This document shows, piece after piece, positions 1 through 64,000 of a stretch of DNA of 64,000 nt. The stretch lies in the IMG/VR virus record IMGVR_UViG_3300033463_000081, positions 1 to 64,000 of that record; one strand, given 5' to 3'. Numbering within the stretch: the stretch's first letter is position 1; each line of letters begins with the position of its first letter. Source of the stretch: a virus. Its lineage: Duplodnaviria > Caudoviricetes. The translations under genes were made by a program, and so were the position numbers. The notes below the pieces were generated by a model. The model was not told the origin of the DNA. It ran no database searches and saw only the letters and a program-made list of their open reading frames with translations.

Positions 1-62
1 TATCAAACCTTGAGTGGGCTACGAATAAGGAGCAGACAAACAGCGTAGTCACGTTCTCGCAT

Positions 63-293
63 ATGATGATTGTTTGGAAGAACACAGACTACCAAGCAAT
101 GGGTGCGAAAAGAAACTTTGGGCGAAGACCAGTTACGGTAATTATGAAAAACGGAGATGTCCGCAAATATCCGTCTTTGAAAGCTGCTGCCGGCGCACTT
201 GGCGCAAACTACAGTCACCTATCAGAAACTATTCGTGGGAAACGTCCGCAACGGAAGGGATTTACTATCGAATATGACGCTGCGCAAGATTGA
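63..293 (+). CDS. Small NUMOD1-like HTH DNA-binding protein
   Basis: RRPVTV...KYPSLKAAAGALGANYSHLSETIRG resembles the NUMOD1 helix-turn-helix. Confidence 0.5.
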   Translation: MMIVWKNTDYQAMGAKRNFGRRPVTVIMKNGDVRKYPSLKAAAGALGANYSHLSETIRGKRPQRKGFTIEYDAAQD

Positions 294-297
294 TCTC

Positions 298-573
298 ATG
301 CACAACCAGTTTGGCTTCAGTCCCGGACATAGGTGCAAGGAATGCTCCAACTTCAGCAGGGAGAAATACCATGACTACGCATATTCAAAGTGTGCGGTAT
401 ATGGTAACACAAATTCGGAGGCATCGGACTGGTCTGGCAGATATGATGCCTGCGGTATGTTCAATAAAGAATATGTGGGCGGAGATATCATCCGCTTGGT
501 ACGCCCAAGTCGCAACTCCATCATCAACGAACCCATAGAGGGACAGATAGATATATTTGAGGAGGAGATATAG
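298..573 (+). CDS. Hypothetical Cys-rich phage protein
   Basis: ATG 298 in the 199..573 frame; CxxC motifs; coupled to neighbours. Confidence 0.6.
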   Translation: MHNQFGFSPGHRCKECSNFSREKYHDYAYSKCAVYGNTNSEASDWSGRYDACGMFNKEYVGGDIIRLVRPSRNSIINEPIEGQIDIFEEEI

Positions 574-575
574 TA

Positions 576-1004
576 ATGTTCATTCCCGGCCCAACACACG
601 CAAGCCCAAGCGAAGTAGTGGATTATAAAAAATGGCTCTACGCAGATGAAAGCTCTACAGCATGGAACGCAATATTGACCACAAACACCTCATCCGACTA
701 CACGTTCCAGCTGGCTCCGTCTACAGGAGAGAACCCCAAGCTGGAGGTAGCGGCTCCGCCGTCTTTCACGCTGTCCACGGAACTCTACAGTGCCATGAAA
801 TGCTACACGCCGAAGAAGATAATCCGCAATGGCCCCGCCACTATCGTCATGTGGCCCGACAACACTAAGACCGTGGTCAAACGTGCGGACGGAGAAGAGG
901 ACAATACATACTCTGCGTTCTGCGCGGCCTTGGCCATCAAGATATTCGGCTCCAATTCAAAACTCAAGAAGACCGTGAAGACTCATACGGAGAAGCAGAA
1001 ATGA
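576..1004 (+). CDS. Conserved phage hypothetical protein
   Basis: RBS GAGGAG; C-terminal IIRNGPATIVMWPDNTKTVVKRADGE...FCAALAIK pattern typical of small phage proteins. Confidence 0.7.
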   Translation: MFIPGPTHASPSEVVDYKKWLYADESSTAWNAILTTNTSSDYTFQLAPSTGENPKLEVAAPPSFTLSTELYSAMKCYTPKKIIRNGPATIVMWPDNTKTVVKRADGEEDNTYSAFCAALAIKIFGSNSKLKKTVKTHTEKQK

Positions 1005-1192
1005 CGGAGCAGGACAAGGAGATGCAAGACCTCCGTAGGAAAGTAGACGAAATATCGGATACTCTGCGGAAAGCTCTGAATGACCTCATCTACGTCCTGA
1101 ATCAGCACAGCCTGTGCGAGATATGCGAGTATGCGGACGCCGACTGTATGCCCAATAGTCATAACTGCGTTCCAACATGGAGGGGATTATGA
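1001..1192 (+). CDS. Hypothetical protein
   Basis: ATGA-type overlap; C-terminal Cys cluster. Confidence 0.6.
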   Translation: MTEQDKEMQDLRRKVDEISDTLRKALNDLIYVLNQHSLCEICEYADADCMPNSHNCVPTWRGL

Positions 1193-1413
1193 AAGAGTGC
1201 TGTGTCAACTGCAAACTCCACTTCCCTCTCGTCAAGTTCGACTACACTCAGGGCGGATGCAAGCACAGTGATATGGATGGATATGTCTGCATGGCATTCG
1301 CAGACCCACGCATGGGAGAGCCTACGGTTGCCATATGGATGGTAGGATGTGACCCAAGCCGTGAGATGTGCGAGTGTTACGTTCCGAAGGAGGATATCGA
1401 ATGGAACGCATAA
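1189..1413 (+). CDS. Hypothetical Cys-rich protein
   Basis: Overlapping start, AGGGG RBS. Confidence 0.6.
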   Translation: MKECCVNCKLHFPLVKFDYTQGGCKHSDMDGYVCMAFADPRMGEPTVAIWMVGCDPSREMCECYVPKEDIEWNA

Positions 1414-1895
1414 CCGAATGGGATGAACGCTTTAATCATTGGGATTACCCATTCGACGAATACTTTGCCCAAGACGTTATCGACCGCCTTGCGGCTTACG
1501 AGGACTTGGGCCTTACACCCGAAGAAATCACGGCGCAACTGAACACCTATTCTTCCCTTCTCTGTGAAATCACGAAGAACAGACTAAGCAAGACCAACTA
1601 CGTTCTTGAGGACATTCTTCGCGTCTATAACACTGTACAGGAAGAAGAATGTGAGCAGTGCAACGATGGTATGGCAGAGACAATGCGAAAGCGAATCCGC
1701 AACATCCTGAAGAGCATATACGTCGTGACCGTGGTGGACTATGTGGACGGAGAAGCACAAGACCCTGTGACGTACCTGTTCGACAATGAGTATTCGGCGA
1801 ATCAGTGCCTCAAGGCATTATCCAATGGAACCAATAAGGTCTTCATGACAAAAGAAGAAGTATACGGAAGTTTCTGTGTAGGAGGACAGATATGA
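1401..1895 (+). CDS. Hypothetical protein
   Basis: AGGAGG RBS; MERIT...IDRLAAYEDLGLTPEEI motif common in phage accessory genes. Confidence 0.7.
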   Translation: MERITEWDERFNHWDYPFDEYFAQDVIDRLAAYEDLGLTPEEITAQLNTYSSLLCEITKNRLSKTNYVLEDILRVYNTVQEEECEQCNDGMAETMRKRIRNILKSIYVVTVVDYVDGEAQDPVTYLFDNEYSANQCLKALSNGTNKVFMTKEEVYGSFCVGGQI

Positions 1896-2134
1896 GGATT
1901 AGATTTAAGGCGCATAAGGACAGTGTGGACTCGCTCATCCTTGGGTTGGCAAAGTCGGGTATCCCGGTCACTGCCGATTGCGAGGAACTGCGCATGATTA
2001 AACCCGGTGATGTCTATATCACAGCGGACTTTCCCATTCCCGACACAAATGCTATGCCGGTGGTAGCCGAGACTGGAATGTTGCTGTACACCAAGAAGAA
2101 CCAAGACGATTATTACGAGAAGGGGGATACCTGA
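1892..2134 (+). CDS. Hypothetical protein
   Basis: AGGAGG RBS, ATGA overlap. Confidence 0.6.
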   Translation: MRIRFKAHKDSVDSLILGLAKSGIPVTADCEELRMIKPGDVYITADFPIPDTNAMPVVAETGMLLYTKKNQDDYYEKGDT

Positions 2135-2469
2135 TGTACTACACCGACAGAGTAGACGGATTTCAGATAGCCGATGTGACGTATATCGGATTACCTCCGA
2201 AAGATACACCGCCACGCTATGAGGTAATCCTGTGGTACGAGCATGAGCCGTGGGAAGCGATTGACGGATATACCGGCAAGAAGAAGACCGTCACAGAATC
2301 CTGCTATGTCGTTGCATTTATAGAGTGGAATCCGAAAGAACCCGATTTCGAGTTCCGCTCCGTTGGCCTGCGTTGGCTTGAGTCTGCGCCAACCAATAGG
2401 GTCATCAAGATGATACTCGACTTCTGCGAAGCGAAAGAGAAAGAACTCCTCGGAGATGAATATGGCTAA
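2134..2469 (+). CDS. Hypothetical protein
   Basis: TGATG coupling to the upstream ORF. Confidence 0.65.
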   Translation: MYYTDRVDGFQIADVTYIGLPPKDTPPRYEVILWYEHEPWEAIDGYTGKKKTVTESCYVVAFIEWNPKEPDFEFRSVGLRWLESAPTNRVIKMILDFCEAKEKELLGDEYG

Positions 2470-2746
2470 ACCTCAGAAACACAAAATAAACCCTAATAAA
2501 ATACCCAAGACCCAGGCGGACGTAGACCGAGCATATGAAAAGGGAAAGCTTGATGCCATGACCATCTTCCTCAACATCTGCGTCTTTACGCTCGGCTCCG
2601 ATATGGGTATGAGTGACGAAGACCTGGAGATATTCAATAAGCGTTTCGTGAAGAACCTTGAGTGCCATATCCAAGGTGAGATGCGAGAGAAAGATATTAA
2701 GGAAACACTCCTCGCAGAAAAAGGATGGGAGATTCAGATACTATGA
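2456..2746 (+). CDS. Hypothetical protein
   Basis: Overlapping ORF in operon. Confidence 0.6.
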   Translation: MNMAKPQKHKINPNKIPKTQADVDRAYEKGKLDAMTIFLNICVFTLGSDMGMSDEDLEIFNKRFVKNLECHIQGEMREKDIKETLLAEKGWEIQIL

Positions 2747-3090
2747 GAAGCCGTTGCCTTGACTGCCTATACTACTGCCATGAGCTTGGGTTCTGTTATA
2801 CCAGCAGAGGGAATCACCCCATATCCTGCGCCTACTATATCAAAGAGCGCAGCGATGATTCGCTTTCGATATCTTCCACGGAGTTGGAAAACGGCGTAAT
2901 CGCCTCCGCCTATGGACTCTCATATGAAGAAGTCATTCGTGGGCGCAATAGGTTGATGGAGGAATACTTTCAGCAAATTACCTGCATTGCCTGCGGTGCT
3001 CCGTTGGACGCCGTTACCCGTGGCAGGCACAAATTCTGCGCCAAGTGTGGGGTCTATCTCCCACGAATCATATACGATAAATCAGCATAA
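2743..3090 (+). CDS. Zn-ribbon-containing hypothetical protein
   Basis: CxxC motifs at both ends (CLDC, CIAC...CAKC). Confidence 0.55.
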   Translation: MRSRCLDCLYYCHELGFCYTSRGNHPISCAYYIKERSDDSLSISSTELENGVIASAYGLSYEEVIRGRNRLMEEYFQQITCIACGAPLDAVTRGRHKFCAKCGVYLPRIIYDKSA

Positions 3091-3101
3091 GGAGGAATTA
3101 T

Positions 3102-3458
3102 ATGGACGAGGAAGAAATCACCCGCGTAGATATTACCAATGCCGCTATCCAATATCCTAAGTGGTGGAAGCCTTGGGCAGAGGTTATTTACATAGACACC
3201 CCCAAGTTGCTCTCGTTTGACATCTTTGAACGCTTTGATATACGCCCTTGGCACATAAGGATACTGGACAACGAAGAGCTTCCATATGTCGGAGTTATTT
3301 GCCGAATCAGGATGAAGCGCATCATTCCTTTTTTCAAGAGCATGGTGGAACTTCGTAAGCTCATCCTCATGTGCGGATATAATGACTACGATGATTTCTG
3401 CGCTCAGTTCATTAACGAGGAAACTGCTTCCCAAGCGGAGGTTAATGTAGATGACTGA
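3102..3458 (+). CDS. Hypothetical protein
   Basis: AAGGAGG RBS. Confidence 0.65.
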   Translation: MDEEEITRVDITNAAIQYPKWWKPWAEVIYIDTPKLLSFDIFERFDIRPWHIRILDNEELPYVGVICRIRMKRIIPFFKSMVELRKLILMCGYNDYDDFCAQFINEETASQAEVNVDD

Positions 3459-3660
3459 GCGAGAACTCAAAGCCGCCGCCTTTGGCATCATCACCTACTG
3501 CTCCATCTGTCAGACTGGAGAACCTCCCGCGTTGGACACGGATGAACAGATAATCGAAGCCGCCGCTTTCCTCGATGACAACATCTTAGAACTTACTCTT
3601 GAGATATGCTCTGGGGCTGACCTCGATGGTCTGGAAATGTTTGAGTCGGAGGAAGTATAA
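3451..3660 (+). CDS. Acidic hypothetical protein
   Basis: GGAGG RBS, overlap with the upstream stop. Confidence 0.55.
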   Translation: MTERELKAAAFGIITYCSICQTGEPPALDTDEQIIEAAAFLDDNILELTLEICSGADLDGLEMFESEEV

Positions 3661-3698
3661 ATCAGATGTCTTCAAAATGAGGACACCTTATAAAACAA

Positions 3699-3739
3699 AA
3701 AAGGGGAATCATGAGAAAGTATCTCACGATTCCCCTTTA
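3699..3739. terminator. Bidirectional terminator-like hairpin
   Basis: AAGGGGAATC(A)TGAG ... CTCA(C)GATTCCCCTT between convergent genes. Confidence 0.7.
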
Positions 3740-3766
3740 AGTTTATCTATTCGATTGAGTTCAATA

Positions 3767-4020
3767 TTCTCCCACACTTTCTCCCACACTTGTTTGACGA
3801 AAACTGACTATTTTGGGCTTTTGAGCATGGTATTTTAACGGAAGAATACTGCTATATTCATTTAAGAAACCATTGATAAATCAAGGTTTTCTGATTGTTA
3901 TTCATAATTATCGTATAATTATGGCAGTTAATTACTTGTCAGCATATGTAACCCCTATACCCATTGAAATTACTGGGTATTTTGTCCTTTCGTTAGTGTT
4001 CTCCCACAGATTCTCCCACA
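3767..4020. other. attP site: four arm-type repeats around a palindromic core
   Basis: TTCTCCCACA at 3767, 3779, 3999, 4011 (two pairs, 12-bp period); CATAATTA-TCGTA-TAATTATG at 3903-3923; AT-rich; adjoins the integrase 3' end. Confidence 0.75.
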
Positions 4021-5204
4021 GGGAGTATGTACTGTGTGGCACGGATAGCTTCGGGTTCACCGCTGTCGGTGTATATATTGGACGTGGTGGAGATATCCTC
4101 GTGACCCATGAGGTACTTGGTCACTTCCACCGGGACGCCCAACCTCTGCATGTCCGTGCAGAATGTATGTCGAAGCGTATACAGGCTAATATCGGCTGAC
4201 AGCCTATGTCCGTTCAAAGGTTTGGATGGGTCAGCTGGGTCTGGGTATAACGGTGTACCGTCATACTTTACGTCCTTTTCGTCCGGGATATGGTTGTGTA
4301 TACGGATGGCTCCCATCTCTATGTCCATCAGCCGTGCGAACGAGCGCCAGTATGTATGTATGTTTTGGTCTGTCATCATTCCACCGCCGTATTTGGGAAA
4401 GAGAAAGTCATCCGGCTGTTTCTGTTCAACAAAATCACGCAACCGTGATATAAGGTCGATGTCATTGATGACGGTGTGGCGGATACCGGCGTTCGTCTTG
4501 GGCGTGGAAATCAGATTCGTGCCGGACTCTACGGCATCGTCTATCTTGACTATGGCTTTATCAAGGTCAAGCTGGCGCACACGGAGGGCGCGGACTTCGT
4601 TAGGGCGCATACCCGTGGCAAGCATGAAACGGAACAGATACCCACTCCGATGTTTCTCCGCCACCTTGAAGAATATCTCTTTCTCGTATGGCGTGAATGA
4701 GCGTCTGCTCCCTTTCTCCACGGCGGGCAGGTCGAGGTTCACAGCCGGATTGAACATGATGAGCCGCGAGACGTTTGCCTGCGTGAACATCATCTTGAGT
4801 ATCATCCGTATCTTTTGGGCGTGGGCGTAGGACATCCCCCTCTGAGCGTTGAGGATGCCACGGAGGTCTGTGTCTGTGACAGACGCAAGGCGCATCTCCC
4901 CTATCGCCGGAACGATGTGCAGGCGTGTCACGATATCGTAAGTTCGATAGGAGTTCTCCGACATAGTACCGGGCAACTTAGGCGCACCGGGCTTGCGGAC
5001 TCTCGGCTTGATATAATCTTTCAGCCATTCGTCCACCCAAGTCGATACTTTCATATCGGTTCCGATGTATCCGCTCTTGGCCGCGTCTATCTTCCGTGCC
5101 AGTCTGCGCTCCGCCTCGCGTTGCGTCTTCCCCGTTGCCTCGTAACGCTTGCCATTATAGGTTTCCGTTGCTCTCGGATAGTTGTACTTTTTCTTCTTAG
5201 CCAA
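3993..5204 (-). CDS. int: Tyrosine integrase (lysogeny)
   Basis: 403 aa; arm-binding N-terminus; GMRPNE, TPKT, LRHTF, LMGH, SNIY catalytic motifs. Confidence 0.95.
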   Translation of the reverse strand: MAKKKKYNYPRATETYNGKRYEATGKTQREAERRLARKIDAAKSGYIGTDMKVSTWVDEWLKDYIKPRVRKPGAPKLPGTMSENSYRTYDIVTRLHIVPAIGEMRLASVTDTDLRGILNAQRGMSYAHAQKIRMILKMMFTQANVSRLIMFNPAVNLDLPAVEKGSRRSFTPYEKEIFFKVAEKHRSGYLFRFMLATGMRPNEVRALRVRQLDLDKAIVKIDDAVESGTNLISTPKTNAGIRHTVINDIDLISRLRDFVEQKQPDDFLFPKYGGGMMTDQNIHTYWRSFARLMDIEMGAIRIHNHIPDEKDVKYDGTPLYPDPADPSKPLNGHRLSADISLYTLRHTFCTDMQRLGVPVEVTKYLMGHEDISTTSNIYTDSGEPEAIRATQYILPVGESVGEH

Positions 5205-5317
5205 TATTGTACCTCGAAATAATAGCTAATATTTTACCTATATCCGCAGGAATCAAGCTGTTTTTGCCAACATACGAGCGATTCTGTTTTTGATTAATAG
5301 TATCGCCTGACGATATA

Positions 5318-5554
5318 TCAGATATCCTCAATATCCTTTATCGGCCTACCGTTATAGAAGTCATCATTGAGTATGTGATTGACTTCATGGCGGTAGGTCT
5401 TTTTTGCTTTGCGCATATCGCAGAGGAGGTTCTTATCCATGAGTATGGTGAATGTGCCGTCTTCGTTCAATACAACGCAGCCGCCCTCCGTTCCGTTGTC
5501 GGGTGGGAACGGAACCCAATACACCCTATAGTCTACCCCTGGAATAAGACTCAA
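5318..5554 (-). CDS. Minimal ImmA/IrrE-like metallopeptidase (anti-repressor)
   Basis: HEVNH (HExxH) motif; directly downstream of the repressor. Confidence 0.65.
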   Translation of the reverse strand: MSLIPGVDYRVYWVPFPPDNGTEGGCVVLNEDGTFTILMDKNLLCDMRKAKKTYRHEVNHILNDDFYNGRPIKDIEDI

Positions 5555-6030
5555 TCTTTATCACTCCCAATGAAATCAGACAGCCAGTCGGCGAGTCTGA
5601 GCGCCTGCGCTTCGGTCATGTTCTTTGTGGCGGACAGCAACGCTCTGCGCCCAGGTTGGTTTCTTAAAGCCTCTAACGCCACTTCAAGCCCTGTATCGGT
5701 TGGCATTTCCACTTTCGGCTTAACTTCTTCTTCTGCCGCCTGGACTTGCGGTTTCGGAGGCTCCGAAATCCTCTCATTCGGCAGCAACAGCCCCGGCGCA
5801 ATCCCAAGCTCTTTTGCCATTTCATAAACATTGTCCGGCGTAACGCCAACAAGGTCACCAACCGTAACGCCAAAATAATCCGCAACTCTGAGTAAAGTTG
5901 CGTATCTTGGCATAGCGCCTTTGACCCACCGTGTAATAGTAGATTTCTGAATACCGATTTCTACCGCAACCGCCGATGGAGATTTGCCTTCTTTGGCGCA
6001 CAGCCTCAAATAGTTTTCATAAAATTGCAC
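5551..6030 (-). CDS. CI/ImmR-like XRE HTH repressor
   Basis: GTG start with GGAGG RBS; FYENYLRLC...SPSAVAVEIGIQKSTITRW...P...TLLRVADYFGVTV. Confidence 0.9.
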   Translation of the reverse strand: MQFYENYLRLCAKEGKSPSAVAVEIGIQKSTITRWVKGAMPRYATLLRVADYFGVTVGDLVGVTPDNVYEMAKELGIAPGLLLPNERISEPPKPQVQAAEEEVKPKVEMPTDTGLEVALEALRNQPGRRALLSATKNMTEAQALRLADWLSDFIGSDKD

Positions 6031-6090
6031 AATACGGCCTCCCTTGATTTGTTCATTCATACAAAGATGCTGCAATAGGCAATTTTGGAG

Positions 6091-6119
6091 TTGACTTTGA
6101 TTATTTTATGTTATACTAT
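6091..6119 (+). promoter_or_regulatory. Rightward lytic promoter (sigmaA-like)
   Basis: TTGACT-17 bp-TACTAT upstream of the Cro-like gene. Confidence 0.55.
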
Positions 6120-6295
6120 GGCATCGTGAGTTGCGTAAGTGACAACAAAAATCCAAGCCCCGGTAGCGATTACCCGTGCGTTGCTTTGTATGAGTGTCAG
6201 CAACATCATAATAACACACACGGGTTACAAATGCAATAACAAGATACGGGGCTGGCGCAACTCTCCACCACAAAAGAGAGGAAAGGAGGAGGGAT

Positions 6296-6499
6296 ATGCC
6301 ACCGAACGATTTTCAGAAAGCCGTAAAGCATCGGCTGATAGACCTTGAAAAAACCAACAAATGGTTATGCGAAGAGGTCACGAAGAGATGCGGGCGCTAC
6401 TGCGACAATGCCACGCTGCGCCGATGTTTGGACGGCACGACAAAGAAATCGCCGATTATTGACGCTATCCGGGAAACGCTCGATCTGCCCGAAGAATAA
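6296..6499 (+). CDS. Cro-like HTH protein
   Basis: 67 aa, divergent from the repressor, strong RBS. Confidence 0.7.
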   Translation: MPPNDFQKAVKHRLIDLEKTNKWLCEEVTKRCGRYCDNATLRRCLDGTTKKSPIIDAIRETLDLPEE

Positions 6500-6547
6500 C
6501 ATCACCGATGTCCTATAGAACGGACAGAGAAGAAAGGAGAACGTTCC

Positions 6548-7333
6548 TTGGGTCGCAAGTTTGAACCCATCATAGACCCTGAGTTTGAAGCTTTGATACC
6601 TCCGTTGTCGGATGAAGAGTTTTCCCAACTGGAGCAGAACATACTGGACGCGGGGGAATGCTATGACCCTCTGATAACTTGGAACAAGGTTCTGCTGGAT
6701 GGACACAACCGTTGGAAAATCATTCAGAAACATCCTGACGAAATCAGCTACGAATGCTCAGAGATGATTTTCTTCTCCCGAAACGAAGCGATGGTTTGGA
6801 TGATTCGCAATCAGCTTGGGCGCAGGAACCTTACGGCGTTCGCCCGAACGGAACTGTCCTTGAAGCTGAAGCCACTGTTGGCTGAAGAAGCGGAAAAGCG
6901 AATGAAAGCTGGGAAAGCAGACCCTACGCAGAAATCTGCGGGGGGTGAAGTCAGAGATGAAATAGCCAAGGCTGCCCAAGTATCACACGATACGGTTTCT
7001 AAGGTAGAGAAGATTCTCGACAAAGCCCCGGAAGAAGTCAAAGACCAACTAAGGCGCGGAGAGGTCAGCATCAATAAGGCTTTCAACATGGTACGAGATT
7101 CGGAAAAGCAGAAAGCCGATACGGACGCACCGAAGCCTACTCGTAAGGTCAAAGAATACGGAGTGTCGGATCTGGAACGAGACATTACCGAAATCCTTGA
7201 TTGGTGCATAGACCAACTCCATATCCTTATTGACGCACACCAGGATATTGCCACAGACAGCCCGGATACAGTGCTTACGGCCATCGAAGAGTTTGAGCGG
7301 AGCATGGCCGAAGTGAAAGAACGAGTCCAATAA
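6548..7333 (+). CDS. ParB/Srx N-terminal-domain protein with HTH
   Basis: IDPEFEALIPPLSDEEFSQLEQNI...LLDGHNRW; RDEIAKAAQVSHDTVSKV. Confidence 0.8.
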   Translation: MGRKFEPIIDPEFEALIPPLSDEEFSQLEQNILDAGECYDPLITWNKVLLDGHNRWKIIQKHPDEISYECSEMIFFSRNEAMVWMIRNQLGRRNLTAFARTELSLKLKPLLAEEAEKRMKAGKADPTQKSAGGEVRDEIAKAAQVSHDTVSKVEKILDKAPEEVKDQLRRGEVSINKAFNMVRDSEKQKADTDAPKPTRKVKEYGVSDLERDITEILDWCIDQLHILIDAHQDIATDSPDTVLTAIEEFERSMAEVKERVQ

Positions 7334-7360
7334 TACAACACATAAGAAAGGATAAAGCAA

Positions 7361-8182
7361 ATGAAAAGTGCTCCCGAAATCATCACCCCGCAAATGGCCA
7401 AGAAGTATCTTGAGAAAAACACGAACAACCGCACTGTCCGCCCCAGCACTGTCAAGCGGTATGCGAATGACATGAAAAATGGGAACTGGCAGTTCACCGA
7501 TCAGGGCATCTCTTTCCATGAGGACGGCTCCCTGGCAAACGGTCAGCACCGCCTTCTCGCCATCATTGAGAGTAACACTCCCACAAAGATGTACGTTACC
7601 CGCGGAGTTCCCAACGGGTCTAGAATCTTTGACCGTGGCGCAAGCCGCTCTGCGGCCGATACCCTGACCATCTCCGGCTTTGGCGGAGAGATAGCCAACA
7701 ACAATCTCCTCGCAGGCGTTAATTTTCTGTTTAACTACAGCAAGGGTCGTGCGCCTACCGACACTATGATTGCCCGCTTTTGCAGCGAGAACCATGACCT
7801 CATCGTAAAGGCTACCGAACTCACCACCAGTGGCAGCGGAAAAGACAAGCCCGCAAGAAAAGCCCCCGTGGTTGCCGCTGCGTTCTGCGCCCTCTTCTGT
7901 GGCATAGACGAGGATGGGCTGCGTGATTTCTTCTCCGCCGTCAATACCGGGTTCATTGATGGGCGAGAGCAGTCCGCCGCCATCGTTCTTCGCAATTACC
8001 TCACGATGAAGTACGGACGTGCGTCATCCGATGAAAAGAAATACCTCTTTATGGCTACCACTCAGGCCATTTCCGATTTCACAAAAGGCAGGAGCCGGAC
8101 GAAATCGTACCCGGCCAATACCAAGCCCGTATTTTATAGGTACGTCAAGGCGGAGCTTCTCGACGATTACCAGATGTCATGA
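7361..8182 (+). CDS. ParB-like (GQHR motif) protein
   Basis: ITPQMAKKYLEKNTNNR...YANDM..G.W...G.L.NGQHRLLAI. Confidence 0.7.
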   Translation: MKSAPEIITPQMAKKYLEKNTNNRTVRPSTVKRYANDMKNGNWQFTDQGISFHEDGSLANGQHRLLAIIESNTPTKMYVTRGVPNGSRIFDRGASRSAADTLTISGFGGEIANNNLLAGVNFLFNYSKGRAPTDTMIARFCSENHDLIVKATELTTSGSGKDKPARKAPVVAAAFCALFCGIDEDGLRDFFSAVNTGFIDGREQSAAIVLRNYLTMKYGRASSDEKKYLFMATTQAISDFTKGRSRTKSYPANTKPVFYRYVKAELLDDYQMS

Positions 8183-8421
8183 GAAAGCCTAATATGCCTC
8201 CGTGCAAGGAAAGCCGTGACAGCCCGGACTGCCCAAATAGGGCGGTCGGCTGTCAGGCGACATGCGAGAAATATCTTGCGTTCCGTGCCGAGCGTGACAA
8301 GCTGTCGGCGGAACGAAAGAAAGAATATATCGCATGGGATTATGACGCAGCCGCAATATACAGAAAGCGTCATTCGCTGAAACAGACGGACGCGGGGCGC
8401 AAGGCACTGTCGAAGAGGTAA
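8179..8421 (+). CDS. Hypothetical protein
   Basis: ATGA overlap; Cys/His cluster. Confidence 0.6.
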   Translation: MRKPNMPPCKESRDSPDCPNRAVGCQATCEKYLAFRAERDKLSAERKKEYIAWDYDAAAIYRKRHSLKQTDAGRKALSKR

Positions 8422-8427
8422 CACGTT

Positions 8428-8658
8428 ATGCCGAGAGTGAATCTCAATGTGAATTCTGCGGTAAAGGACAGGCAGAAACTCCTTTATGACCGCTATGGAG
8501 GTTTCATGACCATAGCGGAAATCATGAGGGAACTGGGCGTGAGCCGAAACACCGCCATCAGATTTGCCGCACAGTTGCCGTGCTACTATCCCACCGGGGT
8601 AAGAAGGTATGACATACGAGATGTCGCCAAGGCGATAGAGACGAGGAGGAACCAATGA
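8428..8658 (+). CDS. Excisionase-like HTH protein
   Basis: MTIAEIMRELGVSRNTA...RRYDIRDV (MerR/Xis-like). Confidence 0.55.
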   Translation: MPRVNLNVNSAVKDRQKLLYDRYGGFMTIAEIMRELGVSRNTAIRFAAQLPCYYPTGVRRYDIRDVAKAIETRRNQ

Positions 8659-8903
8659 GAAAAGACCCATACGGAGCCGGAGGGGCGGTAAGACCTTGGC
8701 TCAGTTCCGATTCTCTCCCTCCGTATAATTTCGGAGAGGTAGGCGTTGTAGGTGGGCAGGTCGGCCACCACAACATCAATGAAGACAACCAAAAGGAGAT
8801 AGACGCCTGTCTTCATTGCCCATTTCCCTCCTGCGAGGGAACCGCCAACAAGTGCCGTTCGTTCCGGGTACACTACATAGCACGATTGGAGCACAGAGAA
8901 TGA
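8655..8903 (+). CDS. Hypothetical protein
   Basis: ATGA overlaps on both sides. Confidence 0.55.
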   Translation: MRKDPYGAGGAVRPWLSSDSLPPYNFGEVGVVGGQVGHHNINEDNQKEIDACLHCPFPSCEGTANKCRSFRVHYIARLEHRE

Positions 8904-9547
8904 GCCTCGTATACGAACACCACGACACCAGAGATGACTGGCTGTTTGGGCGAAACAATTTCATAGGTGCGTCCGAAGCCGGAGCCATCATGGGCGTTGG
9001 CTTTATATCAAGGATTGACTTATGGAAGGAGAAGACCGGGCGCTCCGAACGAAAGTCATTGGAGAAGAACGAGGCGGTTCAGTACGGAAAGCGGGCTGAA
9101 AACCCCCTTAGAAATCTGTTCTTGGCAAAGCACCCGGAATTTGCCAGACAGTATCGCCCATATGACTATCTCTATCAGGAAGAACGTCCGTGGCTGAGAG
9201 CCACATTGGACGGAGAGATATATCTGTACGGCAAGAGCGATGACCGTGGCATTTTGGAAATCAAAACCGCCACTTGTTCATCACGAGCCGACTGGCAGAA
9301 ATGGAACAAACAAGTGCCTAACGGGTATTACTGCCAAATCCTGCATCAGATGCTTGCGTCCGGCTTTCGGTGGGCATATCTGTTCGCCGAACTGACGAAC
9401 GGAGTGACGGGTGTCGCGGAACTGCGCCAGTACTACTTTGCTGCCGACGAATGCCGAGAGGATATGGAGTATCTGCTCGGCGAGGAGGAAACGTTTTGGG
9501 AGTGCGTACAGACGGACAGAATGCCGTCCGTGCCACTGAGGATATAG
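8900..9547 (+). CDS. YqaJ-like viral recombinase exonuclease
   Basis: WL..R..FIGASEAG.IMG; ATLDG; LEIKT; YYCQILHQM. Confidence 0.9.
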   Translation: MSLVYEHHDTRDDWLFGRNNFIGASEAGAIMGVGFISRIDLWKEKTGRSERKSLEKNEAVQYGKRAENPLRNLFLAKHPEFARQYRPYDYLYQEERPWLRATLDGEIYLYGKSDDRGILEIKTATCSSRADWQKWNKQVPNGYYCQILHQMLASGFRWAYLFAELTNGVTGVAELRQYYFAADECREDMEYLLGEEETFWECVQTDRMPSVPLRI

Positions 9548-9549
9548 TT

Positions 9550-9804
9550 ATGAAACAATACGAAGAACACGATGGAATCAGAACCTACTTTGCGACAGAC
9601 CGGGATATCTTCAATATGACTCACGGCTTCGACCTTAACGAGGTCTGCCGTTACCACAGGGAAAAGGGCGGAGTTGTCTGCGACCAAAAAAAGCGCACCG
9701 ATGCCATGTGCTCTGGGTGTGGGTGGAATCCGAGAGTGTCGCGGATGAGGATACGCAAATTCCTTGAGGGGAAGGAGAAGAATGAGCAGTCAGATGTCAT
9801 TTGA
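9550..9804 (+). CDS. Hypothetical protein
   Basis: ATG 9550 within the 9370 frame, coupled to neighbours. Confidence 0.5.
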   Translation: MKQYEEHDGIRTYFATDRDIFNMTHGFDLNEVCRYHREKGGVVCDQKKRTDAMCSGCGWNPRVSRMRIRKFLEGKEKNEQSDVI

Positions 9805-10645
9805 GGTCACCACAGACCTCACGCCGGTTATCAGTACGGACATAACAGCCAACTTTGACGCTGTGAAGGAATGGCTGGCCGAAAACCTCGCCCCATACGC
9901 CAACATGGTGGTTACGGAAGAAGGTCTCTCTGACGCCAAGAAGACCAGGGCGGACATCCGCAAGGTTGGTGAATCCATCGACAGTCAGCGCAAGGCTGTC
10001 AAGAAAGAGTGGATGCGCCCCTACGAGGCGTTTGAGTCAAAGGTCAAGGAACTGACGGGCATCGTCAACGAGGCTGTCACAAATATCGACAGCCAAATCA
10101 AAGAGATGGAGAACGCCGAGAAAGAAGCCAAGCGTCAGCGGCTTTGGGAACTGTTCACATCCTCTTCCGAAGACATCCGTGAGTATGTCGAATTCGAGGA
10201 TGTCTTCGACAAGAAGTGGCTGAACGCCACGTTCCCGGAGACAGACGCCGCCAACTCCATCGTCCGGCAACTGGAAGATATCCGTGATGGGCTTAACGCT
10301 ATCCGTGGTATGGAAAGTCCCTATGAGGCTTCCATGCTGTCCGAGTATGCCAAGAGTCACAACCTCGCCAAAGCTATGGCGGAGGGGAAGCGTCTTGAGG
10401 CTATTCAGAAAGTCGAGGAAGAGCGTAAGGCTCGTGAAGTGGTCGTAATGAAGTGGGAGCCTCCTGCGGACGATGGCGAAGAAACTGAGGTTGATGTTCC
10501 GAAGAAACCTTTCAAGTGGCCGTCCGCCGTTCCTAAGACCTACGGCTATCAGTTTACGATGCCATCCATGACGATGGAGCAGATGAAAGCGCTCAAAGCC
10601 TGCCTTGACGAAAACGGCATTGAGTATAAAGCGAAAAAACTCTAA
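9782..10645 (+). CDS. DUF1351-like coiled-coil protein
   Basis: ITANFDAVKEWL...DAKKTRADIRK...KKEWMRPYEAFESKVKEL; lies between exonuclease and recombinase. Confidence 0.8.
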   Translation: MSSQMSFEVTTDLTPVISTDITANFDAVKEWLAENLAPYANMVVTEEGLSDAKKTRADIRKVGESIDSQRKAVKKEWMRPYEAFESKVKELTGIVNEAVTNIDSQIKEMENAEKEAKRQRLWELFTSSSEDIREYVEFEDVFDKKWLNATFPETDAANSIVRQLEDIRDGLNAIRGMESPYEASMLSEYAKSHNLAKAMAEGKRLEAIQKVEEERKAREVVVMKWEPPADDGEETEVDVPKKPFKWPSAVPKTYGYQFTMPSMTMEQMKALKACLDENGIEYKAKKL

Positions 10646-10657
10646 GGAGGTATAGAT

Positions 10658-11422
10658 ATGAGAGCAGCCGCAGCGGTGAAACCCACCGCCAGTAAACAAT
10701 CCCTTGCGCCGGTGCAGAAGGATGCGTTCGTTGACAAGCCCATCAAGTACATGGTTGGCGGAAAGAGCGTAGAACTGAGCGTAGCCCTTACGCAGAAGTA
10801 TTTCTGCCCTGACGCCACCCCCGCCGAAGCGTTCGTGTTCAACGCATGGTGTCAGCACAACGGCCTCGATCCGTGGAAGAAGGAAGCGTATCTCGTCAAG
10901 TACGGGAACAATCCCCCTCAGATGCTCACGGCCAAGGATGCGTTCACGAAACGCGCCGAGGCGAACCCCAACTATCGGGGGAGTCAGGCAGGAGTCGTTG
11001 TCCGCAAAGTGGACGGCACTCTTGAGAACCGGCTCGGTGAGCTTGTCCTTGAGGATGAGGAAATCGTAGGCGGATGGGCCGACGTTTATGTCAAAGACTA
11101 CATTAAGCCCATTAGCTCCGTTGTCGGATTCAGGGAGCGTTGCCAGTACAAGAGTGACGGAAAGCCGATGGCAAAGTGGGCTACGGCTCCCGCACTGATG
11201 ATTCGTAAGTGCGCTCTCGTAGCCGCCATGCGCGAGGCATTCCCCAACGAAGTCGGGGGCATGTATATCCCGGACGAACTGGAAGCCGGAGCAACCATCA
11301 ATGACGAGGATGCTGCGCCTACAGCTTATCAGGATGTGGCATACACGGATGTGGCGACCGGCGAGGTCTTCACGCCCGACGAGGACGATGACGAGCCGTC
11401 CATCTTCGACACAGAGGGATGA
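10658..11422 (+). CDS. RecT/Bet-like single-strand annealing recombinase
   Basis: F..WCQHNGLDPWKKEAYLVKYG; MIRKCALVAAMREAFP. Confidence 0.9.
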   Translation: MRAAAAVKPTASKQSLAPVQKDAFVDKPIKYMVGGKSVELSVALTQKYFCPDATPAEAFVFNAWCQHNGLDPWKKEAYLVKYGNNPPQMLTAKDAFTKRAEANPNYRGSQAGVVVRKVDGTLENRLGELVLEDEEIVGGWADVYVKDYIKPISSVVGFRERCQYKSDGKPMAKWATAPALMIRKCALVAAMREAFPNEVGGMYIPDELEAGATINDEDAAPTAYQDVAYTDVATGEVFTPDEDDDEPSIFDTEG

Positions 11423-11425
11423 TAT

Positions 11426-11938
11426 ATGGGATACGCCAAGCAGAAGAACATGATGGTGATGTGGGGCATCGCCACAAGCGAACCGAAACTCCGCACCACC
11501 CAGTCGGGCAAACATGTCTGTTCGTTCTATCTCCAATACAACAAGCACGTCAACGAGGATGGGCAGAAAGTCAAGGAGAGCATGAGCGTCACGGCGTGGA
11601 ATGAACTGGCCGAGTACATCTGCGACAACGATATCGGCATTGGGAAATACGATGAGCTGCTCGTCTGCGGAGAAATCGTACCCGACACATACTATGGGCG
11701 AAACGAAGACCCCAACGTACCCAAGTACAAAATCAATGCCGAACTGATTCTGCCCATGACTTCCATCTATCAGCTTATGATGATGGTAGTCAACGGCGCA
11801 GGACAGGCCATCCGGGAAGAGCATAAGCCGAGCGTTGTTTCCAAGCGCGGCAATCTCAACGTGGACGAGGATGCCCCAGACGATGATGACAGTCCGTTCG
11901 TAGATGATGATTCCGATGACGGAGAACTCCCATTCTGA
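11426..11938 (+). CDS. ssb: Single-stranded DNA-binding protein
   Basis: OB-fold-like P.LR.TQSGK.VCSF; acidic tail ending DGELPF. Confidence 0.85.
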   Translation: MGYAKQKNMMVMWGIATSEPKLRTTQSGKHVCSFYLQYNKHVNEDGQKVKESMSVTAWNELAEYICDNDIGIGKYDELLVCGEIVPDTYYGRNEDPNVPKYKINAELILPMTSIYQLMMMVVNGAGQAIREEHKPSVVSKRGNLNVDEDAPDDDDSPFVDDDSDDGELPF

Positions 11939-11982
11939 TTTTTGGGGGAGATATCCTCTCCCACTCTACATAGAGGTCATGT

Positions 11983-12483
11983 ATGCCAAACAGAATTATC
12001 AAAGAGAGTGCGTTTCTCAGCGAGAAGATATCGCAACTCACAGACTTTGAATTTCGGCTTTGGGTTGGACTGATCACACAGGCGGACGATTTAGGGCGTG
12101 GTGACGCGAGACCCGCAATCATCAAAGGCAGAGTATTCGCTCTTCGGAATCGTACTACGGAAAAGGATATAGAAAATGCGCTCCTACATTTGGCGGCTGT
12201 CGGCTGCGTTTCCCTCTACACGGTAGGCGGGAAGCCCTACTTCCAGTTCCCAAACTGGGCGCAACACCAAAGGGTGAGAAAAATCCAACCGAAATACCCC
12301 GGAGAAGACGAGGCAGACAACCTGCGGCAATCTGCGGCAATTTGCGGCGAAACGCCGCCCCCGCGCGCGCGCGAAGAATCCAATCCAATCCAATCCGAAT
12401 CCAATCCGAATCCAATCCAATACGAATCCAAAAAGAATACGGTCATGGATTTGGCTCCGTGGGAAACGGATGAGGTTTCATGA
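11983..12483 (+). CDS. Phage replication initiator
   Basis: MPNRIIKES...L.GLITQADD.GRG; internal iterons; upstream of helicase. Confidence 0.8.
   Translation: MPNRIIKESAFLSEKISQLTDFEFRLWVGLITQADDLGRGDARPAIIKGRVFALRNRTTEKDIENALLHLAAVGCVSLYTVGGKPYFQFPNWAQHQRVRKIQPKYPGEDEADNLRQSAAICGETPPPRAREESNPIQSESNPNPIQYESKKNTVMDLAPWETDEVS
12322..12430 (+). repeat. Iteron-like repeats (probable origin)
   Basis: CTGCGGCAAT x3 (12322-12351) and an AATCC/GAATCC tandem tract (12376-12430) inside rep. Confidence 0.7.
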
Positions 12484-13802
12484 GCGATAAGTACGATGTA
12501 ACGAAATACAGTCCTGACGCATGGTATATGGCGGAGGAGTCCGTAGCCGGGTGCATACTCGTTGAGCCTACGGAAACCCTCCCCATAGTGCGGCAGGTGG
12601 TGTCCGCAGATGACTTCGGTGTGGAGCAGGCGAAGTCCGTGTTCATGTCGGCTTGTCTTCTTGCGGACGCAAGGAAGCCGATAGACCCAACAACGATACT
12701 CAACCAGGCAAAAGAATCGGAGCTGCCTCTAACGGATGAATGGGTGCGTCAGACCATGCAGGCGTATCTGACTACGGCCAACGTGGAACTAAACGCCACC
12801 ATCATCAGGGAAGCGTCCATCCTGCGGAAGTCCAAGGAGATAGGCATGGCTCTTGTCGATGAGGGCATAACTCCGCAGGATGCCGTGGAACAGCTGCAGG
12901 ATACGCTGTCGCACAGAGTCACCCTTCTCGCAACGCCGAGAGAGGACGCGCTTGAGTTCTATCAGTACCTCAAGTCCGTGTCATCGGGAGAAATAAGACC
13001 GTTCCTATCCACCGGGTTGACGAATCTGGACGATATGCTCGGTGGGGGTCTTATCTCCGAGGGGCTTATCACGTTGGCCGGAAGACCGGGGCAGGGCAAG
13101 ACGGTTGCGGCGTTGGTCATAGCGGAGAACGTGGCCGCGCGGGGCGGAAAGGTTTTGTACGAGAGCCTCGAAATGAGCAAGGAACAGCTTTGGGCGAGGC
13201 GTGTGAGCCGAAAGAGCCGTGTTCCGTACAAAAAACTGATGAATGGGAGTTTCGACCAGGAAACGCAGAGAGACTGGAAAGCAATCTTGGATGCCATGTC
13301 CGACTTATCGAAGCGGAACATAATCATCAATTCGACAAACGCAAAGATGGCGGATATAGAACGTCATGTACGGCAGGCCGGGAAACTGGACTTGATAGTG
13401 ATAGACCATCTCGGACTTATCATCCCTGACAAGGTAACGGATAGTCTGTATCTTCCAACAACGATGGCTTCACATGCTTTGAAACGGTTGGCAAAGTCAA
13501 CCGGGACGCCCATTCTGATGCTCTGCCAGTTGAATCGCGCGAACACGCAAAGGCAAGATAAACGAGGAACGCTTGCCGATTTGCGCAACAGCGGAGCAAT
13601 CGAAGAAGACTCGGACGCCGTCATCTTCATACACCGTGAAGCATATTACCTTCCGCCGAACCAACAGCCCGCCCCAAACGAACCCCAGACGATGGAGTTC
13701 AATGTGGCGAAAAACAGACACGGCGAAACGGGAACGGTCTATATGGACTTTCTTGGAATGTACGCCAATATCATGGCGCAGGAGCGGTACGATGGCTATT
13801 GA
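12480..13802 (+). CDS. dnaB: Replicative DNA helicase
   Basis: Walker A AGRPGQGKT; IVIDHL; QLNR; DLRNSGAIEEDSD; AKNRHGETG. Confidence 0.95.
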   Translation: MSDKYDVTKYSPDAWYMAEESVAGCILVEPTETLPIVRQVVSADDFGVEQAKSVFMSACLLADARKPIDPTTILNQAKESELPLTDEWVRQTMQAYLTTANVELNATIIREASILRKSKEIGMALVDEGITPQDAVEQLQDTLSHRVTLLATPREDALEFYQYLKSVSSGEIRPFLSTGLTNLDDMLGGGLISEGLITLAGRPGQGKTVAALVIAENVAARGGKVLYESLEMSKEQLWARRVSRKSRVPYKKLMNGSFDQETQRDWKAILDAMSDLSKRNIIINSTNAKMADIERHVRQAGKLDLIVIDHLGLIIPDKVTDSLYLPTTMASHALKRLAKSTGTPILMLCQLNRANTQRQDKRGTLADLRNSGAIEEDSDAVIFIHREAYYLPPNQQPAPNEPQTMEFNVAKNRHGETGTVYMDFLGMYANIMAQERYDGY

Positions 13803-13938
13803 CATGAAAGAAATCATTGGAATGTGCGTGGCTGCCGCCGCGTCGGTTGCACTGTTAATCCTCTTCTGCTTTGCCGGAGCGAAAGTATCGGGTATAGAGG
13901 ACGAGAGAGAAGAACATTATTGGAAGGGGAAGAAATAA
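13792..13938 (+). CDS. Small membrane protein
   Basis: 48 aa with one hydrophobic segment. Confidence 0.5.
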   Translation: MAIDMKEIIGMCVAAAASVALLILFCFAGAKVSGIEDEREEHYWKGKK

Positions 13939-14021
13939 ATGTGGTTTCAGTTTTGGGCTGTAATAGGCGTACTCGGTGCGCTGTACATATGGAGCGAGTG
14001 GAGGCGCGACCATTACTCTGA

Positions 14022-14510
14022 ATGAATTTCAAGGACATTAATGACATGCCTCCCGGAATGCGCAAGCTGTACGAACAGCAAGTTCAGCAGAAGACGCGGG
14101 ATACGGAAACGAAGCGGTGGCTTGCGGAACTCACCCAAGCCACCGATCCGAGGCAAAGCAAGTACAACGCAAAGCCAACGGACAGAGTGCTTCCGAACGG
14201 AACGGTCATAAAGTTCGACAGCAAAAAAGAAGCTGTCTATTATGACGAACTCAAGATATGGGAGTCGGCCGGGCGAGTCAGAGATATCCGATTGCAGGTT
14301 CAGTTTCTGCTCAAACCCGCCTACACGGACGGTGCTACCGGGGAACGGTTCCGTGCGATAAACTATCTCGCTGATTTTGTGTTCGAGAGAATGGATGACG
14401 ATGGAGAGTGGAAACAGCACATCGTTGATGTCAAAGGACGCAAAACGGCAGAGTACTCAATGAAAAGAAAACTGATGGCCGACATGGGCTATCGGATTGA
14501 GGAAGTGTGA
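14022..14510 (+). CDS. DUF1064-like nuclease/resolvase-family protein
   Basis: SKYNAK...FDSKKEA..Y; Y.ADFV; VDVKG. Confidence 0.8.
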   Translation: MNFKDINDMPPGMRKLYEQQVQQKTRDTETKRWLAELTQATDPRQSKYNAKPTDRVLPNGTVIKFDSKKEAVYYDELKIWESAGRVRDIRLQVQFLLKPAYTDGATGERFRAINYLADFVFERMDDDGEWKQHIVDVKGRKTAEYSMKRKLMADMGYRIEEV

Positions 14511-14511
14511 T

Positions 14512-14925
14512 ATGAGAATTATGCTTGACGAGGGAGCGTTCGCTCCGACACGGGCGCATCCTACGGACGCCGGGCTTGACTTGAGAGCCAAAGAGCGTGT
14601 GAAGATATGGCCACAACTGTCCGCCACCATAGACACGGGCGTTCATGTCGAACTGCCCCACGGATACTACGGAAAGATTGAGAGCAAGTCTGGGCTGAAC
14701 GTGAAGCACAACATCGTCAGCTGCGGTGGGACGATTGACGAGCCGTACCGTGGGAGCATCGTGGTGAAGCTCTATAACCTCGGCGACAAAGCCTATGTCT
14801 TTGAACCGGGTGATAAGATAGCCCAGCTTGTAATACAACCGTATATCGCCCCGGAGATAGAGCTAGTTGGCGAACTCACGGAAACAGACCGTGGGAGCAA
14901 CGGATTCGGCTCATCCGGGAGATAA
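14512..14925 (+). CDS. dut: Trimeric dUTPase
   Basis: AGLDL, KSG, GTIDEPYRG, KIAQL, RGSNGFGSSG motifs. Confidence 0.95.
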   Translation: MRIMLDEGAFAPTRAHPTDAGLDLRAKERVKIWPQLSATIDTGVHVELPHGYYGKIESKSGLNVKHNIVSCGGTIDEPYRGSIVVKLYNLGDKAYVFEPGDKIAQLVIQPYIAPEIELVGELTETDRGSNGFGSSGR

Positions 14926-14946
14926 AGAGAAAGGGAGAAATGAGAT

Positions 14947-15318
14947 ATGAAGAAACCGTCAGTGCTGTGGTGGGTCGTGATAGCCGCCTTTGCGCTCGGA
15001 GAGGGAATCGTGCTGACCGTACTCGCCGTATGCCAAACGCTGTATGTCAGTGACCCTCTGCTGATATGCGGACTCTGCGCGGGAATCACCATAGCGATAG
15101 CCATATTGTTCTCCGGGTTCACGGTGAAGAGCGAAACGGAGCATACATACGCAGAGTATGTTGAACTTGCCACCAATGGCAAGAGGACAGACCGTCCTCT
15201 TCTGGACACCGACCCGGAGGACATCACGAAGATTGACGAACTGCTGAGAAAGGAGGACACCCATGTACAAGGGAAAACACCTAAAGGAAAACACGAAGCG
15301 AAAGCCGCGAAAGCGTGA
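14947..15318 (+). CDS. Membrane protein (2 TM)
   Basis: Two long hydrophobic stretches. Confidence 0.65.
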   Translation: MKKPSVLWWVVIAAFALGEGIVLTVLAVCQTLYVSDPLLICGLCAGITIAIAILFSGFTVKSETEHTYAEYVELATNGKRTDRPLLDTDPEDITKIDELLRKEDTHVQGKTPKGKHEAKAAKA

Positions 15319-15409
15319 GATTCCGAAGACGGCGAACAACGTTGTCACGGTAAAGCGCCCCAAAAGCGTGGACTATATCATAGCGGAGGTCAAGTCATGG
15401 GATGACTGA
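15263..15409 (+). CDS. Small basic hypothetical protein
   Basis: AGGAGG RBS; MYKGKHLK...; not in the ORF track (48 aa). Confidence 0.4.
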   Translation: MYKGKHLKENTKRKPRKREIPKTANNVVTVKRPKSVDYIIAEVKSWDD

Positions 15410-15427
15410 CCCCTCCGAATAAATGAG

Positions 15428-15452
15428 AGCGCCGCAGAAATGCGGCGCTTTT
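15428..15452 (+). terminator. Rho-independent terminator ending the early operon
   Basis: AGCGCCGCA-GAAA-TGCGGCGCT-TTT. Confidence 0.85.
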
Positions 15453-15472
15453 CGTCATTTTGAACAAAAGCA

Positions 15473-15501
15473 TTGACAAACACAACATATTGTGGTATAT
15501 G
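15473..15501 (+). promoter_or_regulatory. Promoter of the packaging/structural operon
   Basis: TTGACA-17 bp-TATATG with extended TG. Confidence 0.7.
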
Positions 15502-15523
15502 GTAATGTGAACCACAAGATGTT

Positions 15524-16609
15524 GTGTTTATGAGTTTAGCGAGAAAGGTTTTTATGGACGAGAACAGGGCCAAAAAGAAGTTATGCTGGCACTGCCGACG
15601 GGAACTCAACGATAAGAACAGTTGGAATCCTACAGACGGCTTTGACCGTGGTGCGCCCACGTTTTACTGCGTGAGCTGCCAAAACCAGTATTTCCTGCAA
15701 CTGGCCAAAATCGTCGGAACCGACCTCGCTTATTTTTATTGCTGTGTTAAGTTCGATGTTCCCTATCTGCCGGAGAGAATCAAAGAATCCTACAAGTACC
15801 GCATAGAGTATGGGCCGTGGGGCGGATACATCGTGGCTCTCAGAGCGGCGAAACTCCACGAACTCGGCGGACGTTGGGCGGGATTCGCAGACGGAAACGT
15901 AGACATCAAGAAATCTTTCAGAGAACTGGCGGACATCGGCGCAGAGAGCGCCATCGAACTGTTGGAATCCAAGAGCAGGACGGCGGACGAGAACGCTTAC
16001 TTTTGGGGCGTGTCCTACGGAGAATCCGGGGAAGCCTATACCGAGGCAGACTACGATGCCCTGAACCGTGTGTGGGATGCCATGACGGAGGGGCGAAGCG
16101 GAATCAGTTCTCAGTCTCGCATGGCGATTCAGGACATAGCGCGGTGGACTCTTGAGCGTGACAAGCTCATGGCTGCGAAAGAGTTCGATGACGCAAAGAA
16201 AGTCGATGCCATGATTGAGAAGCTGAAAGAATCCGAACAGCTTCGTAAAAAGGACGAACTCCCGCAAGACCGTGTTCGCATTGATGACATCGTGAAAGCC
16301 GTGGAACGCGCCGGCCTGAACATGATGGACTATGACGAGTTGTGCAGACAGCTTGCGACATACATGTTCCATACGCCCTACGGCTATACGAGAGACGCCG
16401 CAGACCAAATGCTTCTGCTCATCCGAAACGCCACGGCGTTCAACGAGAACGTGCCGGAGATAGACCGTCTGCCCGACGAGTTCGCAATGGCAGATCCTCT
16501 CGGAGAATTTGCGCAGGAACAGGACGAAACGGAGAAACAGATATACAAAGACCTCGGGCTTGCGCCGCTGCATATGAAAGGCGGTGACGCAGATGGCGGT
16601 AAACAGTAA
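15524..16609 (+). CDS. Zn-finger protein, candidate terminase small subunit
   Basis: CWHC...CVSC N-terminus; directly upstream of and overlapping terL. Confidence 0.5.
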   Translation: MFMSLARKVFMDENRAKKKLCWHCRRELNDKNSWNPTDGFDRGAPTFYCVSCQNQYFLQLAKIVGTDLAYFYCCVKFDVPYLPERIKESYKYRIEYGPWGGYIVALRAAKLHELGGRWAGFADGNVDIKKSFRELADIGAESAIELLESKSRTADENAYFWGVSYGESGEAYTEADYDALNRVWDAMTEGRSGISSQSRMAIQDIARWTLERDKLMAAKEFDDAKKVDAMIEKLKESEQLRKKDELPQDRVRIDDIVKAVERAGLNMMDYDELCRQLATYMFHTPYGYTRDAADQMLLLIRNATAFNENVPEIDRLPDEFAMADPLGEFAQEQDETEKQIYKDLGLAPLHMKGGDADGGKQ

Positions 16610-18377
16610 AGACCGAGAGGGCATCAACTACGATGAGTTCGCAACGCCGACCTGGGCATTGTTGCTCTCATTCTTTCGCTGGTATCCCGACCTCCTTGAG
16701 GATATTTGCAGAGGAGAGAACGCTGAGTTCTCCAACAGCCTGATAAACCGGGTCATGAAGAGATACATGGCTCGATATCAGGAAACTTTCACCACGGGTT
16801 CCCGCGGCATTGGCAAGACCACCACTGTGGTGGCCGACAAGTGCGACAAGGGAATCCTGTGGCCGGGAGAGATAACCGGGTACTACGCCCCGGTCATGAC
16901 GCAGGCGGCTCCCCTTGCGTCCAAAGCCTACGCCACTTATAAGCGGAACGTTCCGATACTGGCAGACCACTGGATTAAGAACAGTGACACACGAGACCGT
17001 TTCAGAGTGACCACTCCGCACGGCTCCATGTTCATCATGAACATCGACCGCGGTATCGACACATCCGGCGTTGTGGCGGAAGAGTGTGCGCAGGAAGACC
17101 GCAATCCGTTCGACTGGGAAGATTTCAATCAAATCGTCCTCGGAACGAACCGACTTGCTTATAAGGTCAACGGGCGGGCGGACGAATCCCACGTTGATTC
17201 TCAGATACACTACATCACATCCGCCACTCGGCGTGAGAACGAAGCCTACGGAGTGTACATCAATCTGCGCAAGGCTATGCAGGACGGAGAAGACGCTTAC
17301 GCCGTGAGTATGCCGTGGCAGGTTCCCGTCCTGGCGCGGATGAAATCGGTGAGCTACTACCGAATGCTGCGCAAGAAACTGACATCGGAACAGTTCATGC
17401 GTGAGTGTGAAGCAAAGTGGACGGGAAGCATAGAAAACCCCATCATCCGAGACGATGTACTTTCTGCAAGCCGAAAGCTGAAGGTGATGGAGGACAAGCA
17501 CTGCGGTGACCCGGAATGCTTCTACATCATCGGCTATGACGTTAGCTCCCGTGACGTGATGAACAACGCCCTGACCGCAATGGCTGTGGTCAAGTGCGAA
17601 CGGCAGTATCACACGGATCTGGCAGACGAGTACCGCAAATCGCTCGTCTATGTGGAAGACCGAAAGCCACCGAAGACAGCAAGGGAACATGCCGCCATCA
17701 TCAAGCGGCGTTGGAGAGATTACTGCATCGAAGAGGGGCGTCCCGCTTTCGTGGTGGTGGACGCAAGAAGCTACGGTCTGAGCGTAATCGAGCATCTGCA
17801 CGAAGACCTTGGAGATGGGCTCCCCCCCTTCCGCACGATGAACAATGACCTCACGTTTGCGGAGCTGGTACAGCCGGACGCCATCCCGTGTCTATACGCA
17901 TTGCAGGCATCGGGAACGTCGGGCGCAGATCCGAACGCCGTCATGCTCGACTACATAGAGCGGGAGTTTGAGAGAGGGAATCTCCGCCTGCTTACATCGA
18001 ACCTTTACGAGGGACTGCAGGCGTACAAACTCAAGCACGAAATCAAGGACGATATCCGAGACCCGGAGATACAGGCTCCCTACGGAGCAACGAACCGACT
18101 TGCGAGGCAGATAGGAAATCTGCAAAAGAAATACGGTGCGGTCGGATGGACAGAACAGCAGATAAACAAGAACATCCAAAAGGATATGTGGTCTGCCCTG
18201 CTCTACGCCTGCCGGATAGCGCAAAGGTTGGAGAAATCCGAACTGTATGCGCAGAACCGCAGAAAGAACGAGTGGGAAGAACTTGCCCAAAAGTATGATG
18301 GTTACACCGGGGACTACGCACCGAACTCAAAGTTGGCAAAGCAGAGGCGCAGCGGAAGGCTGGGCGTGAAACGATGA
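16593..18377 (+). CDS. terL: Terminase large subunit
   Basis: Walker A GSRGIGKT, Walker B VVAEE, nuclease IIGYDV and DMWSA. Confidence 0.9.
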   Translation: MAVNSKDREGINYDEFATPTWALLLSFFRWYPDLLEDICRGENAEFSNSLINRVMKRYMARYQETFTTGSRGIGKTTTVVADKCDKGILWPGEITGYYAPVMTQAAPLASKAYATYKRNVPILADHWIKNSDTRDRFRVTTPHGSMFIMNIDRGIDTSGVVAEECAQEDRNPFDWEDFNQIVLGTNRLAYKVNGRADESHVDSQIHYITSATRRENEAYGVYINLRKAMQDGEDAYAVSMPWQVPVLARMKSVSYYRMLRKKLTSEQFMRECEAKWTGSIENPIIRDDVLSASRKLKVMEDKHCGDPECFYIIGYDVSSRDVMNNALTAMAVVKCERQYHTDLADEYRKSLVYVEDRKPPKTAREHAAIIKRRWRDYCIEEGRPAFVVVDARSYGLSVIEHLHEDLGDGLPPFRTMNNDLTFAELVQPDAIPCLYALQASGTSGADPNAVMLDYIEREFERGNLRLLTSNLYEGLQAYKLKHEIKDDIRDPEIQAPYGATNRLARQIGNLQKKYGAVGWTEQQINKNIQKDMWSALLYACRIAQRLEKSELYAQNRRKNEWEELAQKYDGYTGDYAPNSKLAKQRRSGRLGVKR

Positions 18378-18697
18378 ACAGACTATGGGTATGCCGGTCT
18401 ACGGCAGAAAATATAACGCGGGCGGAGAAGTACGAATACTTCAAAGCCAACGATAAATACTGCCTTGTCATTACGGATGAAACGCCTGAGAAAATGGCGG
18501 AAGTCACGAGTGACGCCGCCCGTTCTCTTACCATGCAGGATTGGGAATGGATACAGACGGTCGGCGCAAAAATCAAGGCAGAGCAGGAGTATAAGGCGTT
18601 CACCGAGAAACAGAAAGAGTTCTTGGTACGCTTCGAGGAAGAGTTGAAAGGGAGAATGACCGATGGCAGAAACCCCGATGGTGACGGAACAGGTTAA
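18374..18697 (+). CDS. Hypothetical protein
   Basis: ATGA overlap with terL. Confidence 0.6.
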   Translation: MNRLWVCRSTAENITRAEKYEYFKANDKYCLVITDETPEKMAEVTSDAARSLTMQDWEWIQTVGAKIKAEQEYKAFTEKQKEFLVRFEEELKGRMTDGRNPDGDGTG

Positions 18698-20477
18698 TAC
18701 CGACACTTGGGCGGAGCTTGCCAAGGGCATCAAGCGCCTGAACGGTCAGTACGGCTCTCTCGGAATGGGTTCCATCTTCTCCGCGTGGACAGCGGCTGGA
18801 GGAATGAGCCTGTTCACCAGTTGGCCCCAAATCCAAAACTCAAGGATAAAGGGAATCAACACAAGAGCGGCCGATTACACCAAAGACCAAATCGCCGAGA
18901 TGGTTCAGAATCCATCTGCGAACGAGCGTCCGCTCCGCGCCGTGTCCGCGGCGTTGGACACTTCGGCGATGACCTATGCCATCATCCTCGATGCCTATCA
19001 GAATATCCCAACCTATGACTGGTACGTTTATCCCTCTGAGGGATTGGACGAGGTTGGGTTCAAACAGATGCTCCGTGATTTCGTGCTTGTGCAGAAACTC
19101 GCCGACAAGATGAACCCGAGCGCTACGGCTCGGAAAATCAACGGCCAGTGCGCCAAGTACGGAAAGGTTTTTTACACGCCGAGATATGACGTGGATAAAT
19201 CCCACAGCAAAGTGAAGTACGCTTTCCTGCAACAGCTTCCTACCGACTGGTGCATGATTGTCGGAGAGAACAACGGACCGGGGAAATACACCGTGGCGTT
19301 CAATCTGATGTATTTCTGCACTCCCGGCACTGACCCGCGCCAATTTGGAGACCTCTTCCTCCCCTACATGGATGCGTTTGGCGAAGTCATTGAGGAGAGA
19401 AGCAGTTACATATACACATCGAAGGGGCAACGATACGGAATCAACGCCGAACGGTTCCGTGCCAACGAAACGGGAGCCACGGTGGGAAATCCCACTTGGT
19501 ATCAGGTGGGAACAGTTAATTATTACTGGGTCAACCTGCCTGCGGATAAGGTCATCGTGTTTGAGCGCAATGACCGTGTGGTGGACAACATCCCTGAAAC
19601 AACGGGCATGATGGTGAGCATGGCGCAGATACCCGCGTATGAGGCTGCGCAGTTGGAGATAATCCTAAACCCGCTGACCTCCATCATGACGGGCGAACTG
19701 CCGATGTACGATACGCAAGGAGTTCCCGGAGCAGACCCCATAGCCATATCCCCGGCGCAGAGGGAACTGTTCGAGTCTTTTTGGTATCAGATGCTTTCGG
19801 CGAACAATACGTCCGGCATTGGGCTTTATCTCGCTCCGGCGAAGAACATGAAGCTGCAGACGATAACGGACTCCGTGAGTTCCACGTCCATTGCGGAACA
19901 CGCCTATTCCGATCAGGTGCAGAAAGCCGGACTCGCTTCCGTGATACCCACATCCGAAGACCCAAAGGTCGGCGTTGCGGAACTGTCCGCCAAGATAGCG
20001 GCGCGGAAAGTACAGCCCATATACAGTACATTCGCCACCATGATGAACGCCATTTTTGAGAGCCTGAATCTCAAGACCACAATGCGGTTCAATATGTTTG
20101 GCGATGTGTTCAGCCGTGAGCATGAGATGGAGCAAGCCCGCAAGGACATGACGCTCGGACTCATGGAGGCTACGTTCAAATATAACGCCATGATGGGACA
20201 CAGCCTGCTTGACGATTTGGCAATCAGCAAGTTCGTGGTCGAAAGTGGCATCATGAACCGCAGACAGCCGCTCATCTCCACATATAGTGCAAGGCAGAGG
20301 GACGGTACGCTTCCTCCGCAGGCGGCGCAGGAACTCAATCCGGGCGGAAGACCGCCGGAAGACGGCAGCGAATCCGGGCAGAAACAGAGAGACCTTCTTC
20401 CCGGTGGCGGTGGGGGCGGAGATGTCGCTCCCACGCATAGGGTAGACCCCAGAGACCATTGGGATGATTTCGATTAA
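18663..20477 (+). CDS. Portal protein
   Basis: 604 aa, follows the terminase and precedes the scaffold. Confidence 0.7.
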   Translation: MAETPMVTEQVNTDTWAELAKGIKRLNGQYGSLGMGSIFSAWTAAGGMSLFTSWPQIQNSRIKGINTRAADYTKDQIAEMVQNPSANERPLRAVSAALDTSAMTYAIILDAYQNIPTYDWYVYPSEGLDEVGFKQMLRDFVLVQKLADKMNPSATARKINGQCAKYGKVFYTPRYDVDKSHSKVKYAFLQQLPTDWCMIVGENNGPGKYTVAFNLMYFCTPGTDPRQFGDLFLPYMDAFGEVIEERSSYIYTSKGQRYGINAERFRANETGATVGNPTWYQVGTVNYYWVNLPADKVIVFERNDRVVDNIPETTGMMVSMAQIPAYEAAQLEIILNPLTSIMTGELPMYDTQGVPGADPIAISPAQRELFESFWYQMLSANNTSGIGLYLAPAKNMKLQTITDSVSSTSIAEHAYSDQVQKAGLASVIPTSEDPKVGVAELSAKIAARKVQPIYSTFATMMNAIFESLNLKTTMRFNMFGDVFSREHEMEQARKDMTLGLMEATFKYNAMMGHSLLDDLAISKFVVESGIMNRRQPLISTYSARQRDGTLPPQAAQELNPGGRPPEDGSESGQKQRDLLPGGGGGGDVAPTHRVDPRDHWDDFD

Positions 20478-20492
20478 GAAAGGGTGAGGCAG

Positions 20493-21965
20493 ATGGAAAA
20501 GAACAGAGCGTTTACCGGGCAGCTCAAGGTAATGGAAACTGCCAACCCAAAGCTCTACGCCGTGGAAATCATGGCGCTGAACTCACTGGTGAACAGAAAC
20601 AACTGGCAGTATGTGAACCTTGAGAAGCACCTGAATGAATTTCTGGATATCCCCATTCTGACCGCCTATGTCGGCGGCGGGATGGTTGTCGGGGACGGCC
20701 ACAACTACAACATGAAGACCGACCCGAACACGGGAGAGCAGTATGCGTCCTTTACCGCGTCAGATGCCGAGCGCATCGTGGGATGGATTCCAAAAGACCC
20801 TGAGAACGTCCGACTGGAAGTCGTTGACGGAACGGAATGGGTCATCGTCAAAGGGAATCTCTGGGCGTGGTACGCAAAAGAACTCGTAGACCAAATTGCC
20901 AGACAGGGTGGCATGGAGGTTTCGATAGAAACATTGGTGACGGACGAGCGCCAGGGAGAGGACGGAGTGGATATCGAGGAGAAATATTTAGTCCTCGGAA
21001 TCACGATACTTGGCAACGGCGTTGAGCCTGCCGTAGCCGGGGCGAACATCAAGACCCTCTCCGAACTTTCGGAACTGCGGAGCAACATGGCGGAAAACAT
21101 TTTGAAAGCCGCCAGCTACGCAAAACCGAATGACGTCCGAGAGGAAGACGAGCCGGAAGACGAACCGACCGAAGATGAGCCGGAGGAGCCTGACGAGGAG
21201 CCTTCCGAAGAATCCCCCAAAGACAATGAAAACAAAGGAGTGAAAAAGTCCATGACCTATTTCAGCCGCAAGCAGCTTGCGGAACTGGGCAAAAAGTTCC
21301 CGGACTATAAGGTTCTTGCCGCCGTGCAGACGGAGGCGGGAGATATCCGGGTGTGCCTGATGTCGAAGGACGCCAACACTTCTGTCTACAAGATGGATAG
21401 CATCGACGAAACCATCGTGCCGGAGAAATTCCGCAGTTCTACCACCAAGGTCAACTTTGATATCGGTGAGGACTGCGACAACGCCGAGGTCGATACCTGC
21501 GAGGTCATCGACTCTCTTTCTGCGGAACTGGCCGAGGCTTGCAACAATGCGTCCGACATGGAGCAGAAGCTGAACGCAGCCAACGAGCGCATCAAGGCGA
21601 TGGAAACCGCCGAACGCGCCCGCCGTGTGCAGGCCGCCAAGGACAAGGCTCATGCCGTCCTGAATGGTCTGAATGCCAACCGCGCCGCCAAAGCGCAGTT
21701 TGAGGACTCCATCCTCAATTCCGTCATCTCCGACATCGACGCCGGTAAATACACTGAGCGCGTCAACTCCGACGGCCTGTGGGTCGGCGATGCCGAAGTC
21801 GAGCGTGACGTTTCCTTCCTCTGCATGAACGAGCAGAAGGAAATGGACAGAAAGGCCAAGGAAGCCGCTGAGACCACCTTCGCCTACAATAAGTTCCTCA
21901 ATGATAAGGGCGACCAGCCCGACAGCATCGAGGGCCTGCTGTCCGATCTGGACAAAATCATCTAA
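20493..21965 (+). CDS. Prohead protease/scaffold
   Basis: N-terminal protease-like region (VSIE, GITILG...PAV..A), acidic linker, coiled-coil C-terminus. Confidence 0.7.
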   Translation: MEKNRAFTGQLKVMETANPKLYAVEIMALNSLVNRNNWQYVNLEKHLNEFLDIPILTAYVGGGMVVGDGHNYNMKTDPNTGEQYASFTASDAERIVGWIPKDPENVRLEVVDGTEWVIVKGNLWAWYAKELVDQIARQGGMEVSIETLVTDERQGEDGVDIEEKYLVLGITILGNGVEPAVAGANIKTLSELSELRSNMAENILKAASYAKPNDVREEDEPEDEPTEDEPEEPDEEPSEESPKDNENKGVKKSMTYFSRKQLAELGKKFPDYKVLAAVQTEAGDIRVCLMSKDANTSVYKMDSIDETIVPEKFRSSTTKVNFDIGEDCDNAEVDTCEVIDSLSAELAEACNNASDMEQKLNAANERIKAMETAERARRVQAAKDKAHAVLNGLNANRAAKAQFEDSILNSVISDIDAGKYTERVNSDGLWVGDAEVERDVSFLCMNEQKEMDRKAKEAAETTFAYNKFLNDKGDQPDSIEGLLSDLDKII

Positions 21966-21983
21966 TAGGAGAGTGAGACAATA

Positions 21984-22565
21984 ATGGCTTTTATTGCTAA
22001 CACCGCGTTCGAGGCCCGCATCGTAAACGACCGTTTCGATGACCTCGCCAATATCGCCGGGAAGTATTTTGTCTCCACGACCGCTACCGATTGCTCCGCC
22101 GGTCAGCTGTGCGTCCGCGACAGCCTGCTGGACTGCGAGGGCTTCAGCGGCGTGAAGAATGAAAACACTTGGAAGATGGTCAAGGCGACCAACTCCACCA
22201 CCGCCGGTACGCCCATCTACGCCTGCGACCCCCACGACTGGCCGCTTGCCTCCGTTAAGGGCGAACTTTATGCCGTCGGGACTGAGACCCTCGGCCTCGG
22301 CATTCCCGCCGGACGCTACGGCTCCTTCCGCCGCGTCCACTTCGACGGCGAATCTGTCTATCGCTTCGGCGTGGGCAACCTGAGTGCTTCTCTGAGCACC
22401 AACACATTTTTCACTATCAGCGCCGACGGCCTGCTGACTCCCGCCGCCTCCGCTCCCGTCACTGCCGGAACTCCCTATTTCAAGCTGATGGGAAGCGGCA
22501 ACTTTACCGAGGGTACGAGCGCCAGCTTCGGCTACGTCGATTGCTTGGCCTGCGTCGCTGAATGA
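21984..22565 (+). CDS. Head decoration/minor capsid protein
   Basis: Between scaffold and MCP; strongly biased codons like the MCP. Confidence 0.6.
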   Translation: MAFIANTAFEARIVNDRFDDLANIAGKYFVSTTATDCSAGQLCVRDSLLDCEGFSGVKNENTWKMVKATNSTTAGTPIYACDPHDWPLASVKGELYAVGTETLGLGIPAGRYGSFRRVHFDGESVYRFGVGNLSASLSTNTFFTISADGLLTPAASAPVTAGTPYFKLMGSGNFTEGTSASFGYVDCLACVAE

Positions 22566-22580
22566 GGGAGGTAACGAATA

Positions 22581-23816
22581 ATGAAACTTTCTCTTAACAG
22601 CATCAACCCCGGTGTGTTCAAGGTTTCCGCCGAGGACACCGTAGATAACAGCAACGCCCGCGCCACTATCGTTGGAACCGGCCGTATGCTCGCTTACGAG
22701 TACGCCCGCAAGGGTGCTATGGCTGTCCGTGCCGCTATGGGCAACAAGGACAACGAGATTGCCTCTGTCCTGTCTGCCGAGAAGTACAAGGAAGCCAACA
22801 CCAAGTTCCAAGCGGCCCACCTGCTGTACGCCGCTCGTCAGGCTGACGCCGTGCTCGGTCGCAAAGGCCCCGCCGACTTCGAGGAGTTCAAGCGCAACGG
22901 CAAGAACTACGTCAACAACGACCTGTTCCTGAAGGTTCTGATGGGCATCTATCAGGAGATTCTGACCCCCATCCTGCCCCGCGTCTACAGCGAGGCCGTT
23001 GGTGTGTTCGCCGAGGTCGTGGAAGTTCCCTTCGGTGAGACCCACATGATTAGCATCACGTCGAATGATATTGTCTGCTTCCAAGACTCCGCTTGGGGCG
23101 CTTCCCGTAGCGTTCCCCGCAACCGTTTCTACAGCAAGGACGTTGTGCTGAATCCCCAGCCCCGCACCGCGCAAATCAATGCGAAGTGGACTCAGCTGGT
23201 CGGCACGAACACCGACTTCGGTCAGTTCTTTGCGAACATCACCGCCGGTATGTACGCCAAGACGATGGGTCTGTGGAATGCCGCTATGTCTGCCGCCATT
23301 CTGGACACCTCCCTTGTCCCCTCTAATCTGAGCGTGACCTTCAGCACTCAGAACTGGGTCAAGCTGGCGAACCGTCTGAGCGCCGTGAACAACACGCCCA
23401 TCAGCAACGCTATCGCTTGGGGTTCCTATCCCGCACTGGCGCAGATTCTTCCCTCTGACGTGACCGGCTCCACCAACGTGAACATGGATGCCGCCATCGC
23501 CACTCTGCTGGGCGCTGACTACACCCGTGCCGGTTATCTGGGCGAGTTCATGGCTGTGCGTCTGATGCCTCTGGTCGATGTCATCATCCCCGGCACTCAG
23601 AACACCACTGTGTCCACCATGCTGTCCGACTCCACCGCTTATATGATGAGCGGCAACGGTCGCAAGCCCCTGACCATCGGCTATACCGAGGGTACTCCTA
23701 TCACCCTTGAGGTTGACCCCTCCAAGGCTGGCGATATGGAGATTGCCATCAACATCACGATGGGCGTCGATTCTGTGGCAGTTTTCGCTGACCACATCGG
23801 TGTGATTAATTTCTAA
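22581..23816 (+). CDS. Major capsid protein
   Basis: 411 aa, position, high-expression codon bias. Confidence 0.75.
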   Translation: MKLSLNSINPGVFKVSAEDTVDNSNARATIVGTGRMLAYEYARKGAMAVRAAMGNKDNEIASVLSAEKYKEANTKFQAAHLLYAARQADAVLGRKGPADFEEFKRNGKNYVNNDLFLKVLMGIYQEILTPILPRVYSEAVGVFAEVVEVPFGETHMISITSNDIVCFQDSAWGASRSVPRNRFYSKDVVLNPQPRTAQINAKWTQLVGTNTDFGQFFANITAGMYAKTMGLWNAAMSAAILDTSLVPSNLSVTFSTQNWVKLANRLSAVNNTPISNAIAWGSYPALAQILPSDVTGSTNVNMDAAIATLLGADYTRAGYLGEFMAVRLMPLVDVIIPGTQNTTVSTMLSDSTAYMMSGNGRKPLTIGYTEGTPITLEVDPSKAGDMEIAINITMGVDSVAVFADHIGVINF

Positions 23817-23820
23817 TTTC

Positions 23821-23845
23821 ATAGGGGCGGGCAATCCGCCCCTAT
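23821..23845 (+). terminator. Stable hairpin after the MCP gene
   Basis: ATAGGGGCGG-GCAA-TCCGCCCCTAT. Confidence 0.7.
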
Positions 23846-23851
23846 CCATAT

Positions 23852-23921
23852 GCTGACATAGCTCAGTGGGAGAGCGGTAGATTTCAATCTACAGACGTTG
23901 GTTCGATTCCAACTGGACAGA
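23852..23921 (+). pseudogene. Degenerate tRNA-like element
   Basis: Intact D arm (GCTC/GAGC) and T arm (GTTGG-TTCGATT-CCAAC); 6-nt anticodon loop TTTCAA; 3' acceptor TGGACAG mispairs with GCTGACA; no CCA. Confidence 0.7.
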
Positions 23922-24020
23922 GGGTGCAACGCTAGACCAAAAGCGGAGGGCCGGTAGGAAACGGTATGAATCCGGCAGTAGAACTGGAAATGCGAATGTA
24001 GTACGGGACCGGCCCAACTT
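23922..24020 (+). ncRNA. Candidate structured RNA after the pseudo-tRNA
   Basis: CGCT/AGCG hairpin; GGGCCGGT (23948) pairs with ACCGGCCC (24008); intergenic. Confidence 0.4.
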
Positions 24021-24064
24021 AAAAAATGAATAACAATAGCTAAAAAGGAGAAAGTTAGACGGCT

Positions 24065-24859
24065 ATGGCAAATTACGCGACAATGAAGAAGGATGACCTT
24101 ATTGCCCTTGCGAAAGAACAGGGCATTGATGCGGACAGCACCATGACAAAGGCGGAAATCATCGCCGCCATCGAGGGCGAATCGGCAAAACGTGAGGAAA
24201 TTGCCGAAAGTCCCTCAGAAAACGTGGAAGAGCCTGCGGTTGACCCGGCCGTGGAACTACTCAAGGCACAGAACGAACTGCTCCAGAAACAGATGGAAGA
24301 ACTCCAGAGGCAGTTGCTTGCGCTTCAGCGCCCGCAGGTGATTCAGGTAGCCGCCGACACCGAGCGTGTGCATTTTCTGTGGCAGGCGGAAGTTGCGGAC
24401 TACAACCTCGTGACATTCGGCCCCGGAGGTATGTACGGTTCCATCACGGGCAAGACGGGAACGTTCTCCGTTCCGAAGAACGAACTGAGCCGCATCCTCG
24501 ATGACAAGAATCGTAGATTCCTTGCGAATCGTTGGCTCATCGTACTGGACGGACTGGACGATGACGAGAGAGTGAGCCTCGGCGTTGACTACAAAGAGGG
24601 CGAAATCATCGGACGGAATGCGTTCATGCACCTCGTTGATATGCCCAAGGAAGAAATCTGCGAGGTCTACGAGAAACTGTGTCCGAGCCACAAAGAGATG
24701 GTAGGACAGCGTTTCTATGACGCATGGCAGAACGGGAGCCAGTCCGTGACCCGCGATAAGGTCATTGCCCTTCGCAACATCACCCGCGACCAAGGTCTGG
24801 ATATTAAGGCGTTCCAGCAAATCGTGCAGGAAATGAACGCCGCTGACGAGGAGGAATAA
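24065..24859 (+). CDS. Head-associated protein with N-terminal Rho-N/HeH-like domain
   Basis: MKKDDLIALAKEQGIDADSTMTKAEIIAAI. Confidence 0.65.
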   Translation: MANYATMKKDDLIALAKEQGIDADSTMTKAEIIAAIEGESAKREEIAESPSENVEEPAVDPAVELLKAQNELLQKQMEELQRQLLALQRPQVIQVAADTERVHFLWQAEVADYNLVTFGPGGMYGSITGKTGTFSVPKNELSRILDDKNRRFLANRWLIVLDGLDDDERVSLGVDYKEGEIIGRNAFMHLVDMPKEEICEVYEKLCPSHKEMVGQRFYDAWQNGSQSVTRDKVIALRNITRDQGLDIKAFQQIVQEMNAADEEE

Positions 24860-24862
24860 GAG

Positions 24863-25036
24863 ATGATTACGCTTGGAAACCTGAGTGACGTATTCATCGG
24901 GCTTCACGATGATGAGAAACCTACCGGGTGCTACAACGGAAGTGCCTTTCTTGAGATGGATACCGGCGCTATCTACCTGTTTGACGCGGCGTCTCAGGAG
25001 TGGCTTGCCACCTTTGCGCCCCCGGAGGAGGAGTAA
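24863..25036 (+). CDS. Small virion-type hypothetical protein
   Basis: 57 aa, DDEKPT...NGSAFLEMDTG.IYLFD; not in the ORF track. Confidence 0.55.
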   Translation: MITLGNLSDVFIGLHDDEKPTGCYNGSAFLEMDTGAIYLFDAASQEWLATFAPPEEE

Positions 25037-25039
25037 TCC

Positions 25040-25453
25040 ATGAGAGAAGCAATCATTGAGGTGGCCGTGCAGGTCATCGGCGCTATCCTGATGGGCGTTG
25101 TAAGCATCGCCTTTGCCTATGTCGGAAAGTGGATGGGACAGAACAAAAAGCTGGACACCCTTTCCGCCGCTATGGAACAGCTTGAGTTCGTGGTAAAGAA
25201 CGTGGTCGGCGAACTTCAGCAGACGATGGTAGAGGGTCTGAAGGAAGAGTCCGTGGACGGAAAACTTTCCGCAGAGGACATCTATGACCTCGGCAAACTG
25301 CTCGTGATGAAAGCTACCGAACAGCTTTCCGACCCAGCCTCTACTACGCTGGAGGCCGCAGGCATCGATATCGAGGGAATGATTCATTCTATCGCCGAAG
25401 CCTATATTGAGAAAATCAAGCGCGGTGACGCTTTCCTCACCGTAGCCCCTTGA
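25040..25453 (+). CDS. Holin (LL-H-like)
   Basis: One N-terminal TM then helical region, V...QQT.V..LK; IE..I. Confidence 0.65.
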   Translation: MREAIIEVAVQVIGAILMGVVSIAFAYVGKWMGQNKKLDTLSAAMEQLEFVVKNVVGELQQTMVEGLKEESVDGKLSAEDIYDLGKLLVMKATEQLSDPASTTLEAAGIDIEGMIHSIAEAYIEKIKRGDAFLTVAP

Positions 25454-25481
25454 TGGGGCATTAAGCAAGCATAGGAGGACG

Positions 25482-25790
25482 TTGACTATGGCTATGTCAC
25501 TGGAAGACCAAGCAGTTCTGCTGAAGGAAGTGGAAGACCGAAGCAAGGGGAATACCCGCCGCATCGAGACGCTTGAAAAGAAGGTGGATAACTTGGCCGA
25601 TGTGGTCAGCGTCCTCCAAGCCATGCAAAAAGACTTGGAGCACCTGTCCACGGACGTAAGGGAAACCAAGGAGGACGTAAAGGAACTCAAGGACAAGCCC
25701 GCGAAGAGATGGGAGGGCGTGGTAGAGAAAGTCATATACGCCGTAGTCGGCGCTGTGGTGGCTTTCATCCTCGCCAAAGGCGGATTGTGA
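25482..25790 (+). CDS. Haemolysin XhlA-like holin-associated protein
   Basis: Coiled coil ending KPAKRWEGVVEK and a C-terminal TM. Confidence 0.7.
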   Translation: MTMAMSLEDQAVLLKEVEDRSKGNTRRIETLEKKVDNLADVVSVLQAMQKDLEHLSTDVRETKEDVKELKDKPAKRWEGVVEKVIYAVVGAVVAFILAKGGL

Positions 25791-25942
25791 TGTTCGTTCC
25801 CCTGTTCTTCCTCGCAATAAGTGTCGCTTACCTGCTCAACGGCGTGTGGGAATACTGCGTGTTCCGGGCAATCAACTGGGACTATATCGTTATCATCGTG
25901 TCCTTTGCGGTCATGGCGATAGTCACGGCACATAAAAGATAA
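25790..25942 (+). CDS. Small 2-TM membrane protein
   Basis: 50 aa, hydrophobic, coupled start. Confidence 0.5.
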   Translation: MFVPLFFLAISVAYLLNGVWEYCVFRAINWDYIVIIVSFAVMAIVTAHKR

Positions 25943-26016
25943 ACGGACTTGGTGTAAAGGTAGCACACGGGACTTTGACTCCTGCGGTGGTGGTTCGACC
26001 CCACCAGTCTGTGCCA
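25943..26016 (+). tRNA. tRNA-Gln(TTG)
   Basis: ACGGACT/AGTCTGT acceptor, CT-TTG-AC loop, GGTGG-TTCGACC-CCACC, encoded CCA. Confidence 0.9.
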
Positions 26017-26019
26017 TAT

Positions 26020-26095
26020 TGCGGGTGGGAGGTCAGTATCTCGTCCGGCGTCATAAGCCGGAGAAACACGGTGCGATTCCGCTGACCCGCAACCA
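26020..26095 (+). tRNA. tRNA with CAT anticodon (Met or Ile2), atypical
   Basis: TGCGGGT/ACCCGCA acceptor, CCGGC-GTCATAA-GCCGG arm, ACCA end; T loop TGCGATT, imperfect T stem. Confidence 0.7.
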
Positions 26096-26115
26096 TAAAA
26101 AGGAGATGATGCCTG

Positions 26116-26811
26116 ATGGGAACATCCTTTGAGCAAATCGAATGTCAGGCTTTGACATATATAAAGAACGATATGTCCCTTGACTGGGACTTGCAGAACA
26201 GACTGCCCGTGTTCTATAGGCGCATGTGGAACTACATGCTGTCGGCTATCCCCCTGTTCAACAAGCCGCCCGTGATGCTCTCACGGCTCCACGCCTACAC
26301 CGAGCCTCAGTTCTCCGACATGATATTCACCGTGTCGGAAGAACCGCTTGGGCCGCTGTCGGTTGACACGGGAATCACCGACATGGACATCTGCTCCGCC
26401 GGAATCGTGCGCAACGATGAATTCGGCAACCCCGAATACCTTCCGCTGAACGTGGACAGCTACGATGCGGAAACGGGAGAGGTTGTAATTTCCGGCACTA
26501 TCGCCATCGGCGATGAGATTGATATCGACTTCTACAAGAGCGGCTCTTTCAACGTTGACCTGAACGCCACAGAATGCGACATCCTCGCGTTCTGCATCTA
26601 TGACGTGTGGGAGCATAGGTTCGACAACAACGCCCTTGAGCGGTCTTCCAAGATTCGTGACGCCAACTTCACAACTATAAGTGAGGCATCGCAGACGGCG
26701 GCGGGAACAGACCGCCAGCGTGAGGTCGATTCCCAGCTTTTCGACAAGCTCCGCATGTACGAGCAGACGGCGGCTTACATGAAGACCGTTGTAAATAATC
26801 CCCTCTTTTAA
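26116..26811 (+). CDS. Head-tail adaptor-like protein
   Basis: Position after the head genes. Confidence 0.5.
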   Translation: MGTSFEQIECQALTYIKNDMSLDWDLQNRLPVFYRRMWNYMLSAIPLFNKPPVMLSRLHAYTEPQFSDMIFTVSEEPLGPLSVDTGITDMDICSAGIVRNDEFGNPEYLPLNVDSYDAETGEVVISGTIAIGDEIDIDFYKSGSFNVDLNATECDILAFCIYDVWEHRFDNNALERSSKIRDANFTTISEASQTAAGTDRQREVDSQLFDKLRMYEQTAAYMKTVVNNPLF

Positions 26812-26834
26812 CAACGAACAAAGGAGTGTAGCCG

Positions 26835-28220
26835 ATGGCCGACATCACCACATACGCCAAGACCGCCGGAACACTCATCGGCGGGATGCCGAGAGGCAAA
26901 TCCAACCGAATCAATAAAGACGGTAGCCTGCGGACTCAGTTCTTCCAAAACGAAACGCAGGCGTACACGCAGGAGATGGGCATCTACGCCTCCAACGTAT
27001 ACGCCGCCGACTGCCAAGGGCTGAACCCGAACGACTTCTACGGATGGGATAGAATCAAGATTCGGTCTATCCGTGCGGCGCAGGCTCAGACGGGCGAAAC
27101 GATGCCCGACGATTGGCAGAGGATATACATCATAGACCCGGCGCGGTACACCTACATCCCACAGGGGGCGATGTTGAAATACGCCGACAATACTTGGGTT
27201 GTGTACAAGGGCAAAAACATGGAGGCTATCCTTGGAGCCGCCATCGTTCGCCGTTGCAACGCAGTTATCAATGTCCTCGACTGGTATGGCAATGTCGTGA
27301 CCGTTCCCATGTCCTACTCAAAAATGGGTACGCTGGGAAACGCCCCTCACACCACAGAAAACACCATTACCAGTAAGAACTATATCGCCTGTATCTGCCA
27401 GTTGAACGAATACAGCAGGCAGTTCCACGAGAATACGAGAATCATCCTCGGTGACACGGCCTACGCAATGCGGGGCATGGATGACTTCACACGGGAATTC
27501 ACCGATGACCCGAACTCCGTACATCTGCTCACGTTCACTATCGAAAGAGTCGAGGTTCAGCCCTTTGATAACATCGAACTGGGCGTGGCAGATTACGGAG
27601 GATTCAGTTGGGAACTGCATATCGACTGGAACAACTCCATGCGGACGGGGATGACGCAGACTCTGAACGTGACGAGCAGGCGGAACAACGTTCCTGTGGA
27701 GAACGGAGAGGAACATCCCATTTCCTATCTGTATGAGAGTTCCGATGAGTCCGTTCTGACCGTGGACGAACACGGCAACGTGACGGCGGTCGGAGAGGGC
27801 GAAGCCGAGATAACGGTAAGCCTCGCGCAAAATCCGGGCATCACGCAGACGGTGAATATCGAAGTGCCTGCCACGGAGAACGAGTACGTTGCGTTCACCA
27901 CGACTCTTCCGAAGACGCTCCACGAGGGCGAGAGCATTGAGATAGGCGCTACGTTCTTCCAAAACGGACTTGCCACAAACTTCCCCATCACCATCACGTT
28001 CAGCGGCGTGGAAGCCGGGGTGGTCGGTTTCAACCGGGTATATTCCTCCGAGAGCATTGCTCTTTCCAACACGGTATACAGCGGCGAAGCGTACTCCGAA
28101 GTCATAGACGCCGACAGCCGAGTAAAGCTGAACGTGTACCACGCCTCACAGAGACCGCTGACCGTAACAGCCGAATACAACGGCTATACCGCCACGGAAA
28201 CAGTGTGGCTTGTGACTTAA
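26835..28220 (+). CDS. Head-closure/neck protein with Ig-like (Big_2) domain
   Basis: YESSDESVLTVDEHGNVTAVGEGEAEITV. Confidence 0.6.
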   Translation: MADITTYAKTAGTLIGGMPRGKSNRINKDGSLRTQFFQNETQAYTQEMGIYASNVYAADCQGLNPNDFYGWDRIKIRSIRAAQAQTGETMPDDWQRIYIIDPARYTYIPQGAMLKYADNTWVVYKGKNMEAILGAAIVRRCNAVINVLDWYGNVVTVPMSYSKMGTLGNAPHTTENTITSKNYIACICQLNEYSRQFHENTRIILGDTAYAMRGMDDFTREFTDDPNSVHLLTFTIERVEVQPFDNIELGVADYGGFSWELHIDWNNSMRTGMTQTLNVTSRRNNVPVENGEEHPISYLYESSDESVLTVDEHGNVTAVGEGEAEITVSLAQNPGITQTVNIEVPATENEYVAFTTTLPKTLHEGESIEIGATFFQNGLATNFPITITFSGVEAGVVGFNRVYSSESIALSNTVYSGEAYSEVIDADSRVKLNVYHASQRPLTVTAEYNGYTATETVWLVT

Positions 28221-28303
28221 TACGATGTAACTACGGTTTCTTGTGGGTACAGCTTCGCATTAAATGGCCGGGGTGGGAGCCAGCGTCGCAGAAAGGGATA
28301 TAG

Positions 28304-29371
28304 GTGTTTATGACTATCCCTCTTGAACTGAAACGAAGATGCGTAGAGATGCGCAACAACGGATGTTCACACTTGGAGATTTACAATGAGGTATTCAAGA
28401 AAGAACATCCCGGAATGGGCTTTGAAACGTTCCGTCACAAAATCAGAAAGTGGGAAAAACTGGCTTTCGCTGACGAAAAAACGCTCGGAGCCGGAACGTA
28501 TCCCGGTTTCACGGCGCACGGAGCCACCGTTCAGGTCAACGGACACGGCGAAGTGGTGCAGGCTTGGATTAAGGAACACACCGATGAAAACCAGCTTGCC
28601 GAACTCATCGAGGCTATCAAAGAGCATACGCAACCCATCGTAATCGAGCGGGCGGAAGAGGCTCAGACCGAGCCTGAGATGCTTGAGATTCCGCTTTTTG
28701 ACCAGCATTTTCCCCAAAATGACCACATCGACACGTTCGTTGCCATATCCCGCATCATCGAGTCGAAGCATTGGGAAGAGATAAATGTCATCATCGGTCA
28801 GGATTTGTTCCATAACGATGACATGCGGGGACGCACCTCATCGGGCAGACCGATAGAGAAAGTGGACATGGTAAAGGCGTGGGAACTCGCCCGGATATTC
28901 TATACTTCCGTGCTTTCTCTGTGCGTAAAACAGAGCGAGAAAGTAAAAGTGGTCTATTCCAAGGGAAATCATGACGAAAGCATGGCGTGGGCGTTCGTTC
29001 AAATGCTCAAAGCCATGTTCCCACAGGCCGAGTTCGATGATTCCCTCAAGCAGAGAAAGATAATCTTTTGGCGTGAATGCTTCATCGGAGTGACCCACGG
29101 AGCCTATAAGAAATCCTCGTTGGATGACCTGAGAGGACAGTTCACGATTCAGTTCCCCATCGAATTTGCCAACGCCAAAGTGCGTGAGATACACGCCGGA
29201 CACCTCCATCGTGAGGAAGAGAGAGATATTTACGGCGTCATGTGCCGCAGACTGGCCCACAAGGGCATAGAAGATGAGTGGACGGACGATGAGGGACTTG
29301 TCGGTGCGTCCAAGAGATTCATGATATTCAGATGGAAACCCGGCCGTCTTGCCGGGATAGATTATGTGTAA
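28304..29371 (+). CDS. Calcineurin-like metallophosphoesterase with N-terminal HTH-like region
   Basis: D.H, GQDLFH, GNHD, THG, GHLH metal-binding motifs. Confidence 0.75.
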   Translation: MFMTIPLELKRRCVEMRNNGCSHLEIYNEVFKKEHPGMGFETFRHKIRKWEKLAFADEKTLGAGTYPGFTAHGATVQVNGHGEVVQAWIKEHTDENQLAELIEAIKEHTQPIVIERAEEAQTEPEMLEIPLFDQHFPQNDHIDTFVAISRIIESKHWEEINVIIGQDLFHNDDMRGRTSSGRPIEKVDMVKAWELARIFYTSVLSLCVKQSEKVKVVYSKGNHDESMAWAFVQMLKAMFPQAEFDDSLKQRKIIFWRECFIGVTHGAYKKSSLDDLRGQFTIQFPIEFANAKVREIHAGHLHREEERDIYGVMCRRLAHKGIEDEWTDDEGLVGASKRFMIFRWKPGRLAGIDYV

Positions 29372-29382
29372 GGAGCAGAAAT

Positions 29383-29685
29383 ATGGATTGCAAATACGCA
29401 TACATGAAACAGAACATTGACTACGTTCTGTGCCGAAAAGAGCCTGAACCTAGCAGACATGACCGTGAAAAGCTGTTTCACGCCCTGTGCGGACATCAGG
29501 TCAACTGTCCGAAGCAGAGTTGCCACAAGCTGTCGGCAACGTGGAGGCAGTGCGTGAAGCTCATCGAGCCTGCCGAACCTACCTATGAGGATGTGTTCCC
29601 GGACGCGGGTGAAGACCCGAAACTGGTTCAGCCGAAGCCTGCGAAAAAGCCGGTTAAAGCTAAAAAAACTGCGGAATCCGCATAA
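29383..29685 (+). CDS. Cys-rich hypothetical protein
   Basis: AAGGAG RBS. Confidence 0.6.
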   Translation: MDCKYAYMKQNIDYVLCRKEPEPSRHDREKLFHALCGHQVNCPKQSCHKLSATWRQCVKLIEPAEPTYEDVFPDAGEDPKLVQPKPAKKPVKAKKTAESA

Positions 29686-29729
29686 ATTATACGGTTTAAC
29701 GCCGATATATCCGCCAAAGGAGAAGTTAT

Positions 29730-30293
29730 ATGGCCGAATATGCGATTACGATAACCGAGAAAGACATCATGGACGCCGGTTCCTATGTCAATATCTCGAC
29801 CAAAGAGCAGTACACGAGGGCTGTAGCCTACCTCTGCCTTGAGCCTGTGACGGTGCAGGTGGATGACAGCGAAACGTTGCCAACGATGTTTCGGGAGAAC
29901 AAAAAAATCAAGGCTCAGTACCTGATGGGGATGCTTGCCACCCTGCTTCAGAGGCCGTTTGAGTCAGAAAAGCTGACTACCGGGGAGGAACTGACCGGGT
30001 GCATGGCGGAAGCCGACTATGACATGTGGGCGGGAAGCCATGTCATGAACCAGTTGGAGCGCCTGAAAAAGACAAAGGACAGCGAACTGGTGAACAAGCT
30101 GTTCGACCTGCTCTATGACTACAAAGCCTTTGAGCTTATGCTGACGGGAGCCATCCGTGACGAACTGGAAGTGCGGAATGACCCATTCAACCGGGCGATT
30201 CAGTGGTTCTCGCTCACCGCTGCGGACGCTGCCGTGAAAGAAGTAATCGGCGGAGAACTGCGAAACATGATAAAGGGTGATTCCAATGAGTGA
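29730..30293 (+). CDS. Tail-region hypothetical protein (chaperone-like)
   Basis: AAGGAG RBS; position. Confidence 0.55.
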   Translation: MAEYAITITEKDIMDAGSYVNISTKEQYTRAVAYLCLEPVTVQVDDSETLPTMFRENKKIKAQYLMGMLATLLQRPFESEKLTTGEELTGCMAEADYDMWAGSHVMNQLERLKKTKDSELVNKLFDLLYDYKAFELMLTGAIRDELEVRNDPFNRAIQWFSLTAADAAVKEVIGGELRNMIKGDSNE

Positions 30294-30966
30294 CATATGG
30301 ACGGGAGCGCAGCCTGAACACGCCTCCCCCTACTGGCCGTATCGCAAGGTAGTCGAGGCGGACACCCTGGCGGGAATGGAGCAGATGCCGTACATCGTGT
30401 GCCGTTATCTGATGGATTTGCCGGACGGCACCGGGTATATCCCCCCTACCGACAACTCATTCCCCCGTGTGCGGCTGAAAAAACTGCTGTATTACGATAC
30501 GCCTCTCCCTCTGAATCAGCCCTGTCCAACGCCGGAGCAAATCCGAAAGTTGTTTTATGACCCGGAAAACCCGGACAGACCGCCAGACCAGGAACACGGC
30601 TACCGCATCTATCCGCAGAACATGGTGGAGCAGAGTGTGGCCGCAAGTAAGTCCTTTATCCGTGCATATATATCGGATGCCACCGCACTGGAGAGCAAAG
30701 GCGTGTTTATCACGCGGCAGTACATGATATTCGATGTGCTCGTGAACACGTCCATCGAATCCAACACGGGCATGACGGCATCCTCCCGCTCATATGACAT
30801 AGTTCAGTGCATAAGGGAAGCGACGGCCGGGGTGAATTTCGGCGGAGCGGGGCCGATGACCTTGAGCCGCATCACGAAGATAGACGATGAGCGGTTCAAT
30901 CTCGGATACAAGATATATGTCTATCAGGATTGGTGCGCTGACGCACCGAATCCCTACTTTTCATGA
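30286..30966 (+). CDS. Tail terminator-like protein
   Basis: Position; beta-rich C-terminus. Confidence 0.45.
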   Translation: MSDIWTGAQPEHASPYWPYRKVVEADTLAGMEQMPYIVCRYLMDLPDGTGYIPPTDNSFPRVRLKKLLYYDTPLPLNQPCPTPEQIRKLFYDPENPDRPPDQEHGYRIYPQNMVEQSVAASKSFIRAYISDATALESKGVFITRQYMIFDVLVNTSIESNTGMTASSRSYDIVQCIREATAGVNFGGAGPMTLSRITKIDDERFNLGYKIYVYQDWCADAPNPYFS

Positions 30967-31019
30967 AAGTACAGTTATATGAAAAAGGCTCTTTTCATAT
31001 AAGTATGCTTTGCATCTGA

Positions 31020-31844
31020 ATGCCAAAGGAGTTTTATATGGCATCGGTGAAATATTACCAGCGCCTCGCCCAAGGAGATGCCCCTGTCATCTACGAGGGC
31101 TTGGAATTTCACCCGTTGCTGGTGCGGGACTATCAGATATACGCAAGGGCAAAGCAGGCGTTCGAGTTGATGCTTGCCTCTCTGTCACCGAAGCTGGCTC
31201 GGCTTCCTTGGTGTGCGTGTCTGTGGGCAATCGACCACGAGTGCGAAAAGCAGACGGGAGAGATAGGAGAATATTTGGTCTCCGTACTCTATGTCCTCGC
31301 AAAGTCATTGCGGCTCGATGATTTTGCTGAGAACGGAACTCTTCCTCTGCGCCCTGTATTCGCGCAGGACGGTTCGCTCACAGCCGTCATGATAGGAGAG
31401 GCATACGGAAACTACACGTTGCTCAATATGCAGCAGATGGACGAGGTGCGGAAAATCATAGCCGCACAAAATGGGTATGACATCCCGGATGAGAGTTGGA
31501 ACCCCGAACTCGTCCGCGCCGCACAGCAAAATTCCGAACGGAACAGCATGGCGTTGGATATGGATTTAGAAACGCTTCTGTACTCCGTTGCTGTGAACGC
31601 CCATTGCAGAGCAAAAGATATCTACGATTGGTCGATACGGGAATTCCACGGTATGCAGAGTGCCATCGACAGAAGCTACGGTCATCTGATTTACACGTTG
31701 GCGGAAGCAAGCGGTCAAGTGACATTCAAGCAAGGGAATCCCTATCCGTCATGGAAATTCGACCGTAAAAATGATATGCCGTCGGGCTTTGTCACCATAT
31801 CCGAACTGGATGCGGGTGCTAAAGGTCTGGTGGCAGGAACCTAA
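31020..31844 (+). CDS. Tail assembly chaperone-like protein
   Basis: C-terminal IYDWSIREF..M...ID pattern. Confidence 0.5.
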   Translation: MPKEFYMASVKYYQRLAQGDAPVIYEGLEFHPLLVRDYQIYARAKQAFELMLASLSPKLARLPWCACLWAIDHECEKQTGEIGEYLVSVLYVLAKSLRLDDFAENGTLPLRPVFAQDGSLTAVMIGEAYGNYTLLNMQQMDEVRKIIAAQNGYDIPDESWNPELVRAAQQNSERNSMALDMDLETLLYSVAVNAHCRAKDIYDWSIREFHGMQSAIDRSYGHLIYTLAEASGQVTFKQGNPYPSWKFDRKNDMPSGFVTISELDAGAKGLVAGT

Positions 31845-31872
31845 CTTAACTTACAAGGAGTGAATTACGACT

Positions 31873-33009
31873 ATGGCTTTCACTTTTAAGCCGGAAGAGC
31901 TTTTCAGCAAAGGGATTGTCTACGGCGAGTTCTTTGACCCGGCCACGGATGACCTGTTGGGCTACTCCCGCTATGTCGCCGACTTCGGTCTTGCCGGTGC
32001 TATGAACAACGGCGAGGTCGAGGCTGGTCCGGGTAACGCCCTCGTAATGATGATTCCCGACTCCGCTCGGCTGAACATCACCGCTACCACCGCCGACTCT
32101 GCCCTGAACAACATGGCGCTTGCGGTGGGCGGAACGATTTCCGGCAGTGGCGTTGTGGAAACCACCATCGCTATCACCGCCACGGGCACGTCTCTCGCTC
32201 TGGCGAACGCCGCCGCGCCCCTCGGTGGGCAGAACGGCGCTGTGTGCTACATCCTCACGTCCACCGGCTCCGACCGCGCCGAGGTCGAAGCGGCAAGCGG
32301 TATCGCTCATGCCGTTGAGGGCGGCACGATTCAGGACTTCGAGGCCGTGAACGGCAACACATACTGCGTGAAGTATTTCTACGAGAACTCCTCCGCTCAG
32401 AAGCTCACCGTTCCCTCGATGTTCGCCCCCAAGGTTGTCCGCGCCCACTTTGCGGTCAACTGCTACGCCAAGAAGACCGGCGGCGATGTGCTGGCGTCAA
32501 GCCTCTACAAGATTCGCCACTATGTCTTCCCCTATTACTTCTTCACCAACCCGATGGAGGGCAGCCTGTCTCAGACGGCGACCGGCACGGTCAACCTCTC
32601 CGGCACTTGCCTGACCTATCAGGAAGCCGCCGCCGAGGGCATCTGCAATGTGGATACCAACGGAATCTACGGCTATGTGGTGGACGAGTATGTAGGCGAT
32701 GACACCTCCACCTCCGCTGTGGACGGCATCTACTTCATCGGCCTCGGCGCTGGCGTCAGCCTCGTCAAGAGCACCAAGATGGTTCTGCCCGTCAAGTACA
32801 GCGTGAACGGAATCCTCACCAACGTTTCCGACTGGAGCAAGGTGACGTTTACCGCTGCCTCCGCTGTGGTCAGCTTCGCCGACTCTCATGACCCTGAGAT
32901 GACCGCTGGCGGTTCCGCCGGGAACACCACGGTCACGGTCAGCGTGACGAACAGCCGCACGAACAAGACCTATACCGACACTATCCCCGTGACGGTAACG
33001 GCGTCCTAA
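31873..33009 (+). CDS. Major tail tube protein with C-terminal Ig-like extension
   Basis: High-expression codon bias; followed by a terminator; ends TDTIPVTVTAS. Confidence 0.7.
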   Translation: MAFTFKPEELFSKGIVYGEFFDPATDDLLGYSRYVADFGLAGAMNNGEVEAGPGNALVMMIPDSARLNITATTADSALNNMALAVGGTISGSGVVETTIAITATGTSLALANAAAPLGGQNGAVCYILTSTGSDRAEVEAASGIAHAVEGGTIQDFEAVNGNTYCVKYFYENSSAQKLTVPSMFAPKVVRAHFAVNCYAKKTGGDVLASSLYKIRHYVFPYYFFTNPMEGSLSQTATGTVNLSGTCLTYQEAAAEGICNVDTNGIYGYVVDEYVGDDTSTSAVDGIYFIGLGAGVSLVKSTKMVLPVKYSVNGILTNVSDWSKVTFTAASAVVSFADSHDPEMTAGGSAGNTTVTVSVTNSRTNKTYTDTIPVTVTAS

Positions 33010-33019
33010 AGACGCATAC

Positions 33020-33047
33020 ATGCCCCGGCCCATCCGGGTCGGGGCAT
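33020..33047 (+). terminator. Hairpin after the tail tube gene
   Basis: ATGCCCCGGCC-CATCCG-GGTCGGGGCAT. Confidence 0.65.
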
Positions 33048-33111
33048 ACCCCTATATGTTTTCCAAAGTGCCATTCCATGTGACATTTTGGAATGTGTAT
33101 AGAAAGGCGGT

Positions 33112-33528
33112 GTGAAGATGGCGGGATTCACAGAAGAATACCTTGGCTCCGTAAAACCAAGGCTTGACGCCGCGGTGTCTATGGCTGTGGAGGCTATGGG
33201 ATACCGACTGATCACCGCCCTTGAAGCATCCGCCCAGGTGAGAGTATACGATGCGCACACGCCTCCCCCTTACTTTATGGCGAAACGGCGCGGTGAACTG
33301 CTTAATGACGCCAACTACATTGTGATGAAACAAGGTGACCGTTCCGTCATGGTGGCGAACGTGACCGTTACTCAAAGCGGAAGCGGCGGAGAGGTAAACT
33401 GGGTGGAATCGGGCTTTCGGCAGCACTCCGCCGGCGCTCGTCCGTTTATGGAAGAGGGTCTGCAGGACTATGTAGCCACGATGGCAGAGGCGGATCTTCA
33501 AGCCGCAATGGCAGCCCAGGGATTCTGA
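33112..33528 (+). CDS. HK97 gp10-like tail-completion protein
   Basis: VESG......ARPFMEEG motif. Confidence 0.6.
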   Translation: MKMAGFTEEYLGSVKPRLDAAVSMAVEAMGYRLITALEASAQVRVYDAHTPPPYFMAKRRGELLNDANYIVMKQGDRSVMVANVTVTQSGSGGEVNWVESGFRQHSAGARPFMEEGLQDYVATMAEADLQAAMAAQGF

Positions 33529-33552
33529 TAGGAAAGCGAGGAACGCATTGAT

Positions 33553-36500
33553 ATGGCGGCTACCGTAGTCCTAAACGTAGATGTAAATGACGCTCAAGCG
33601 TTAGCAAAACTGGCAAAGCTCGATGCCGATGTCAAGGCGCTTGAGGGCAAAAAACATGTCATAACCCTCGAAATAAAAGGCGCGGCTCAGATTCAAAATG
33701 TGACCAAGGAAATGGTTCAGTACGCCAAAATCCAGGCACAGATTCAAAAAGAGGAGCTTGCCTTACAACGTGCTGCTGAACAGAGAAAGAAAGCGGAAGC
33801 CAATGCGGCTGCCGCAAAAGAGAGAAACGCCGCGGCTGAGAAGAATCTTCAAACAGCTACCGAACGCCGCATTGCGGCTGAACAGCGTGGACAGAATCTG
33901 AGCAGACAGCGCACCCTTGAGCTGGAAAAACAGCAGACTACTGCGGACAAACTTGCCGCGTCCGAAAAAAACCATGAAATGCAACTGGAGCGCACGGCCG
34001 AGCGCACCAGAGAACTCATGCAGTTGGAGGAGCAACGCTCGAACAATCGGCTGACGCTTGAAAATGCGAGATCCGACGGAAAGGCAAGAGTCCAAGAGTT
34101 AAAAAATGAGGGCGCGGCGGCAAGGGACGCCGCGGGAGGATACAACGCCCTACAAGTTGCCCTCGGAAACTTGGCTTCAAGAGCCATTCATGCGGTTTTC
34201 CGCAAGATAACTCAGGCAATCCGTGAAGCTGTCACGGAGATGAAAAGCGTAGATACCGAATTGACGAACATCTCAAAGGTCAGCGGAAAGACTGGAGATG
34301 CGCTTGAGTCAATCGGCGAAAAAGCTTATGACACCGCCGCAAAATACGGAGTTGCCGCGTCCGAGTATCTGCAGGCTGTATACGCCATGCAGAAAGCGGG
34401 CATGGGTGACAACTCCGAAGCGATGGGCGAACTGGCCGTCAAGACCATGCTTGTCGGCGATACCACGCAGGAAGTCGCCACCAAATTCCTGCTTGCCACC
34501 AATGCGGCTTGGAAACTTGAGGGCAACATGGAGCGCCTCGGACAGATTGTTGACGAGGCGGACTACATCAACAACAACTATGCGACCAGCTTGGACAAAC
34601 TGGCCGCAGGTATGCCTATCGTAGCGTCCGTAGCTGAGAACGCCGGGATGTCCGCCGAGGAAACGATGGCGGCACTCGGAACGATTACCGCGGCTACCCA
34701 GGAATCTGGAACCAAGGCGGCAACCGCACTCCGTGCGCTTATACTTAATATCTCCAAGGAAGTCGGAACATTCATCACCGATGAAGGCGAAGAGTTTGAG
34801 GTTACCGAGGAAAGCGTAAAGACCGTACAGGGGCTTCTTGAAAAATACGCCAAGACTGAGGTGGATGCGGCAAAGGCTGCCGGAGAACTGCTCGACCCAA
34901 TGACCGCCATCCGAGCCTTGTTCAAAGGAATGGCGGAAGATGACCTCAATGACGTAGAACTCTTCAACCTGCTGTCCGGCATGGGCGGAAAGCTCCGTAC
35001 CAACCAACTGACTGCGTTGGTAAAGAACTTTGATACCCTATACACGGACATGATGGGCAATATCGCAAACGCCGCGGGAACGGCTGACAGCGAGATTGAC
35101 CTCATGATGAACTCCTGGGAGAGGAAAACAGCACAACTCAAAAACTCGTGGACAAGGCTGATTGCAGACATCGTAAGTTCTGACCTTGTCAAGGACGGCA
35201 TGGACTGGCTTACCCAAATGGTAGACAAAGCCGACGAGTTTGTTGATAAATTTAAAGACCCTTTTTATGAGAGCAACAATCTCCTTGATACGATAAAAGA
35301 CCTTGAGGATGAATACGCAACCCTAAACGAAAAAGCCCAAGGAACCGACCTGACAAAAGCCGAGCAGGAGCGCTTGGCGCTTATAGAGAAACAGCTTGAA
35401 CTGAAGCGGCTCATCCAAAAAGAGGAAGAGGAAGCGGCCGCGAAAGAACTTCAGGCATCGCTTACCAGAAAAACAGGCCCAACAACTCTTGACGCATATA
35501 ATGCCCGCAGTTTAAGGGAAGCGGCACAGGGTGTAGAGTTCACGGGAACGGCGGAAGAATACCGCCAGTCCCTCGCAGGAATCGTAAAAGAGTATCAGGA
35601 TTATTACGATGCCGTCATCCAAGTCCGAGACGCGGGCGGACAGCTTACAGAGCATCAGAAACAGTTCATATCGGACTTTGAAACCATAAGCGATGTTTCG
35701 GGTGATACGTCTCTCACCATAGGGAACCTCGTTGACGGATACCGTGAACTGGTAGACGCAGAGGGGAACGTAAGGGCGAAAGCGGTAGATGCTACCGAGG
35801 CTCAGAAAGCAGAACTTGAGGATCTGCTTCAAAAGTATCAAGAGTATCAGGACGCATTCGCTGCGAACGAGGCGGCTCAGACAGAAGACGCCAACAGACG
35901 CGCCGAAGCGTTCGATGCCCTCGATAAAGCGCAGGTTGCCCTTTCGGACGCCTATTATTCCGCAGGCGAGGACACAAGAAAAGCATTCGACCAAATAACT
36001 TCCGGCGAGGAGGACGCCACGAGCGCCGCCGGAGATGTGGCAAGCGCGGCTGGTGCGATTGGCCCAGAGGTTGACTCCGTTATACCGGCTGTGCAACGGC
36101 TGACTGCCGCATTCCAAGAGGCGGCGGCGGCAGCAGGGAGTGTGTCGGTAGGCCCCATAAGCGCGGGAGTCGGCGGACATGCCGCAGGCACACGAAACGC
36201 ACCCGGAGGCCCATCGCTTGTAAACGAACTCGGCCCGGAGCTTATCTCAGATAACGGAAGAGCATACATTGCCAATGGCGGACGCCCCGGAATCGTCAAT
36301 CTTTCCCGTGGCGCAATCGTACTTAACGCAAAAGAAACACAGCAGGCTCTGAGCGGAAAAGGTGGACGAGGGAAAAGCATCCCTGCGTTTGCCACTGGAA
36401 CCAATTTACCGACCAATGTCCTCGGCGGAAGCCTCTATGTAGTACACACCAACAACACGCCGGAAGACCTAGCCGAGTATCGCACAAGCAGAACCACTAA

Positions 36501-37668
36501 GCCGACAAACACAGGCGCAAAGTTAGTCGTTACATCGACAAAAGGAAAATCCGGCAAAGGTTTAGGCTCCGGGAGTGGCGGAGGCGGAGGGTCTACCGCC
36601 AAGTCCGTAGAGGAACTCGCAAAAGAAACAAAGGACATCCTGTCCAATATAGAGAAGCAGGCGAAACTGGCCGACAACCGCAAGCAGTACGATAAAGAAG
36701 TATCGCTGTGGGAAAAGGGTCAAAAGGAAATCGACAAGATGGTAGCCCAGTACAAGAAAGCTGGGTACAAAGAGACCGATGACGAGATTCTCGACCTGCT
36801 CAATAAGCGGTACGACTACGAGAAGAAGAAAGAAGCCGCCAGTAAGAAGACCATAGAGGAAGCGGCGTCCGAACTCAAGGACAAACTCAGCAACCTCGAC
36901 AAGCAGGCGAAGCTGGCGGACACCAACGGAGATTACGAGAAGGAAGTCCGCTTCTACGAAGAGGCGCAGGAAGCCATCGCCGAGATGGTGGAGCGGTATC
37001 GGAAAGCGGGATACTCCGATGACTCCGATGAAATCGTAGACCTGCTCCAAAAGAACGTAGACTACGGCGAGAAACAAGTCAAAGTCTACAAGGACAGATG
37101 GAATGACCTCATCGACGCTCTTGAGGCGGACACGGACGCACAGGAAGCCGCCAACGCTCTGGCTGAGAAAGAGCAGGCTCTTGCGGATGCCCGTCTTGCG
37201 CTTGAGAACGCCACAAAGAATAGGACGGTGCGGACGTACAACGCCGCAACCGGGCAGTGGGAATGGGTAGCAGACCAAGCCAAGGTCAAGTCTGCGCAGG
37301 AAACTCTGACCAAGGCGGAAGAGAACTACTCCAAGGAAGTCAAAGACCAAGCCATCAGCGAACTGGAACGGCTCCGGGATACGGCTACCGACTTGAACGA
37401 GGTCATCCTTGGGCCTGCGCTGTCGGCAATCATGTCTCAGGCGGAATCGTCCGATGTATTCCAGAACTTTGCCCGCGCCTTGAACGGCGTGTACGGAGTA
37501 GGCTCGTTCCTCGCCTCCACAGAGGGTTCGTCCAAGGTATTGAGTTCGTCTTCCGACAGCCATGACACGTTCTATACATTCGGAAACGTCACTCTGACAG
37601 AGGACGAGGCGTCCTCCATGAGTGTGGCGGAACTGGCAAGCAGACTACAAGTGCTGAAGATATCGTAA
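33553..37668 (+). CDS. Tape measure protein
   Basis: 1371 aa helical; TP901-like core (D.EL.NI.KVSG, GTALRAL-like); HAAGT...LVNELGPEL. Confidence 0.9.
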   Translation: MAATVVLNVDVNDAQALAKLAKLDADVKALEGKKHVITLEIKGAAQIQNVTKEMVQYAKIQAQIQKEELALQRAAEQRKKAEANAAAAKERNAAAEKNLQTATERRIAAEQRGQNLSRQRTLELEKQQTTADKLAASEKNHEMQLERTAERTRELMQLEEQRSNNRLTLENARSDGKARVQELKNEGAAARDAAGGYNALQVALGNLASRAIHAVFRKITQAIREAVTEMKSVDTELTNISKVSGKTGDALESIGEKAYDTAAKYGVAASEYLQAVYAMQKAGMGDNSEAMGELAVKTMLVGDTTQEVATKFLLATNAAWKLEGNMERLGQIVDEADYINNNYATSLDKLAAGMPIVASVAENAGMSAEETMAALGTITAATQESGTKAATALRALILNISKEVGTFITDEGEEFEVTEESVKTVQGLLEKYAKTEVDAAKAAGELLDPMTAIRALFKGMAEDDLNDVELFNLLSGMGGKLRTNQLTALVKNFDTLYTDMMGNIANAAGTADSEIDLMMNSWERKTAQLKNSWTRLIADIVSSDLVKDGMDWLTQMVDKADEFVDKFKDPFYESNNLLDTIKDLEDEYATLNEKAQGTDLTKAEQERLALIEKQLELKRLIQKEEEEAAAKELQASLTRKTGPTTLDAYNARSLREAAQGVEFTGTAEEYRQSLAGIVKEYQDYYDAVIQVRDAGGQLTEHQKQFISDFETISDVSGDTSLTIGNLVDGYRELVDAEGNVRAKAVDATEAQKAELEDLLQKYQEYQDAFAANEAAQTEDANRRAEAFDALDKAQVALSDAYYSAGEDTRKAFDQITSGEEDATSAAGDVASAAGAIGPEVDSVIPAVQRLTAAFQEAAAAAGSVSVGPISAGVGGHAAGTRNAPGGPSLVNELGPELISDNGRAYIANGGRPGIVNLSRGAIVLNAKETQQALSGKGGRGKSIPAFATGTNLPTNVLGGSLYVVHTNNTPEDLAEYRTSRTTKPTNTGAKLVVTSTKGKSGKGLGSGSGGGGGSTAKSVEELAKETKDILSNIEKQAKLADNRKQYDKEVSLWEKGQKEIDKMVAQYKKAGYKETDDEILDLLNKRYDYEKKKEAASKKTIEEAASELKDKLSNLDKQAKLADTNGDYEKEVRFYEEAQEAIAEMVERYRKAGYSDDSDEIVDLLQKNVDYGEKQVKVYKDRWNDLIDALEADTDAQEAANALAEKEQALADARLALENATKNRTVRTYNAATGQWEWVADQAKVKSAQETLTKAEENYSKEVKDQAISELERLRDTATDLNEVILGPALSAIMSQAESSDVFQNFARALNGVYGVGSFLASTEGSSKVLSSSSDSHDTFYTFGNVTLTEDEASSMSVAELASRLQVLKIS

Positions 37669-37683
37669 GGGAGGGAGAAACCC

Positions 37684-38427
37684 ATGATAAGCGAAGCCCA
37701 AAGATTTTGGGACGCCATCGTAGGCAAAGTCCGCAAGGTAGCGCAGGACGAGTCCAAGAACGCATTCAAATGCGAAAGGTACGAGGTCACGACCGCACCG
37801 AACGGCTCCAAAATCGGCGTCACGCTTCCGTTGGGTACGAAAGAAATCTTCCTCCCCTACTCCGCCGAGGTCGCCGGAGCGACCGTGGGCAGTCAGGTGC
37901 TTGTGGTATGGTGGGGCAGTATGTCCAACGCCAAGGTATACTACTACGCCAACGGATACCGTGGCGGGCCGCTTGATGTTATGCCGATAGGATATATCTA
38001 CACGAGTACATCAAGCACAGACCCCGGAACACTCTTCGGCGGGACGTGGCAACCGATTGGAGAGGGACTTGTCCTCATCTCCGCAGGTACGCACTACACG
38101 GCGGGTACTACCGTAGGCTCGTCCTCTGTTACTCTGACGGAAGACAACATCCCGGCGCATACGCATGGTAGCGCATCTCTTACCGGCTCATGGGAATTTG
38201 ATACGAAGCGCATAGGCGGAACAACGACTCCGAGCGGAATAATCAGCAACAGGAGCAAATCAACATCGGCATATTTCTCCACCACCTCGTCAAGCGATGT
38301 TTCCAATACAGTTGGTTTCGATGTTGATGCTTCGCATACGCACACGAGTTTCGGCAAAGCGACGCCCAACGCCGTAAGCACCATACAGCCATCGCTTGTC
38401 GTTTATATGTGGGAAAGAATCGCCTAA
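37684..38427 (+). CDS. Baseplate/minor tail protein with gp10-like C-terminus
   Basis: PIGYIYTSTSSTDPGTLFGGTW; QPSLVVYMWERIA. Confidence 0.7.
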   Translation: MISEAQRFWDAIVGKVRKVAQDESKNAFKCERYEVTTAPNGSKIGVTLPLGTKEIFLPYSAEVAGATVGSQVLVVWWGSMSNAKVYYYANGYRGGPLDVMPIGYIYTSTSSTDPGTLFGGTWQPIGEGLVLISAGTHYTAGTTVGSSSVTLTEDNIPAHTHGSASLTGSWEFDTKRIGGTTTPSGIISNRSKSTSAYFSTTSSSDVSNTVGFDVDASHTHTSFGKATPNAVSTIQPSLVVYMWERIA

Positions 38428-38444
38428 TTGTGAGGTGAAAGTAT

Positions 38445-40073
38445 TTGCTTTATCAGCCCTCCAACATAACCCCCGATGAACTGAACGGCACGGGAACGGT
38501 GGACGTGACCGAGGACGTGGTGGTTTCGTGGATAGTCAACGGAACCACCCCCATGCGGGCTTACCAGATAACGTTCTATCAGAACAACGCCGCGTCCACT
38601 CAGGTATATACCACCGGGCAAGTACCGATTGCCCCATTTTGGGGAACAACATATGACGGCACAACAACGCCGTTCAGCGTCACACTGAGCGGACTCGCGT
38701 CCCACGGTCTTGCCAACGGGAACGAGTACAAGATGGTAATCACCCAATGGTGGTCACAAAACCAATATGTATCCCAAGTCACGGCGTCCATCATCGTGGC
38801 GAGAGCCAATCCCGTGGTGACTTTGGGTTCTTATGATGACCCTCTGACAGACAAGGAAGCCACGTTCACGGCGTCCTACTATCAAGCACAGGGAGACGGC
38901 ATCAAGTGGGTGCGCTGGCAGATAGCCTACGCAGACGATACCGCCAATCCCTTCGTGGACACGGGATATATCTACGGCACAGGCCAACTTCAAGTGGGCT
39001 ATGACGGATTCCTCACGGACAACACCTACGCCGTCAAATGCACGGTGGAATCGCAGAACGGAGTTCAGGGTACTACCGGGTGGGTGGACTTTGATGTGTC
39101 CTATACCCTCGCGGCGGCGGCGGGCGGAGCTACAGCCTGTCAGCTTGCGAACTCCTCCTCCGTGTGGGTCAGCTGGGATATGGTGCAGTCGGCGGACGGC
39201 TACTCCATCATGCGTCAGACGGTGGGAGAGAACCGCCTCATCAAGATAGCGGACGTGGAAGCCACAACGGGTCAGCTTCGTGACTACTCCGCACGGTCGG
39301 GCCAGACCTACATCTACTACGTCTTCCCAGAAGGTGCTTTGGCGTATCTGACCGAACCCATGATGACAGACCCCGTGAAAGTCCAATACTGGTATTGGAG
39401 CATCGTAGAGGCGGAGCCTGTGGAGGGAGAGAAGAACACCTACTCCGTCATCGCCGCCTACTACTTCAGATACAACGCATCCGAGGGTCAGTTCTCCAAT
39501 AACAACAACCCTCAGATATCTCAGAACTTCACACGGTATCCGACACGCCAAGGCTCCACCGCGAACTACAAGACGGGTACTTTGGCGGGATATATCGGAA
39601 CAATAGACCGCACGTCCGTGGAATATTCCGACACCATCTCCCAAAGCGAAGCTCTGTTCGCCCTATCCAATACGGAGAACGCCCTGTTCCTGCTCGACCC
39701 CAAGGGTCACTTCATGAGGATACACACGGCGGCGGCTACCACGCTACAGATAGACCACAAGAGCAGAGTTATGCCTCAGACGGTGACGGTATCGTGGGTG
39801 GAGACGGGCAGTACGGACGGAATACACCTCATCATGTACCCCGGCGGAGACTTTTACCCCATCGACCGCGTGATACTGACCACGCTCAGAGTCGATACGT
39901 CCACGGGAAAGCTGATATGGACTACCCCCAACGATTACGAGGGTACAGGCTCGGCTTTGTCGGTGAACGCCAACGGCGTTCTCGTGCAGAACACAAGCGG
40001 TTCGTACAACGCCGCCACCATGACGCTCGACAGCGCCACGGGCATCGTAACAGCCACGCTTCCCGACTCGTAA
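38445..40073 (+). CDS. Distal tail/baseplate protein (Ig/FN3-like)
   Basis: Beta-rich; position. Confidence 0.6.
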   Translation: MLYQPSNITPDELNGTGTVDVTEDVVVSWIVNGTTPMRAYQITFYQNNAASTQVYTTGQVPIAPFWGTTYDGTTTPFSVTLSGLASHGLANGNEYKMVITQWWSQNQYVSQVTASIIVARANPVVTLGSYDDPLTDKEATFTASYYQAQGDGIKWVRWQIAYADDTANPFVDTGYIYGTGQLQVGYDGFLTDNTYAVKCTVESQNGVQGTTGWVDFDVSYTLAAAAGGATACQLANSSSVWVSWDMVQSADGYSIMRQTVGENRLIKIADVEATTGQLRDYSARSGQTYIYYVFPEGALAYLTEPMMTDPVKVQYWYWSIVEAEPVEGEKNTYSVIAAYYFRYNASEGQFSNNNNPQISQNFTRYPTRQGSTANYKTGTLAGYIGTIDRTSVEYSDTISQSEALFALSNTENALFLLDPKGHFMRIHTAAATTLQIDHKSRVMPQTVTVSWVETGSTDGIHLIMYPGGDFYPIDRVILTTLRVDTSTGKLIWTTPNDYEGTGSALSVNANGVLVQNTSGSYNAATMTLDSATGIVTATLPDS

Positions 40074-40085
40074 GGGGGCGATGAA

Positions 40086-41393
40086 TTGTCAGATTATCAG
40101 AAATATCTCACGCAACTACGCGGGGAATTTACCAAGATAGCACGGCTTGAGTTCCTCAACCCTGACGGCACGGTGGCGTATGTCCTCGACAACAACGCCA
40201 CCAACCGAAGGTCTGGAGCGTTTCTCCAGTCGGGAACCATCTCCTGCAACAGACAGAACGGCAAGCGCCGCCAAGCATCCGTGACCCTCGTGAATCTCGA
40301 CAGTGAGTACGAATACGCCGTCAACCACATTTGGTTTGGACAGCAGATACGATTGTCAGAGGGAATCATACTCGATGACGGAACGGAGTATTACATCCCC
40401 CAAGGCGTATTTGAGATAGAGAATCCGCAGGAGGCATTGAAGCCTAGTCAGAACACCGTGACCTACAACCTCGTGGACAAGTGGGCGAACCTTGACGGTA
40501 CGCTCTTCGGAAACCTTGAGGACGTGTACGAGGTGCAGGCGGGAACCAACATCTTCTCAGCCATAGCCGCCCTCCTACGCCTCGACAAATACACGATGGA
40601 GAACAGCGGGACGCACCCGGTTGACCCCATCGCTCCCCTGTTCACGGACTACTACAATGACAAGTCCCAGACGCTGACGGACGGCACGGTGGTATCGCTC
40701 ATAGAAGCGCCCTACGATTTCCTATCCGAAAGCGAGGGGACTATGGCTGATGTAGTCCTCGGACTCAATGAGATGATAGCCGGGGACATAGGCTACAACC
40801 AAGTCGGACGGCTCGTCATCAATCCCTCTCAGGACGATATCCTCGACAACGATAAGCCTATCCTGTGGCAGTTCGAGGAAGGGGACAAGACATTCCTCAA
40901 TATCGAATCTTCACCCAAACCCACGAACGTATACAACGACGTTATCGTGGTGGGAGCCACATCGGACACCAACGAGACGGCAAAGGGCAGAGCGCAGAAC
41001 AGAGACCCGTCCTCGTCCACCTGCATCAGCCGTATCGGTCTGAAGACCATTCGCATCCCCATGCCGAACTACTACTCAGACCAGATGTGTCAGGACTACG
41101 CAGAGTGGCAACTGAAGAGATACTCGGTACTGTCCAAAGAGGTCACGATATCCTGCACACAGATGTTCCACATAGTCGAGAACGAACTCATCACGCTACA
41201 GAGACCAGACAAGCCCGGAAACCCGGCGGAACGGCATCTCGTCACGGGCTTTTCCCGACCGATAGGACAGACGGGAGCCATGACCATCAACTGCGTGTCG
41301 GTCAATGACATACCGCTGACTCTGATGCCGAGTACACAGACGGTCGTGTATTTCCTCTCCGATGAGATTTACGCTGCTGAAGCATACGCATAA
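40086..41393 (+). CDS. Baseplate hub/Tal-like tail protein
   Basis: YIPQGVF; VYNDVIVVG; position. Confidence 0.6.
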   Translation: MSDYQKYLTQLRGEFTKIARLEFLNPDGTVAYVLDNNATNRRSGAFLQSGTISCNRQNGKRRQASVTLVNLDSEYEYAVNHIWFGQQIRLSEGIILDDGTEYYIPQGVFEIENPQEALKPSQNTVTYNLVDKWANLDGTLFGNLEDVYEVQAGTNIFSAIAALLRLDKYTMENSGTHPVDPIAPLFTDYYNDKSQTLTDGTVVSLIEAPYDFLSESEGTMADVVLGLNEMIAGDIGYNQVGRLVINPSQDDILDNDKPILWQFEEGDKTFLNIESSPKPTNVYNDVIVVGATSDTNETAKGRAQNRDPSSSTCISRIGLKTIRIPMPNYYSDQMCQDYAEWQLKRYSVLSKEVTISCTQMFHIVENELITLQRPDKPGNPAERHLVTGFSRPIGQTGAMTINCVSVNDIPLTLMPSTQTVVYFLSDEIYAAEAYA

Positions 41394-41407
41394 AAGGGGG
41401 AAAAATT

Positions 41408-41962
41408 ATGATAGATTCCGTTATCGCGGGAACCGGCAACAGCCGATACCTGCGAACAAGCATCTCCGCAAGCACGACATGGGAAGACGCCCTGACGATG
41501 CTTCGTGCAGGCACGTTTCCCATCGACCTCGCGGGGATAAACCTCGCTGGGTTCACCACGCTCGGCACGGCACTGAACTCCGATACTCTGCTGAAAAGCG
41601 CCGTCATCACAGCACTTGGATTGGATGCAGACGCTACTCCCAGCGACGCATGGGAAGCAATCATCGAAATGATAGAGAACATGAGTACGATGACTGCTTC
41701 AATCACGCTATCCTCCGCATCATGGAGCGGAAGCAACCCATACGCTCAGACCGTGACCATATCAGGCTACACGGTGACGGCAAACACGAGGGTGGACATC
41801 ACCTGCAACTACTCCACAATAAACTCGCTGGCGCAGGACGGTGTGAGTGCCATCTACGCAGAGAACAACAGTGGGACAATCACAGTATATGCGGTCGGTG
41901 CGGCCCCAACGTCTAACATTACCGTAACGGCCACGATATATGAGACCAAAGCGGTAAGTTAA
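41408..41962 (+). CDS. Minor tail protein
   Basis: C-terminal domain WSGSNPYAQTVT...DGVSAI...GAAPTSNITV is paralogous to the next gene. Confidence 0.6.
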   Translation: MIDSVIAGTGNSRYLRTSISASTTWEDALTMLRAGTFPIDLAGINLAGFTTLGTALNSDTLLKSAVITALGLDADATPSDAWEAIIEMIENMSTMTASITLSSASWSGSNPYAQTVTISGYTVTANTRVDITCNYSTINSLAQDGVSAIYAENNSGTITVYAVGAAPTSNITVTATIYETKAVS

Positions 41963-41982
41963 AAGGACGGTGATGACAACAT

Positions 41983-42342
41983 ATGGCTTACACTAAGGAC
42001 ATTTCCCTTATCACGCTCCTGATGGCGAAGAACTATACGGAGAGATATGTCGAAGACCATCAGGGCATAGCGGCATCCGCAAAGGTAGGAACGCTGACAA
42101 TAGGAACCACATGGAGCGGAACCGACCCGTTTACGCAGAGCGTGACCACATCGTACACCACTACTGATAAGACGGTCGTGGACATTCAGCCAGACCCAAC
42201 CATCGTAGAACAACTGGTCAAAGACGGCGTATCCCAAATCATCATCAAGAATGACAACGGTGCGCTGACCGCCTACGCATTCGGCGCAAAGCCAAGCACA
42301 TCCCTTACAATATCTGTACTTTATTCGGAGGTGACTACTTAA
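41983..42342 (+). CDS. Minor tail protein (paralogue of the upstream C-terminus)
   Basis: WSGTDPFTQSVT...DGVSQI...GAKPSTSLTI. Confidence 0.6.
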   Translation: MAYTKDISLITLLMAKNYTERYVEDHQGIAASAKVGTLTIGTTWSGTDPFTQSVTTSYTTTDKTVVDIQPDPTIVEQLVKDGVSQIIIKNDNGALTAYAFGAKPSTSLTISVLYSEVTT

Positions 42343-42343
42343 T

Positions 42344-44386
42344 ATGTCTACTTTTGGCAACCCCATTGTAGCAAGCCCCAACCTGCTGCCGTCTATGGCT
42401 GATGTGTTCTCTACATCGACGGCGTACAGTGCGGGTCAATATGTATATTACGGCGGTAAACTGTACCAGTTCACGGCCAATCACGCAGCTGGTGCGTGGG
42501 TAGGAACGGACGCCACGGCGGTCAAGCTGGCGAACGACGTAAGTAACTTAAAGAGCGCAATTAGTGACCTTGACACCGCAGTAGACAACCTTGAGGCCAC
42601 TAAAGCAGACAAAGGCTCCGATGACCCCGAAGCGGCGGTCGGCACGGCTGAACAGGTCATGTCCGATGCGGGAGTGACCGACAAGGTGCCGTATCTGTTC
42701 CGCAAGTCGGCGGGTGACGGTGCGAACCGTGAGCGGGATTCCATTGTCGGCGGCACGGTGGCGTGGAATCAGCTTCTGCAAAAAAGCACCTTCTCTTATA
42801 CGGGCGGTGATTGCACAACGGACGCAGACGGGGTTGCGACCTTTACTGCTTCTGCGAGTGGGCAACAGGCATACAGAAGTGTTACATGTTACGCAACCCA
42901 TGTGATACTTGTATCCATTACCTTCAAAACAACTACAGCATCGAGCTACGTTAGGATGAGGGCGTTCGCCAACGATGTTGCTAGTATCGCAACGACATCT
43001 TGGCAGACTGGTTATTCCATGTATAAACCACCCAATAGCGGGAACCAAACTGTTGGCGTGATTGACCGCCGAGAAAGCGGGTGGGATGCAATAACCATCG
43101 ACCCGCCAATGGTGTTTGACCTCACCCAAATGTTTGGCTCCACCATAGCCGACTACATCTACACGCTTGAATCGACCGAAGCGGGTGCGGGAGTGGCCCT
43201 GTTCCGTTCCCTGTTCCCCGCCCCGTACTACGCCTACAACACAGGAGAACTGAAGTCCGTCACGGGTCTGTCGGCTCATGTCATGCGTGGGTTTAACCAG
43301 TGGGATGGTGAGTATGAAAAGGCCACAATCAACTGGACAACATACATCTTCACTCCCAACGCATCGGGGAGATGGTCGTCGAAGAATTATATCCCTGTAA
43401 TTCCCGACACCGCATATTATATCACCCATACGTCCAATAATGTTGTCTGCGGCTATACCGACAATCAAGGCAACGGTGGCAGGGCGTTGACCGTAAGCTC
43501 CCATCTTTTCACCGTTCCGTCCGATGTGCATTTCATCAAATTCGGCATCAATGAAACCGCACAGCCGACAGACGTTTGCATCAACATCTCCAACGCCGCT
43601 TTGAACGGCACATACGAACCCTATGACGGTCACAGCTACCCGCTTGACTCCGACCTTACTCTCCGTGGTATCCCCAAACTGGACGCAAGCAATAACCTGT
43701 ACTATGACGGCGACACCTATGCCGCTGACGGTACGGTGACAAGGAAGTATGCCATTGTTGATTTGGGGAGTTTGAGTTGGTCAACCACTTCTTCAGGGAA
43801 TCATTATGCGGGAATAGATAACCCACAAAAACTTGGAAATGCCGTGATTGCACACGCTGTATGCGGGAGGTATGTTGCGTCATCTCCAAGCGGATATGGG
43901 TCTATTGACAAGGCGTTTGCGATAGGAATGAATGGAACCAACAGCGTGTACATTCATGACAGCACATATGATAATGTCGATGCCGCCACATTCAAAACCG
44001 CAATGAGTGGTGTGTACCTTGTCTACGAACTCGCAACCCCGACAACCGAATCCGCTGACCCGTACAACCCCATTCAGATTGTAGACCCCAACGGAACGGA
44101 AGAATACGTTTCCACAGGCATCGTTCCTGTCGGGCACGATACGTTCTACCCCGAAAATGTGGCGGCGAAGATTGCGGGTCTACCTTGGAACTTTGCGAAT
44201 CTGATTGCCTACACCGAATCGGGATTCACTGCAAGCAAAGCCTATTCCGCAAACGATTTCCTTATCATCAACAATCAGCTTTACAAGGCCACAACGTCCA
44301 TCGCAAACGGTGCGACTATCACCGTAGGAACGAACGTCACGGCAACAACCATCGGTGAGCAAATCACCGCAATCCTTAATTCTTAA
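42344..44386 (+). CDS. Tail fibre/receptor-binding protein
   Basis: 680 aa; CBM5/12-like repeats at both ends (FSTSTAYSAGQYVYYGGKLY; FTASKAYSANDFLIINNQLY). Confidence 0.7.
   Translation: MSTFGNPIVASPNLLPSMADVFSTSTAYSAGQYVYYGGKLYQFTANHAAGAWVGTDATAVKLANDVSNLKSAISDLDTAVDNLEATKADKGSDDPEAAVGTAEQVMSDAGVTDKVPYLFRKSAGDGANRERDSIVGGTVAWNQLLQKSTFSYTGGDCTTDADGVATFTASASGQQAYRSVTCYATHVILVSITFKTTTASSYVRMRAFANDVASIATTSWQTGYSMYKPPNSGNQTVGVIDRRESGWDAITIDPPMVFDLTQMFGSTIADYIYTLESTEAGAGVALFRSLFPAPYYAYNTGELKSVTGLSAHVMRGFNQWDGEYEKATINWTTYIFTPNASGRWSSKNYIPVIPDTAYYITHTSNNVVCGYTDNQGNGGRALTVSSHLFTVPSDVHFIKFGINETAQPTDVCINISNAALNGTYEPYDGHSYPLDSDLTLRGIPKLDASNNLYYDGDTYAADGTVTRKYAIVDLGSLSWSTTSSGNHYAGIDNPQKLGNAVIAHAVCGRYVASSPSGYGSIDKAFAIGMNGTNSVYIHDSTYDNVDAATFKTAMSGVYLVYELATPTTESADPYNPIQIVDPNGTEEYVSTGIVPVGHDTFYPENVAAKIAGLPWNFANLIAYTESGFTASKAYSANDFLIINNQLYKATTSIANGATITVGTNVTATTIGEQITAILNS
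42541..42569 (+). repeat. Putative recombination site A (in the tail-fibre ORF)
   Basis: AAGTAAC-TTAAAGAGCGCA-ATTAGTGACC. Confidence 0.55.
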
Positions 44387-44405
44387 TTTTACGGAGGGTT
44401 AAACA

Positions 44406-44660
44406 ATGAAACTTGCCATTATCGAGTGCGTAAACGGGAACTATGTTGTGCGGGCCGAGGGCATCGCTTCTGTCGAAGCCGCCAAGACGCAGTACCACGG
44501 GAGAGCGCAGGCTCTTTGGAACGCTCCCGATGTGCTGACCGCCTACATCGCCATTGTCGATGAGCAGTTGGATGTGGTCGAGGGCATGAAAGAGTACATC
44601 CATCATGACCCGACTCCTGCTCCCGAACCCGAAGAGGAAGAGCCTGTCGAGGGAGAGTAA
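44406..44660 (+). CDS. Small acidic protein after the tail fibre
   Basis: GGAGG RBS. Confidence 0.65.
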   Translation: MKLAIIECVNGNYVVRAEGIASVEAAKTQYHGRAQALWNAPDVLTAYIAIVDEQLDVVEGMKEYIHHDPTPAPEPEEEEPVEGE

Positions 44661-44848
44661 TGGACTACACCGAACTGGTGCAGGAATTGCGGGGCAACAA
44701 TTCCCCGCTTACCGACAAGGCCGCTGACGCAATCGAAGAACTGATTGCTGACCTTGAACGTGCGGAAGACTATGCCGAAGCATGGGAAGGGCTTGCCAAC
44801 GATTGCAAGGAAAAGTTTGTGGCGTTTGTCGAGAAGATGAAGCGGTAA
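44660..44848 (+). CDS. Small coiled-coil protein (AADAIEEL family)
   Basis: TAATG coupling. Confidence 0.6.
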   Translation: MDYTELVQELRGNNSPLTDKAADAIEELIADLERAEDYAEAWEGLANDCKEKFVAFVEKMKR

Positions 44849-44903
44849 CGATTTGGCATGATAGTAAAACAGATTTCATGCTATCTATACGGAATCACGC
44901 ATA

Positions 44904-44941
44904 AACACTTTCGGAATTTCTTTATAGAAAAAGGGAAGTGT
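44904..44941. terminator. Hairpin
   Basis: AACACTT...TTTCT-TTAT-AGAAA...AAGTGTT. Confidence 0.45.
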
Positions 44942-44986
44942 TGCGGGCTTGGATTCGCAGTATGTGACGGGTGCAGATTCAAGCGC

Positions 44987-45015
44987 AAGTAACGATTCGG
45001 CCCATATTAGTGACC
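44987..45015 (+). repeat. Putative recombination site B
   Basis: AAGTAAC-GATTCGGCCCAT-ATTAGTGACC. Confidence 0.55.
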
Positions 45016-45033
45016 ATCCATACGCATACATAC

Positions 45034-45150
45034 ACACTTGTTTAATAGCGGTCTGACAAGTGTTTCCCCACGATTCGGGGAGTGACCGAGTGCTGACCGC
45101 TAAGTTGAACTCGTCATTGGGCGTGACGAGGGTAATATAAATAAAGCCCA
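45034..45150. ncRNA. Candidate pseudoknotted ncRNA or ssDNA structure
   Basis: Three stems plus an 8-bp loop pairing TAGCGGTC/GACCGCTA. Confidence 0.5.
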
Positions 45151-45151
45151 T

Positions 45152-45188
45152 AAGAAGAGAGGGACTACCCTCAATAGTCCCTCTTCTT
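45152..45188. terminator. Bidirectional hairpin at the RHH1 3' end
   Basis: AAGAAGAGAGGGACTA...TAGTCCCTCTTCTT. Confidence 0.7.
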
Positions 45189-45368
45189 CAGAAACTCATC
45201 AACAGCCCTCTGAATCACCCATGACCTTGGACGATCCTCTTCCTTGCAGAACTTGTCCAGTCGGGTGAGGATACTGGGCGGCATCGTGATATTGAGCCGC
45301 AGGAAAAGACCCTCATCTTCCTTGCTGACCTCAATGCCACGGAGCGACCTACCTCCGTTGATTCCCAT
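45171..45368 (-). CDS. Ribbon-helix-helix (CopG/Arc-like) protein 1
   Basis: RLNITMPPSILTRLDKFCKEEDRPRSWVIQRAVDEFL; AAGGAGG RBS. Confidence 0.85.
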   Translation of the reverse strand: MGINGGRSLRGIEVSKEDEGLFLRLNITMPPSILTRLDKFCKEEDRPRSWVIQRAVDEFLKKRDY

Positions 45369-45426
45369 ACAGACACCTCCTTATTGATAGATTAACATCC
45401 ATGTCAATGGAGATGTATGCGGACTC

Positions 45427-45453
45427 AACTTTACGAGGCCCAAATTAATAACC
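45427..45453 (+). repeat. Putative recombination site C
   Basis: AACTTTACGAGGCCCAAATTAATAACC. Confidence 0.6.
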
Positions 45454-45477
45454 ACTGACTTACACTGGTGTACACCG

Positions 45478-45804
45478 ATGGAGAAGAGCAACATGGCAGA
45501 GTACGTCAACCGTGAAGAAATTCTTGCAGAGTATGACCGACAGCATCAAGGGCCTGCGGGCGGGGCAAGAAAGATAATGGCAGAATGGCCCGCCGCTGAC
45601 GTTGCTCCTGTTCATCACGGAAAGTGGATACCCGCAAAAACGAGATTTGCCTCATTGGGTGGTGACCCAGTATGGCAGTGTTCAGAGTGCGGTAAAGGCA
45701 TCCACACTTACGGAATCGAACACGCATTATACAACGCCAACATCGCAGACGGACAATGGAAATACTGCCCCAATTGCGGCGCAAAGATGGACGGTGAGAG
45801 GTGA
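45478..45804 (+). CDS. Zn-ribbon phage accessory protein
   Basis: MAEYVNRE...ADVAPVHHGKWI...CSECG...YCPNCGAKMD (likely start 45493). Confidence 0.75.
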   Translation: MEKSNMAEYVNREEILAEYDRQHQGPAGGARKIMAEWPAADVAPVHHGKWIPAKTRFASLGGDPVWQCSECGKGIHTYGIEHALYNANIADGQWKYCPNCGAKMDGER

Positions 45805-45841
45805 TGCTCAGTGTACCCGGACTCGTTCCCCGTATGTGAGT

Positions 45842-45878
45842 AGAAGAGAGGGGCTACCCCTCAGTAACCCCTCTTCTT
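45842..45878. terminator. Bidirectional hairpin at the RHH2 3' end
   Basis: AGAAGAGAGGGGCTA...TAACCCCTCTTCT. Confidence 0.65.
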
Positions 45879-46046
45879 CAACCATTCATCAAGCGCACGT
45901 TGGATAACCCACGAGCGGTTGCGATCTTCCTCTTTCATGAATCTCTCCAATCGCTCACGGATGGAATTAGGCAAAGAGATATGCAAATCGGTAAACCCCG
46001 ACATATCTTCGATGCCCCTCAGATTGCGGCCTCCATTGATGCCCAT
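45861..46046 (-). CDS. Ribbon-helix-helix protein 2
   Basis: DLHISLPNSIRERLERFMKEEDRNRSWVIQRALDEWL; paralogue of RHH1. Confidence 0.85.
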   Translation of the reverse strand: MGINGGRNLRGIEDMSGFTDLHISLPNSIRERLERFMKEEDRNRSWVIQRALDEWLKKRGY

Positions 46047-46092
46047 CGGCAAACACCTCCTACCACTATTGTACGGCGGCTGTCAATGAGTG

Positions 46093-46130
46093 CCAGTGAT
46101 AGCCAGTGAAATCCAGTGATAGCCAGTATT
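46093..46130 (+). repeat. 10-bp tandem repeats (operator-like)
   Basis: CCAGTGATAG CCAGTGAAAT CCAGTGATAG CCAGTATT. Confidence 0.8.
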
Positions 46131-46131
46131 C

Positions 46132-46158
46132 AACTTTGAGAGGCCCAAATAAATTACT
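46132..46158 (+). repeat. Putative recombination site D
   Basis: AACTTTGAGAGGCCCAAATAAATTACT. Confidence 0.6.
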
Positions 46159-46185
46159 TGTGTTCAACCGAAAGGGGAGCTTTTT

Positions 46186-46683
46186 ATGGGTAATGATGAG
46201 AAGAAAATCGAATCTGTAAAGCTCCCCTCCGGCTGTGTTGGGCTGTGGGAGACTCCGACTATCGGAACAAAATCCTACCTGTACACGTCACCGGCAAACA
46301 CGATGGCGCAGAACCAAAAGGTCGTAGACCGAGAGAACTGCGCACTGTGGTGGCCATATGGGAAAGGTCACGCCGTCTGCGACCATGCGGACTCTGTTCT
46401 CCCCGGAGGGCTGTGGCGTGTTCAGGATATAACCGTAGAGGACAACGCCACGCTCACACTCCCAGACGGAACGAGGAAATACTACACCTGCATGGGCCTG
46501 CTCAGATGCAGACGGAGACCTCGTGACTACGCATGGAACAATGCGCCCTTCGCCCCAGTCGCAAAGGAAGACGTGGTGTGCATCTGCTGTGCCAACAACA
46601 GCGGCAGTGAAGTGTATGTCGCCTATTTCAAACACAATTTCACAATAAAATCAAGCTCAACCATTGAGAGTATAAAAAAATAA
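46186..46683 (+). CDS. Sortase-like protein (no membrane anchor)
   Basis: G....P.IG...LY, AVCDHAD, VVCICC spacing resembles the sortase His/Cys motifs. Confidence 0.45.
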   Translation: MGNDEKKIESVKLPSGCVGLWETPTIGTKSYLYTSPANTMAQNQKVVDRENCALWWPYGKGHAVCDHADSVLPGGLWRVQDITVEDNATLTLPDGTRKYYTCMGLLRCRRRPRDYAWNNAPFAPVAKEDVVCICCANNSGSEVYVAYFKHNFTIKSSSTIESIKK

Positions 46684-46704
46684 GGGGAGGGTTCCCCCTC
46701 CCCT
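46683..46704. terminator. Hairpin at the recombinase 3' end
   Basis: AGGGGAGGG-TTCC-CCCTCCCCT. Confidence 0.7.
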
Positions 46705-46705
46705 C

Positions 46706-47692
46706 TCACGCATACTTACGATAGGCGTTGCGCACGTTCTCCTTGCTTTGGTAGACGTATTCCATTGTGGTGTCCAGCTTGTCATGGCCGAGTACCGCCG
46801 CTACGTCCTGAATGGGCATACCGTTGTTGATGAGGTTCGTGGCCAACGTCCGGCGGAACTTATGCGGATGGACGCGCTCTACCCCGGACTCCGCGCCTAG
46901 CTGTCTGAGCATCCTTCGGACTCCACCGGGTTGTATACGCGCATCGGAACGGTTGATGAACAGCGCCTCGCAATCGTCTTTTCTCTTATTCAGATAGCGT
47001 TCCAGCATCATGGCGGTCACGCCGTCGAAGAACACCACGCGCTCCTTGTTGCCTTTGCCTCGGACTTTGCATTCAAAGTTCACAAGGTCGAGGTCGGAGC
47101 GGTTGAGGGAACACGCCTCGGAGATGCGGCATCCAGTAGCCAAAAGAAAGAAGATGATAGCCTTGTCTCTCGGATTACGGCATTTCTCTTTCAGCTTTTC
47201 TATTTCCGTATCGGAATACGGGGTCTTCACCTTCTTGGCGCATTTGATGGGTGCGAGATTAGCGCACGGATTATCTTTGAGCAGGCCCTCTTTCTGACAC
47301 CATCCGAAGAAAGAACAGTATACGCTCCTGTTCCCTTCCAATGTGGAGTCTGCAATCCCGCGCTCTTTCTCCTTGCCGAGATAAGAGCGGATGTGGAACA
47401 CGGTGATTTCCCTTACGGGGACATTGAGAGCGGAGAACAATCTTCTTAGCGTGTAGACAGACCTCGTGATGCTCTTTTCCGAGCATCCCTGCAATCTCTT
47501 CGTATCGCAGTATATGTCGAGCATTTCCTGCGCATCATTTGAGCCTGACTCGTTGGGGTGTTCCTCAACGGCATATGAGGACAGGTTCGCGGAGAGGATA
47601 TCAAGTACGGAGTTGATATCTTTCTCCAATAAAAAAGTCTTTAATTGTCTCTCTGTTTCTTTCAGCAATCGCTGTTTGGCAGTTACAGACAT
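46706..47692 (-). CDS. XerD-like tyrosine recombinase with N-terminal SAM-like domain
   Basis: TGCRISE, GKGNKER, HPHKFRR, LGH, MEY. Confidence 0.95.
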   Translation of the reverse strand: MSVTAKQRLLKETERQLKTFLLEKDINSVLDILSANLSSYAVEEHPNESGSNDAQEMLDIYCDTKRLQGCSEKSITRSVYTLRRLFSALNVPVREITVFHIRSYLGKEKERGIADSTLEGNRSVYCSFFGWCQKEGLLKDNPCANLAPIKCAKKVKTPYSDTEIEKLKEKCRNPRDKAIIFFLLATGCRISEACSLNRSDLDLVNFECKVRGKGNKERVVFFDGVTAMMLERYLNKRKDDCEALFINRSDARIQPGGVRRMLRQLGAESGVERVHPHKFRRTLATNLINNGMPIQDVAAVLGHDKLDTTMEYVYQSKENVRNAYRKYA

Positions 47693-47737
47693 TTTTCATA
47701 CAACCTCCAATCTTAGTATTAGGAAAGGACAGACAAC

Positions 47738-48223
47738 ATGGCATCTTATGAACTCGGACAAGTCGCAATCGTGAATAAAGGTGCATGGAGCAGTGCCACA
47801 AGCTATGTTCTGCTCAATACGGTGACGCACAACGGTGGCTCGTTCATGTGTATCTCCGCCAACACCAACAAGGAACCGGGCGTGGCTTCGGGATGGGCTA
47901 CTTACTGGGTAAACATGGCGAAGGGCATTAAGACCGTGAGCATCGTGGCTGATTCCACATCGACCGCTCATGCGGTGTTCACCATGTCGGACGGCATGAC
48001 CATTACGGGAACCACGTTCACCACATCTCCCGTGGCTGCTGGCTCCATCACGGATACGGAGATAACAAGCAACGGCATCTCACGCATAGCCAACGGAGCG
48101 GTGACGGCGGCGAAGCTCGGCTCGGACATCCTGCCTGCCAACGTGGGCATCAAGCATGGAAACCACAATCCTCCGACCACATCGGACATCTCTGACGGAC
48201 AGATATATCTGTACCACGCATAA
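47738..48223 (+). CDS. Minor tail/fibre-associated protein
   Basis: KGAWSSATSY..LNTVTHNGGSF (CBM-like); ANGAVTAAKL fibre repeat. Confidence 0.6.
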   Translation: MASYELGQVAIVNKGAWSSATSYVLLNTVTHNGGSFMCISANTNKEPGVASGWATYWVNMAKGIKTVSIVADSTSTAHAVFTMSDGMTITGTTFTTSPVAAGSITDTEITSNGISRIANGAVTAAKLGSDILPANVGIKHGNHNPPTTSDISDGQIYLYHA

Positions 48224-48236
48224 GGTGGTGTAGCTC

Positions 48237-49229
48237 ATGGGATGGCAGACTAACGACCCAGGCGGCTCGTATTCGTCCGTAGCCAGTATCACAAAAGCCA
48301 TGAACAAATACACCGTGGTCATCACGGTGAGCATGGCGCGGCTTACGAACAACGGCATTGCGTTCAAGTTCGTGCAGACCACATCCAAAGGCTCCTCCTC
48401 CACATACAAGCCCCCGGACTATATGGATTTCCGCGTGGGGAGCGACACCCGTTCTGAGAACTGGGGAACCGGCGGCGGAGAGCGGTACTATGTGAAAAAC
48501 TTGACGCTCTACTGGAGGGGTACACTCAACAAGAACTCGACCGTGAACGTGAAAGTGGGCGCTCACGATGCGGGAGACTCGGCGTTTGACCACGCTGTAT
48601 ACATCAACAAGGATGTGACAGGCCCGGACTACACATCCAAATACTCGCTGACTTTTAACGGCAACGGGAACAACAGTGGTTCCACAAGTTCCTTCAACGA
48701 TAAGACCTACGGCACTGAGATAATTATGCCCGAATGTGGGTATACAAAGACGGGCTACAACTTTGTAGGGTGGAACACAAACCAATCAGCAACAACGGCG
48801 CAGTATCAGCCCGGAGATTCCTATACCATCACAGCGAATGTCACGTTCTACGCCATATGGTCACAGATAACCTATACCGTCAGCTACAACGGCAACGGAG
48901 CGGACAGCGGAACAACAGAAGAACAGACGAAATACTGGGGCACACCCCTTACCCTTCAGAGCAACGGCTATACCAAAGCCAACTACACGTTCCAACACTG
49001 GAACACGGCGGCGGACGACAGCGGAACGTCCTACGCCGCAGGCGCATCGTACATAGACAACGCCGCCGTAACGCTCTACGCCATATGGAAGAAAAACAAT
49101 ATCCCCGTGTTCATCAGAAGCGGCAACGCCATCATCCAAGTGGAAAAGGCGTTCATAAATGTCGGCGGAACGATAAAGGAATGCACCGTGTATCAGAATC
49201 TCGGTGGGAATATCATCGTTTACCAGTAA
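48237..49229 (+). CDS. Protein with two Listeria-Bacteroides (InlB B) repeats
   Basis: YSLTFNGNG...TKTGYNFVGWNT...FYAIW repeated twice. Confidence 0.75.
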   Translation: MGWQTNDPGGSYSSVASITKAMNKYTVVITVSMARLTNNGIAFKFVQTTSKGSSSTYKPPDYMDFRVGSDTRSENWGTGGGERYYVKNLTLYWRGTLNKNSTVNVKVGAHDAGDSAFDHAVYINKDVTGPDYTSKYSLTFNGNGNNSGSTSSFNDKTYGTEIIMPECGYTKTGYNFVGWNTNQSATTAQYQPGDSYTITANVTFYAIWSQITYTVSYNGNGADSGTTEEQTKYWGTPLTLQSNGYTKANYTFQHWNTAADDSGTSYAAGASYIDNAAVTLYAIWKKNNIPVFIRSGNAIIQVEKAFINVGGTIKECTVYQNLGGNIIVYQ

Positions 49230-49240
49230 GGGGTGAGTGA

Positions 49241-50116
49241 ATGCTCAATGTAATCGACATATCCTCGTGGCAGACGGGCATGAACCTCGACACGATGTAT
49301 AAGCGGAACCCGGATTTGAACGGAGTCATCGTCAAGGTGACGCAAGGCACGTCCTATGTGAATCCCCCCGCAAAGGAATGGCTCGAATGGCTGATGTCCA
49401 AGAACAAGCCTTTCGGCGTGTATCATTTCCTTGACCTCTACGGAGGCGTGGCTGAAGCACAGCACTTCGTCAACACCATCCAGCCGTATATCGGCAAGGG
49501 AATCCTCGTCATAGACTACGAGGGCAACGCCGTCCGCAAGGGCGCAGGCTACCTCAAAGAATGTCTCGATGAGGTCTATCGGCTGACCAACGTCAAGCCG
49601 TTCGTCTACTGCTCACAGAGCATCACGCAGACCAACGGATTTGACAAGATAGCGGCGGCGGGATATCCGCTGTGGATGGCGCAGTACGCAGATTACAACC
49701 CCGTACACGGATTCTTGGAGAAGCCGTGGCAGAAAGGCTCGGTCAAACCGTTCGACAAATACTGGATGCACCAATATACTTCCTGCGGATATCTGAACGG
49801 ATGGGATGGGCGTCTGGACTTCGACCTCTTCTATGGAACGGAACTGGACTGGCGCAAGCTGGCGTACAGTGACATCGAACCCGACGTTCCCGTTACGCCA
49901 CTGAAGAAAGCCGACCCAAGCATATGCCTGCGTGTACTCAAGAACGAGTTTGGAGTTGGCACGGACAGAATCATACGCCTGCGTGAAGAGGGCTACGACC
50001 CAACCGATGTGCAGAAGACGCTGAACAGGCTGTTCATAGAGGCGAAGAACGCAAGAACCGCCATAGGCGATGACATGAGCTACCTGAACTCTATCCTTTG
50101 GATAATGAAATCTTAA
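49241..50116 (+). CDS. Endolysin, GH25 muramidase with a CW_7-like cell-wall-binding domain
   Basis: IDISSWQ, VKVTQG, IDYE, LWMAQY, HQYTS, DFDLF; C-terminal EFGVG..RI..L...GYDP..VQ. Confidence 0.9.
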   Translation: MLNVIDISSWQTGMNLDTMYKRNPDLNGVIVKVTQGTSYVNPPAKEWLEWLMSKNKPFGVYHFLDLYGGVAEAQHFVNTIQPYIGKGILVIDYEGNAVRKGAGYLKECLDEVYRLTNVKPFVYCSQSITQTNGFDKIAAAGYPLWMAQYADYNPVHGFLEKPWQKGSVKPFDKYWMHQYTSCGYLNGWDGRLDFDLFYGTELDWRKLAYSDIEPDVPVTPLKKADPSICLRVLKNEFGVGTDRIIRLREEGYDPTDVQKTLNRLFIEAKNARTAIGDDMSYLNSILWIMKS

Positions 50117-50132
50117 TGAGGAGGAATCATAT

Positions 50133-50414
50133 ATGGCATACGAAATCAAATCCGTATCTTATCCCGCCCTGAAGCCAATCATGGAAATCGAGGCGGACGC
50201 ACTGTCCGATATCGAATCCCTTACAGGCATGGCGGAGGGAAGCACCTGCAAGGTCAGTTCCACAACCTATGTCTACGATGAGGTCAACGGCTGGGCCGAA
50301 GCGGGAACTCAGGGTCAGGAACTCCCCGCGTTCCCTGAAGAGAACGGCAACTACCACCTCAAATGCGCCGTCACCAACGATGGAGCAACGCTCAGTTGGG
50401 TGGCTCTCACCTAA
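50133..50414 (+). CDS. Small virion-type hypothetical protein
   Basis: GAGGAGG RBS; last gene of the late operon. Confidence 0.6.
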   Translation: MAYEIKSVSYPALKPIMEIEADALSDIESLTGMAEGSTCKVSSTTYVYDEVNGWAEAGTQGQELPAFPEENGNYHLKCAVTNDGATLSWVALT

Positions 50415-50427
50415 ACACCAAAACACA

Positions 50428-50476
50428 AAGAATGCCGTCAGACGCAACAGAATGCGTTCTGACGGCATTTTCTTTT
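50428..50476. terminator. Long bidirectional terminator between late and left-going arms
   Basis: AAGAATGCCGTCAGACGCA...TGCGTTCTGACGGCATTTTCTT. Confidence 0.85.
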
Positions 50477-50486
50477 CGGAGTATAG

Positions 50487-51503
50487 TTATTGCGTAAGTT
50501 GACGAAGTTGCGCCACAGCCCGTCTGAGGGCGTCTGCAACGTAATCGTAGTCTTCCTTGGGAGTTTCGGGGCAGAAAGACAGACGGATGGTGGAGAGAGC
50601 CTGCTCCACGGTAAGCCCGGACGCAAGCAGAACGGGGGACGGTGCGTCAGAATCGGAGGAGCAGGCCGCGCCTGCCGAAGCGTACACGCCGAGGGCGTCA
50701 AGGGCAACGAGCAGTTCACGGGCGTTCACGCCATCGAATCGGACGGACAGAATACTGTGCACGGCATGGATGGGCGTGTTGATATGCGCCCCCTCAATCT
50801 CCATGATGGAATGACCGAGACCGTACAGACGCTCCGCCATTCTGTCACCGTCTTCGTACATATACTCCGTTCTGTACACGAGGGCGTCCGCCATAGCACT
50901 GACAAGAGCCACGGGCGGAGTGCCGGGGAACGTATCGTCATCGGATATCCCTCCCTTCATATAGAGAAATCCGATGCCGGGGTATCCCCCGAACTTGTGC
51001 GCTCCTGCGGCGAGGGCTTCCACGCCCAGCTCTTTGACGTTCACGGGAATCTGACCGACAGCGGCGGTGGCGTCCGTGAAGACACGGTTGTGAGTGGAAT
51101 CCTTTTTCACCTCGTAATCATACCGTTCCCCGGTCTCGTTGTTGACGAGCATGTGGGCAACGGCATTCCCGTCCACAACGCCGAACGAACGGATAGACTC
51201 CACGGAGTCACGGACAGCCTTATGCTCGTAGGGCGAACACCATCCGATGTTCATGACGTTGACGGCGAAACGGCAGGCGGCTGTGGCGGACGGCGTGAAC
51301 GCTATCTCCGTGGGAAAATCAGCGCCGATACACTCGGCGATATCCGCACGGGCTTTCTCCAACAAACTCCTTGCCACACGCCCATACTGGTGCGTACCGT
51401 TGGGGTTGGCGAGGAGGCCGTGCATATTGGTTTCCGCTATGGGAAGCACGGGGGCGGAGGCGGCGCAGTCGGCGTAGACTCTCCGCCATTCCATATCAGA
51501 CAT
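50487..51503 (-). CDS. iscS: Cysteine desulfurase (IscS/NifS class-V PLP enzyme)
   Basis: Y.D.AAS.P, ANP, NNETG, TDATAAVG, AHKFGG (PLP Lys), SAGAACSS (catalytic Cys). Confidence 0.9.
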   Translation of the reverse strand: MSDMEWRRVYADCAASAPVLPIAETNMHGLLANPNGTHQYGRVARSLLEKARADIAECIGADFPTEIAFTPSATAACRFAVNVMNIGWCSPYEHKAVRDSVESIRSFGVVDGNAVAHMLVNNETGERYDYEVKKDSTHNRVFTDATAAVGQIPVNVKELGVEALAAGAHKFGGYPGIGFLYMKGGISDDDTFPGTPPVALVSAMADALVYRTEYMYEDGDRMAERLYGLGHSIMEIEGAHINTPIHAVHSILSVRFDGVNARELLVALDALGVYASAGAACSSDSDAPSPVLLASGLTVEQALSTIRLSFCPETPKEDYDYVADALRRAVAQLRQLTQ

Positions 51504-51810
51504 CGGCAATCTCCTCCTCAAACATTTCTATGGCGATGTGCGCCTTTCGTTGGTATCTGTGCTGTGCTTCGGATATCTTCTTATTCCGACAGTTATAACA
51601 GCATGTGGAGCGGCCCGACTTGAGGTTGCTCCCTATCACAATGTCCTCCGCACCGCAGTCGCAACGGCAGTGCCAACGTGGGGTGCTGTGCGAGACTATC
51701 ATGCCGTTGCGGAAGTCCACGGACGTACTGGTGTAGTCGGCGTAGGAGCGGCCCAAGACCGTCCACGAACCGAATCTTTTCCCGGTCAGGTCAAGGGCGT
51801 GTCTGCCCAT
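51496..51810 (-). CDS. HNH/AP2-associated N-terminal-domain protein
   Basis: DLTGKRFGSWTV...WHCRCDCG...SNLKSG. Confidence 0.65.
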   Translation of the reverse strand: MGRHALDLTGKRFGSWTVLGRSYADYTSTSVDFRNGMIVSHSTPRWHCRCDCGAEDIVIGSNLKSGRSTCCYNCRNKKISEAQHRYQRKAHIAIEMFEEEIADV

Positions 51811-52166
51811 CAGAAGAACTCCTCGTCCGAGAATCGGTAGCCGTCTATGTTTTTGACCCGATAGTTGAAGTTGTCCGGGTTGTCCCGCGTTTCGGGGTCG
51901 TTCTGCTTGGTTTCCACGAGGTCTACGAAAACATCGTAGGGGATGATTTCATCGTACTCGTCCATGATGACGAACTCCGTGGAATCGACCGTGTGATTCT
52001 TGAGCCACGTCTTCACCTGCGGCCATGTGTGCCATGTTACTGGCGGCTCAGACCATGTGTCGGACTGCTCCTGAAAGTGGAACAGCCAGCCGACAGAACT
52101 CTTCCCGATATGATGGGGAGATTCCGTGGTGGGTCTGTTCCGCACGGCGTAGTAGTTAGTTCCCAT
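51810..52166 (-). CDS. Hypothetical protein
   Basis: MGTNYY...HIGKSSVGWLFHFQ. Confidence 0.7.
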   Translation of the reverse strand: MGTNYYAVRNRPTTESPHHIGKSSVGWLFHFQEQSDTWSEPPVTWHTWPQVKTWLKNHTVDSTEFVIMDEYDEIIPYDVFVDLVETKQNDPETRDNPDNFNYRVKNIDGYRFSDEEFF

Positions 52167-52461
52167 CTTTCTTCCTTTCTCCGTGGGCGCAGTAGAAATC
52201 TTTCTTCACGCACCCGTCTATCATGGGGCAGATAAGGTACGCCTGACCAATGTCCATTGCGTTCTCGCATTCGGCGCACCGCACGACCGATTCAAGAACA
52301 GGTGTTGTACGCACAATGTCCATACAATTGGTCACAACTTTGGCATACGAATACATAAGGGCATCATGCACGGCGTCCTCGCCACACGTCCCGTCCAAAT
52401 AATCAATGCGGAGTTGCGTCAGCTTTTCGATTGTATCATCACGGTCAATCAATGCGCTCAT
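52156..52461 (-). CDS. Hypothetical protein
   Basis: LIDRD...VVRCAEC...DFYCAHGERK. Confidence 0.65.
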   Translation of the reverse strand: MSALIDRDDTIEKLTQLRIDYLDGTCGEDAVHDALMYSYAKVVTNCMDIVRTTPVLESVVRCAECENAMDIGQAYLICPMIDGCVKKDFYCAHGERKKDGN

Positions 52462-52585
52462 GGTTTACTCCTCATCATCCTCGGCGGTGAGTTCGTTGTA
52501 CAGCTGGGTGAACCGCCTGTTCCAACTGCGCATACCACAGAATAAGACGATTCCGAGGACAAGCCATTCTATACTCACAATAATC

Positions 52586-54405
52586 TCAAGCATCTTTTAC
52601 CTCCGATTTCAGCCAGTCCAAAACGCACTTTACGCACTCCTTATGCGGAGGGCATTCCTCTTTCGGCGGAACGGTACACCACATGGCGTCACAGCAATGC
52701 TCGTCAATGTACACCGCCAATTCCTCGTCTGTTAATTCCCGAATAAATTCCGCATTCGTGCGTGTGCCGATGACTTCATCGTGACCGCACACGGGGCATT
52801 TACCTATGGTCATTCAGACACCTCCAGTCCGAGCCATCCTTCGATGTTGTCCGTGGGTTGGTCATTACAACAGCAGTACAGTGGGCATTCCTTGTCGCAA
52901 CATTCGTCATAGACTTTCGCATATCGCACATGAAATGTCAGAACCTTTGCTATCCACTCCGCAAGGTCATAGTCGGACAGAGAGCGGATGACATCGCCGT
53001 TGGTCATTCGGATACCTCCTCCAACCACTTAATCCAACATTTGTCGCAAGAATCTTCTTCGCATCCATATATGCCGCTAATAACACAAGTTATCTCATTG
53101 CGGATGTTTGCCAAAAACCTGCCAAGTTCTTCATCGTCCATACTGCGGAGCTTGTCAGCGTTGGTAGGTTCAACGGTTCTCGTTTCGCGGCAAGAAACAC
53201 TGTCAAAATCCAAAAGGCAGGAATATTTCTCTCCGCATCTATCACAAACGGTAATTGGTCTATTCATTTTCGCACACCGCCTATCAATTTCTTAATCTGC
53301 TCCGCACATTCGGGGCATATCCACGTTGCCTTTGATGCCACCTTGCTTCCGGGATTTTCATAGCATCCGCAAATGGAACAGATATGGGACGGAACGACAT
53401 CATCTTTTGCGTCCGGGCAACGAGGACAATAGTAATACGGCCCACAGTCAACTCTCATTCTCCCGCCTCCTCTATCAGCCAGTCAAGCCAACAGCCCGCG
53501 CACCCACTCTTACGGCATTTGCAGTTTGAATCGGGGCATAGACCGTATTCACCATCGTTTGTGATTTCCCCCAAGAACTCGGACATCTCCGCCGGGGTCA
53601 TGGAGATGAGCCTATCATAATTGGTCGGCTTCTTCGGCTCCCAGTAATCACAGTTGGCCCGATTGCAGATATAGGCGTGATGGTAACTGTCATAGTAGGC
53701 AATGCCGCCGCACTTAGGACATATCTTCATAATTCATCCTCGCTTGGCATGAACTCATAACAATCCAACGGATTGTCGCAGTATTCGTGACCGACAAAGC
53801 AATCGGCGCACGGGATACAGTCTTTTGGACAGGCGTAGTTGTATGCGTCATTGTCCTCATTGTGTGCGCATACACGGCAGATGCAGTCGGCGCAGGATTC
53901 ATCGCCCATAACGATATTACTCATGTTTCTTCCTCCATGTAATACTCGATATGTTTATCCATGTGGCAGTCCCACTCATTCCGATATCTCCTTTGATACA
54001 TTGGAAAATCGAGCCATATCAAACAATTTTTGGAGTCTTTCGATTTCCTCATTCCACTCTTCAACGAGCCTATTAGCCTCTGCCTCATCATGGCACAGAA
54101 TTGCGGAGAGAAATAAATCCCTTAATCCGTCAAGCATTGGATACCTCCTCTTTCAGCCACTTAATCCAACATTCATGGCACTCAATATTCGGGCATTCCC
54201 ATTTCGTCCATTTCACCCACGATGGACAAATACCAGCCGAATTAAGTGTCTTCGCAATATCTTCATCAGAAAGAGAACGGAGCCGGTCGCCGTTGGTCTT
54301 GACCACATGATAGGAAATCGTTCCAGACTCCAAGTCGCAATCATAGTGGTCAATCTTACCGTGGATAGGCGCAGGATTCGTGGGGTTGGGATATTCGTTA
54401 CTCAT
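52586..54405 (-). CDS. Cluster of small Cys-rich paralogous ORFs (52586-52813, 52810-53007, 53004-53267, 53264-53458, 53455-53730, 53727-53924, 53976-54137, 54130-54405)
   Basis: Tightly overlapping; five share TN(A/G/Y)x..R.(M/L)(S/T/D)DE(E/D)(L/I)-like motifs and C..C..WL.EE. Confidence 0.65.
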
Positions 54406-55112
54406 TACGGCACAGCTCCTTTGGATGAAAATCAAAGCAGTTTTCCGAGTGTTCATACTTCAGGTCTTCATCGTCAAGGTGTCCATACAAGACGCAGTAT
54501 GGTTCGGCATTGTAATCTCTAACGCAGCTAACACAGTCCAAGCAAGTCATGTTCTTCTTTTTCCTTTCTTCATGTTCCATCCATGCAATCATTAATTCAG
54601 CAAAATCATTCATTCGCCCTCATCCACTGCACACGCATTACTCGCCCAAGCCGGACAACAGATGCACTTACGCTCGTATTCGTCATACATTCTGTTCCAT
54701 ATGCCGGTACAAAAGCACCGCTTATCTTCAGGGCCAAACTGTCCGCTGTCGGGACGACCGTACTTTTTACAATCATCGTCAAGAGGTTTCCCCCGCATCT
54801 GCGCTCTTGTTTTTCGCTTCATTCATCTACCTCTTTGGGAACAACAACAGGAGATTCTCGATATATCTTTTGCATCTCCCGTGCCGCTTCCCACTGACTG
54901 CCATACGCTCTATCAGATGCAATCGCCAAAATATCATAAGCGTATTCATCAGCCACATCCCTGTCTATCAAATCCCCATGCGGCGGGAGTTCAACGGACT
55001 CATATTTCTTATAACCATTTTTCCATGTGGTGCTTACAGTTCCGTCGGGATTGATTTTCACCAACAAAGGTTCGTCTTTCGGCATTTTTATGTTTTTAAT
55101 CAGTATGCTCAT
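54398..55112 (-). CDS. Three small hypothetical ORFs (54398-54613, 54610-54822, 54819-55112)
   Basis: ATGA overlaps with GGAGG-like RBSs. Confidence 0.55.
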
Positions 55113-55271
55113 ACTTTTTCCTCCATCCTTACCGGGTTAATCGTGTTCGCCCACAGAGATACGCCACACACGGGGCATGTGATGTGACAGAGACTTACCT
55201 CACACGCTTTGTATTGGATGCGTGACCCACACTCACGGCAAGTGACCTCGTACACGGGGACGGGTTTTCTC

Positions 55272-55625
55272 TCAATCACTTCCATCGTTCACCTCTTCCG
55301 GCCGCGCGGGAATGGGCATCCAGTAGATAACAGTTCCCTCCCAATAATCGCCGTTGTTATCATCAAATATAGGCTCTCCATCTCCATCAAGCCCATAGTA
55401 CGTTGCGAGAAACATATCATACGCATCCGTAAAGCACAGAACATCGTGGAACTCTTTGGGAAGTTCCTCGCTTATGGATATCCACTTGGGAATTTGCGTG
55501 GTCAGTTCCTCTATGGCGTCTGCGGCCTCATACATAAGGTCTGTCCAACATCCGTCCGTGTCTCGCTCATTGCATTTACCGCCCGCACATACACGGAGCT
55601 TTTCCATCAGTTCCTCGTTGGTCAT
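55272..55625 (-). CDS. DUF551-like protein
   Basis: KWISISEELP...VLCFTD...V.YWMPIP.RP. Confidence 0.7.
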   Translation of the reverse strand: MTNEELMEKLRVCAGGKCNERDTDGCWTDLMYEAADAIEELTTQIPKWISISEELPKEFHDVLCFTDAYDMFLATYYGLDGDGEPIFDDNNGDYWEGTVIYWMPIPARPEEVNDGSD

Positions 55626-56119
55626 TCTTCTCCCTCCTCTACCTCTTTCTTTTCGTACCGGCTACAGGCGGCTGTGTTCTCATAGCAGAGGTCGTGCTTC
55701 AGGTCACAGCAGAGGCTCCAGTCACCCATGCCCATGTAGTGTTTGCAGGACGCACAGTAACGGGGGAAACCGGGGAGTTTCTGCCAGTGCGTGACAACTC
55801 CATCCCACTGATACTCATCGTTCTCGAAGATGGGTACTCCGTGCTGAAACCCGACAAACCATCCGATGTAGATTTCATCGTCATCGGCGTAGAGCAGGAC
55901 GTGTTCGCCCTCTACCGGGAACTTCTCGCTGACGGGAATCCAACGTGGGACGTTGTTCAGGTAGTGTTTCCACGCCTCCTGCGCCTCACCAACGGCGGAC
56001 TCTATTGCTTTCGCCGCCTCGACCATCAGACTGTGGTCTTCCAATCCGCCCGTCTCCTGTATGCACACACGGCGGTTACGGAGCCTTCGGCAGAGGGCGG
56101 CGTAGTAGGTATCTGTCAT
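55622..56119 (-). CDS. DUF551-like protein
   Basis: RWIPVSEKFP...VLLY...VTHWQKLP. Confidence 0.7.
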   Translation of the reverse strand: MTDTYYAALCRRLRNRRVCIQETGGLEDHSLMVEAAKAIESAVGEAQEAWKHYLNNVPRWIPVSEKFPVEGEHVLLYADDDEIYIGWFVGFQHGVPIFENDEYQWDGVVTHWQKLPGFPRYCASCKHYMGMGDWSLCCDLKHDLCYENTAACSRYEKKEVEEGEE

Positions 56120-58115
56120 ATGATTCGGTCATCCCTTCCGTTGATAACGTCCGAGATGGCGTTCATGCTCCGGGTAAGACCGTTGACGATGTGGCCGAGC
56201 ATGACATCACGGTTCTCCAGCTTAGTCTGAAGAGCTTCTATGGCATCGGCGGCGGCGAGAACCATAGCCGTTTCACAGGTGGTGTAGTCCGTGTAGATTT
56301 CTTCACCGTGCTCATCACGGACAACCTTTATCTTGTCCTTGAACATGCAGTGGTCACAGTCGCAGATGGTGGCATCTTCGACACGCTCTCCAACGCTTTC
56401 ATCCCAGCAGTCACGGATACACCGTACCAGTTCAGAATAGTCCGTCAATCCTTATCTCCTTTCTTTTCACGGCGGCGCAGGACAGCCCTGTGCGCCCACA
56501 CATATTCACAGAACGGCTCCCAGTTCATGCGAACCTGAGAGTACACGTCCACCTTCTCGGAATTAAACTTATCCCAGTGCGGCCAGTGGTCGATGACGAC
56601 TTCCCACTCGCACTTGCTCCAGTAGTAATAGAGCAGGTCTTTGCGCATCTGTTCGCAGAAGAGGTCACGCTCGGTATCCTTATATTTCCGGGCGGCTTTC
56701 TTCAGACACTCCAAGAAATACCCATGATTGAAGACGTTGTGGATTTTTATCGTCTTTGCGTTGGAGTCACCGATGTAGACGTTCCATGTGAGTTCAGTTC
56801 TGTCCATAATTCTTTTCCCACCATTCCTTTGCTTTCTCCGGGGTGTCGAACTTGAGGTCATCCATGTACAACGCCTGCGCTACCCACGGCTCTCCGTAGG
56901 CGTAGCCGTCAGCCAACATGTTTCCCTCTTCGTCCTGAATGTAGTTGACGTAGAGCATAAGCTCGGTGCTGTTATCTCCGTATGTATTCTTGGGCATTAT
57001 TCGTCCACCTCTTCCACATAAAACCATGACTGTGGGGGTCTTGTAATGCTCACCAAATGTGACCACATTCCACTTTCCTCCCATCTCTTTAGGCTTTCCA
57101 AGGGCTTCATTTCTTCGTATATCTTCAAGTCCGAAATGTGCCAGCCGTAGAGCGGCTTCCCCTTGGCGTACTCATAGAGTTCTTTCGGCTTGACAAGGCT
57201 TCCAGCGGAAAGTTCAGCAAAGTCGGTGCGGCACGGCATATACTGTTCGCACCAATCACACACGAACTCGCCAATAACATAACCCGAAAGGAATTGTGTT
57301 GCCGAATCTGCGCCGTCTTTCGTACAGTAGATGTAGCACTTGAATGGACGCTCCGCTTTAGGCCCGGTCTTCCGCACCTCCATGCTCTTTTCCCCGGAGG
57401 CAATCAGTGCGCACCACTTTGGCTTGATACTGATGAGAACCGCATTATTCATGGTCATATCTCTTTCCATCTGCAACTGTCACAGCTTCCAACGTGCGCC
57501 TGCCTGTACAGACCGCATTTCTCGCACAGGAAATTGCGGCAGTCCAAAAGTTTCTCGTACAGTTCGCTGATGGCATCGTCAGCCGTCATAAGGAGCGCAA
57601 CGGTTTCTGCGTTCTCGGAGAACTTGAACGGCATAGCCTGCGCTTTTCTGCGACAGCTATCCGCCAGACCTATGTAGTCTTTCATGCGTGTGCCTCCATA
57701 GCGGAATAAATCTCGTCGGGCAACTCTTTGACCATGACCGAGCCGTTAGTAAGGCAGACGAGGGAGACTGGAATAGCTTCTGTCACTGGGGCGCTCGGAT
57801 GCTTTTTCAGGCGCTCAACGGATACGATGTGGTTGGGGTTGACGTAGACCTCTTTCGGCCCGTACATCTTTTGCTGGGCATCGTAGTAGAATGAGTGCAG
57901 GAGAATCAGCGGCGGCATCAGGGTTCCTCCTTGGGGCGGAAAGCGCCCAAAAAATCCTCCGTGGTCGTGACCACCGTGACGAAGAACGCCTCGTCCGGGG
58001 TGATGTTGGAGATGCCAATGGAATCGTACTGCTCATGTACGAACTTGGCGATGATGTCGAACGCTTCCGCCTTTATCTCCTGCGAGGACGCTCCGAATGT
58101 GAACTCCTTATTCAT
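56116..58115 (-). CDS. Small hypothetical ORFs (56116-56448, 56445-56807, 56794-56997, 57455-57685, 57682-57918, 57918-58115)
   Basis: Continuous overlapping operon. Confidence 0.6.
56997..57458 (-). CDS. ASCH/PUA-like domain protein
   Basis: VLISIKPKWCALIASGEKSMEVRKT. Confidence 0.75.
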   Translation of the reverse strand: MTMNNAVLISIKPKWCALIASGEKSMEVRKTGPKAERPFKCYIYCTKDGADSATQFLSGYVIGEFVCDWCEQYMPCRTDFAELSAGSLVKPKELYEYAKGKPLYGWHISDLKIYEEMKPLESLKRWEESGMWSHLVSITRPPQSWFYVEEVDE

Positions 58116-58213
58116 TTTCTTCCTCCATTTCTTTTTCTTCCATGTGTCTGATGTGTATGTTGATGAACACGGTTGTGCAGATTCCTATATATGCTATGAG
58201 ATATTTGCCGAAC

Positions 58214-59070
58214 TCAATCAGCCACCGCATCGGATTCCCCCTTCTTCATCATGCCGTTGGCACGGTTCCTGTACTTCTGCGGCAGGTCAAGCACCGTGAT
58301 GAGGATGTAGTCCTCGGAGAAGACCCACACCTTTTCGCTCCAGACCCGGATGATGACCGGGCGTGAGTTGCGGTGCGAAACGTAGTCGAGGTAGCGGCGC
58401 AGACCGCCGTGGGTATCGTCACGGGCTATTCCGTTGTCCAACGCTTTCCTTGCCAACTTCTGTACGGCGCTTCGGTTGACGCCCACACGCTTCCGTGCGC
58501 GTTTGTCACCGTGGCGTGTGATTATCATGAATCACCCACCGCCTTGTTGATGCGGTCGGCAAGGGCTTGCAGTTCCGCCAACTTTTCCAGCGGCTTGTAC
58601 CATACTGCATCGTCATTGTCCCATGCCCATACATCGCCCTCGTGAAGCTCTCCGTACAGACCGTCACAGTCCATACCGCACCATAATTTAATCCACCGCA
58701 CAAACCGCTCGGCTTTCTTACCGTCGAGTATTTTCATGTACATGATGGATTCTTCCCACTGTTCCGCGGTGGGTTTCTCTATGAAATTCAGGTTATCGTC
58801 AAAGGCGGCGACAGCGCCCATGTTTCTGTAGCATTCGTCCTCATAGGCAATGCAATCCGCCTCATTGTCGAACTCCGTTTCGTCAAAGGCGTAATATGTT
58901 TTCTCAACTCTCATGGCATCTTCTCCCCTCTTATCTCGGAATTTGTGTGTCCTGTTCTCTATGCACCACGGACAACTGCCGTGGTTTCTGCATGTGCAGT
59001 CTATGGCTTTCGCCCCACGGTAGGGCTTGCGCTTCTCCTTGCCATGCTCTATGGCTTTGTCAAGGCTCAT
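58214..59070 (-). CDS. Two hypothetical ORFs (58214-58528, 58525-59070)
   Basis: Overlapping; second begins MSLDKAIEHGKEKRKPYRGAKAID. Confidence 0.6.
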
Positions 59071-59405
59071 TTGGCATACCTCTCATCCGTATATGGATAG
59101 AGCGGCTGTCCGCAAAACGGGCAGAATGCCCAGTTCTCCTGCCCTCGGCATTCGTCATCATCACTGAACAGAAAAGCGCCACAGATTGAACACGCATAGC
59201 TCTGCACGTTGTTGATGACGAGTACGATTTCAAGCATCACGCCGCCCTCCTTTCATTTGTCCAACTCTTCCAGCTTTGCAAGGATGAGACAAGCCGTTGT
59301 CAGTTCTACCGCGTGTCTCGCACCGCTGATATCGCCCTTGATAAGCAACACAGTCGCAAAGATGAGTTCCGCCACCGCCCAAATCGTGTACCATGTCTTC
59401 ATCAT

Positions 59406-59615
59406 TTACGCCGCCCTCCTGTTCCACTTGGCAATCGCTCCCGCCGGGTCATGGCTCCAGTTGATGTAGCATCCACAGGGAACGCACCCGACCCATCCGT
59501 GGCGGAACATTCCCCGGAACTCTCTGACCTCAGACTTTCCGCCACAGTGCGGGCAGTTTTCTACATGTTCTCCGACGAGAACGAACGATGTGTCCTGTTT
59601 CTTTTTCTTGGACAT
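59406..59615 (-). CDS. Lar-like restriction-alleviation Zn-ribbon protein
   Basis: CPHCGG...V.C..CG...AIAKWNRR; start overlaps the recombinase stop. Confidence 0.55.
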   Translation of the reverse strand: MSKKKKQDTSFVLVGEHVENCPHCGGKSEVREFRGMFRHGWVGCVPCGCYINWSHDPAGAIAKWNRRAA

Positions 59616-60580
59616 CACTGTGCCTCCTTTCTGTTGAACACGTTGGCCACCGCCATTGCCGGAGCGTTCACACTGAAGCGGGCGGCGTATATTTTCGTTG
59701 TCGCAACACTGCTGTGGCCCATCGTCTCGGAGATAAGCTCCATCGGAACATCGTTCTCCAAGAGGACGGATGCGTAGCAGTGACGTGCTGCGTGGGATCT
59801 GCAGGATTTCTCCTCGCCCAGGACAGCCTTGGTGTAGTGCTTGATTCGCTCGGAAAGTTCTATTCTGGACATCGGATTCCATCCGCCCTGGGCGTTCACC
59901 GATCCGAACAGCCAATCATCATCGGAAACCCAAGAGGGACGAAGACCGCTCTCAAGGTACTCACGCACGGCGTTCTGAGATGCCTCGGAGAAGACCACGG
60001 CGCGGGGCTTGTCTCCCTTGGTGTCCTGCGGATACGCCACACCGTTCTCCCAGTCCAGGTCGCACAGCCGGAGCGAACGAATCTCGCTGTTCCGCAACCC
60101 GGACTGGAGAAGCATGGTGACCTCGGCTTTCTCACGCAGCCACTTGGAAGACCGTCTTCCGAACTTGGGCTTGTCGCAGGTGATCAGGGCTTCGGCGTCC
60201 TCGTCCGTGAGGACGTGTTCATAGGGTTTGTTGCGCTCCACGTTCAGCTTCTTCTTGGGAGGCATCAGGGTGTCCAGGAAGAACGGCTTGTCCACGATGC
60301 CACACGCTACGGCGAAGTTCGACAGGCAACGGATGTGCGTGAGGTAGAGAGCCATAGTGGTTATCTTCACATCGGTGTCAAGCTTGAACCGCATCACGGC
60401 TTCCACGCCGATGTCTTCCGCACCGCTGCGCTCCATGCTCTCTCGGAGCATTCGGTACGTCCGGGCGTAACTGCTGATGCTGTTCTCGGACAGCTCGTTA
60501 CGCTTCATGTTGTCCATGTACAGGCTCACAGCCCTGTCATACTTTTCAAACATCTTCTCGATGCCTCCTTTCTTCGTCAC
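59615..60580 (-). CDS. Third tyrosine recombinase
   Basis: SGLRNSE, TKGDK, HAARH, MGH, KIY. Confidence 0.9.
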   Translation of the reverse strand: MTKKGGIEKMFEKYDRAVSLYMDNMKRNELSENSISSYARTYRMLRESMERSGAEDIGVEAVMRFKLDTDVKITTMALYLTHIRCLSNFAVACGIVDKPFFLDTLMPPKKKLNVERNKPYEHVLTDEDAEALITCDKPKFGRRSSKWLREKAEVTMLLQSGLRNSEIRSLRLCDLDWENGVAYPQDTKGDKPRAVVFSEASQNAVREYLESGLRPSWVSDDDWLFGSVNAQGGWNPMSRIELSERIKHYTKAVLGEEKSCRSHAARHCYASVLLENDVPMELISETMGHSSVATTKIYAARFSVNAPAMAVANVFNRKEAQ

Positions 60581-60788
60581 TTAATAGTGAATAACAAGCC
60601 CAAAATATCAGAGCGCATATTGCACAAATTTCATCCGCCGTTTATGGCTGAGTTGACCAGACGAATGGCCTCACGGATGCTCTCCGCGCTGACGGTCTGA
60701 CTGAATACCTCTTGGTCTCCATATTCGGTGGTAAGGAATACTACTATGGTGTATTCTTTCTTCACCGTCTGATTCTTCTGTAGTCCTT

Positions 60789-61112
60789 TCAAAATGGCAT
60801 GAACATCTCCTCTCCGTCAAAATTCTTTATGATTTCCTGCGAAACCGTGATAGTCCTCTTCTCCACAGTGCCGATGACTTTGGCGGGCGGATAGTAGCCG
60901 CCGTTGGCAACGCAGAGGATTTCGGTAAAGCTGTCAAGGCTGTACCAGTTGTCGCAGAACGCCGTGACGATGTGCTCACCCCTACGGTCTTCCACGCACA
61001 GCTTATCTCCGGCGGTCACCTGCACGTTGGCGGGAAGCTCGTACAAGAACGCACGGCTGTCTGACTCGTGATGCTTGCAGTACACAAGGTTGTGGTGCTT
61101 CATTCTCTCCAT
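60789..61112 (-). CDS. Hypothetical protein
   Basis: GGAGG RBS. Confidence 0.6.
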   Translation of the reverse strand: MERMKHHNLVYCKHHESDSRAFLYELPANVQVTAGDKLCVEDRRGEHIVTAFCDNWYSLDSFTEILCVANGGYYPPAKVIGTVEKRTITVSQEIIKNFDGEEMFMPF

Positions 61113-61483
61113 ACCTCCATTTGTTTTTGTTCCAGATATTCTTCAATCTGACGCTGCAGCTTGACTACGGATGAACCGTGACGGCGCATACACGCAAGGT
61201 CTGCCAGTATCTCCAGCTCGTCCTCGGAACCTCGAAACTTGACGTACAACTCAGCCAGTTCTTCCAAGGTGTATCCGCCAAGCTTTGAGGAGAATGTCCG
61301 TGCGGTGCTGCGTCTTTCCGATGGGGTTTGTGACAGCGGAGCGAACATGTCCTCGTTCCGTTGGGCGCGACCGCGGAGCGTGTTGTATCTCACCCCAATC
61401 ATGCGGGCGAAATCCGCAAGGGTCATGAGTGTTCCGTTGTAGTTCACCCAGTATTTGTTCTTGAGTGTGCTGATGTTACTCAC
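61100..61483 (-). CDS. HTH-containing protein
   Basis: MTLADFARMIGVRYNTLRGR; GTG start. Confidence 0.55.
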   Translation of the reverse strand: MSNISTLKNKYWVNYNGTLMTLADFARMIGVRYNTLRGRAQRNEDMFAPLSQTPSERRSTARTFSSKLGGYTLEELAELYVKFRGSEDELEILADLACMRRHGSSVVKLQRQIEEYLEQKQMEVWRE

Positions 61484-61533
61484 CGTCCTTTGGCGGCATA
61501 TAATAACATCCCGTGTCAAGTGGATTTGGGCAT

Positions 61534-61564
61534 AAAAAAAGAACCGCACGTTTCCGTGCAGTTC
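61534..61564 (-). terminator. Rho-independent terminator
   Basis: GAACCGCACG-TTTC-CGTGCAGTTC with an A7 tract on the + strand. Confidence 0.7.
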
Positions 61565-61586
61565 TCGATGATTGTTGTGTGGATTT

Positions 61587-62183
61587 CTACTTGAGGTCTA
61601 TCTTAAACATGCCATATCCTATGCCGTGTTCCGTTTTGAACTTTACCCTGTCGGACAGCAGACGAAGGTCATATATTTTTTTCTCTTCCTCTTCCGTAAG
61701 CTTGTCGGTGAAGAACGCAATCTTCAGCTGCGCAAAACTCCATGACAGATCTGCGGGGATTCCCATGAGAACGATGTCTTTGTTTCCATCGGACAGTTCC
61801 TTGCCTATCCTCGTCATCTCCACGGCCCTAGCCACGTCCGTCATCTTCGGCTCTTCCGGCCTGTTCTGCTCTATCTCTTCAAGACTCTTTTGCACAAGCG
61901 AAAACAACGCCTCGTCCGAACCCAAGCCAATCTCGGCCAGGTGTTCCTTTATCTCCGCCCCGGTCGGCACTGGGTCTTTCTCTTTATTGAGGCGCAGCGC
62001 ATTGTCCACGCTCAGTTTCACTCCGTCTCTTTCACATTCTTCCATCGTGCAGGCGGCGAAATCTATGTCAAGTTCATCCGTAATATCCGGGCGCTCTTCC
62101 ATAATCTGATTCACATATTGGCGAATCCCGTCATATCTCGGATGTGCAAAATATTTCTTCAGTTCTTTCTTTGTCATTTTCAT
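61587..62183 (-). CDS. Hypothetical protein with its own promoter and terminator
   Basis: 198 aa, GGGGAG RBS. Confidence 0.65.
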   Translation of the reverse strand: MKMTKKELKKYFAHPRYDGIRQYVNQIMEERPDITDELDIDFAACTMEECERDGVKLSVDNALRLNKEKDPVPTGAEIKEHLAEIGLGSDEALFSLVQKSLEEIEQNRPEEPKMTDVARAVEMTRIGKELSDGNKDIVLMGIPADLSWSFAQLKIAFFTDKLTEEEEKKIYDLRLLSDRVKFKTEHGIGYGMFKIDLK

Positions 62184-62198
62184 CTCCCCTTTTATATA

Positions 62199-62233
62199 AT
62201 AATAGTGCCTTGACTCAAAAGAATCAAGGCACT
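62199..62233 (-). promoter_or_regulatory. Promoter overlapped by a perfect palindrome
   Basis: TTGATT-17 bp-TATTAT; AGTGCCTTGA-N10-TCAAGGCACT. Confidence 0.65.
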
Positions 62234-62235
62234 TT

Positions 62236-63929
62236 TTAAATCTCTATGGTATACCCAAGCATGGACAGCTTGCAAATCTCCGTGACCAGACCGTAGCTCA
62301 CGAAGTTCTTTCCGGCGTCTGGGTGTTCCGCATCCGCCACGAACCTGGTCGAAAGGTCAAGTGACCAGCTGTTCGTTTCCTCGTCCCACAGCACGAGTTC
62401 GTATTTCTCCTCGCCGCTTTCCGTGCCGTCATCGTAGCGCACCCACGCTTTCTTCACAGCTTTTGCCATTATATAATCCCCTTTCTCATAAATGTTTCGA
62501 GGGACATCTCCCTCGGTTTTTTACAGCGTTTCCAAAAGAAATGACCGTAGGTATCCTCGTCATACCCACGGGCGTTTTTCTCAAGCAGATATTTGTCGAT
62601 GGTCTTCTTGTCCTCTTCTGTGTGGAGCGTTACACGGTGCAACGGTGTAGCTCCAAGAGGATTGAACATCTGGTTGTTCGTTTCCACCACGATGCAGATG
62701 CACTCGGCGGATTTCTTCCTACTCATTGCAGTACTCCTCGCGGTAGAAACGGATGTACTCCTCAATGTTCGCCTCAACCAGTTCGATGAATCCCTCCAGG
62801 GTATTGGTTTCCGTAGGAACTCCGAACATGTAGTCCTTGATGCCGTAGCCCTTTCGCTGAAGATACGCATCGAAAGACTCATTCCCATCGAAATCAGTTT
62901 CTTTGCAGATCTCGATGATGTAGTTGCCGAAGCGATACGTTTCAAGCAGACTGTTCTGCGCCTTTGTGAATCGTTTCACAGCAATTCTCCTTTCCTTTTT
63001 CTTTCGGCTCAAAGTCGGCGTAGCAGAAGCCCCAGATGAAGCCGATGTCTTTTTTGCAGGTCTCCTCTTTCCTGCAGTCCTTGCAGTAGCCCTCCATTAG
63101 GATTTCCCCCTTCCGCACAGTTTCAGATTAAGGTCTCCCAGTTTTTCGACATATCTGTCCAACTCTTCTACGATGTCATTGTCATAGATGAGGTCAGCCG
63201 CTTTCTGTGCATTCTCTGCCAACACGTTCAGCCCACACAAGAGCGTGTTGATTTCTTCCTGAGTCAGTTCGATTTTCATGCAGATTCCTCCTTTCCAAGG
63301 TATACAGCGTGTTGATTTCCCTTTACATAGAGATTGATAACGCTACGACCGTCCTCACGCCGATGACGCCACACATCTCCGATGTCCTCAAGGTGTGCGG
63401 TCTTGCACCTGGGCAGACGGCGCACGAGCGGAAGGAGCTTTCTCTTTGCGGAATCCCGGTACTCATAGAACTCACCGAACGGACGTAAGATGCGCTTGGC
63501 TTCCCGGCGCTTGGCGTGAATTCTCTCGGCGTTTATCACCGCATCGAAATCCGGGGTATACCACGCATCCCGCACGGTTTCATGGTTGGATCGGTTTGGC
63601 ATCCTATAGAAATTATCCTCTCGGATGATTTCTCCCTCATAGTTCCACAGCCCCCAAACCAGCCTGGAGTGCAACTCCTTTACCTCATGACGGTGAATGC
63701 TGAAACGGATACCGTCAATGTAGAGGTAAACGTTTGGGTCAGGGTCATCATAATGCTCGTGAGTTTCCTCAAGAAGAAAACGGTAGATGTCCTTGCCGTC
63801 CGTGAGGTCAACCTTGCAGATTTCGTAGGAAGACATGCCAGTCATGGTTTGGGCATTCACGATGAACCCCTTGTCCATGTACTCTCTCAGAGTATTCGTG
63901 AACAGTTCGTTGATGTCTTTTTTTCTCAT
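62236..63929 (-). CDS. Hypothetical ORFs (62236-62469, 62469-62726, 62719-63012, 63097-63279, 63276-63929)
   Basis: Coupled ORFs with RBSs. Confidence 0.6.
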
Positions 63930-64000
63930 GCGTTCTCACCCTCCTTAATAAACGCAACAGCTTTCTCACGACTGTCGAACCAGTCGCACCAAATGTCAGC

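Follow-up and report, generated by a model that had tools for sequence, protein, structure and literature searches.

The locus described here lies in a 64,000-nucleotide stretch of a Caudoviricetes phage (IMG/VR record IMGVR_UViG_3300033463_000081, positions 1 to 64,000; hereafter the window). It belongs to a Clostridia-type rumen phage, in which small cassettes stand downstream of a tail-fibre gene and beside a Xer-like tyrosine recombinase. The question it raises is whether four short related sites, A to D, mark a recombination system, and if so what is moved and by which enzyme. Here we give an account of the locus as what is probably a site-specific recombination module, a reading held with moderate confidence and consisting of the Xer-like enzyme, a docking site, tandem mini-cassettes with ribbon-helix-helix (RHH) genes, and a separate fibre site A. 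Its features, in window coordinates, are as follows.

42344 to 44386, + strand: tail-fibre gene (ORF), 680 aa, with a CBM_5_12-like N-terminal anchor (Pfam CBM_5_12 at residues 22-53) and then a variable receptor-binding part
42541 to 42569: site A, ACTTAAA-GAGCGC-AATTAGT, inside the fibre gene, located with a profile built from other loci
44406 to 44848, + strand: two small genes (ORFs of 84 aa and 62 aa) 3' of the fibre gene
44987 to 45015: site B (GGCCCA spacer), where the fibre module ends on the right and cassette 1 has its outer border, recognised by an arm and the same spacer as C
45016 to 45157, + strand: cassette 1 cargo, a putative structured non-coding element (near-threshold Rfam match, no credible ORF family)
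45158 to 45184: hairpin 1, a predicted bidirectional terminator overlapping the end of RHH1 (terminator scan)
45171 to 45368, - strand: RHH1, 65-aa CopG/Arc-type ribbon-helix-helix protein (Pfam RHH_1)
45425 to 45452: site C (GGCCCA spacer), where cassettes 1 and 2 meet, with a cassette-internal flank on either side (24 of 28 nt shared with D)
45478 to 45804, + strand: cassette 2 cargo, 108-aa putative Zn-ribbon protein (weak Zn-ribbon and Lar-like matches)
about 45850-45880: hairpin 2, ahead of RHH2, nearly identical to hairpin 1 (alignment of the two units)
45861 to 46052, - strand: RHH2, 63-aa paralogue of RHH1 (65% identical; Pfam RHH_1)
46084 to 46128: a tandem run of three to four 10-bp repeats, CCAGTGATAG-like (repeat family D6), upstream of RHH2, a candidate operator
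46130 to 46157: site D (GGCCCA spacer), inner border of the array and putative primary docking site on the recombinase side (best match of the 5'-type profile)
46186 to 46683, + strand: platform gene for a 165-aa protein with no family assigned, 97% identical in L011 and 69% in L006
46706 to 47692, - strand: 328-aa Xer-like tyrosine recombinase without an arm-binding domain (PF00589 plus a SAM-like N-domain)

The first-pass annotation had described four directly oriented sites, a GGCCCA hexamer common to B, C and D ahead of an AT-rich arm, two RHH genes, hairpins and a tyrosine recombinase. All of these were recovered: the exact site sequences at the positions given, all on the + strand; the hexamer and arm as described; and the genes and hairpins by Pfam, the terminator scan and alignment of the two units. 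It had also seen three repeated units of cargo, hairpin and minus-strand gene, after B, C and D. The third unit (D, the 165-aa gene and the recombinase) was rejected as a cassette: it is a conserved platform, kept in L011 without RHH cassettes. In L006 the 165-aa gene stands directly ahead of a 161-aa gene, with neither recombinase nor RHH gene.

Judged against shuffles of the window alone, the likeness of C to D is above chance (ungapped score 20, null maximum about 12-14), and the scores of A-B (10) and B-C (12) are at chance level. The weaker sites were rescued with profiles built only from loci other than the window. With the 3'-type profile the highest score anywhere in the window was that of A (26.3 bits, against 18.5 for the highest shuffle), the 5'-type profile placed D first (23.9 bits) and C second (12.1), and B was recovered as the partner of C through its arm and identical spacer. 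When the window was scanned with an ideal-dyad arm pattern, A alone passed and B, C and D failed. All four are members of a family, found in about 100 other phage loci, with the consensus of 7-bp inverted arms, ACTTAAA and TTTAAGT, around a 6-nt spacer.

Elsewhere in this family, about 70 of 93 units have a conserved motif 55-111 nt upstream of the RHH gene; a second copy stands 28-505 nt past the RHH stop codon. The arm and an identical 6-nt spacer occur at both ends of 48 of 68 units (18 of the 25 distinct spacer classes) against 2.1% of mismatched pairs, and matches of at least 13 of 15 nt were counted in 24 of 68 own pairs and 3 of 680 control pairs, the units being partly kin by descent. 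Near-perfect dyads of 7+6+7 nt adjoin the recombinase genes of L018, L019 and L123 and are also found at cassette ends, for example in L083. Because the cassette-internal arm, with its invariant CAAAGTTG, is offset by about 2 nt from the ideal dyad, and because the outer arm of B is poor, the cutting geometry is uncertain and any cutting positions are proposed tentatively. Partner sites of tyrosine recombinases have an identical overlap region, and GGCCCA appears to provide it in B, C and D. Comparative data support B, C and D as two-arm direct sites with a 6-nt spacer, bounding mobile units of one RHH gene and its cargo each.

Together, D, C and B bound two tandem cassettes at 540 nt from the recombinase. 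RHH1 and RHH2 score 28.6 and 23.9 bits with RHH_1 (Pfam cut-off 20.5) and are predicted CopG/Arc/MetJ ribbon-helix-helix regulators; 172 homologues of RHH1 were found, and the two RHH units of the window are paralogous over their whole length. In the cargo of cassette 1, Rfam 6A RNA matches just below threshold at 45106-45156, and the central part is kept in a related cassette of L033. The 10-bp repeats overlap a promoter-like site (46096-46068, - strand) and may act as an operator for RHH2. Terminator-type hairpins (scan and alignment) and promoter-like -10 elements (by inspection) are held by the cassettes. One cassette, about 335 bp long, recurs with 95-99% identity in at least six otherwise unrelated phages, where it is the sole DNA in common and its ends coincide with the two sites. 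The spacer GTGTCC marks empty sites in L123 and L020 and occupied ones in L012 and L088, and tandem arrays with one spacer occur also in L056, L090 and L093. The proposal that B-C and C-D are mobile cassettes, each with an RHH gene, is therefore backed by spacer pairing and by a cassette shared among unrelated phages, and the comparison of sequences shows that cassettes move between phages.

Site A lies in frame in the fibre gene (peptide NLKSAI), at the joint of anchor and tip. The N-terminal 876 nt of this gene are 95.7% identical to L011, and the remainder is unrelated. The rare leucine codon TTA is used in 18 of 20 fibre LKSA motifs, against a background of 8.9% and 0 of 5 in other proteins; by this codon test, TTAAAGAGCGC in fibre genes shows conservation at the DNA level. 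The 84-aa protein is kept behind the fibre genes of relatives, with homologues in L011, L012, L055 and L092, and neither it nor the 62-aa protein matched a family in Pfam or PHROG. An A-B circle of about 2.45 kb had been anticipated in the first reading; since the spacer of A (GAGCGC) is unlike that of B (GGCCCA), no such circle is expected, and A is better described as an in-frame site at the fibre joint.

Taken together, the mosaic joints of relatives and of four metagenome runs lie within all four sites. For L011 and for a contig of run X3 alike, homology to the window stops at 42562, inside A, and restarts at about 46141-46147, inside D. Unitigs of run X1 branch at 44995/44996 (B) and 45432/45433 (C), a contig of X4 joins the window from 44989 (B) onward to unlike DNA, and contigs of X4 and X5 part from the window at 46147 and 46159 (D). 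A variant X1 contig has the cargo of cassette 2 swapped for other DNA, with the joint from 45484 to 45796. In L011, the closest relative, whose recombinase is 98% identical, the docking-site position is taken by a degenerate empty site with a degenerate spacer. The metagenome data covered were contigs; these branch at the sites but yielded no circle junction, no deletion and no other product of recombination. Site anatomy, spacer pairing and the joints in relatives are shown by sequence comparison.

The recombinase (PF00589, E=9e-38) consists of a SAM-like core-binding domain and a catalytic domain only. Aligned to the XerA structure 4a8e, the catalytic R, K, HxxR, H and Y are intact (GCRISE, KGNKER, HKFRRT, LGH, MEYV), a set that places it in the tyrosine recombinase superfamily. 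It was rejected as a XerC/XerD dimer resolvase: its scores lie below the equivalog cut-offs (XerC 170.6 against 335, XerD 148 against 329.6; archaeal XerA 204 against 220), and the sites are, by inspection, unlike a 28-bp dif with 11-bp arms. IntI was also rejected, with scores far under the model cut-offs (TIGR02249 53.7 bits against 265; NF011946 32 against 435). The gene lies between the fibre and lysis genes and forms a clean indel of about 1.0 kb relative to L006.

Whether this enzyme is dedicated to the sites, as first proposed, has a divided answer: a Xer-like enzyme recurs beside such sites, but most RHH cassettes elsewhere have none nearby. Comparison shows the linkage in loci picked through the enzyme alone, 6 of 8 of which have a site at most 550 nt from the gene, and in the 10 linked cases (8 metagenome loci, L012 and the window), in all of which the enzyme keeps to one and the same side of the RHH gene. 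Counted from the cassettes, 8 of 80 loci have a recombinase homologue no further than about 1 kb from the RHH gene, and about 35 of 42 RHH-cassette loci with enough flank have no such recombinase nearby.

The first-pass annotation had called the array integron-like, which stands as an analogy only: there is a tandem array beside a recombinase and a primary site, but the enzyme is not IntI and the sites are not attC hairpins. The likeness extends to a tyrosine recombinase at a primary site, followed by a tandem row of small cassettes that are mobile and, in the free state, would form circles. Unlike folded single-strand attC sites (long imperfect palindromes), the sites of the window are double-strand 7+6+7 dyads of about 20 bp; its cassettes carry terminator-type hairpins overlapping the RHH ends, promoter-like elements and a regulator gene; and the arrays are short (1-4 cassettes), on a platform that is a phage late operon. 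Small modules bounded by Xer cores also move without an integrase of their own in the pdif modules of Acinetobacter plasmids and in IMEX such as CTX-phi, by means of host XerC/XerD and 28-bp dif-like sites, the pdif sites being in inverted pairs. Many cassettes of the present site family likewise lack their own integrase, whereas their sites are unlike dif, stand in direct pairs with cassette-specific spacers and often adjoin a phage-borne enzyme. In engineered cassette exchange with heterospecific lox or FRT spacers, the same arms with different spacers flank a module, which they cannot delete, though each site can cross with its like on a second molecule. The pair of spacers in A (GAGCGC) and in B, C and D (GGCCCA) recalls this laboratory design, and its natural use may be similar.

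Among published systems the nearest is the Rin shufflon, found in prophages of Bifidobacterium and Eggerthella (Mavrich et al. 2018, PMC6109161). In Rin a phage Xer-like recombinase without an arm-binding domain stands beside the receptor-binding-protein locus, the fibre carries a short in-frame crossover site where its constant and variable parts join, with a direct one just past the gene, and inversion between inverted rix sites (TTCCCTAACCC) selects from a store of tips about 100 aa long. The window resembles Rin in the type and place of the enzyme, the in-frame site at the fibre joint and the site behind the fibre gene. It differs in that its sites are all direct, have another sequence, lack stored tips and bound mobile cassettes of RHH gene and cargo, and in that its relatives vary by replacement or insertion, not inversion.

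The shared arrangement could suggest a Rin-type switch that flips alternative fibre tips in phase variation. We consider this very improbable: all four sites are on one strand, profile hits in the window are few, neither an inverted site nor a stored alternative tip lies nearby, no inversion was found among relatives or contigs, and within L018 the sole inverted pair has unlike spacers and would yield a 26-aa tail. The earlier statement that the locus is not an inverting shufflon is in agreement. That A and B are mere look-alikes, with C and D part of a locally duplicated RHH unit, draws on the chance-level A-B and B-C scores in the window and on the full-length paralogy of the units, yet it is hardly credible when profiles from other loci rank A and D top, the same layout recurs in about 100 loci, and mosaic joints of independent samples fall in the sites.

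Two further explanations deserve more weight. The motif might be a regulatory or boundary element (late promoter, operator or terminator signal), with cassettes spread by homologous or microhomology-mediated recombination at such short conserved stretches, as proposed for T4-type promoter-stem-loop cassettes, and the recombinase a passenger. Its constant position, with a terminator hairpin or RHH promoter on one side and the ribosome-binding site of the following late gene on the other, the hairpins and -10 elements noted above (the latter from alignment inspection), and the invariant CAAAGTTG block outside any dyad are in keeping with this, but we regard it as unlikely: it leaves unexplained a 6-nt centre that differs freely from cassette to cassette while the two ends of any one cassette agree, as well as the 7+6+7 dyads by recombinase genes and the DNA-level conservation within a coding region; a scan by consensus showed the motif to contain no sigma-70 type promoter, and twelve common bases are few for homologous recombination. 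Alternatively, the sites are real and the catalyst acts in trans from elsewhere (a host Xer-type enzyme, the phage's own integrase of ordinary type, or a recombinase supplied by a co-infecting phage), the local enzyme having another job such as genome dimer resolution. In its favour are the many cassettes in loci without a recombinase of the 328-aa type, a 96%-complete cassette-bearing phage with an ordinary integrase only, recombinase homologues (L125, L126) located in other modules, of replication or lysogeny, with no site nearby, and two further tyrosine recombinases in the window's phage. The proximity of site and enzyme, their constant sidedness and the dissimilarity to dif weigh against it and make it quite unlikely in our view.

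Under the favoured reading of a recombination module, a small Xer-like recombinase without an arm-binding domain would adjoin the docking site of a widespread family, and we infer that this 328-aa protein is the catalyst. Two mini-cassettes integrated in tandem at the docking site would leave D, C and B as three direct sites. A free circular cassette would carry a single site between its RHH regulator gene and its small cargo, and recombination among D, C and B would release circles of 705 and 438 bp or bring in more cassettes. The RHH protein probably regulates itself and controls the neighbouring gene. Site A has a different spacer and so is not expected to recombine with any of B, C and D, an arrangement that would guard the tip against deletion. 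Crossing-over between A and its counterpart in another phage could still let genomes exchange the tip module, from A to the array. The recurrence of sites, cassettes and enzyme in many unrelated phages looks like a shared docking system that swaps accessory genes and probably fibre tips as well.

The parent IMG/VR record of this rumen phage is 78,374 bp in length and was rated complete by CheckV; the window is its first 64 kb. The sequencing runs that contain the studied stretch are bovine-gut metagenomes, and relatives of the ribbon-helix-helix (RHH) genes were found in rumen Clostridiales and Eubacteriales MAGs. A search of cultured-phage DNA with window positions 40000-50000 returned zero matches, and when IMG/VR was scanned with the recombinase and with the 161-aa and 165-aa proteins, only one or two relatives came back. 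A tRNA-Gln gene (anticodon UUG) lies at 25943-26016, within the phage structural region. The four candidate recombination sites, A to D, stand exactly where the first-pass annotation had placed them, in the following layout:

42344-44386, tail fibre, 680 aa, with a CBM_5_12-like N-terminus
42541-42569, site A
44406-44848, two small genes after the fibre gene
44987-45015, site B
45171-45368, - strand, RHH1
45425-45452, site C
45478-45804, Zn-ribbon protein, 108 aa
45861-46052, - strand, RHH2
46130-46157, site D
46186-46683, 165-aa protein without known family
46706-47692, - strand, tyrosine recombinase, 328 aa
beyond the recombinase, a 161-aa fibre-like protein, then a Flg_new repeat protein, then a GH25 lysin

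Comparative evidence largely bears out the system proposed at first pass, a tyrosine recombinase serving cassettes at direct two-arm sites, except that A proved heterospecific. The RHH unit is a cassette that moves between phages. Its RHH protein has 172 relatives, many from very short contigs, and an identical 65-aa member (P0154) occurs in at least six distinct phage backgrounds, always as a single opposite-strand gene within a late operon and mostly directly behind a large fibre-type gene. The only DNA that the P0154-bearing phages have in common is a piece of ~335 bp, 95-99% identical and sharp at both ends.

A metagenome scan added 80 loci. In the RHH orientation, most units carry a conserved motif (nTGATTTAAAG, ~6 variable nt, CTCAAAGTTG) 55-111 nt upstream of the start, and a second copy (TTAAAG, the same variable bases, TTTAAGT) 28-505 nt past the RHH stop codon. 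The variable centre is identical at both unit ends: the arm with the same 6-mer was found in 48 of the 68 units or, counted by distinct spacer class, in 18 of 25, against 2.1% in a control using the spacers of other classes. Pairing was scored by an anchored 6-mer test; an exact 9-mer test was too strict because the 9-mer runs into the flank with its final bases. Where copies are clean, they form 7+6+7 dyads, for instance ACTTAAA-GGTCAC-TTTAAGT, and the cassette-internal arm sequence is CAAAGTTG. Arms are common to the family and the spacer is cassette-specific. Core sites of tyrosine recombinases typically have inverted arms and a 6-nt centre, which must match in partner sites.

In the window, B, C and D have the spacer GGCCCA (+ strand) in common. 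Read on the RHH strand, D borders RHH2 on its promoter side, B is the outer end of cassette 1, and C has cassette-internal flanks on both sides and is therefore the joint of two tandem cassettes. Cassette 1, from B to C, contains a structured non-coding stretch followed by a hairpin and RHH1; in cassette 2, from C to D, the Zn-ribbon gene stands ahead of a hairpin and RHH2. Tandem arrays with one spacer also occur in three of the other phage loci (L056, L090 and L093).

Taken by itself, the window would permit another explanation, namely a tandem duplication accompanied by two chance look-alikes. RHH1 shares 65% identity with RHH2, and the paralogy of their units runs from end to end, taking in hairpin, RHH gene, upstream region and C or D; within the window C-D, with an ungapped score of 20 against a shuffle null maximum of ~12-14, is the sole pair above chance, while A-B (10) and B-C (12) fall within the shuffle range. 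The comparative data contradict this explanation. An RHH protein reading the spacer was likewise rejected, since the DNA-reading strands of RHH1 and RHH2 differ and their spacer is the same. A sigma-70 promoter at C and D was rejected, a promoter scan giving no match in the motif, and an exact scan of IMG/VR for the C/D motif gave two matches which, showing no similarity to window proteins, were taken as chance.

Content changes at the sites: joints with the closest relative, L011, and with contigs of four runs fall in A to D. L011, whose recombinase is 98% identical, has the gene order fibre, 79-aa gene, 54-aa gene, 165-aa gene and recombinase. Its homology to the window (95.7%) ends at 42562, inside A, and resumes at ~46141-46147, inside D, where its own copy of the site is degenerate and empty. 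Together, the recombinase and the 165-aa gene, described as a further repeat of the layout in the first-pass annotation, form instead a platform that L011 keeps without RHH cassettes. Between its Flg_new and GH25 lysin genes, L011 has at 7378-8139 an IS605-family TnpB-like gene (OrfB_IS605, Cas12f-like TNB), unlike the window, which has none in that interval. A contig from another study has the same joints as L011, 42562 and 46147. Run X1, probably the source sample, has unitig branch points at 44995/44996 (B), 45432/45433 (C) and 46147/46148 (D), and in two further samples the B side or the RHH2 unit is joined to unlike DNA at 44989, 46147 and 46159. Runs X3-X8 had small word shares and were used for observed joints only. 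Neither a circle junction nor a deletion joint was present among the contigs, the only material searched, of four runs.

Run X1 also contains a two-base variant of C (AC to GA at 45433-45434) and a contig at about half depth that links 45484 to 45796, hence a co-occurring variant in which other DNA, or nothing, replaces the Zn-ribbon gene between the same flanks. Cover missing from this run at 45478-45711 carries no evidential weight.

With a 3'-type site profile built from other loci, A is the top position on both strands (26.3 bits, against 18.5 for the highest shuffle), and only two positions in the 64 kb reach 15 bits. It encodes NLKSAI where the conserved N-terminal part of the fibre gives way to its variable remainder, and A-like matches occur in fibre genes of other cassette-bearing phages whose N-terminal contexts are otherwise mutually unlike. 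We surveyed LKSA in fibre genes of cassette-bearing phages by protein motif only (20 motifs). Leu is encoded by TTA in 18 of the 20, against a share of 8.9% for this codon among the Leu codons of these loci, and TTA-AAG-AGC is used by 17; outside fibre proteins the rare TTA appears in none of five LKSA motifs. This codon bias indicates that TTAAAGAGCGC, one arm plus spacer, is constrained as DNA. A frameshift heptamer at the TTAAAG of A was rejected, the base before it being variable. The spacer of A is GAGCGC as against GGCCCA in B, C and D, so A should not recombine with them, and the 2.45-kb A-B circle predicted at first pass is not expected. The layout recalls two heterospecific sites on either side of the fibre tip, and may permit an exchange with another genome in which the tip is not lost.

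The 328-aa recombinase, the putative catalyst at the sites, combines a SAM-like core-binding domain with a catalytic domain in which R, K, HxxR, H and Y are present, and is without an arm-binding domain. It scores under the cut-offs for XerC, XerD, archaeal XerA and IntI. Its family has more than 7,000 matches, the best among the matches listed being 52-59% identical. Among loci fetched by the enzyme alone, six (L011, L012, L018, L019, L020 and L123) have a family site within 550 nt of the recombinase gene and two (L125 and L126) have none within that distance. The spacer of the empty site in L123 and L020, GTGTCC, is the one flanking the RHH cassettes of L012 and L088. Conversely, a recombinase homologue (37-51% identical) lies within ~1 kb in 8 of 80 RHH loci, and nearby in 7 of the 42 with at least 1.3 kb of upstream flank; in all ten linked cases (the eight loci, L012 and the window) the enzyme is on the promoter side of the RHH gene. 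A strict link between enzyme and cassette is weakened, as most RHH cassettes lie without such an enzyme beside them, and an ordinary integrase is all that one 96%-complete cassette-bearing phage has. Near the recombinase, L012 and L014 differed only through gene calling, the DNA being identical.

Compared with L006 (20216-20264), a phage locus with neither recombinase nor RHH, the recombinase gene (~46702-47726) is a clean insertion of ~1.0 kb, with the 165-aa gene's terminator on one side and the ribosome-binding site for the 161-aa gene on the other. In other phages, homologues turn up in modules as different as lysis, replication and lysogeny; together with the clean insertion, this suggests that the recombinase gene itself may be mobile. 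The window encodes three tyrosine recombinases (3993-5204, 46706-47692 and 59615-60580), of which the 403-aa protein is, by its size alone, a candidate lysogeny integrase and the 321-aa protein is 29% identical to the 328-aa enzyme.

Extra cargo in other loci is usually a small protein on the strand opposite the RHH gene. Among L056, L096, L102, L109 and L122, DUF6275 occurs in four cassettes and DUF4406 in one; the remaining small cargo proteins are without known family, and no PADLOC defence-system model matched the RHH proteins or cargo. The cargo of cassette 1 (45016-45157) is the structured non-coding stretch, in which the Rfam 6A RNA reaches 38.4 bits at 45106-45156, below its threshold of 41.2. 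At 6387-6451 of L033, a related cassette shares the central part of this cargo and also has a DUF3800-VIII RNA, above threshold (42.6 against 40.2). Some metagenomic orphan RNA motifs may be phage cassette cargo. Upstream of RHH2, at 46084-46128, are three to four tandem 10-bp repeats (CCAGTGATAG-like), and in their place RHH1 has, upstream at ~45390-45412, a palindrome around TTGAC. The two paralogues differ in these candidate operators. A DNA pattern taken from the RHH promoter region gave eight matches by chance and one that was real.

Among published systems, the Rin shufflon of Bifidobacterium prophages comes closest: in it, a Xer-like phage recombinase adjoins the receptor-binding-protein locus, one crossover site lies inside the gene at the joint of constant and variable parts with a direct one after its 3' end, and stored tips are inverted (PMC6109161). 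The window locus differs in having no inversion and no stored tips. An inversion switch at L018 was dropped, its two sites having unlike spacers and inversion giving a 26-aa tail. The label 'integron-like' stands only as an analogy; the enzyme and site tests fail for this locus. No description of RHH mini-cassettes or of this site family was found in the literature searched.

We propose, as a possibility judged somewhat less likely than not, that unrelated rumen phages share a community-wide 'plug and socket' of Xer-like recombinases and 20-bp sites for mini-cassettes and fibre tips. A family of small recombinases and its site family would let these phages take up regulator-plus-cargo mini-cassettes behind the fibre gene, and the in-frame site with its universal spacer GAGCGC would let receptor-binding fibre tips be swapped between genomes. 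Unlike spacers would stop the modules deleting one another. Such a scheme would be recombinase-mediated cassette exchange as it occurs in nature.

The mosaicism of phage tail-fibre loci is commonly attributed to recombination of the homologous or illegitimate kind. Here the locus points to a dedicated system of enzyme and sites behind fibre mosaicism, which would explain both why fibre genes show sharp anchor/tip joints and how identical small genes come to be spread over unrelated phages. To our knowledge, the Rin inversion switch is the one published tyrosine-recombinase fibre system; if confirmed, the present one would extend that type to an integration or exchange mode with cassettes of its own, may explain why metagenome assemblies break at these regions, and would offer a concrete mechanism by which host range turns over in the viromes of gut and rumen.

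Follow-up and report, generated by a model that had tools for sequence, protein, structure and literature searches.

A modular phage tail fibre whose exchange junction lies within one member of a probably coincidental split repeat

The window, i.e., the whole 64,000-nucleotide stretch of phage DNA analysed here, carries a tail fibre gene that follows the tape measure, Gp10_C baseplate and baseplate-like genes and precedes a GH25 + CW_7 endolysin gene. The phage group is uncultured, with genomes of roughly 78 kb and, as suggested by the GH25 + CW_7 endolysin, a Gram-positive host. The features at the fibre locus are as follows.

42344..44386, plus strand: gene for a tail fibre and predicted receptor-binding protein, 680 aa (from ORF, position and domains)
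42344..42562, plus strand: constant N-terminal module of the fibre (aa 1-73), common to sister phages
42541-42569, plus strand: site A, AAGTAAC-N12-ATTAGTGACC, straddling the mosaic junction 42562/42563
42563..44386, plus strand: exchangeable distal fibre module (aa 74-680), unrelated sequence in sister phages
44406..44848, plus strand: two small genes after the fibre (ORFs), g84 (84 aa, 44406-44660) and g62 (62 aa, 44660-44848)
44987-45015, plus strand: site B, AAGTAAC-N12-ATTAGTGACC, intergenic, at the left end of the conserved non-coding element
44989..45170, plus strand: conserved structured non-coding element adjoining RHH1 (from conservation and RNA fold)
45171..45368, minus strand: RHH1, a ribbon-helix-helix (CopG/Arc-like) gene (PF01402, E 1e-6; PHROG Arc-like repressor)
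45437..45452, plus strand: second copy of the GGCCCA-AT-A-T-AC motif, upstream of g108
46142..46157, plus strand: third copy of this motif, upstream of g165 and partly kept in the sister phage L025 upstream of its g165
46706..47692, minus strand: Xer-like, arm-less tyrosine recombinase, 328 aa (PF00589, 130 bits)

A CBM_5_12 domain was found at fibre aa 22-53. The AlphaFold model of the fibre (pLDDT 86) predicts a small beta domain (20-60), a helix (66-87), a disordered segment (83-101) and a multi-jelly-roll body (105-615), followed by a small C-terminal domain; the predicted structure of the body was likened to CBM4/6/22-type sugar-binding modules. The position in the tail module and these CBM-like folds would fit a receptor-binding tail component, and a PHROG search with the fibre gave no match. 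Neither BLASTN of 41.9-47.8 kb against GenBank phages nor an IMG/VR search for related loci with the whole fibre returned a match. ENA and Logan contain contigs on which the fibre, g62 or RHH1 is identical, and these were compared by gene map and length. Homologues of g84 follow other fibres, with 79 aa and patchy 60-98% DNA identity in L025 and with 94 aa and 67% aa identity in the unrelated phage L027, and g62 has no counterpart in L025 or L027.

Sites A and B were first noticed in a sequence-only reading of this DNA, which proposed that they bound a swappable receptor-binding cassette or an ON/OFF switch of the fibre. As it described, the two sites share 17 identical flanking bases: the exact pattern occurs exactly twice in the window, both times on the plus strand, with no third match on either strand of the 64 kb when 3 mismatches are allowed. 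The identity covers 7 nt on the outer left and 10 nt on the outer right, and the 12-nt centres, correctly said to differ, agree at 2 of 12 bases. No similarity between A and B extends beyond the 17 bases in either direction, and MAFFT leaves the two sites unpaired. The left flank of site A is ...GCGCAATTAGTGACC and the right flank of site B is ATCCATACGC; TCAAGC is found upstream of both sites. Site A, placed near codon 66 behind a short N-terminal anchor, covers codons 66-76 of the 680-aa ORF, from the third base of V66 through S-N-L-K-S-A-I-S-D to the first base of L76, and the span from A to B holds fibre aa 76-680 and the ORFs of 84 aa and 62 aa, in agreement with the reported enclosure of about 610 aa of fibre and two small genes. 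In our own reading of the sequence, site B in the register of A gives S-N-D-S-A-H-I-S-D and continues ...ISDHPYAYIHTCLIAV-stop, which would end the protein, as claimed. The arms show no dyad symmetry; both contain AGTRAC, 21 bp apart, and AGTRAC-N15-AGTRAC is confined to the two sites. Across IMG/VR, a scan matched the A/B pattern only 3 times, in unrelated AT-rich sequence.

A post-hoc test of the exact A/B pattern gives 0.06 expected occurrences, which looks strong. The fair test scores every direct-repeat pair that combines an exact 10-mer with an exact 7-mer, separated by the same gap of ≤20 in both copies. Markov shuffles then give 4.4 expected pairs for a 64-kb sequence and 0.47 when the two copies must lie within 3 kb; 33% of the shuffles have one or more pairs that close. 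Since the shuffles yield about 0.5 such pairs within 3 kb per window, the A/B repeat alone is not beyond chance.

Comparison with the sister phages indicates that the fibre really is modular at NLKSAI. The N-terminal module is identical at 69 of 73 aa in P0122, with aa identities of 83%, 74% and 71% in P0123, P0124 and P0125, respectively, and 51% in L003; the same 435- and 543-aa baseplate genes lie upstream of the fibre in the sister phages. At the DNA level, the window and L025 share ~97% identity as far as ...GCAATT (42562); from 42563 onwards the two sequences are unrelated. Similarity to L026, L029, L032 and L003 ends at the same alignment column as that to L025. Five sister-phage lineages diverge completely right after ...AAGAGCGCAATT, within site A, and in the alignment six fibre types part at this one column, at which sequence comparison places the junction. 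The expected loss of identity among homologous fibres at NLKSA was thus borne out to the nucleotide in L025, L026, L029, L032 and L003. Beyond the junction, the distal module is replaced in L025, L026, L029/L030, L032/L033 and L003/L004, and the sister distal parts, of 509, 625 (with a DGR), 672 (GDSL), 974 and 1896 aa, are mutually unrelated. Within site A, the first 22 nt are constant-module DNA and the last 7 nt (AGTGACC) are specific to the distal module of the window phage, and the right arm of A is missing from all sister phages. The distal module has 2499 homologues at 40-50% identity, which stand behind various other N-termini.

The right side of the variable block is a patchwork mosaic without a single border: depending on the comparison, its edge falls at g165, at g161, within g84 or within the 3' end of the fibre, and site B is a cassette border in none of the comparisons. 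No further copy of the junction sequence was found on either strand. The genome holds no silent fibre cassettes or second fibre segment, no strong inverted repeats were found in 40-50 kb, and inverted (minus-strand) copies of site A, site B or the junction sequence were likewise not found. A search of 5.8 billion protein clusters for a truncated A x B product, a deletion product or an empty stub found none. The fibre N-module and the g161 N-terminus were tried as a recombining pair and rejected, as they show no significant similarity.

Site B begins a non-coding element which is shared with L027 at 100% identity over 115 nt; positions 45016-45129 are 100% identical to that phage, whose neighbouring proteins are only 39-67% identical. 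The RNA fold z-score of the element is −3.45. A match to the Rfam 6A RNA (RF02925) at 45106-45156 scores 38.4 bits (E 5e-6), just below the gathering cut-off of 41.2 bits, and sits 90 nt downstream of B, outside B itself. A hairpin at 45158-45184 is the terminator of the minus-strand RHH gene. In L027, the middle of site B is kept at 10 of 12 positions and the right arm at 9 of 10, with only 4 of 7 in the left arm; the B sequence stands directly after the stop codon of the g84 homologue and runs into the 100%-conserved non-coding element. The L027 fibre has a different N-module and offers no A-like partner for B. Thus, the comparison shows B, at the sequence level, to be independent of A. When metagenomes were scanned for the B element, the sole match was the contig from which L027 derives. 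A 1038-bp ENA contig ending at 45016 was considered as a mosaic border at B and rejected, because homology to L027 already begins ~25 nt to the left of that point and 45015 is a C/T difference, enough to break an assembly graph. An attP at site B was also set aside; the genome has three tyrosine recombinases, and there is no host junction.

A 16-nt motif occurs locally in three copies, each preceding a plus-strand unit, and one of them is the core of B, GGCCCATATTAGTGAC (44999-45014); the B motif is probably a promoter or operator. The GGCCCA motif is not carried at 21 loci with RHH relatives (58-69% aa identity). These copies, together with the restriction of AGTRAC-N15-AGTRAC to the two sites, would be consistent with a protein-binding motif shared by A and B, either the pair of AGTRAC boxes spaced by 21 bp or ATTAGTGAC, with which the GGCCCA motif ends. 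On this view, B would serve the RHH island as promoter or operator, and A would be a cryptic copy inside the fibre gene that modulates transcription there. However, site A lacks GGCCCA, the best-conserved part, and shows no match to the motif within 2 mismatches; the AGTRAC pattern is not rare by chance, with at least 2 matches in 13 of 100 shuffles; and the bases of A, whose right arm the sister phages lack, are fully accounted for by the codons K-S-A-I-S-D. We regard a shared binding motif as very unlikely. It is extremely unlikely that B descends from an earlier fibre junction that has since decayed, e.g., the 'SN....ISD' helix of an earlier or second fibre gene left by a past exchange. The in-register reading of B and the TCAAGC upstream of both sites suggest such a relic, but decay should be even, rather than leaving two perfect blocks around a centre with 2/12 identity and no similarity outside the 17 bases. 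Furthermore, the B region is continuous with fibre N-module coding sequence in none of the loci compared, and the placement of B in L027, between a g84-homologue stop codon and the conserved element, also speaks against a relic.

The recombinase gene is intact and lies 1.7 kb from site B. Its best matches are of the XerA/XerC/XerD type, the best NCBIfam match being XerA-type at 204 bits (cut-off 220), and a query with the integrase returned only a 26% relative. The L025 recombinase is 98% aa identical and occupies the same slot; L025 has no A/B-pattern site within 3 mismatches, and the B element is also missing. In L026, which also has no A/B-pattern site, the recombinase is deleted and its RBS and start codon alone remain, and the gene is missing from G001 and L029. 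Modules are swapped at the same junction without a recombinase in L026, L029 and G001. Across these genomes, sequence comparison shows the recombinase to be an optional gene, the presence or absence of which does not follow the fibre cassettes.

These data bear on the proposal that the neighbouring tyrosine recombinase acts on A and B as its sites and would thereby excise or exchange the distal fibre and the two small genes in an integron-like manner, or switch the fibre off. An exact pair in direct orientation around the distal fibre, the position of A exactly on the swap junction and the intact Xer-like recombinase nearby all argue for it. However, it is contradicted by L025, with the same recombinase but neither B nor the right arm of A, and by L027, with B but no A; the lineages swapped without a recombinase also stand against it. 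Tyrosine recombinases such as lambda Int, Cre and XerCD need identical crossover regions, and Campbell-type products have a common core and differing arms. The centres of A and B differ at 10 of 12 positions, and identical arms with differing centres are the opposite of Campbell-type products; the arms also lack dyad symmetry, the integron-integrase score is far under its cut-off, and the clusters searched hold no product. Recombinase sites are thus a very improbable explanation. Both the colinearity of homologues across site A and the lack of B-like sites in a relative with the recombinase had been named by the sequence-only reading as signs against its own proposal; fibre-body homologues are colinear across A, other assemblies pass through it without a break, and L025 is such a relative.

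L027 carries a 'KSAI' box behind its unrelated N-module. The 'KSAI' box (AAGAGCGC-A/T-ATT) at the N-module end could in principle be a dedicated recombination hotspot common to different phage groups, on which a phage-encoded enzyme would act, e.g., the optional Xer-like recombinase; its partner sites would be the GGCCCA copies at B, 45437 and 46142. If true, this would represent a programmed fibre-module exchange platform, as opposed to selection on random recombinants; we consider it quite improbable.

The A/B pair is instead probably a coincidental 17-base match of two unrelated features, in a fibre that is modular via ordinary recombination. Three observations count against coincidence. 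First, chance alone is unlikely to place one of two random repeats precisely at a real mosaic junction (by a rough estimate 0.1-3%, depending on the freedom of pattern choice). Second, the AGTRAC in both arms, 21 bp apart, can be read as two half-sites on one helix face. Third, an arm-less Xer-like recombinase near a constant-N-terminus fibre recalls the Rin shufflon. A contig in one ENA sample stops at 45016, adjoining B, which the C/T polymorphism at 45015 (seen in L027) explains equally well.

In the favoured explanation, site A is the end of the constant N-module, which consists of a small CBM5/12-like beta domain and the first part of a helix, and the distal, putatively sugar-binding part of the fibre would be exchanged by ordinary recombination between diverged relatives. 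One crossover would fall in the conserved 5' DNA (the upstream baseplate genes and the N-module) and the other in any conserved downstream patch, i.e., the fibre C-terminal domain, g84, g165 or g161. Selection may keep only joins at the structural domain boundary after 'NLKSAI', and we propose that all junctions coincide at 42562/42563 because only such joins survive. We infer homologous recombination plus selection as the mechanism. Site B would belong to another feature, as the left end of a highly conserved non-coding element that accompanies a small RHH regulator gene. Since B belongs to this unrelated element, the locus suggests ordinary modular fibre evolution: the swappable receptor-binding part proposed earlier stands, as a modular fibre with its junction in site A, and the repeat-bounded cassette or switch does not, given B without A in L027, right edges elsewhere and the lack of a recombination product.

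The locus offers a natural example of gut phages of Gram-positive hosts re-equipping one tail with different predicted receptor-binding parts: six unrelated distal modules, one esterase-bearing and one DGR-diversified, are joined at one and the same codon to the constant 73-aa module. The codon-73 boundary helps to annotate fibres and to predict where chimeras are tolerated. The case also advises caution: even next to a recombinase, a short split repeat on a true junction may be due to chance, a question that only sister genomes can decide.

Mosaicism of this kind has reportedly been described for P2 H, Mu S, P1 S and lambda stf, along with T-even gp37/gp38 swapping at short conserved motifs, in work attributed to Haggard-Ljungquist (1992), Sandmeier (1994) and Tetart (1998). 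The window fibre shares with these mosaic fibres a constant N-module joined to unrelated distal parts, predicted here to bind receptors, in otherwise near-identical phages, a junction that falls on a domain boundary and is marked by a short conserved motif in peptide or DNA, and a downstream small gene exchanged in patches. In contrast, the window group is uncultured with a Gram-positive host, the N-module is CBM5/12-like and only 73 aa, and one sister adds a DGR. From its sequence, the window fibre fits a modular tail fibre, with a conserved N-module, unrelated distal parts and a sharp junction.

The Rin shufflon of Bifidobacterium prophages comprises several start-less variable C-terminal genes in both orientations, each after an 11-bp rix repeat (Mavrich et al. 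2018, PMC6109161). It resembles the window in its constant RBP N-terminus and in an arm-less XerD-like tyrosine recombinase near the fibre locus (PMC6109161), whereas the window has one distal module, no silent copies and no inverted junction copy, and its recombinase is optional among the sisters. A shufflon or DNA-inversion switch (Gin, Cin, Min, Rci, Rin) was rejected, as the searches found no inverted copy of site A, site B or the junction sequence and no alternative fibre segment in the genome.

The likeness to an integron (IntI, attI, attC) is only superficial, consisting of direct repeats around a gene-sized unit beside a tyrosine recombinase. In contrast, the window recombinase is not IntI (53.7 bits against the integron integrase model TIGR02249, cut-off 265) and the sites lack an attC-type imperfect palindrome; the integron was rejected on this score and on the L025 and L026 cassettes, which carry no A/B site, with right borders that differ in every sister. 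The attL/attR of a Campbell-type event were likewise rejected, as the identity lies in the outer arms (7 and 10 nt) and not in the central 12 nt, where such an event would leave an identical core. Unlike a DGR of the BPP-1 Mtd type, the window fibre has no reverse transcriptase or VR/TR pair beside it. The sister phage L026 carries a reverse transcriptase and a 112-nt VR/TR pair with 87% identity, showing another route of fibre diversification among the sisters.

The pattern AAGTAAC-N12-ATTAGTGACC has exactly two matches in the 64-kb window, both on the + strand. The sequence-only reading had proposed this pair as the possible borders of a swappable tail-fibre cassette, or as an ON/OFF switch of the fibre, served by a neighbouring tyrosine recombinase.

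Sites A and B
42541-42569, +, site A: AAGTAAC-N12-ATTAGTGACC, in the 680-aa fibre ORF (42344-44386)
44987-45015, +, site B: AAGTAAC-N12-ATTAGTGACC, in a non-coding gap

The pair is real and, as stated there, A–B encloses about 610 fibre residues plus two small genes, with an in-register reading at B of ISDHPYAYIHTCLIAV and then a stop. Site A codes for ...V66 S N L K S A I S D L76 of the fibre, and site B lies in a 322-nt gap between a 62-aa ORF (end 44848) and a minus-strand ribbon-helix-helix (RHH) gene (45171-45368). No third site of this pattern, with up to three mismatches, was found on either strand of the window.

The window holds bases 1-64000 of a 78,374-bp IMG/VR virus record that is rated complete. 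Its gene order (g numbers give lengths in aa) runs from the tape measure (1371 aa), a Gp10_C baseplate protein and 542- and 435-aa baseplate-like proteins, through 184- and 119-aa proteins, to the fibre, g84, g62 and the gap with B. There follow RHH1 (−), g108 (zinc ribbon), RHH2 (−), g165, the tyrosine recombinase (−, 46706-47692), g161, g330 (Listeria-Bacteroides repeats) and a GH25 + CW_7 endolysin, the type of which points to a Gram-positive host. The phage genome also carries tRNA-Gln(TTG) and tRNA-Ile(GAT) genes (window 25943-26016; genome 77194-77264, L014:13194-13264).

Searching with residues 1-80 of the fibre gave proteins with 71–95% identical N-termini and unrelated remainders, encoded on contigs of sister phages with baseplate genes as in the window.

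Fibre proteins of sister phages
P0122, 509 aa: 69/73 identical, divergence directly past SNLKSAI
P0123, 625 aa: N-terminus related to the window fibre, remainder unrelated
P0124, 672 aa: GDSL esterase domain; N-terminus related, remainder unrelated
P0125, 974 aa: N-terminus related to the window fibre, remainder unrelated

The sister loci L003/L004, with a 99.7% identical tape measure, encode a 1896-aa fibre that matches aa 1-73 only. The DNA of the window and of the sister phage L025 is about 97% identical from 5′ of the start codon through ...AAGTAACTTAAAGAGCGCAATT, and is unrelated from the base directly 3′ of it. In a six-way alignment, similarity ends at this column in all lineages, which places the junction between 42562 and 42563, within site A, and bears out the predicted drop in identity at NLKSA. 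Site A is thus a real module junction. The modular reading of the fibre was correct, and the join is located to the single nucleotide. A's first 22 nt are part of the constant module, and its last 7 nt (AGTGACC), absent from all sister phages, come from the distal module specific to this phage; the left arm AAGTAAC is shared with L025 only. Since the junction sequence has no copy elsewhere on either strand, and the genome has no silent fibre segments, a shufflon or cassette library is excluded.

An AlphaFold model of the fibre (50 homologues, pLDDT 86) has on its N-terminal side a small beta domain (aa 20-60), a helix (66-87) and a disordered linker (83-101), followed by a large all-beta body (105-615) and a small C-terminal domain. 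The modelled body resembles CBM4/6/22-type sugar-binding jelly rolls, and CBM5/12-like small domains lie at both ends of the fibre (42344-44386), at aa 22-53, the CBM_5_12 match, and at about 625-665. The 161-aa protein behind the recombinase (47738-48223) has a weak CBM_5_12 match at its start; its N-terminus and that of the fibre share no significant similarity. Many different N-termini stand in front of the roughly 2500 fibre-body homologues, in which a short helix motif (D/N)(L/V)KS.I is frequent; the motif is also present in the unrelated N-module of L027, another phage. The expected break in colinearity at A holds for the sister-phage fibres, which diverge inside A, and fails for those fibre-body homologues that also have the CBM-like domain, which are colinear across it.

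The 12-nt centres of A and B agree at 2/12 positions, and alignment finds no similarity outside the 17 bases. Post hoc, 0.06 matches to the exact pattern are expected. A fairer test, counting any exact 10-mer plus 7-mer that recurs with equal spacing in the Markov-shuffled window, gave 4.4 direct pairs per 64 kb, of which 0.47 were spaced by no more than 3 kb, and one shuffle in three had one or more such close pairs. Taken alone, the A/B pair is therefore unremarkable, and its interest came from the position of A. An IMG/VR scan with the pattern gave three AT-rich unrelated matches, about the chance number, and the A–B match is most likely a coincidence. An exact 13-nt direct repeat (L025:8244-8256 and 9447-9459) flanks the central body of the L025 fibre, both copies coding for an A-S-G-A motif; it is a further case of coding similarity yielding short repeats around fibre modules.

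Scanning for exact matches to the sequence just right of B gave a single further virus contig, L027, whose source contig was found in a metagenome scan with the B-element sequence. On L027, a g84 homologue (67% aa) comes after a fibre of 630 aa whose N-module differs from that of the window, and GGGTTAC-GTTTAGGCCCAT-ATTAGTGACT starts 3 nt past the stop codon of this homologue. The next 115 nt, through the contig end, are 100% identical to window 45016-45129; the phage is otherwise diverged. B is matched at 10/12 positions in the centre, 9/10 in the right arm and 4/7 in the left arm, and the L027 fibre contains no A-like partner. B thus marks the left-hand limit of a conserved non-coding element (about 44989-45170). 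The element folds strongly as RNA (z of −3.45), ends at the hairpin that terminates RHH1 and has a near-miss Rfam 6A RNA match at 45106-45156 (38.4 bits vs. a threshold of 41.2). One ENA contig, of 1038 bp, is the same as window 45016-46053; that it ends next to B would be explained by a C/T difference at 45015 that is seen in L027 too. The genome contains just three copies of a 16-nt motif, one being the B core GGCCCATATTAGTGAC; all lie within 1.2 kb, each directly 5′ of a plus-strand unit.

Copies of the motif GGCCCA-AT-A-T-AC
44999-45014, +, 5′ of the structured non-coding element
45437-45452, +, 5′ of g108
46142-46157, +, 5′ of g165

Two of the three come after a divergent RHH gene, and the copies resemble promoters or RHH operators; the motif is absent from more distant RHH units in 21 IMG/VR loci. 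That A and B share a protein-binding motif is improbable, site A lacking the best-conserved part of the 16 nt. Between RHH2 and g165, four tandem 10-nt units (CCAGTGATAG-like, 46084-46123) may form an operator array.

The 328-aa protein (46706-47692, −) is an arm-less Xer-type tyrosine recombinase; its identification as an integron integrase was ruled out. The 78-kb genome has three tyrosine-recombinase genes (3993-5204, 46706-47692 and 59615-60580, all −), of which that at 59.6 kb is kept in the relatives G001 and G003 and that at 46.7 kb is present in some sister phages and lacking in others.

Recombinase (46.7 kb) in related phages
L025: present, 98% identity, in the slot between g165 and g161 as in the window
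L026: cleanly deleted (12497-12597), leaving the RBS, start codon and a 9-codon remnant
G001: wholly absent, 49-nt intergenic gap (L012:15671-15721)
L029/L030: absent

All of these carry different distal fibre modules at one junction, with or without the gene, so the presence of the recombinase does not go along with the exchange. L025 has the recombinase and neither an A/B-pattern site, with up to three mismatches, nor the B element, an outcome that the sequence-only reading had named as refuting the repeat-pair mechanism, and L025's own junction sequence is not repeated. Nor does B border a cassette: the right edge of the variable block differs in each comparison and never falls at B. In the comparison with L025 this edge is a patchwork in which blocks of 100% and of 60% identity run through the fibre 3′ end and g84; with G001 it lies at the g165 start, and with L029 at g161. 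Tyrosine-recombinase sites require an identical crossover region between inverted arms (lambda Int, Cre, XerCD), and insertion products have a common core and different arms. A and B have identical arms and a different centre, without dyad symmetry, and do not behave as an attL/attR pair. Neither the repeat-pair mechanism nor an ON/OFF switch is supported. Among 5.8 billion protein clusters there is no 91-aa A x B product or N-module stub, and two other assemblies with an identical fibre are unbroken through A. It is very improbable, even more so than a shared binding motif, that A and B are sites of the recombinase. We keep a small probability for both readings, in part because a chance repeat would seldom land precisely at a true junction.

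The best-supported explanation is ordinary modular evolution of the tail fibre. The left crossover would occur between diverged relatives in long conserved DNA (baseplate genes plus the 219-nt N-module) and the right one in whichever conserved patch is available, with selection retaining only joins at the domain boundary past the N-terminal beta domain and first helix turns. The KSAI-coding box recurs behind different N-modules, which suggests that such joins may also use it as a short homologous stretch, comparable to conserved boxes in T-even adhesin genes. The locus resembles mosaic tail-fibre loci of P2, Mu, P1, lambda and T-even phages, and adds a well-documented case to a known phenomenon. 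By the tests that define these systems it is neither an integron nor a shufflon, the Rin system with its tyrosine recombinase (PMC6109161) included. A recombinase-served fibre-tip cassette between two conserved border sites was looked for at this locus and not found.

Other features were observed in the relatives. The L026 fibre has a diversity-generating retroelement (L026:9755-11339), with a 112-nt repeat pair, 87% identical, at 9755-9866 (fibre 3′ end) and 9996-10107 and an RVT_1 reverse transcriptase (10281-11339) downstream. In G001, a BspA-type leucine-rich-repeat protein and a family-2 glycosyltransferase replace the RHH units in the slot behind the 1896-aa fibre (L012:16246-17238 (−), L003:16089-17204). 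In L025, an IS605 OrfB/TnpB-like gene (L025:13511-14272) is inserted between the Flg_new-repeat gene and the endolysin.

Follow-up and report, generated by a model that had tools for sequence, protein, structure and literature searches.

A non-coding accessory unit of a tailed phage carries a diverged 6A/tenpI-type antitoxin repeat without its toxin, a candidate RNA decoy against TenpIN

In the stretch of phage DNA analysed here (hereafter the window; 64,000 nucleotides, positions 1 to 64,000 of the IMG/VR virus record IMGVR_UViG_3300033463_000081), a small non-coding unit located behind tail genes contains, in its 3' half, a pseudoknot that we read as a homologue of the Rfam family 6A, and 6A is the tenpI antitoxin RNA, which binds the TenpN endoribonuclease of the Clostridial TenpIN type III toxin-antitoxin systems and so keeps it silent. 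The unit travels without the toxin gene. By analogy with pseudo-ToxI of phage PhiTE, we consider that there is about an even chance that its RNA acts as a decoy antitoxin against TenpIN abortive infection.

The source record is a 78,374 bp IMG/VR virus, complete as judged by CheckV, and its terminase, portal and tail genes are those of a tailed phage. A portal search among named phages gave an uncultured human-faecal phage as the nearest relative, with 40% portal identity, and a host search with the portal protein returned no match in 400 Clostridia genomes. The element occupies a 320-nt gap between a 62-aa gene, which ends at 44848, and a convergent gene encoding a ribbon-helix-helix (RHH) regulator (Table 1). 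Two reading frames were considered as genes and discarded, an 88-aa minus-strand frame across the element and a 44-aa plus-strand frame; neither is conserved in L054, a contig carrying a further copy of the element, because L054 shares only 44989-45129 with the window. The region is therefore non-coding in its context.

Table 1. Features of the RNA unit and of its surroundings (window positions; S1 and S2, stems; L1, loop)
Feature	Position	Strand	Remarks
Tail-fibre gene	42344-44386		680 aa; upstream of the element
Two small genes	44406-44660, 44660-44848	+	upstream of the element
Left junction of the module	44989-45017	+	holds motif GGCCCATATTAGT at 44999-45011
PK-A, 5' pseudoknot	45034-45102	+	perfect 8-bp pairings
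PK-A stem (first stem)	45034-45041/45056-45063	+	ACACTTGT/ACAAGTGT
PK-A loop helix (first-loop pairing)	45046-45053/45095-45102	+	TAGCGGTC/GACCGCTA
PK-A inserted hairpin (second stem)	45065-45069/45077-45081	+	TCCCC/GGGGA
PK-B, diverged 6A / tenpI-type antitoxin repeat	45106-45156	+	RF02925 match, own model R1
PK-B S1 (third stem)	45110-45116/45124-45130	+	7 bp; CTCGTCA/TGACGAG
PK-B L1	U45117	+	1 nt
PK-B S2 (third-loop pairing)	45118-45122/45146-45150	+	5 bp; TGGGC/GCCCA
PK-B A-rich loop	45131-45145	+	15 nt, 9 A
Hairpin directly after the RNA	45151-45190		12-pair stem, terminator-like flag on the - strand
Convergent RHH regulator gene	45171-45368	-	Pfam RHH_1, 28.6 bits; context, not toxin
Paralogous RHH gene	45861-46052		
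Tyrosine recombinase gene	46706-47692		Phage_integrase family; convergent to the third unit

The original prediction had described three stems and two loop pairings in this unit, and all of them are present and perfectly Watson-Crick (Table 1). The perfect 7-mer inverted repeats of 45016-45160 were equalled in only 20 of 5000 dinucleotide-preserving shuffles, and the + strand RNA fold of 45010-45200 (191 nt) gave a z of -3.9. Covariation in 38 homologous 6A repeats backs the third stem and the third-loop pairing, while the evidence for the first stem, the second stem and the first-loop pairing is the window sequence itself, the L054 copy being identical there. The unit had been interpreted as a small RNA, a ribozyme or a folded ssDNA signal carried as a cassette. 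The first of these held, judged by both a 3' pseudoknot homologous to Rfam 6A and a start motif common to the neighbouring units, and the other two found no support. No hammerhead, twister, pistol or HDV core had been fitted by eye, and the Rfam search likewise gave no match to these families or to hatchet in 44700-45500 at E up to 10, on either strand, nor to any ribozyme family in the whole window at gathering thresholds. The ssDNA signal is disfavoured since the covariance-model match is specific to the + strand and the members of the family are RNAs to which a protein toxin binds.

The permissive Rfam scan of 44700-45500 (E up to 10, both strands) gave no match to families other than 6A. 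The + strand match of RF02925 (6A RNA) to 45106-45156 scores 38.4 bits, the curated gathering cut-off being 41.2, with an E of 9.4e-6 in 801 nt and of 2.2e-7 across the 78-kb phage, and it spans the third stem plus the A-rich stretch up to GCCCA. Our own model R1 scores this 3' half, named PK-B, at 48.5 bits. PK-B forms all 11 pairs of the family, four of them via compensatory changes: in three pairs of S1 and one of S2, both sides are altered compared with the consensus. The loop and downstream segments, GAGC/GCUC in the family consensus, read GGGC/GCCC in the window copy, indicating that the third-loop pairing is a compensatory change relative to the family. PK-B keeps each of the seven columns that are invariant among the 38 aligned sequences and ends in a family-type A-rich 3' segment with the AAAG-YYCA pattern. 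It differs in two of the ten columns conserved at 90% or more, with U changed to A at 45109 and A changed to U at 45118 (the loop 'UAG' reads UUG), and the U at 45118 gives a fifth S2 pair with A45150 as its partner. No other copy in the set is as diverged: its mean identity is 57% versus 73% among the others, and its closest repeats are of the Oscillospiraceae type (L011, 69%; L008, 67%; L044, 65%). By Rfam's threshold PK-B is not a member of the family; on these sequence features we read it as a true but diverged 6A homologue. A look-alike found in another locus (L106), with the same loop and GCCCA motif, gave no match with the 6A model and was dropped as a chance resemblance.

The 6A RNA was reported by Weinberg et al. 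2017 (PMC5737381), and Rfam lists it as an sRNA. Its identity with tenpI is seen in the organisation of its loci. In a phage locus retrieved by a pattern scan of viral contigs (L003), two 51-nt 6A copies in tandem are followed by a terminator and then by a 142-aa gene, whose product matches the NCBIfam TenpIN-family type III toxin NF047358 with 132.5 bits (cut-off 90). Twenty-one homologues of the L003 toxin were aligned, and 40 genome loci, mostly from Lachnospiraceae, Oscillospiraceae and other Clostridia, were retrieved with this TenpN alignment. Of the 40 loci, 34 have an Rfam 6A match that reaches the cut-off, and in 33 of these the match is found on the TenpN strand, no more than about 120 nt upstream of the gene and with a terminator between the two. 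Among the six loci devoid of 6A, one contig ends before the upstream region and five are partial toxin matches. The usual order of the locus is a promoter, a short first repeat of ~37-45 nt, a 6A repeat of 51-52 nt, a terminator and TenpN. Published tenpI RNAs have roughly two repeats in tandem, each of 39-57 nt, which may differ from one another, with a mean repeat of 50.9 nt and 2.2 repeats (PMC3401426), and the 51-52-nt 6A unit, in about two repeats, fits these figures. In the remaining locus with 6A (L039), two 6A repeats (1724-1827) with a promoter and a terminator lie just downstream of the TenpN match (1201-1614), and a toxin is not visible in the 110 nt after them. A Clostridial MAG (L013) also carries a skipping-rope RNA (RF02924, 65.6 bits, 2247-2326) ~600 nt downstream of TenpN.

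The fold of the family leads to the same assignment. The repeats of tenpI are described as longer and non-identical, forming H-type pseudoknots with an adenosine stretch (PMC12283969), and cryo-EM shows the stems S1 and S2, an L1 that is very short (one nucleotide) and an extended A-rich loop running along S1, where the A-rich loop and the pseudoknot contact S1 and position the toxin-binding ends (PMC13682666). In 38 repeats of 6A, a pseudoknot made of a 7-pair hairpin and a 4-pair helix between the loop and the 3' segment has 98.8% of its cells paired and both-side changes in 10 of its 11 pairs, a level reached by none of 500 shuffles, and no slid register comes near it. We thus regard the H-type pseudoknot of 6A as proved by covariation in the aligned repeats, and the fold obtained in this way matches the cryo-EM description of tenpI (PMC13682666). 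This also provides a covariation-backed secondary structure for tenpI, which published alignments could not supply (PMC3401426). Our literature search found no paper connecting Rfam 6A with tenpI, and a motif that Rfam files only as an sRNA gains a concrete function as the tenpI antitoxin.

In the window, the gene after the RNA is the convergent RHH gene, whereas in canonical loci a terminator and then TenpN follow. With E up to 10, the TenpN model NF047358 gave 0 candidates across the entire phage, and neither CptN nor ToxN had a match in this CheckV-complete genome; without a gene for any of these three toxins in the phage, the RNA is an orphan antitoxin. One could imagine that it serves a nearby toxin of a kind not yet recognised, the 108-aa zinc-ribbon protein or the 165-aa protein, in a non-canonical type III pair, given that no family is assigned to either of these + strand cargo proteins. 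We hold this to be very improbable, since a convergent RHH gene and a hairpin stand between the RNA and the next + strand gene, unlike in every canonical locus, sequences resembling TenpN, CptN or ToxN are absent, and the module follows a different gene in L054.

Toxin-less 6A copies are frequent in phages. A degenerate repeat pattern matched 39 viral contigs, and 37 records were searched, 34 of which contain 6A at or above the cut-off. TenpN lies 50-110 nt downstream in 18 of these 34 records; in the other 16, no TenpN is found in the record, and four of these are 100% complete according to CheckV. Some toxin-less copies have their own promoter and terminator, and several are located directly behind structural genes, as in the window. 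Another type III toxin is present in only one of the 16 toxin-less records, a CptN ~1 kb away: in the complete phage of locus L094, a CptIN-family toxin (109.8 bits; 2564-3043, G016:38287-38706) lies ~1 kb downstream of a toxin-less 6A behind an HTH gene. In eleven toxin-less copies, the window one included, 121 of 121 cells are paired and six pairs are altered on both sides, and such complete pairing with covariation argues for continued selection on the fold.

In one lineage making up four of the 16 toxin-less records (L093, L095, L099 and L100, from G015, G022, G028 and G030), TenpN is reduced to a stub of ~27 codons abutted by a convergent 319-aa IS200/IS605 TnpB gene (434 bits); stub and TnpB gene lie about 100-1500 nt downstream of the 6A repeats, and both antitoxin repeats and the terminator are intact. 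In the bacterial sample, 6A occurs in only 3 of 151 genomes, too few for an orphan rate, and TenpN is broken in two of the three loci. The damaged genes lie behind an intact 6A at G042:C6:146109-146367 (Flintibacter muris, L044) and at G182:C12:13402-13695, one being split into two fragments and the other carrying three in-frame stops, indicating that the antitoxin RNA outlives the toxin in bacterial chromosomes too.

These loci bear on the main rival explanation, namely that a phage-borne TenpIN locus lost its toxin and that the RNA persists as a relic or passenger with little or no function, carried along with its promoter and terminator. Full TenpIN loci in 18 of the 34 phage records with 6A make phages a plausible source, loss of the toxin with retention of the antitoxin is seen directly in the TnpB lineage and in G042 and G182, and the window copy is both the most diverged of the set and under the Rfam cut-off. 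We nevertheless consider a relic unlikely. No toxin remnant exists anywhere in the phage, even among candidates at E up to 10, and PK-B has kept 11 of 11 pairs, four of them compensatory, at 57% mean identity, when neutral decay should break pairs. The toxin-less phage copies as a group are likewise 100% paired with covariation, and the 97% identity of the module in an unrelated phage background (see below) points to recent spread.

The module starts at a junction holding the motif GGCCCATATTAGT (Table 1). The sequence GGCCCAWATWART has three exact matches in the window, at 44999, 45437 and 46142, all on the + strand, and each copy precedes one + strand unit: the RNA, the 108-aa zinc-ribbon gene and the 165-aa gene. 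Both the RNA unit and the zinc-ribbon unit have at their end a hairpin that they share with a convergent RHH gene; the third unit extends to the convergent tyrosine recombinase gene. No sigma-70 consensus promoter was found at the module start, and the GGCCCATATTAGT/GGCCCAWATWART motif may be a promoter or a recombination joint. The hairpin directly after the RNA is present in both folds and is shared with the convergent RHH gene; canonical tenpI loci have their terminator at the matching position, and the modelled hairpin is likely to be the 3' end of the RNA. In the reading that we favour, the unit would encode a + strand RNA of ~175 nt, running from about 45020 to this hairpin; as no promoter was identified, its expression is assumed. 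Three 10-bp repeats in tandem (CAGTGATAGC / CAGTGAAATC / CAGTGATAGC) occupy window positions 46084-46123, in the divergent region that separates the second RHH gene from the 165-aa gene, and are likely to be an operator array. The first RHH gene is devoid of such an array.

The whole element has no match in named phage records, nor in exact-pattern scans of IMG/VR. A metagenome scan revealed one further copy of the RNA in L054, 97% identical from 44989 to the contig end, which falls inside the third stem. The similarity begins at the shared motif, and across its remaining 7 kb L054 resembles the window in a single fragment only, which belongs to the 84-aa gene and is 71% identical. In L054 the module directly follows the 84-aa gene, and the 62-aa gene is absent. 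In the window, a partial direct repeat, at 44840-44872 (GTAACGATTTGGC...) and 44987-45017 (GTAACGATTCGGCC...), flanks a 150-nt spacer after the 62-aa gene. Since L054 lacks the 62-aa gene and the spacer, the two phages differ by an indel between direct repeats. The three loci nearest by tail protein (L048, L049 and L050) diverge after 41949, and the whole region, 6A included, is absent from them; the element is also missing from L002, which carries a homologue of the neighbouring 62-aa gene. On the basis of these sequence comparisons, we conclude that the module is mobile between phages. Its description as a cassette in the original prediction is fair, because L054, otherwise unrelated, shares it and the nearest relatives by tail protein are devoid of the region. 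Among integron-type traits, no attC-like fold, inverted motif copies or sign of recombinase action was found.

The RHH gene has a distribution of its own. Homologues of RHH in 21 other phage loci have no adjacent 6A-like RNA and no GGCCCA motif, indicating that the RNA is not part of the RHH module. The start motif GGCCCAWATWART is also absent from these 21 related loci. An ENA contig of 2082 bp encodes the identical 65-aa RHH protein with another RHH gene and one of the XkdX family as neighbours, in a changed gene order, so that the RHH unit also moves between contexts.

The 5' half of the unit, PK-A (69 nt), shares the H-type topology of the tenpI repeat but has no A-rich loop. It gave no Rfam or covariance-model match at E up to 10 and no BLAST match among 106 loci. 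RNAfold, which cannot draw pseudoknots, prefers a nested fold that keeps the 45046/45095 helix over the first stem. PK-A may act as another decoy or protect the 5' end, both being guesses. Its want of tenpI features is one reason to ask whether a tenpI-like fold was co-opted for another RNA role, as a base-pairing sRNA, a 3' stabiliser of the late tail-fibre transcript or a regulator linked to the adjacent RHH units. The unit is indeed located at the 3' end of the tail-fibre operon, a search for a sigma-70 promoter of its own gave none, and its start motif and end hairpin are common to protein-coding accessory units. We rate such a role as quite improbable. 6A adjoins TenpN in all 34 of the TenpN-anchored loci that have 6A, and we know of no role for 6A other than that of TenpN antitoxin. 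Moreover, PK-B has kept the invariant A-rich loop and the pseudoknot, the very elements that touch S1 and hold the toxin-binding ends in position (PMC13682666).

The reading that we favour, a decoy antitoxin, draws on three published observations: TenpIN aborts phage infection (PMC3401426), one tenpI repeat is enough to neutralise TenpN (PMC13682666), and phage PhiTE evades ToxIN via the RNA mimic pseudo-ToxI (PMC3475682). In this scheme, infection would stop host transcription and the labile tenpI of the host would decay, while the phage RNA, transcribed late as part of the tail operon or from its own motif, would provide a surrogate tenpI pseudoknot. TenpN of the host or of a resident prophage would bind, and perhaps trim, the single-stranded flanks and the A-rich loop of the RNA; the toxin would thus be kept inactive and the infection could be completed. 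We count several points against the decoy: the Rfam score below the cut-off, the two altered conserved positions and the single recognisable tenpI repeat in the window unit, the absence of the module from the closest phage relatives, and the fact that toxin decay with the antitoxin kept occurs without need for a decoy role.

A wider proposal, more doubtful than the decoy itself and put forward tentatively, is that toxin-less tenpI/6A RNAs are widespread decoys of gut and rumen phages against TenpIN, the window unit being a mobile, bivalent form whose PK-A would decoy another, as yet undescribed RNA-binding toxin. So far a single laboratory case, PhiTE, is known in which a phage RNA mimics a type III antitoxin. 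About half of the phage-borne 6A copies have no toxin and yet keep a covarying pseudoknot, and one of them travels, as a small module, from one phage to another that is not related to it. Should these RNAs indeed neutralise TenpN, gut phages would commonly rely on RNA decoys as a natural counter-defence. The window RNA together with TenpN toxins of the Oscillospiraceae type forms a testable pair.

RNA anti-CRISPRs, which are solitary CRISPR repeat units in phages, follow the same logic of an orphan defence RNA used as a decoy, the defence system and the RNA being unrelated to TenpIN and 6A. Compared with 6A as defined in Rfam, PK-B has the 7-bp hairpin, the pairing of its loop with an ...AAAG-YYCA segment, the A-rich spacer, the seven invariant columns and a terminator-like hairpin directly after it. 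It departs from the family in its score (38.4 bits versus 41.2), in its loop (UUG versus UAG), in being a single copy with no toxin gene behind and in being joined to the unrelated PK-A. The tenpI of TenpIN likewise folds into an H-type pseudoknot, built in both from S1, S2, an L1 of one nucleotide and an extended A-rich loop; the unit length of ~51 nt, the non-identity of neighbouring units and a terminator at the 3' end, for which the hairpin is the candidate here, are also shared. Unlike tenpI, the RNA of the window has no TenpN in its locus or genome, its first unit is not recognisable as a tenpI repeat, no promoter of the usual kind was detected, and its place is the accessory part of a phage tail locus. 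Pseudo-ToxI of the Pectobacterium phage PhiTE differs in that it is directed at ToxIN, here replaced by TenpIN, in the size of its fold, and in that PhiTE needed repeat expansion or recombination for escape (PMC3475682), whereas the window RNA is known from sequence and its repeat shares a mobile unit with another pseudoknot. In both cases, a phage carries a homologue of a type III antitoxin repeat without the toxin, the role proposed for it being that of an RNA mimic by which abortive infection is suppressed.
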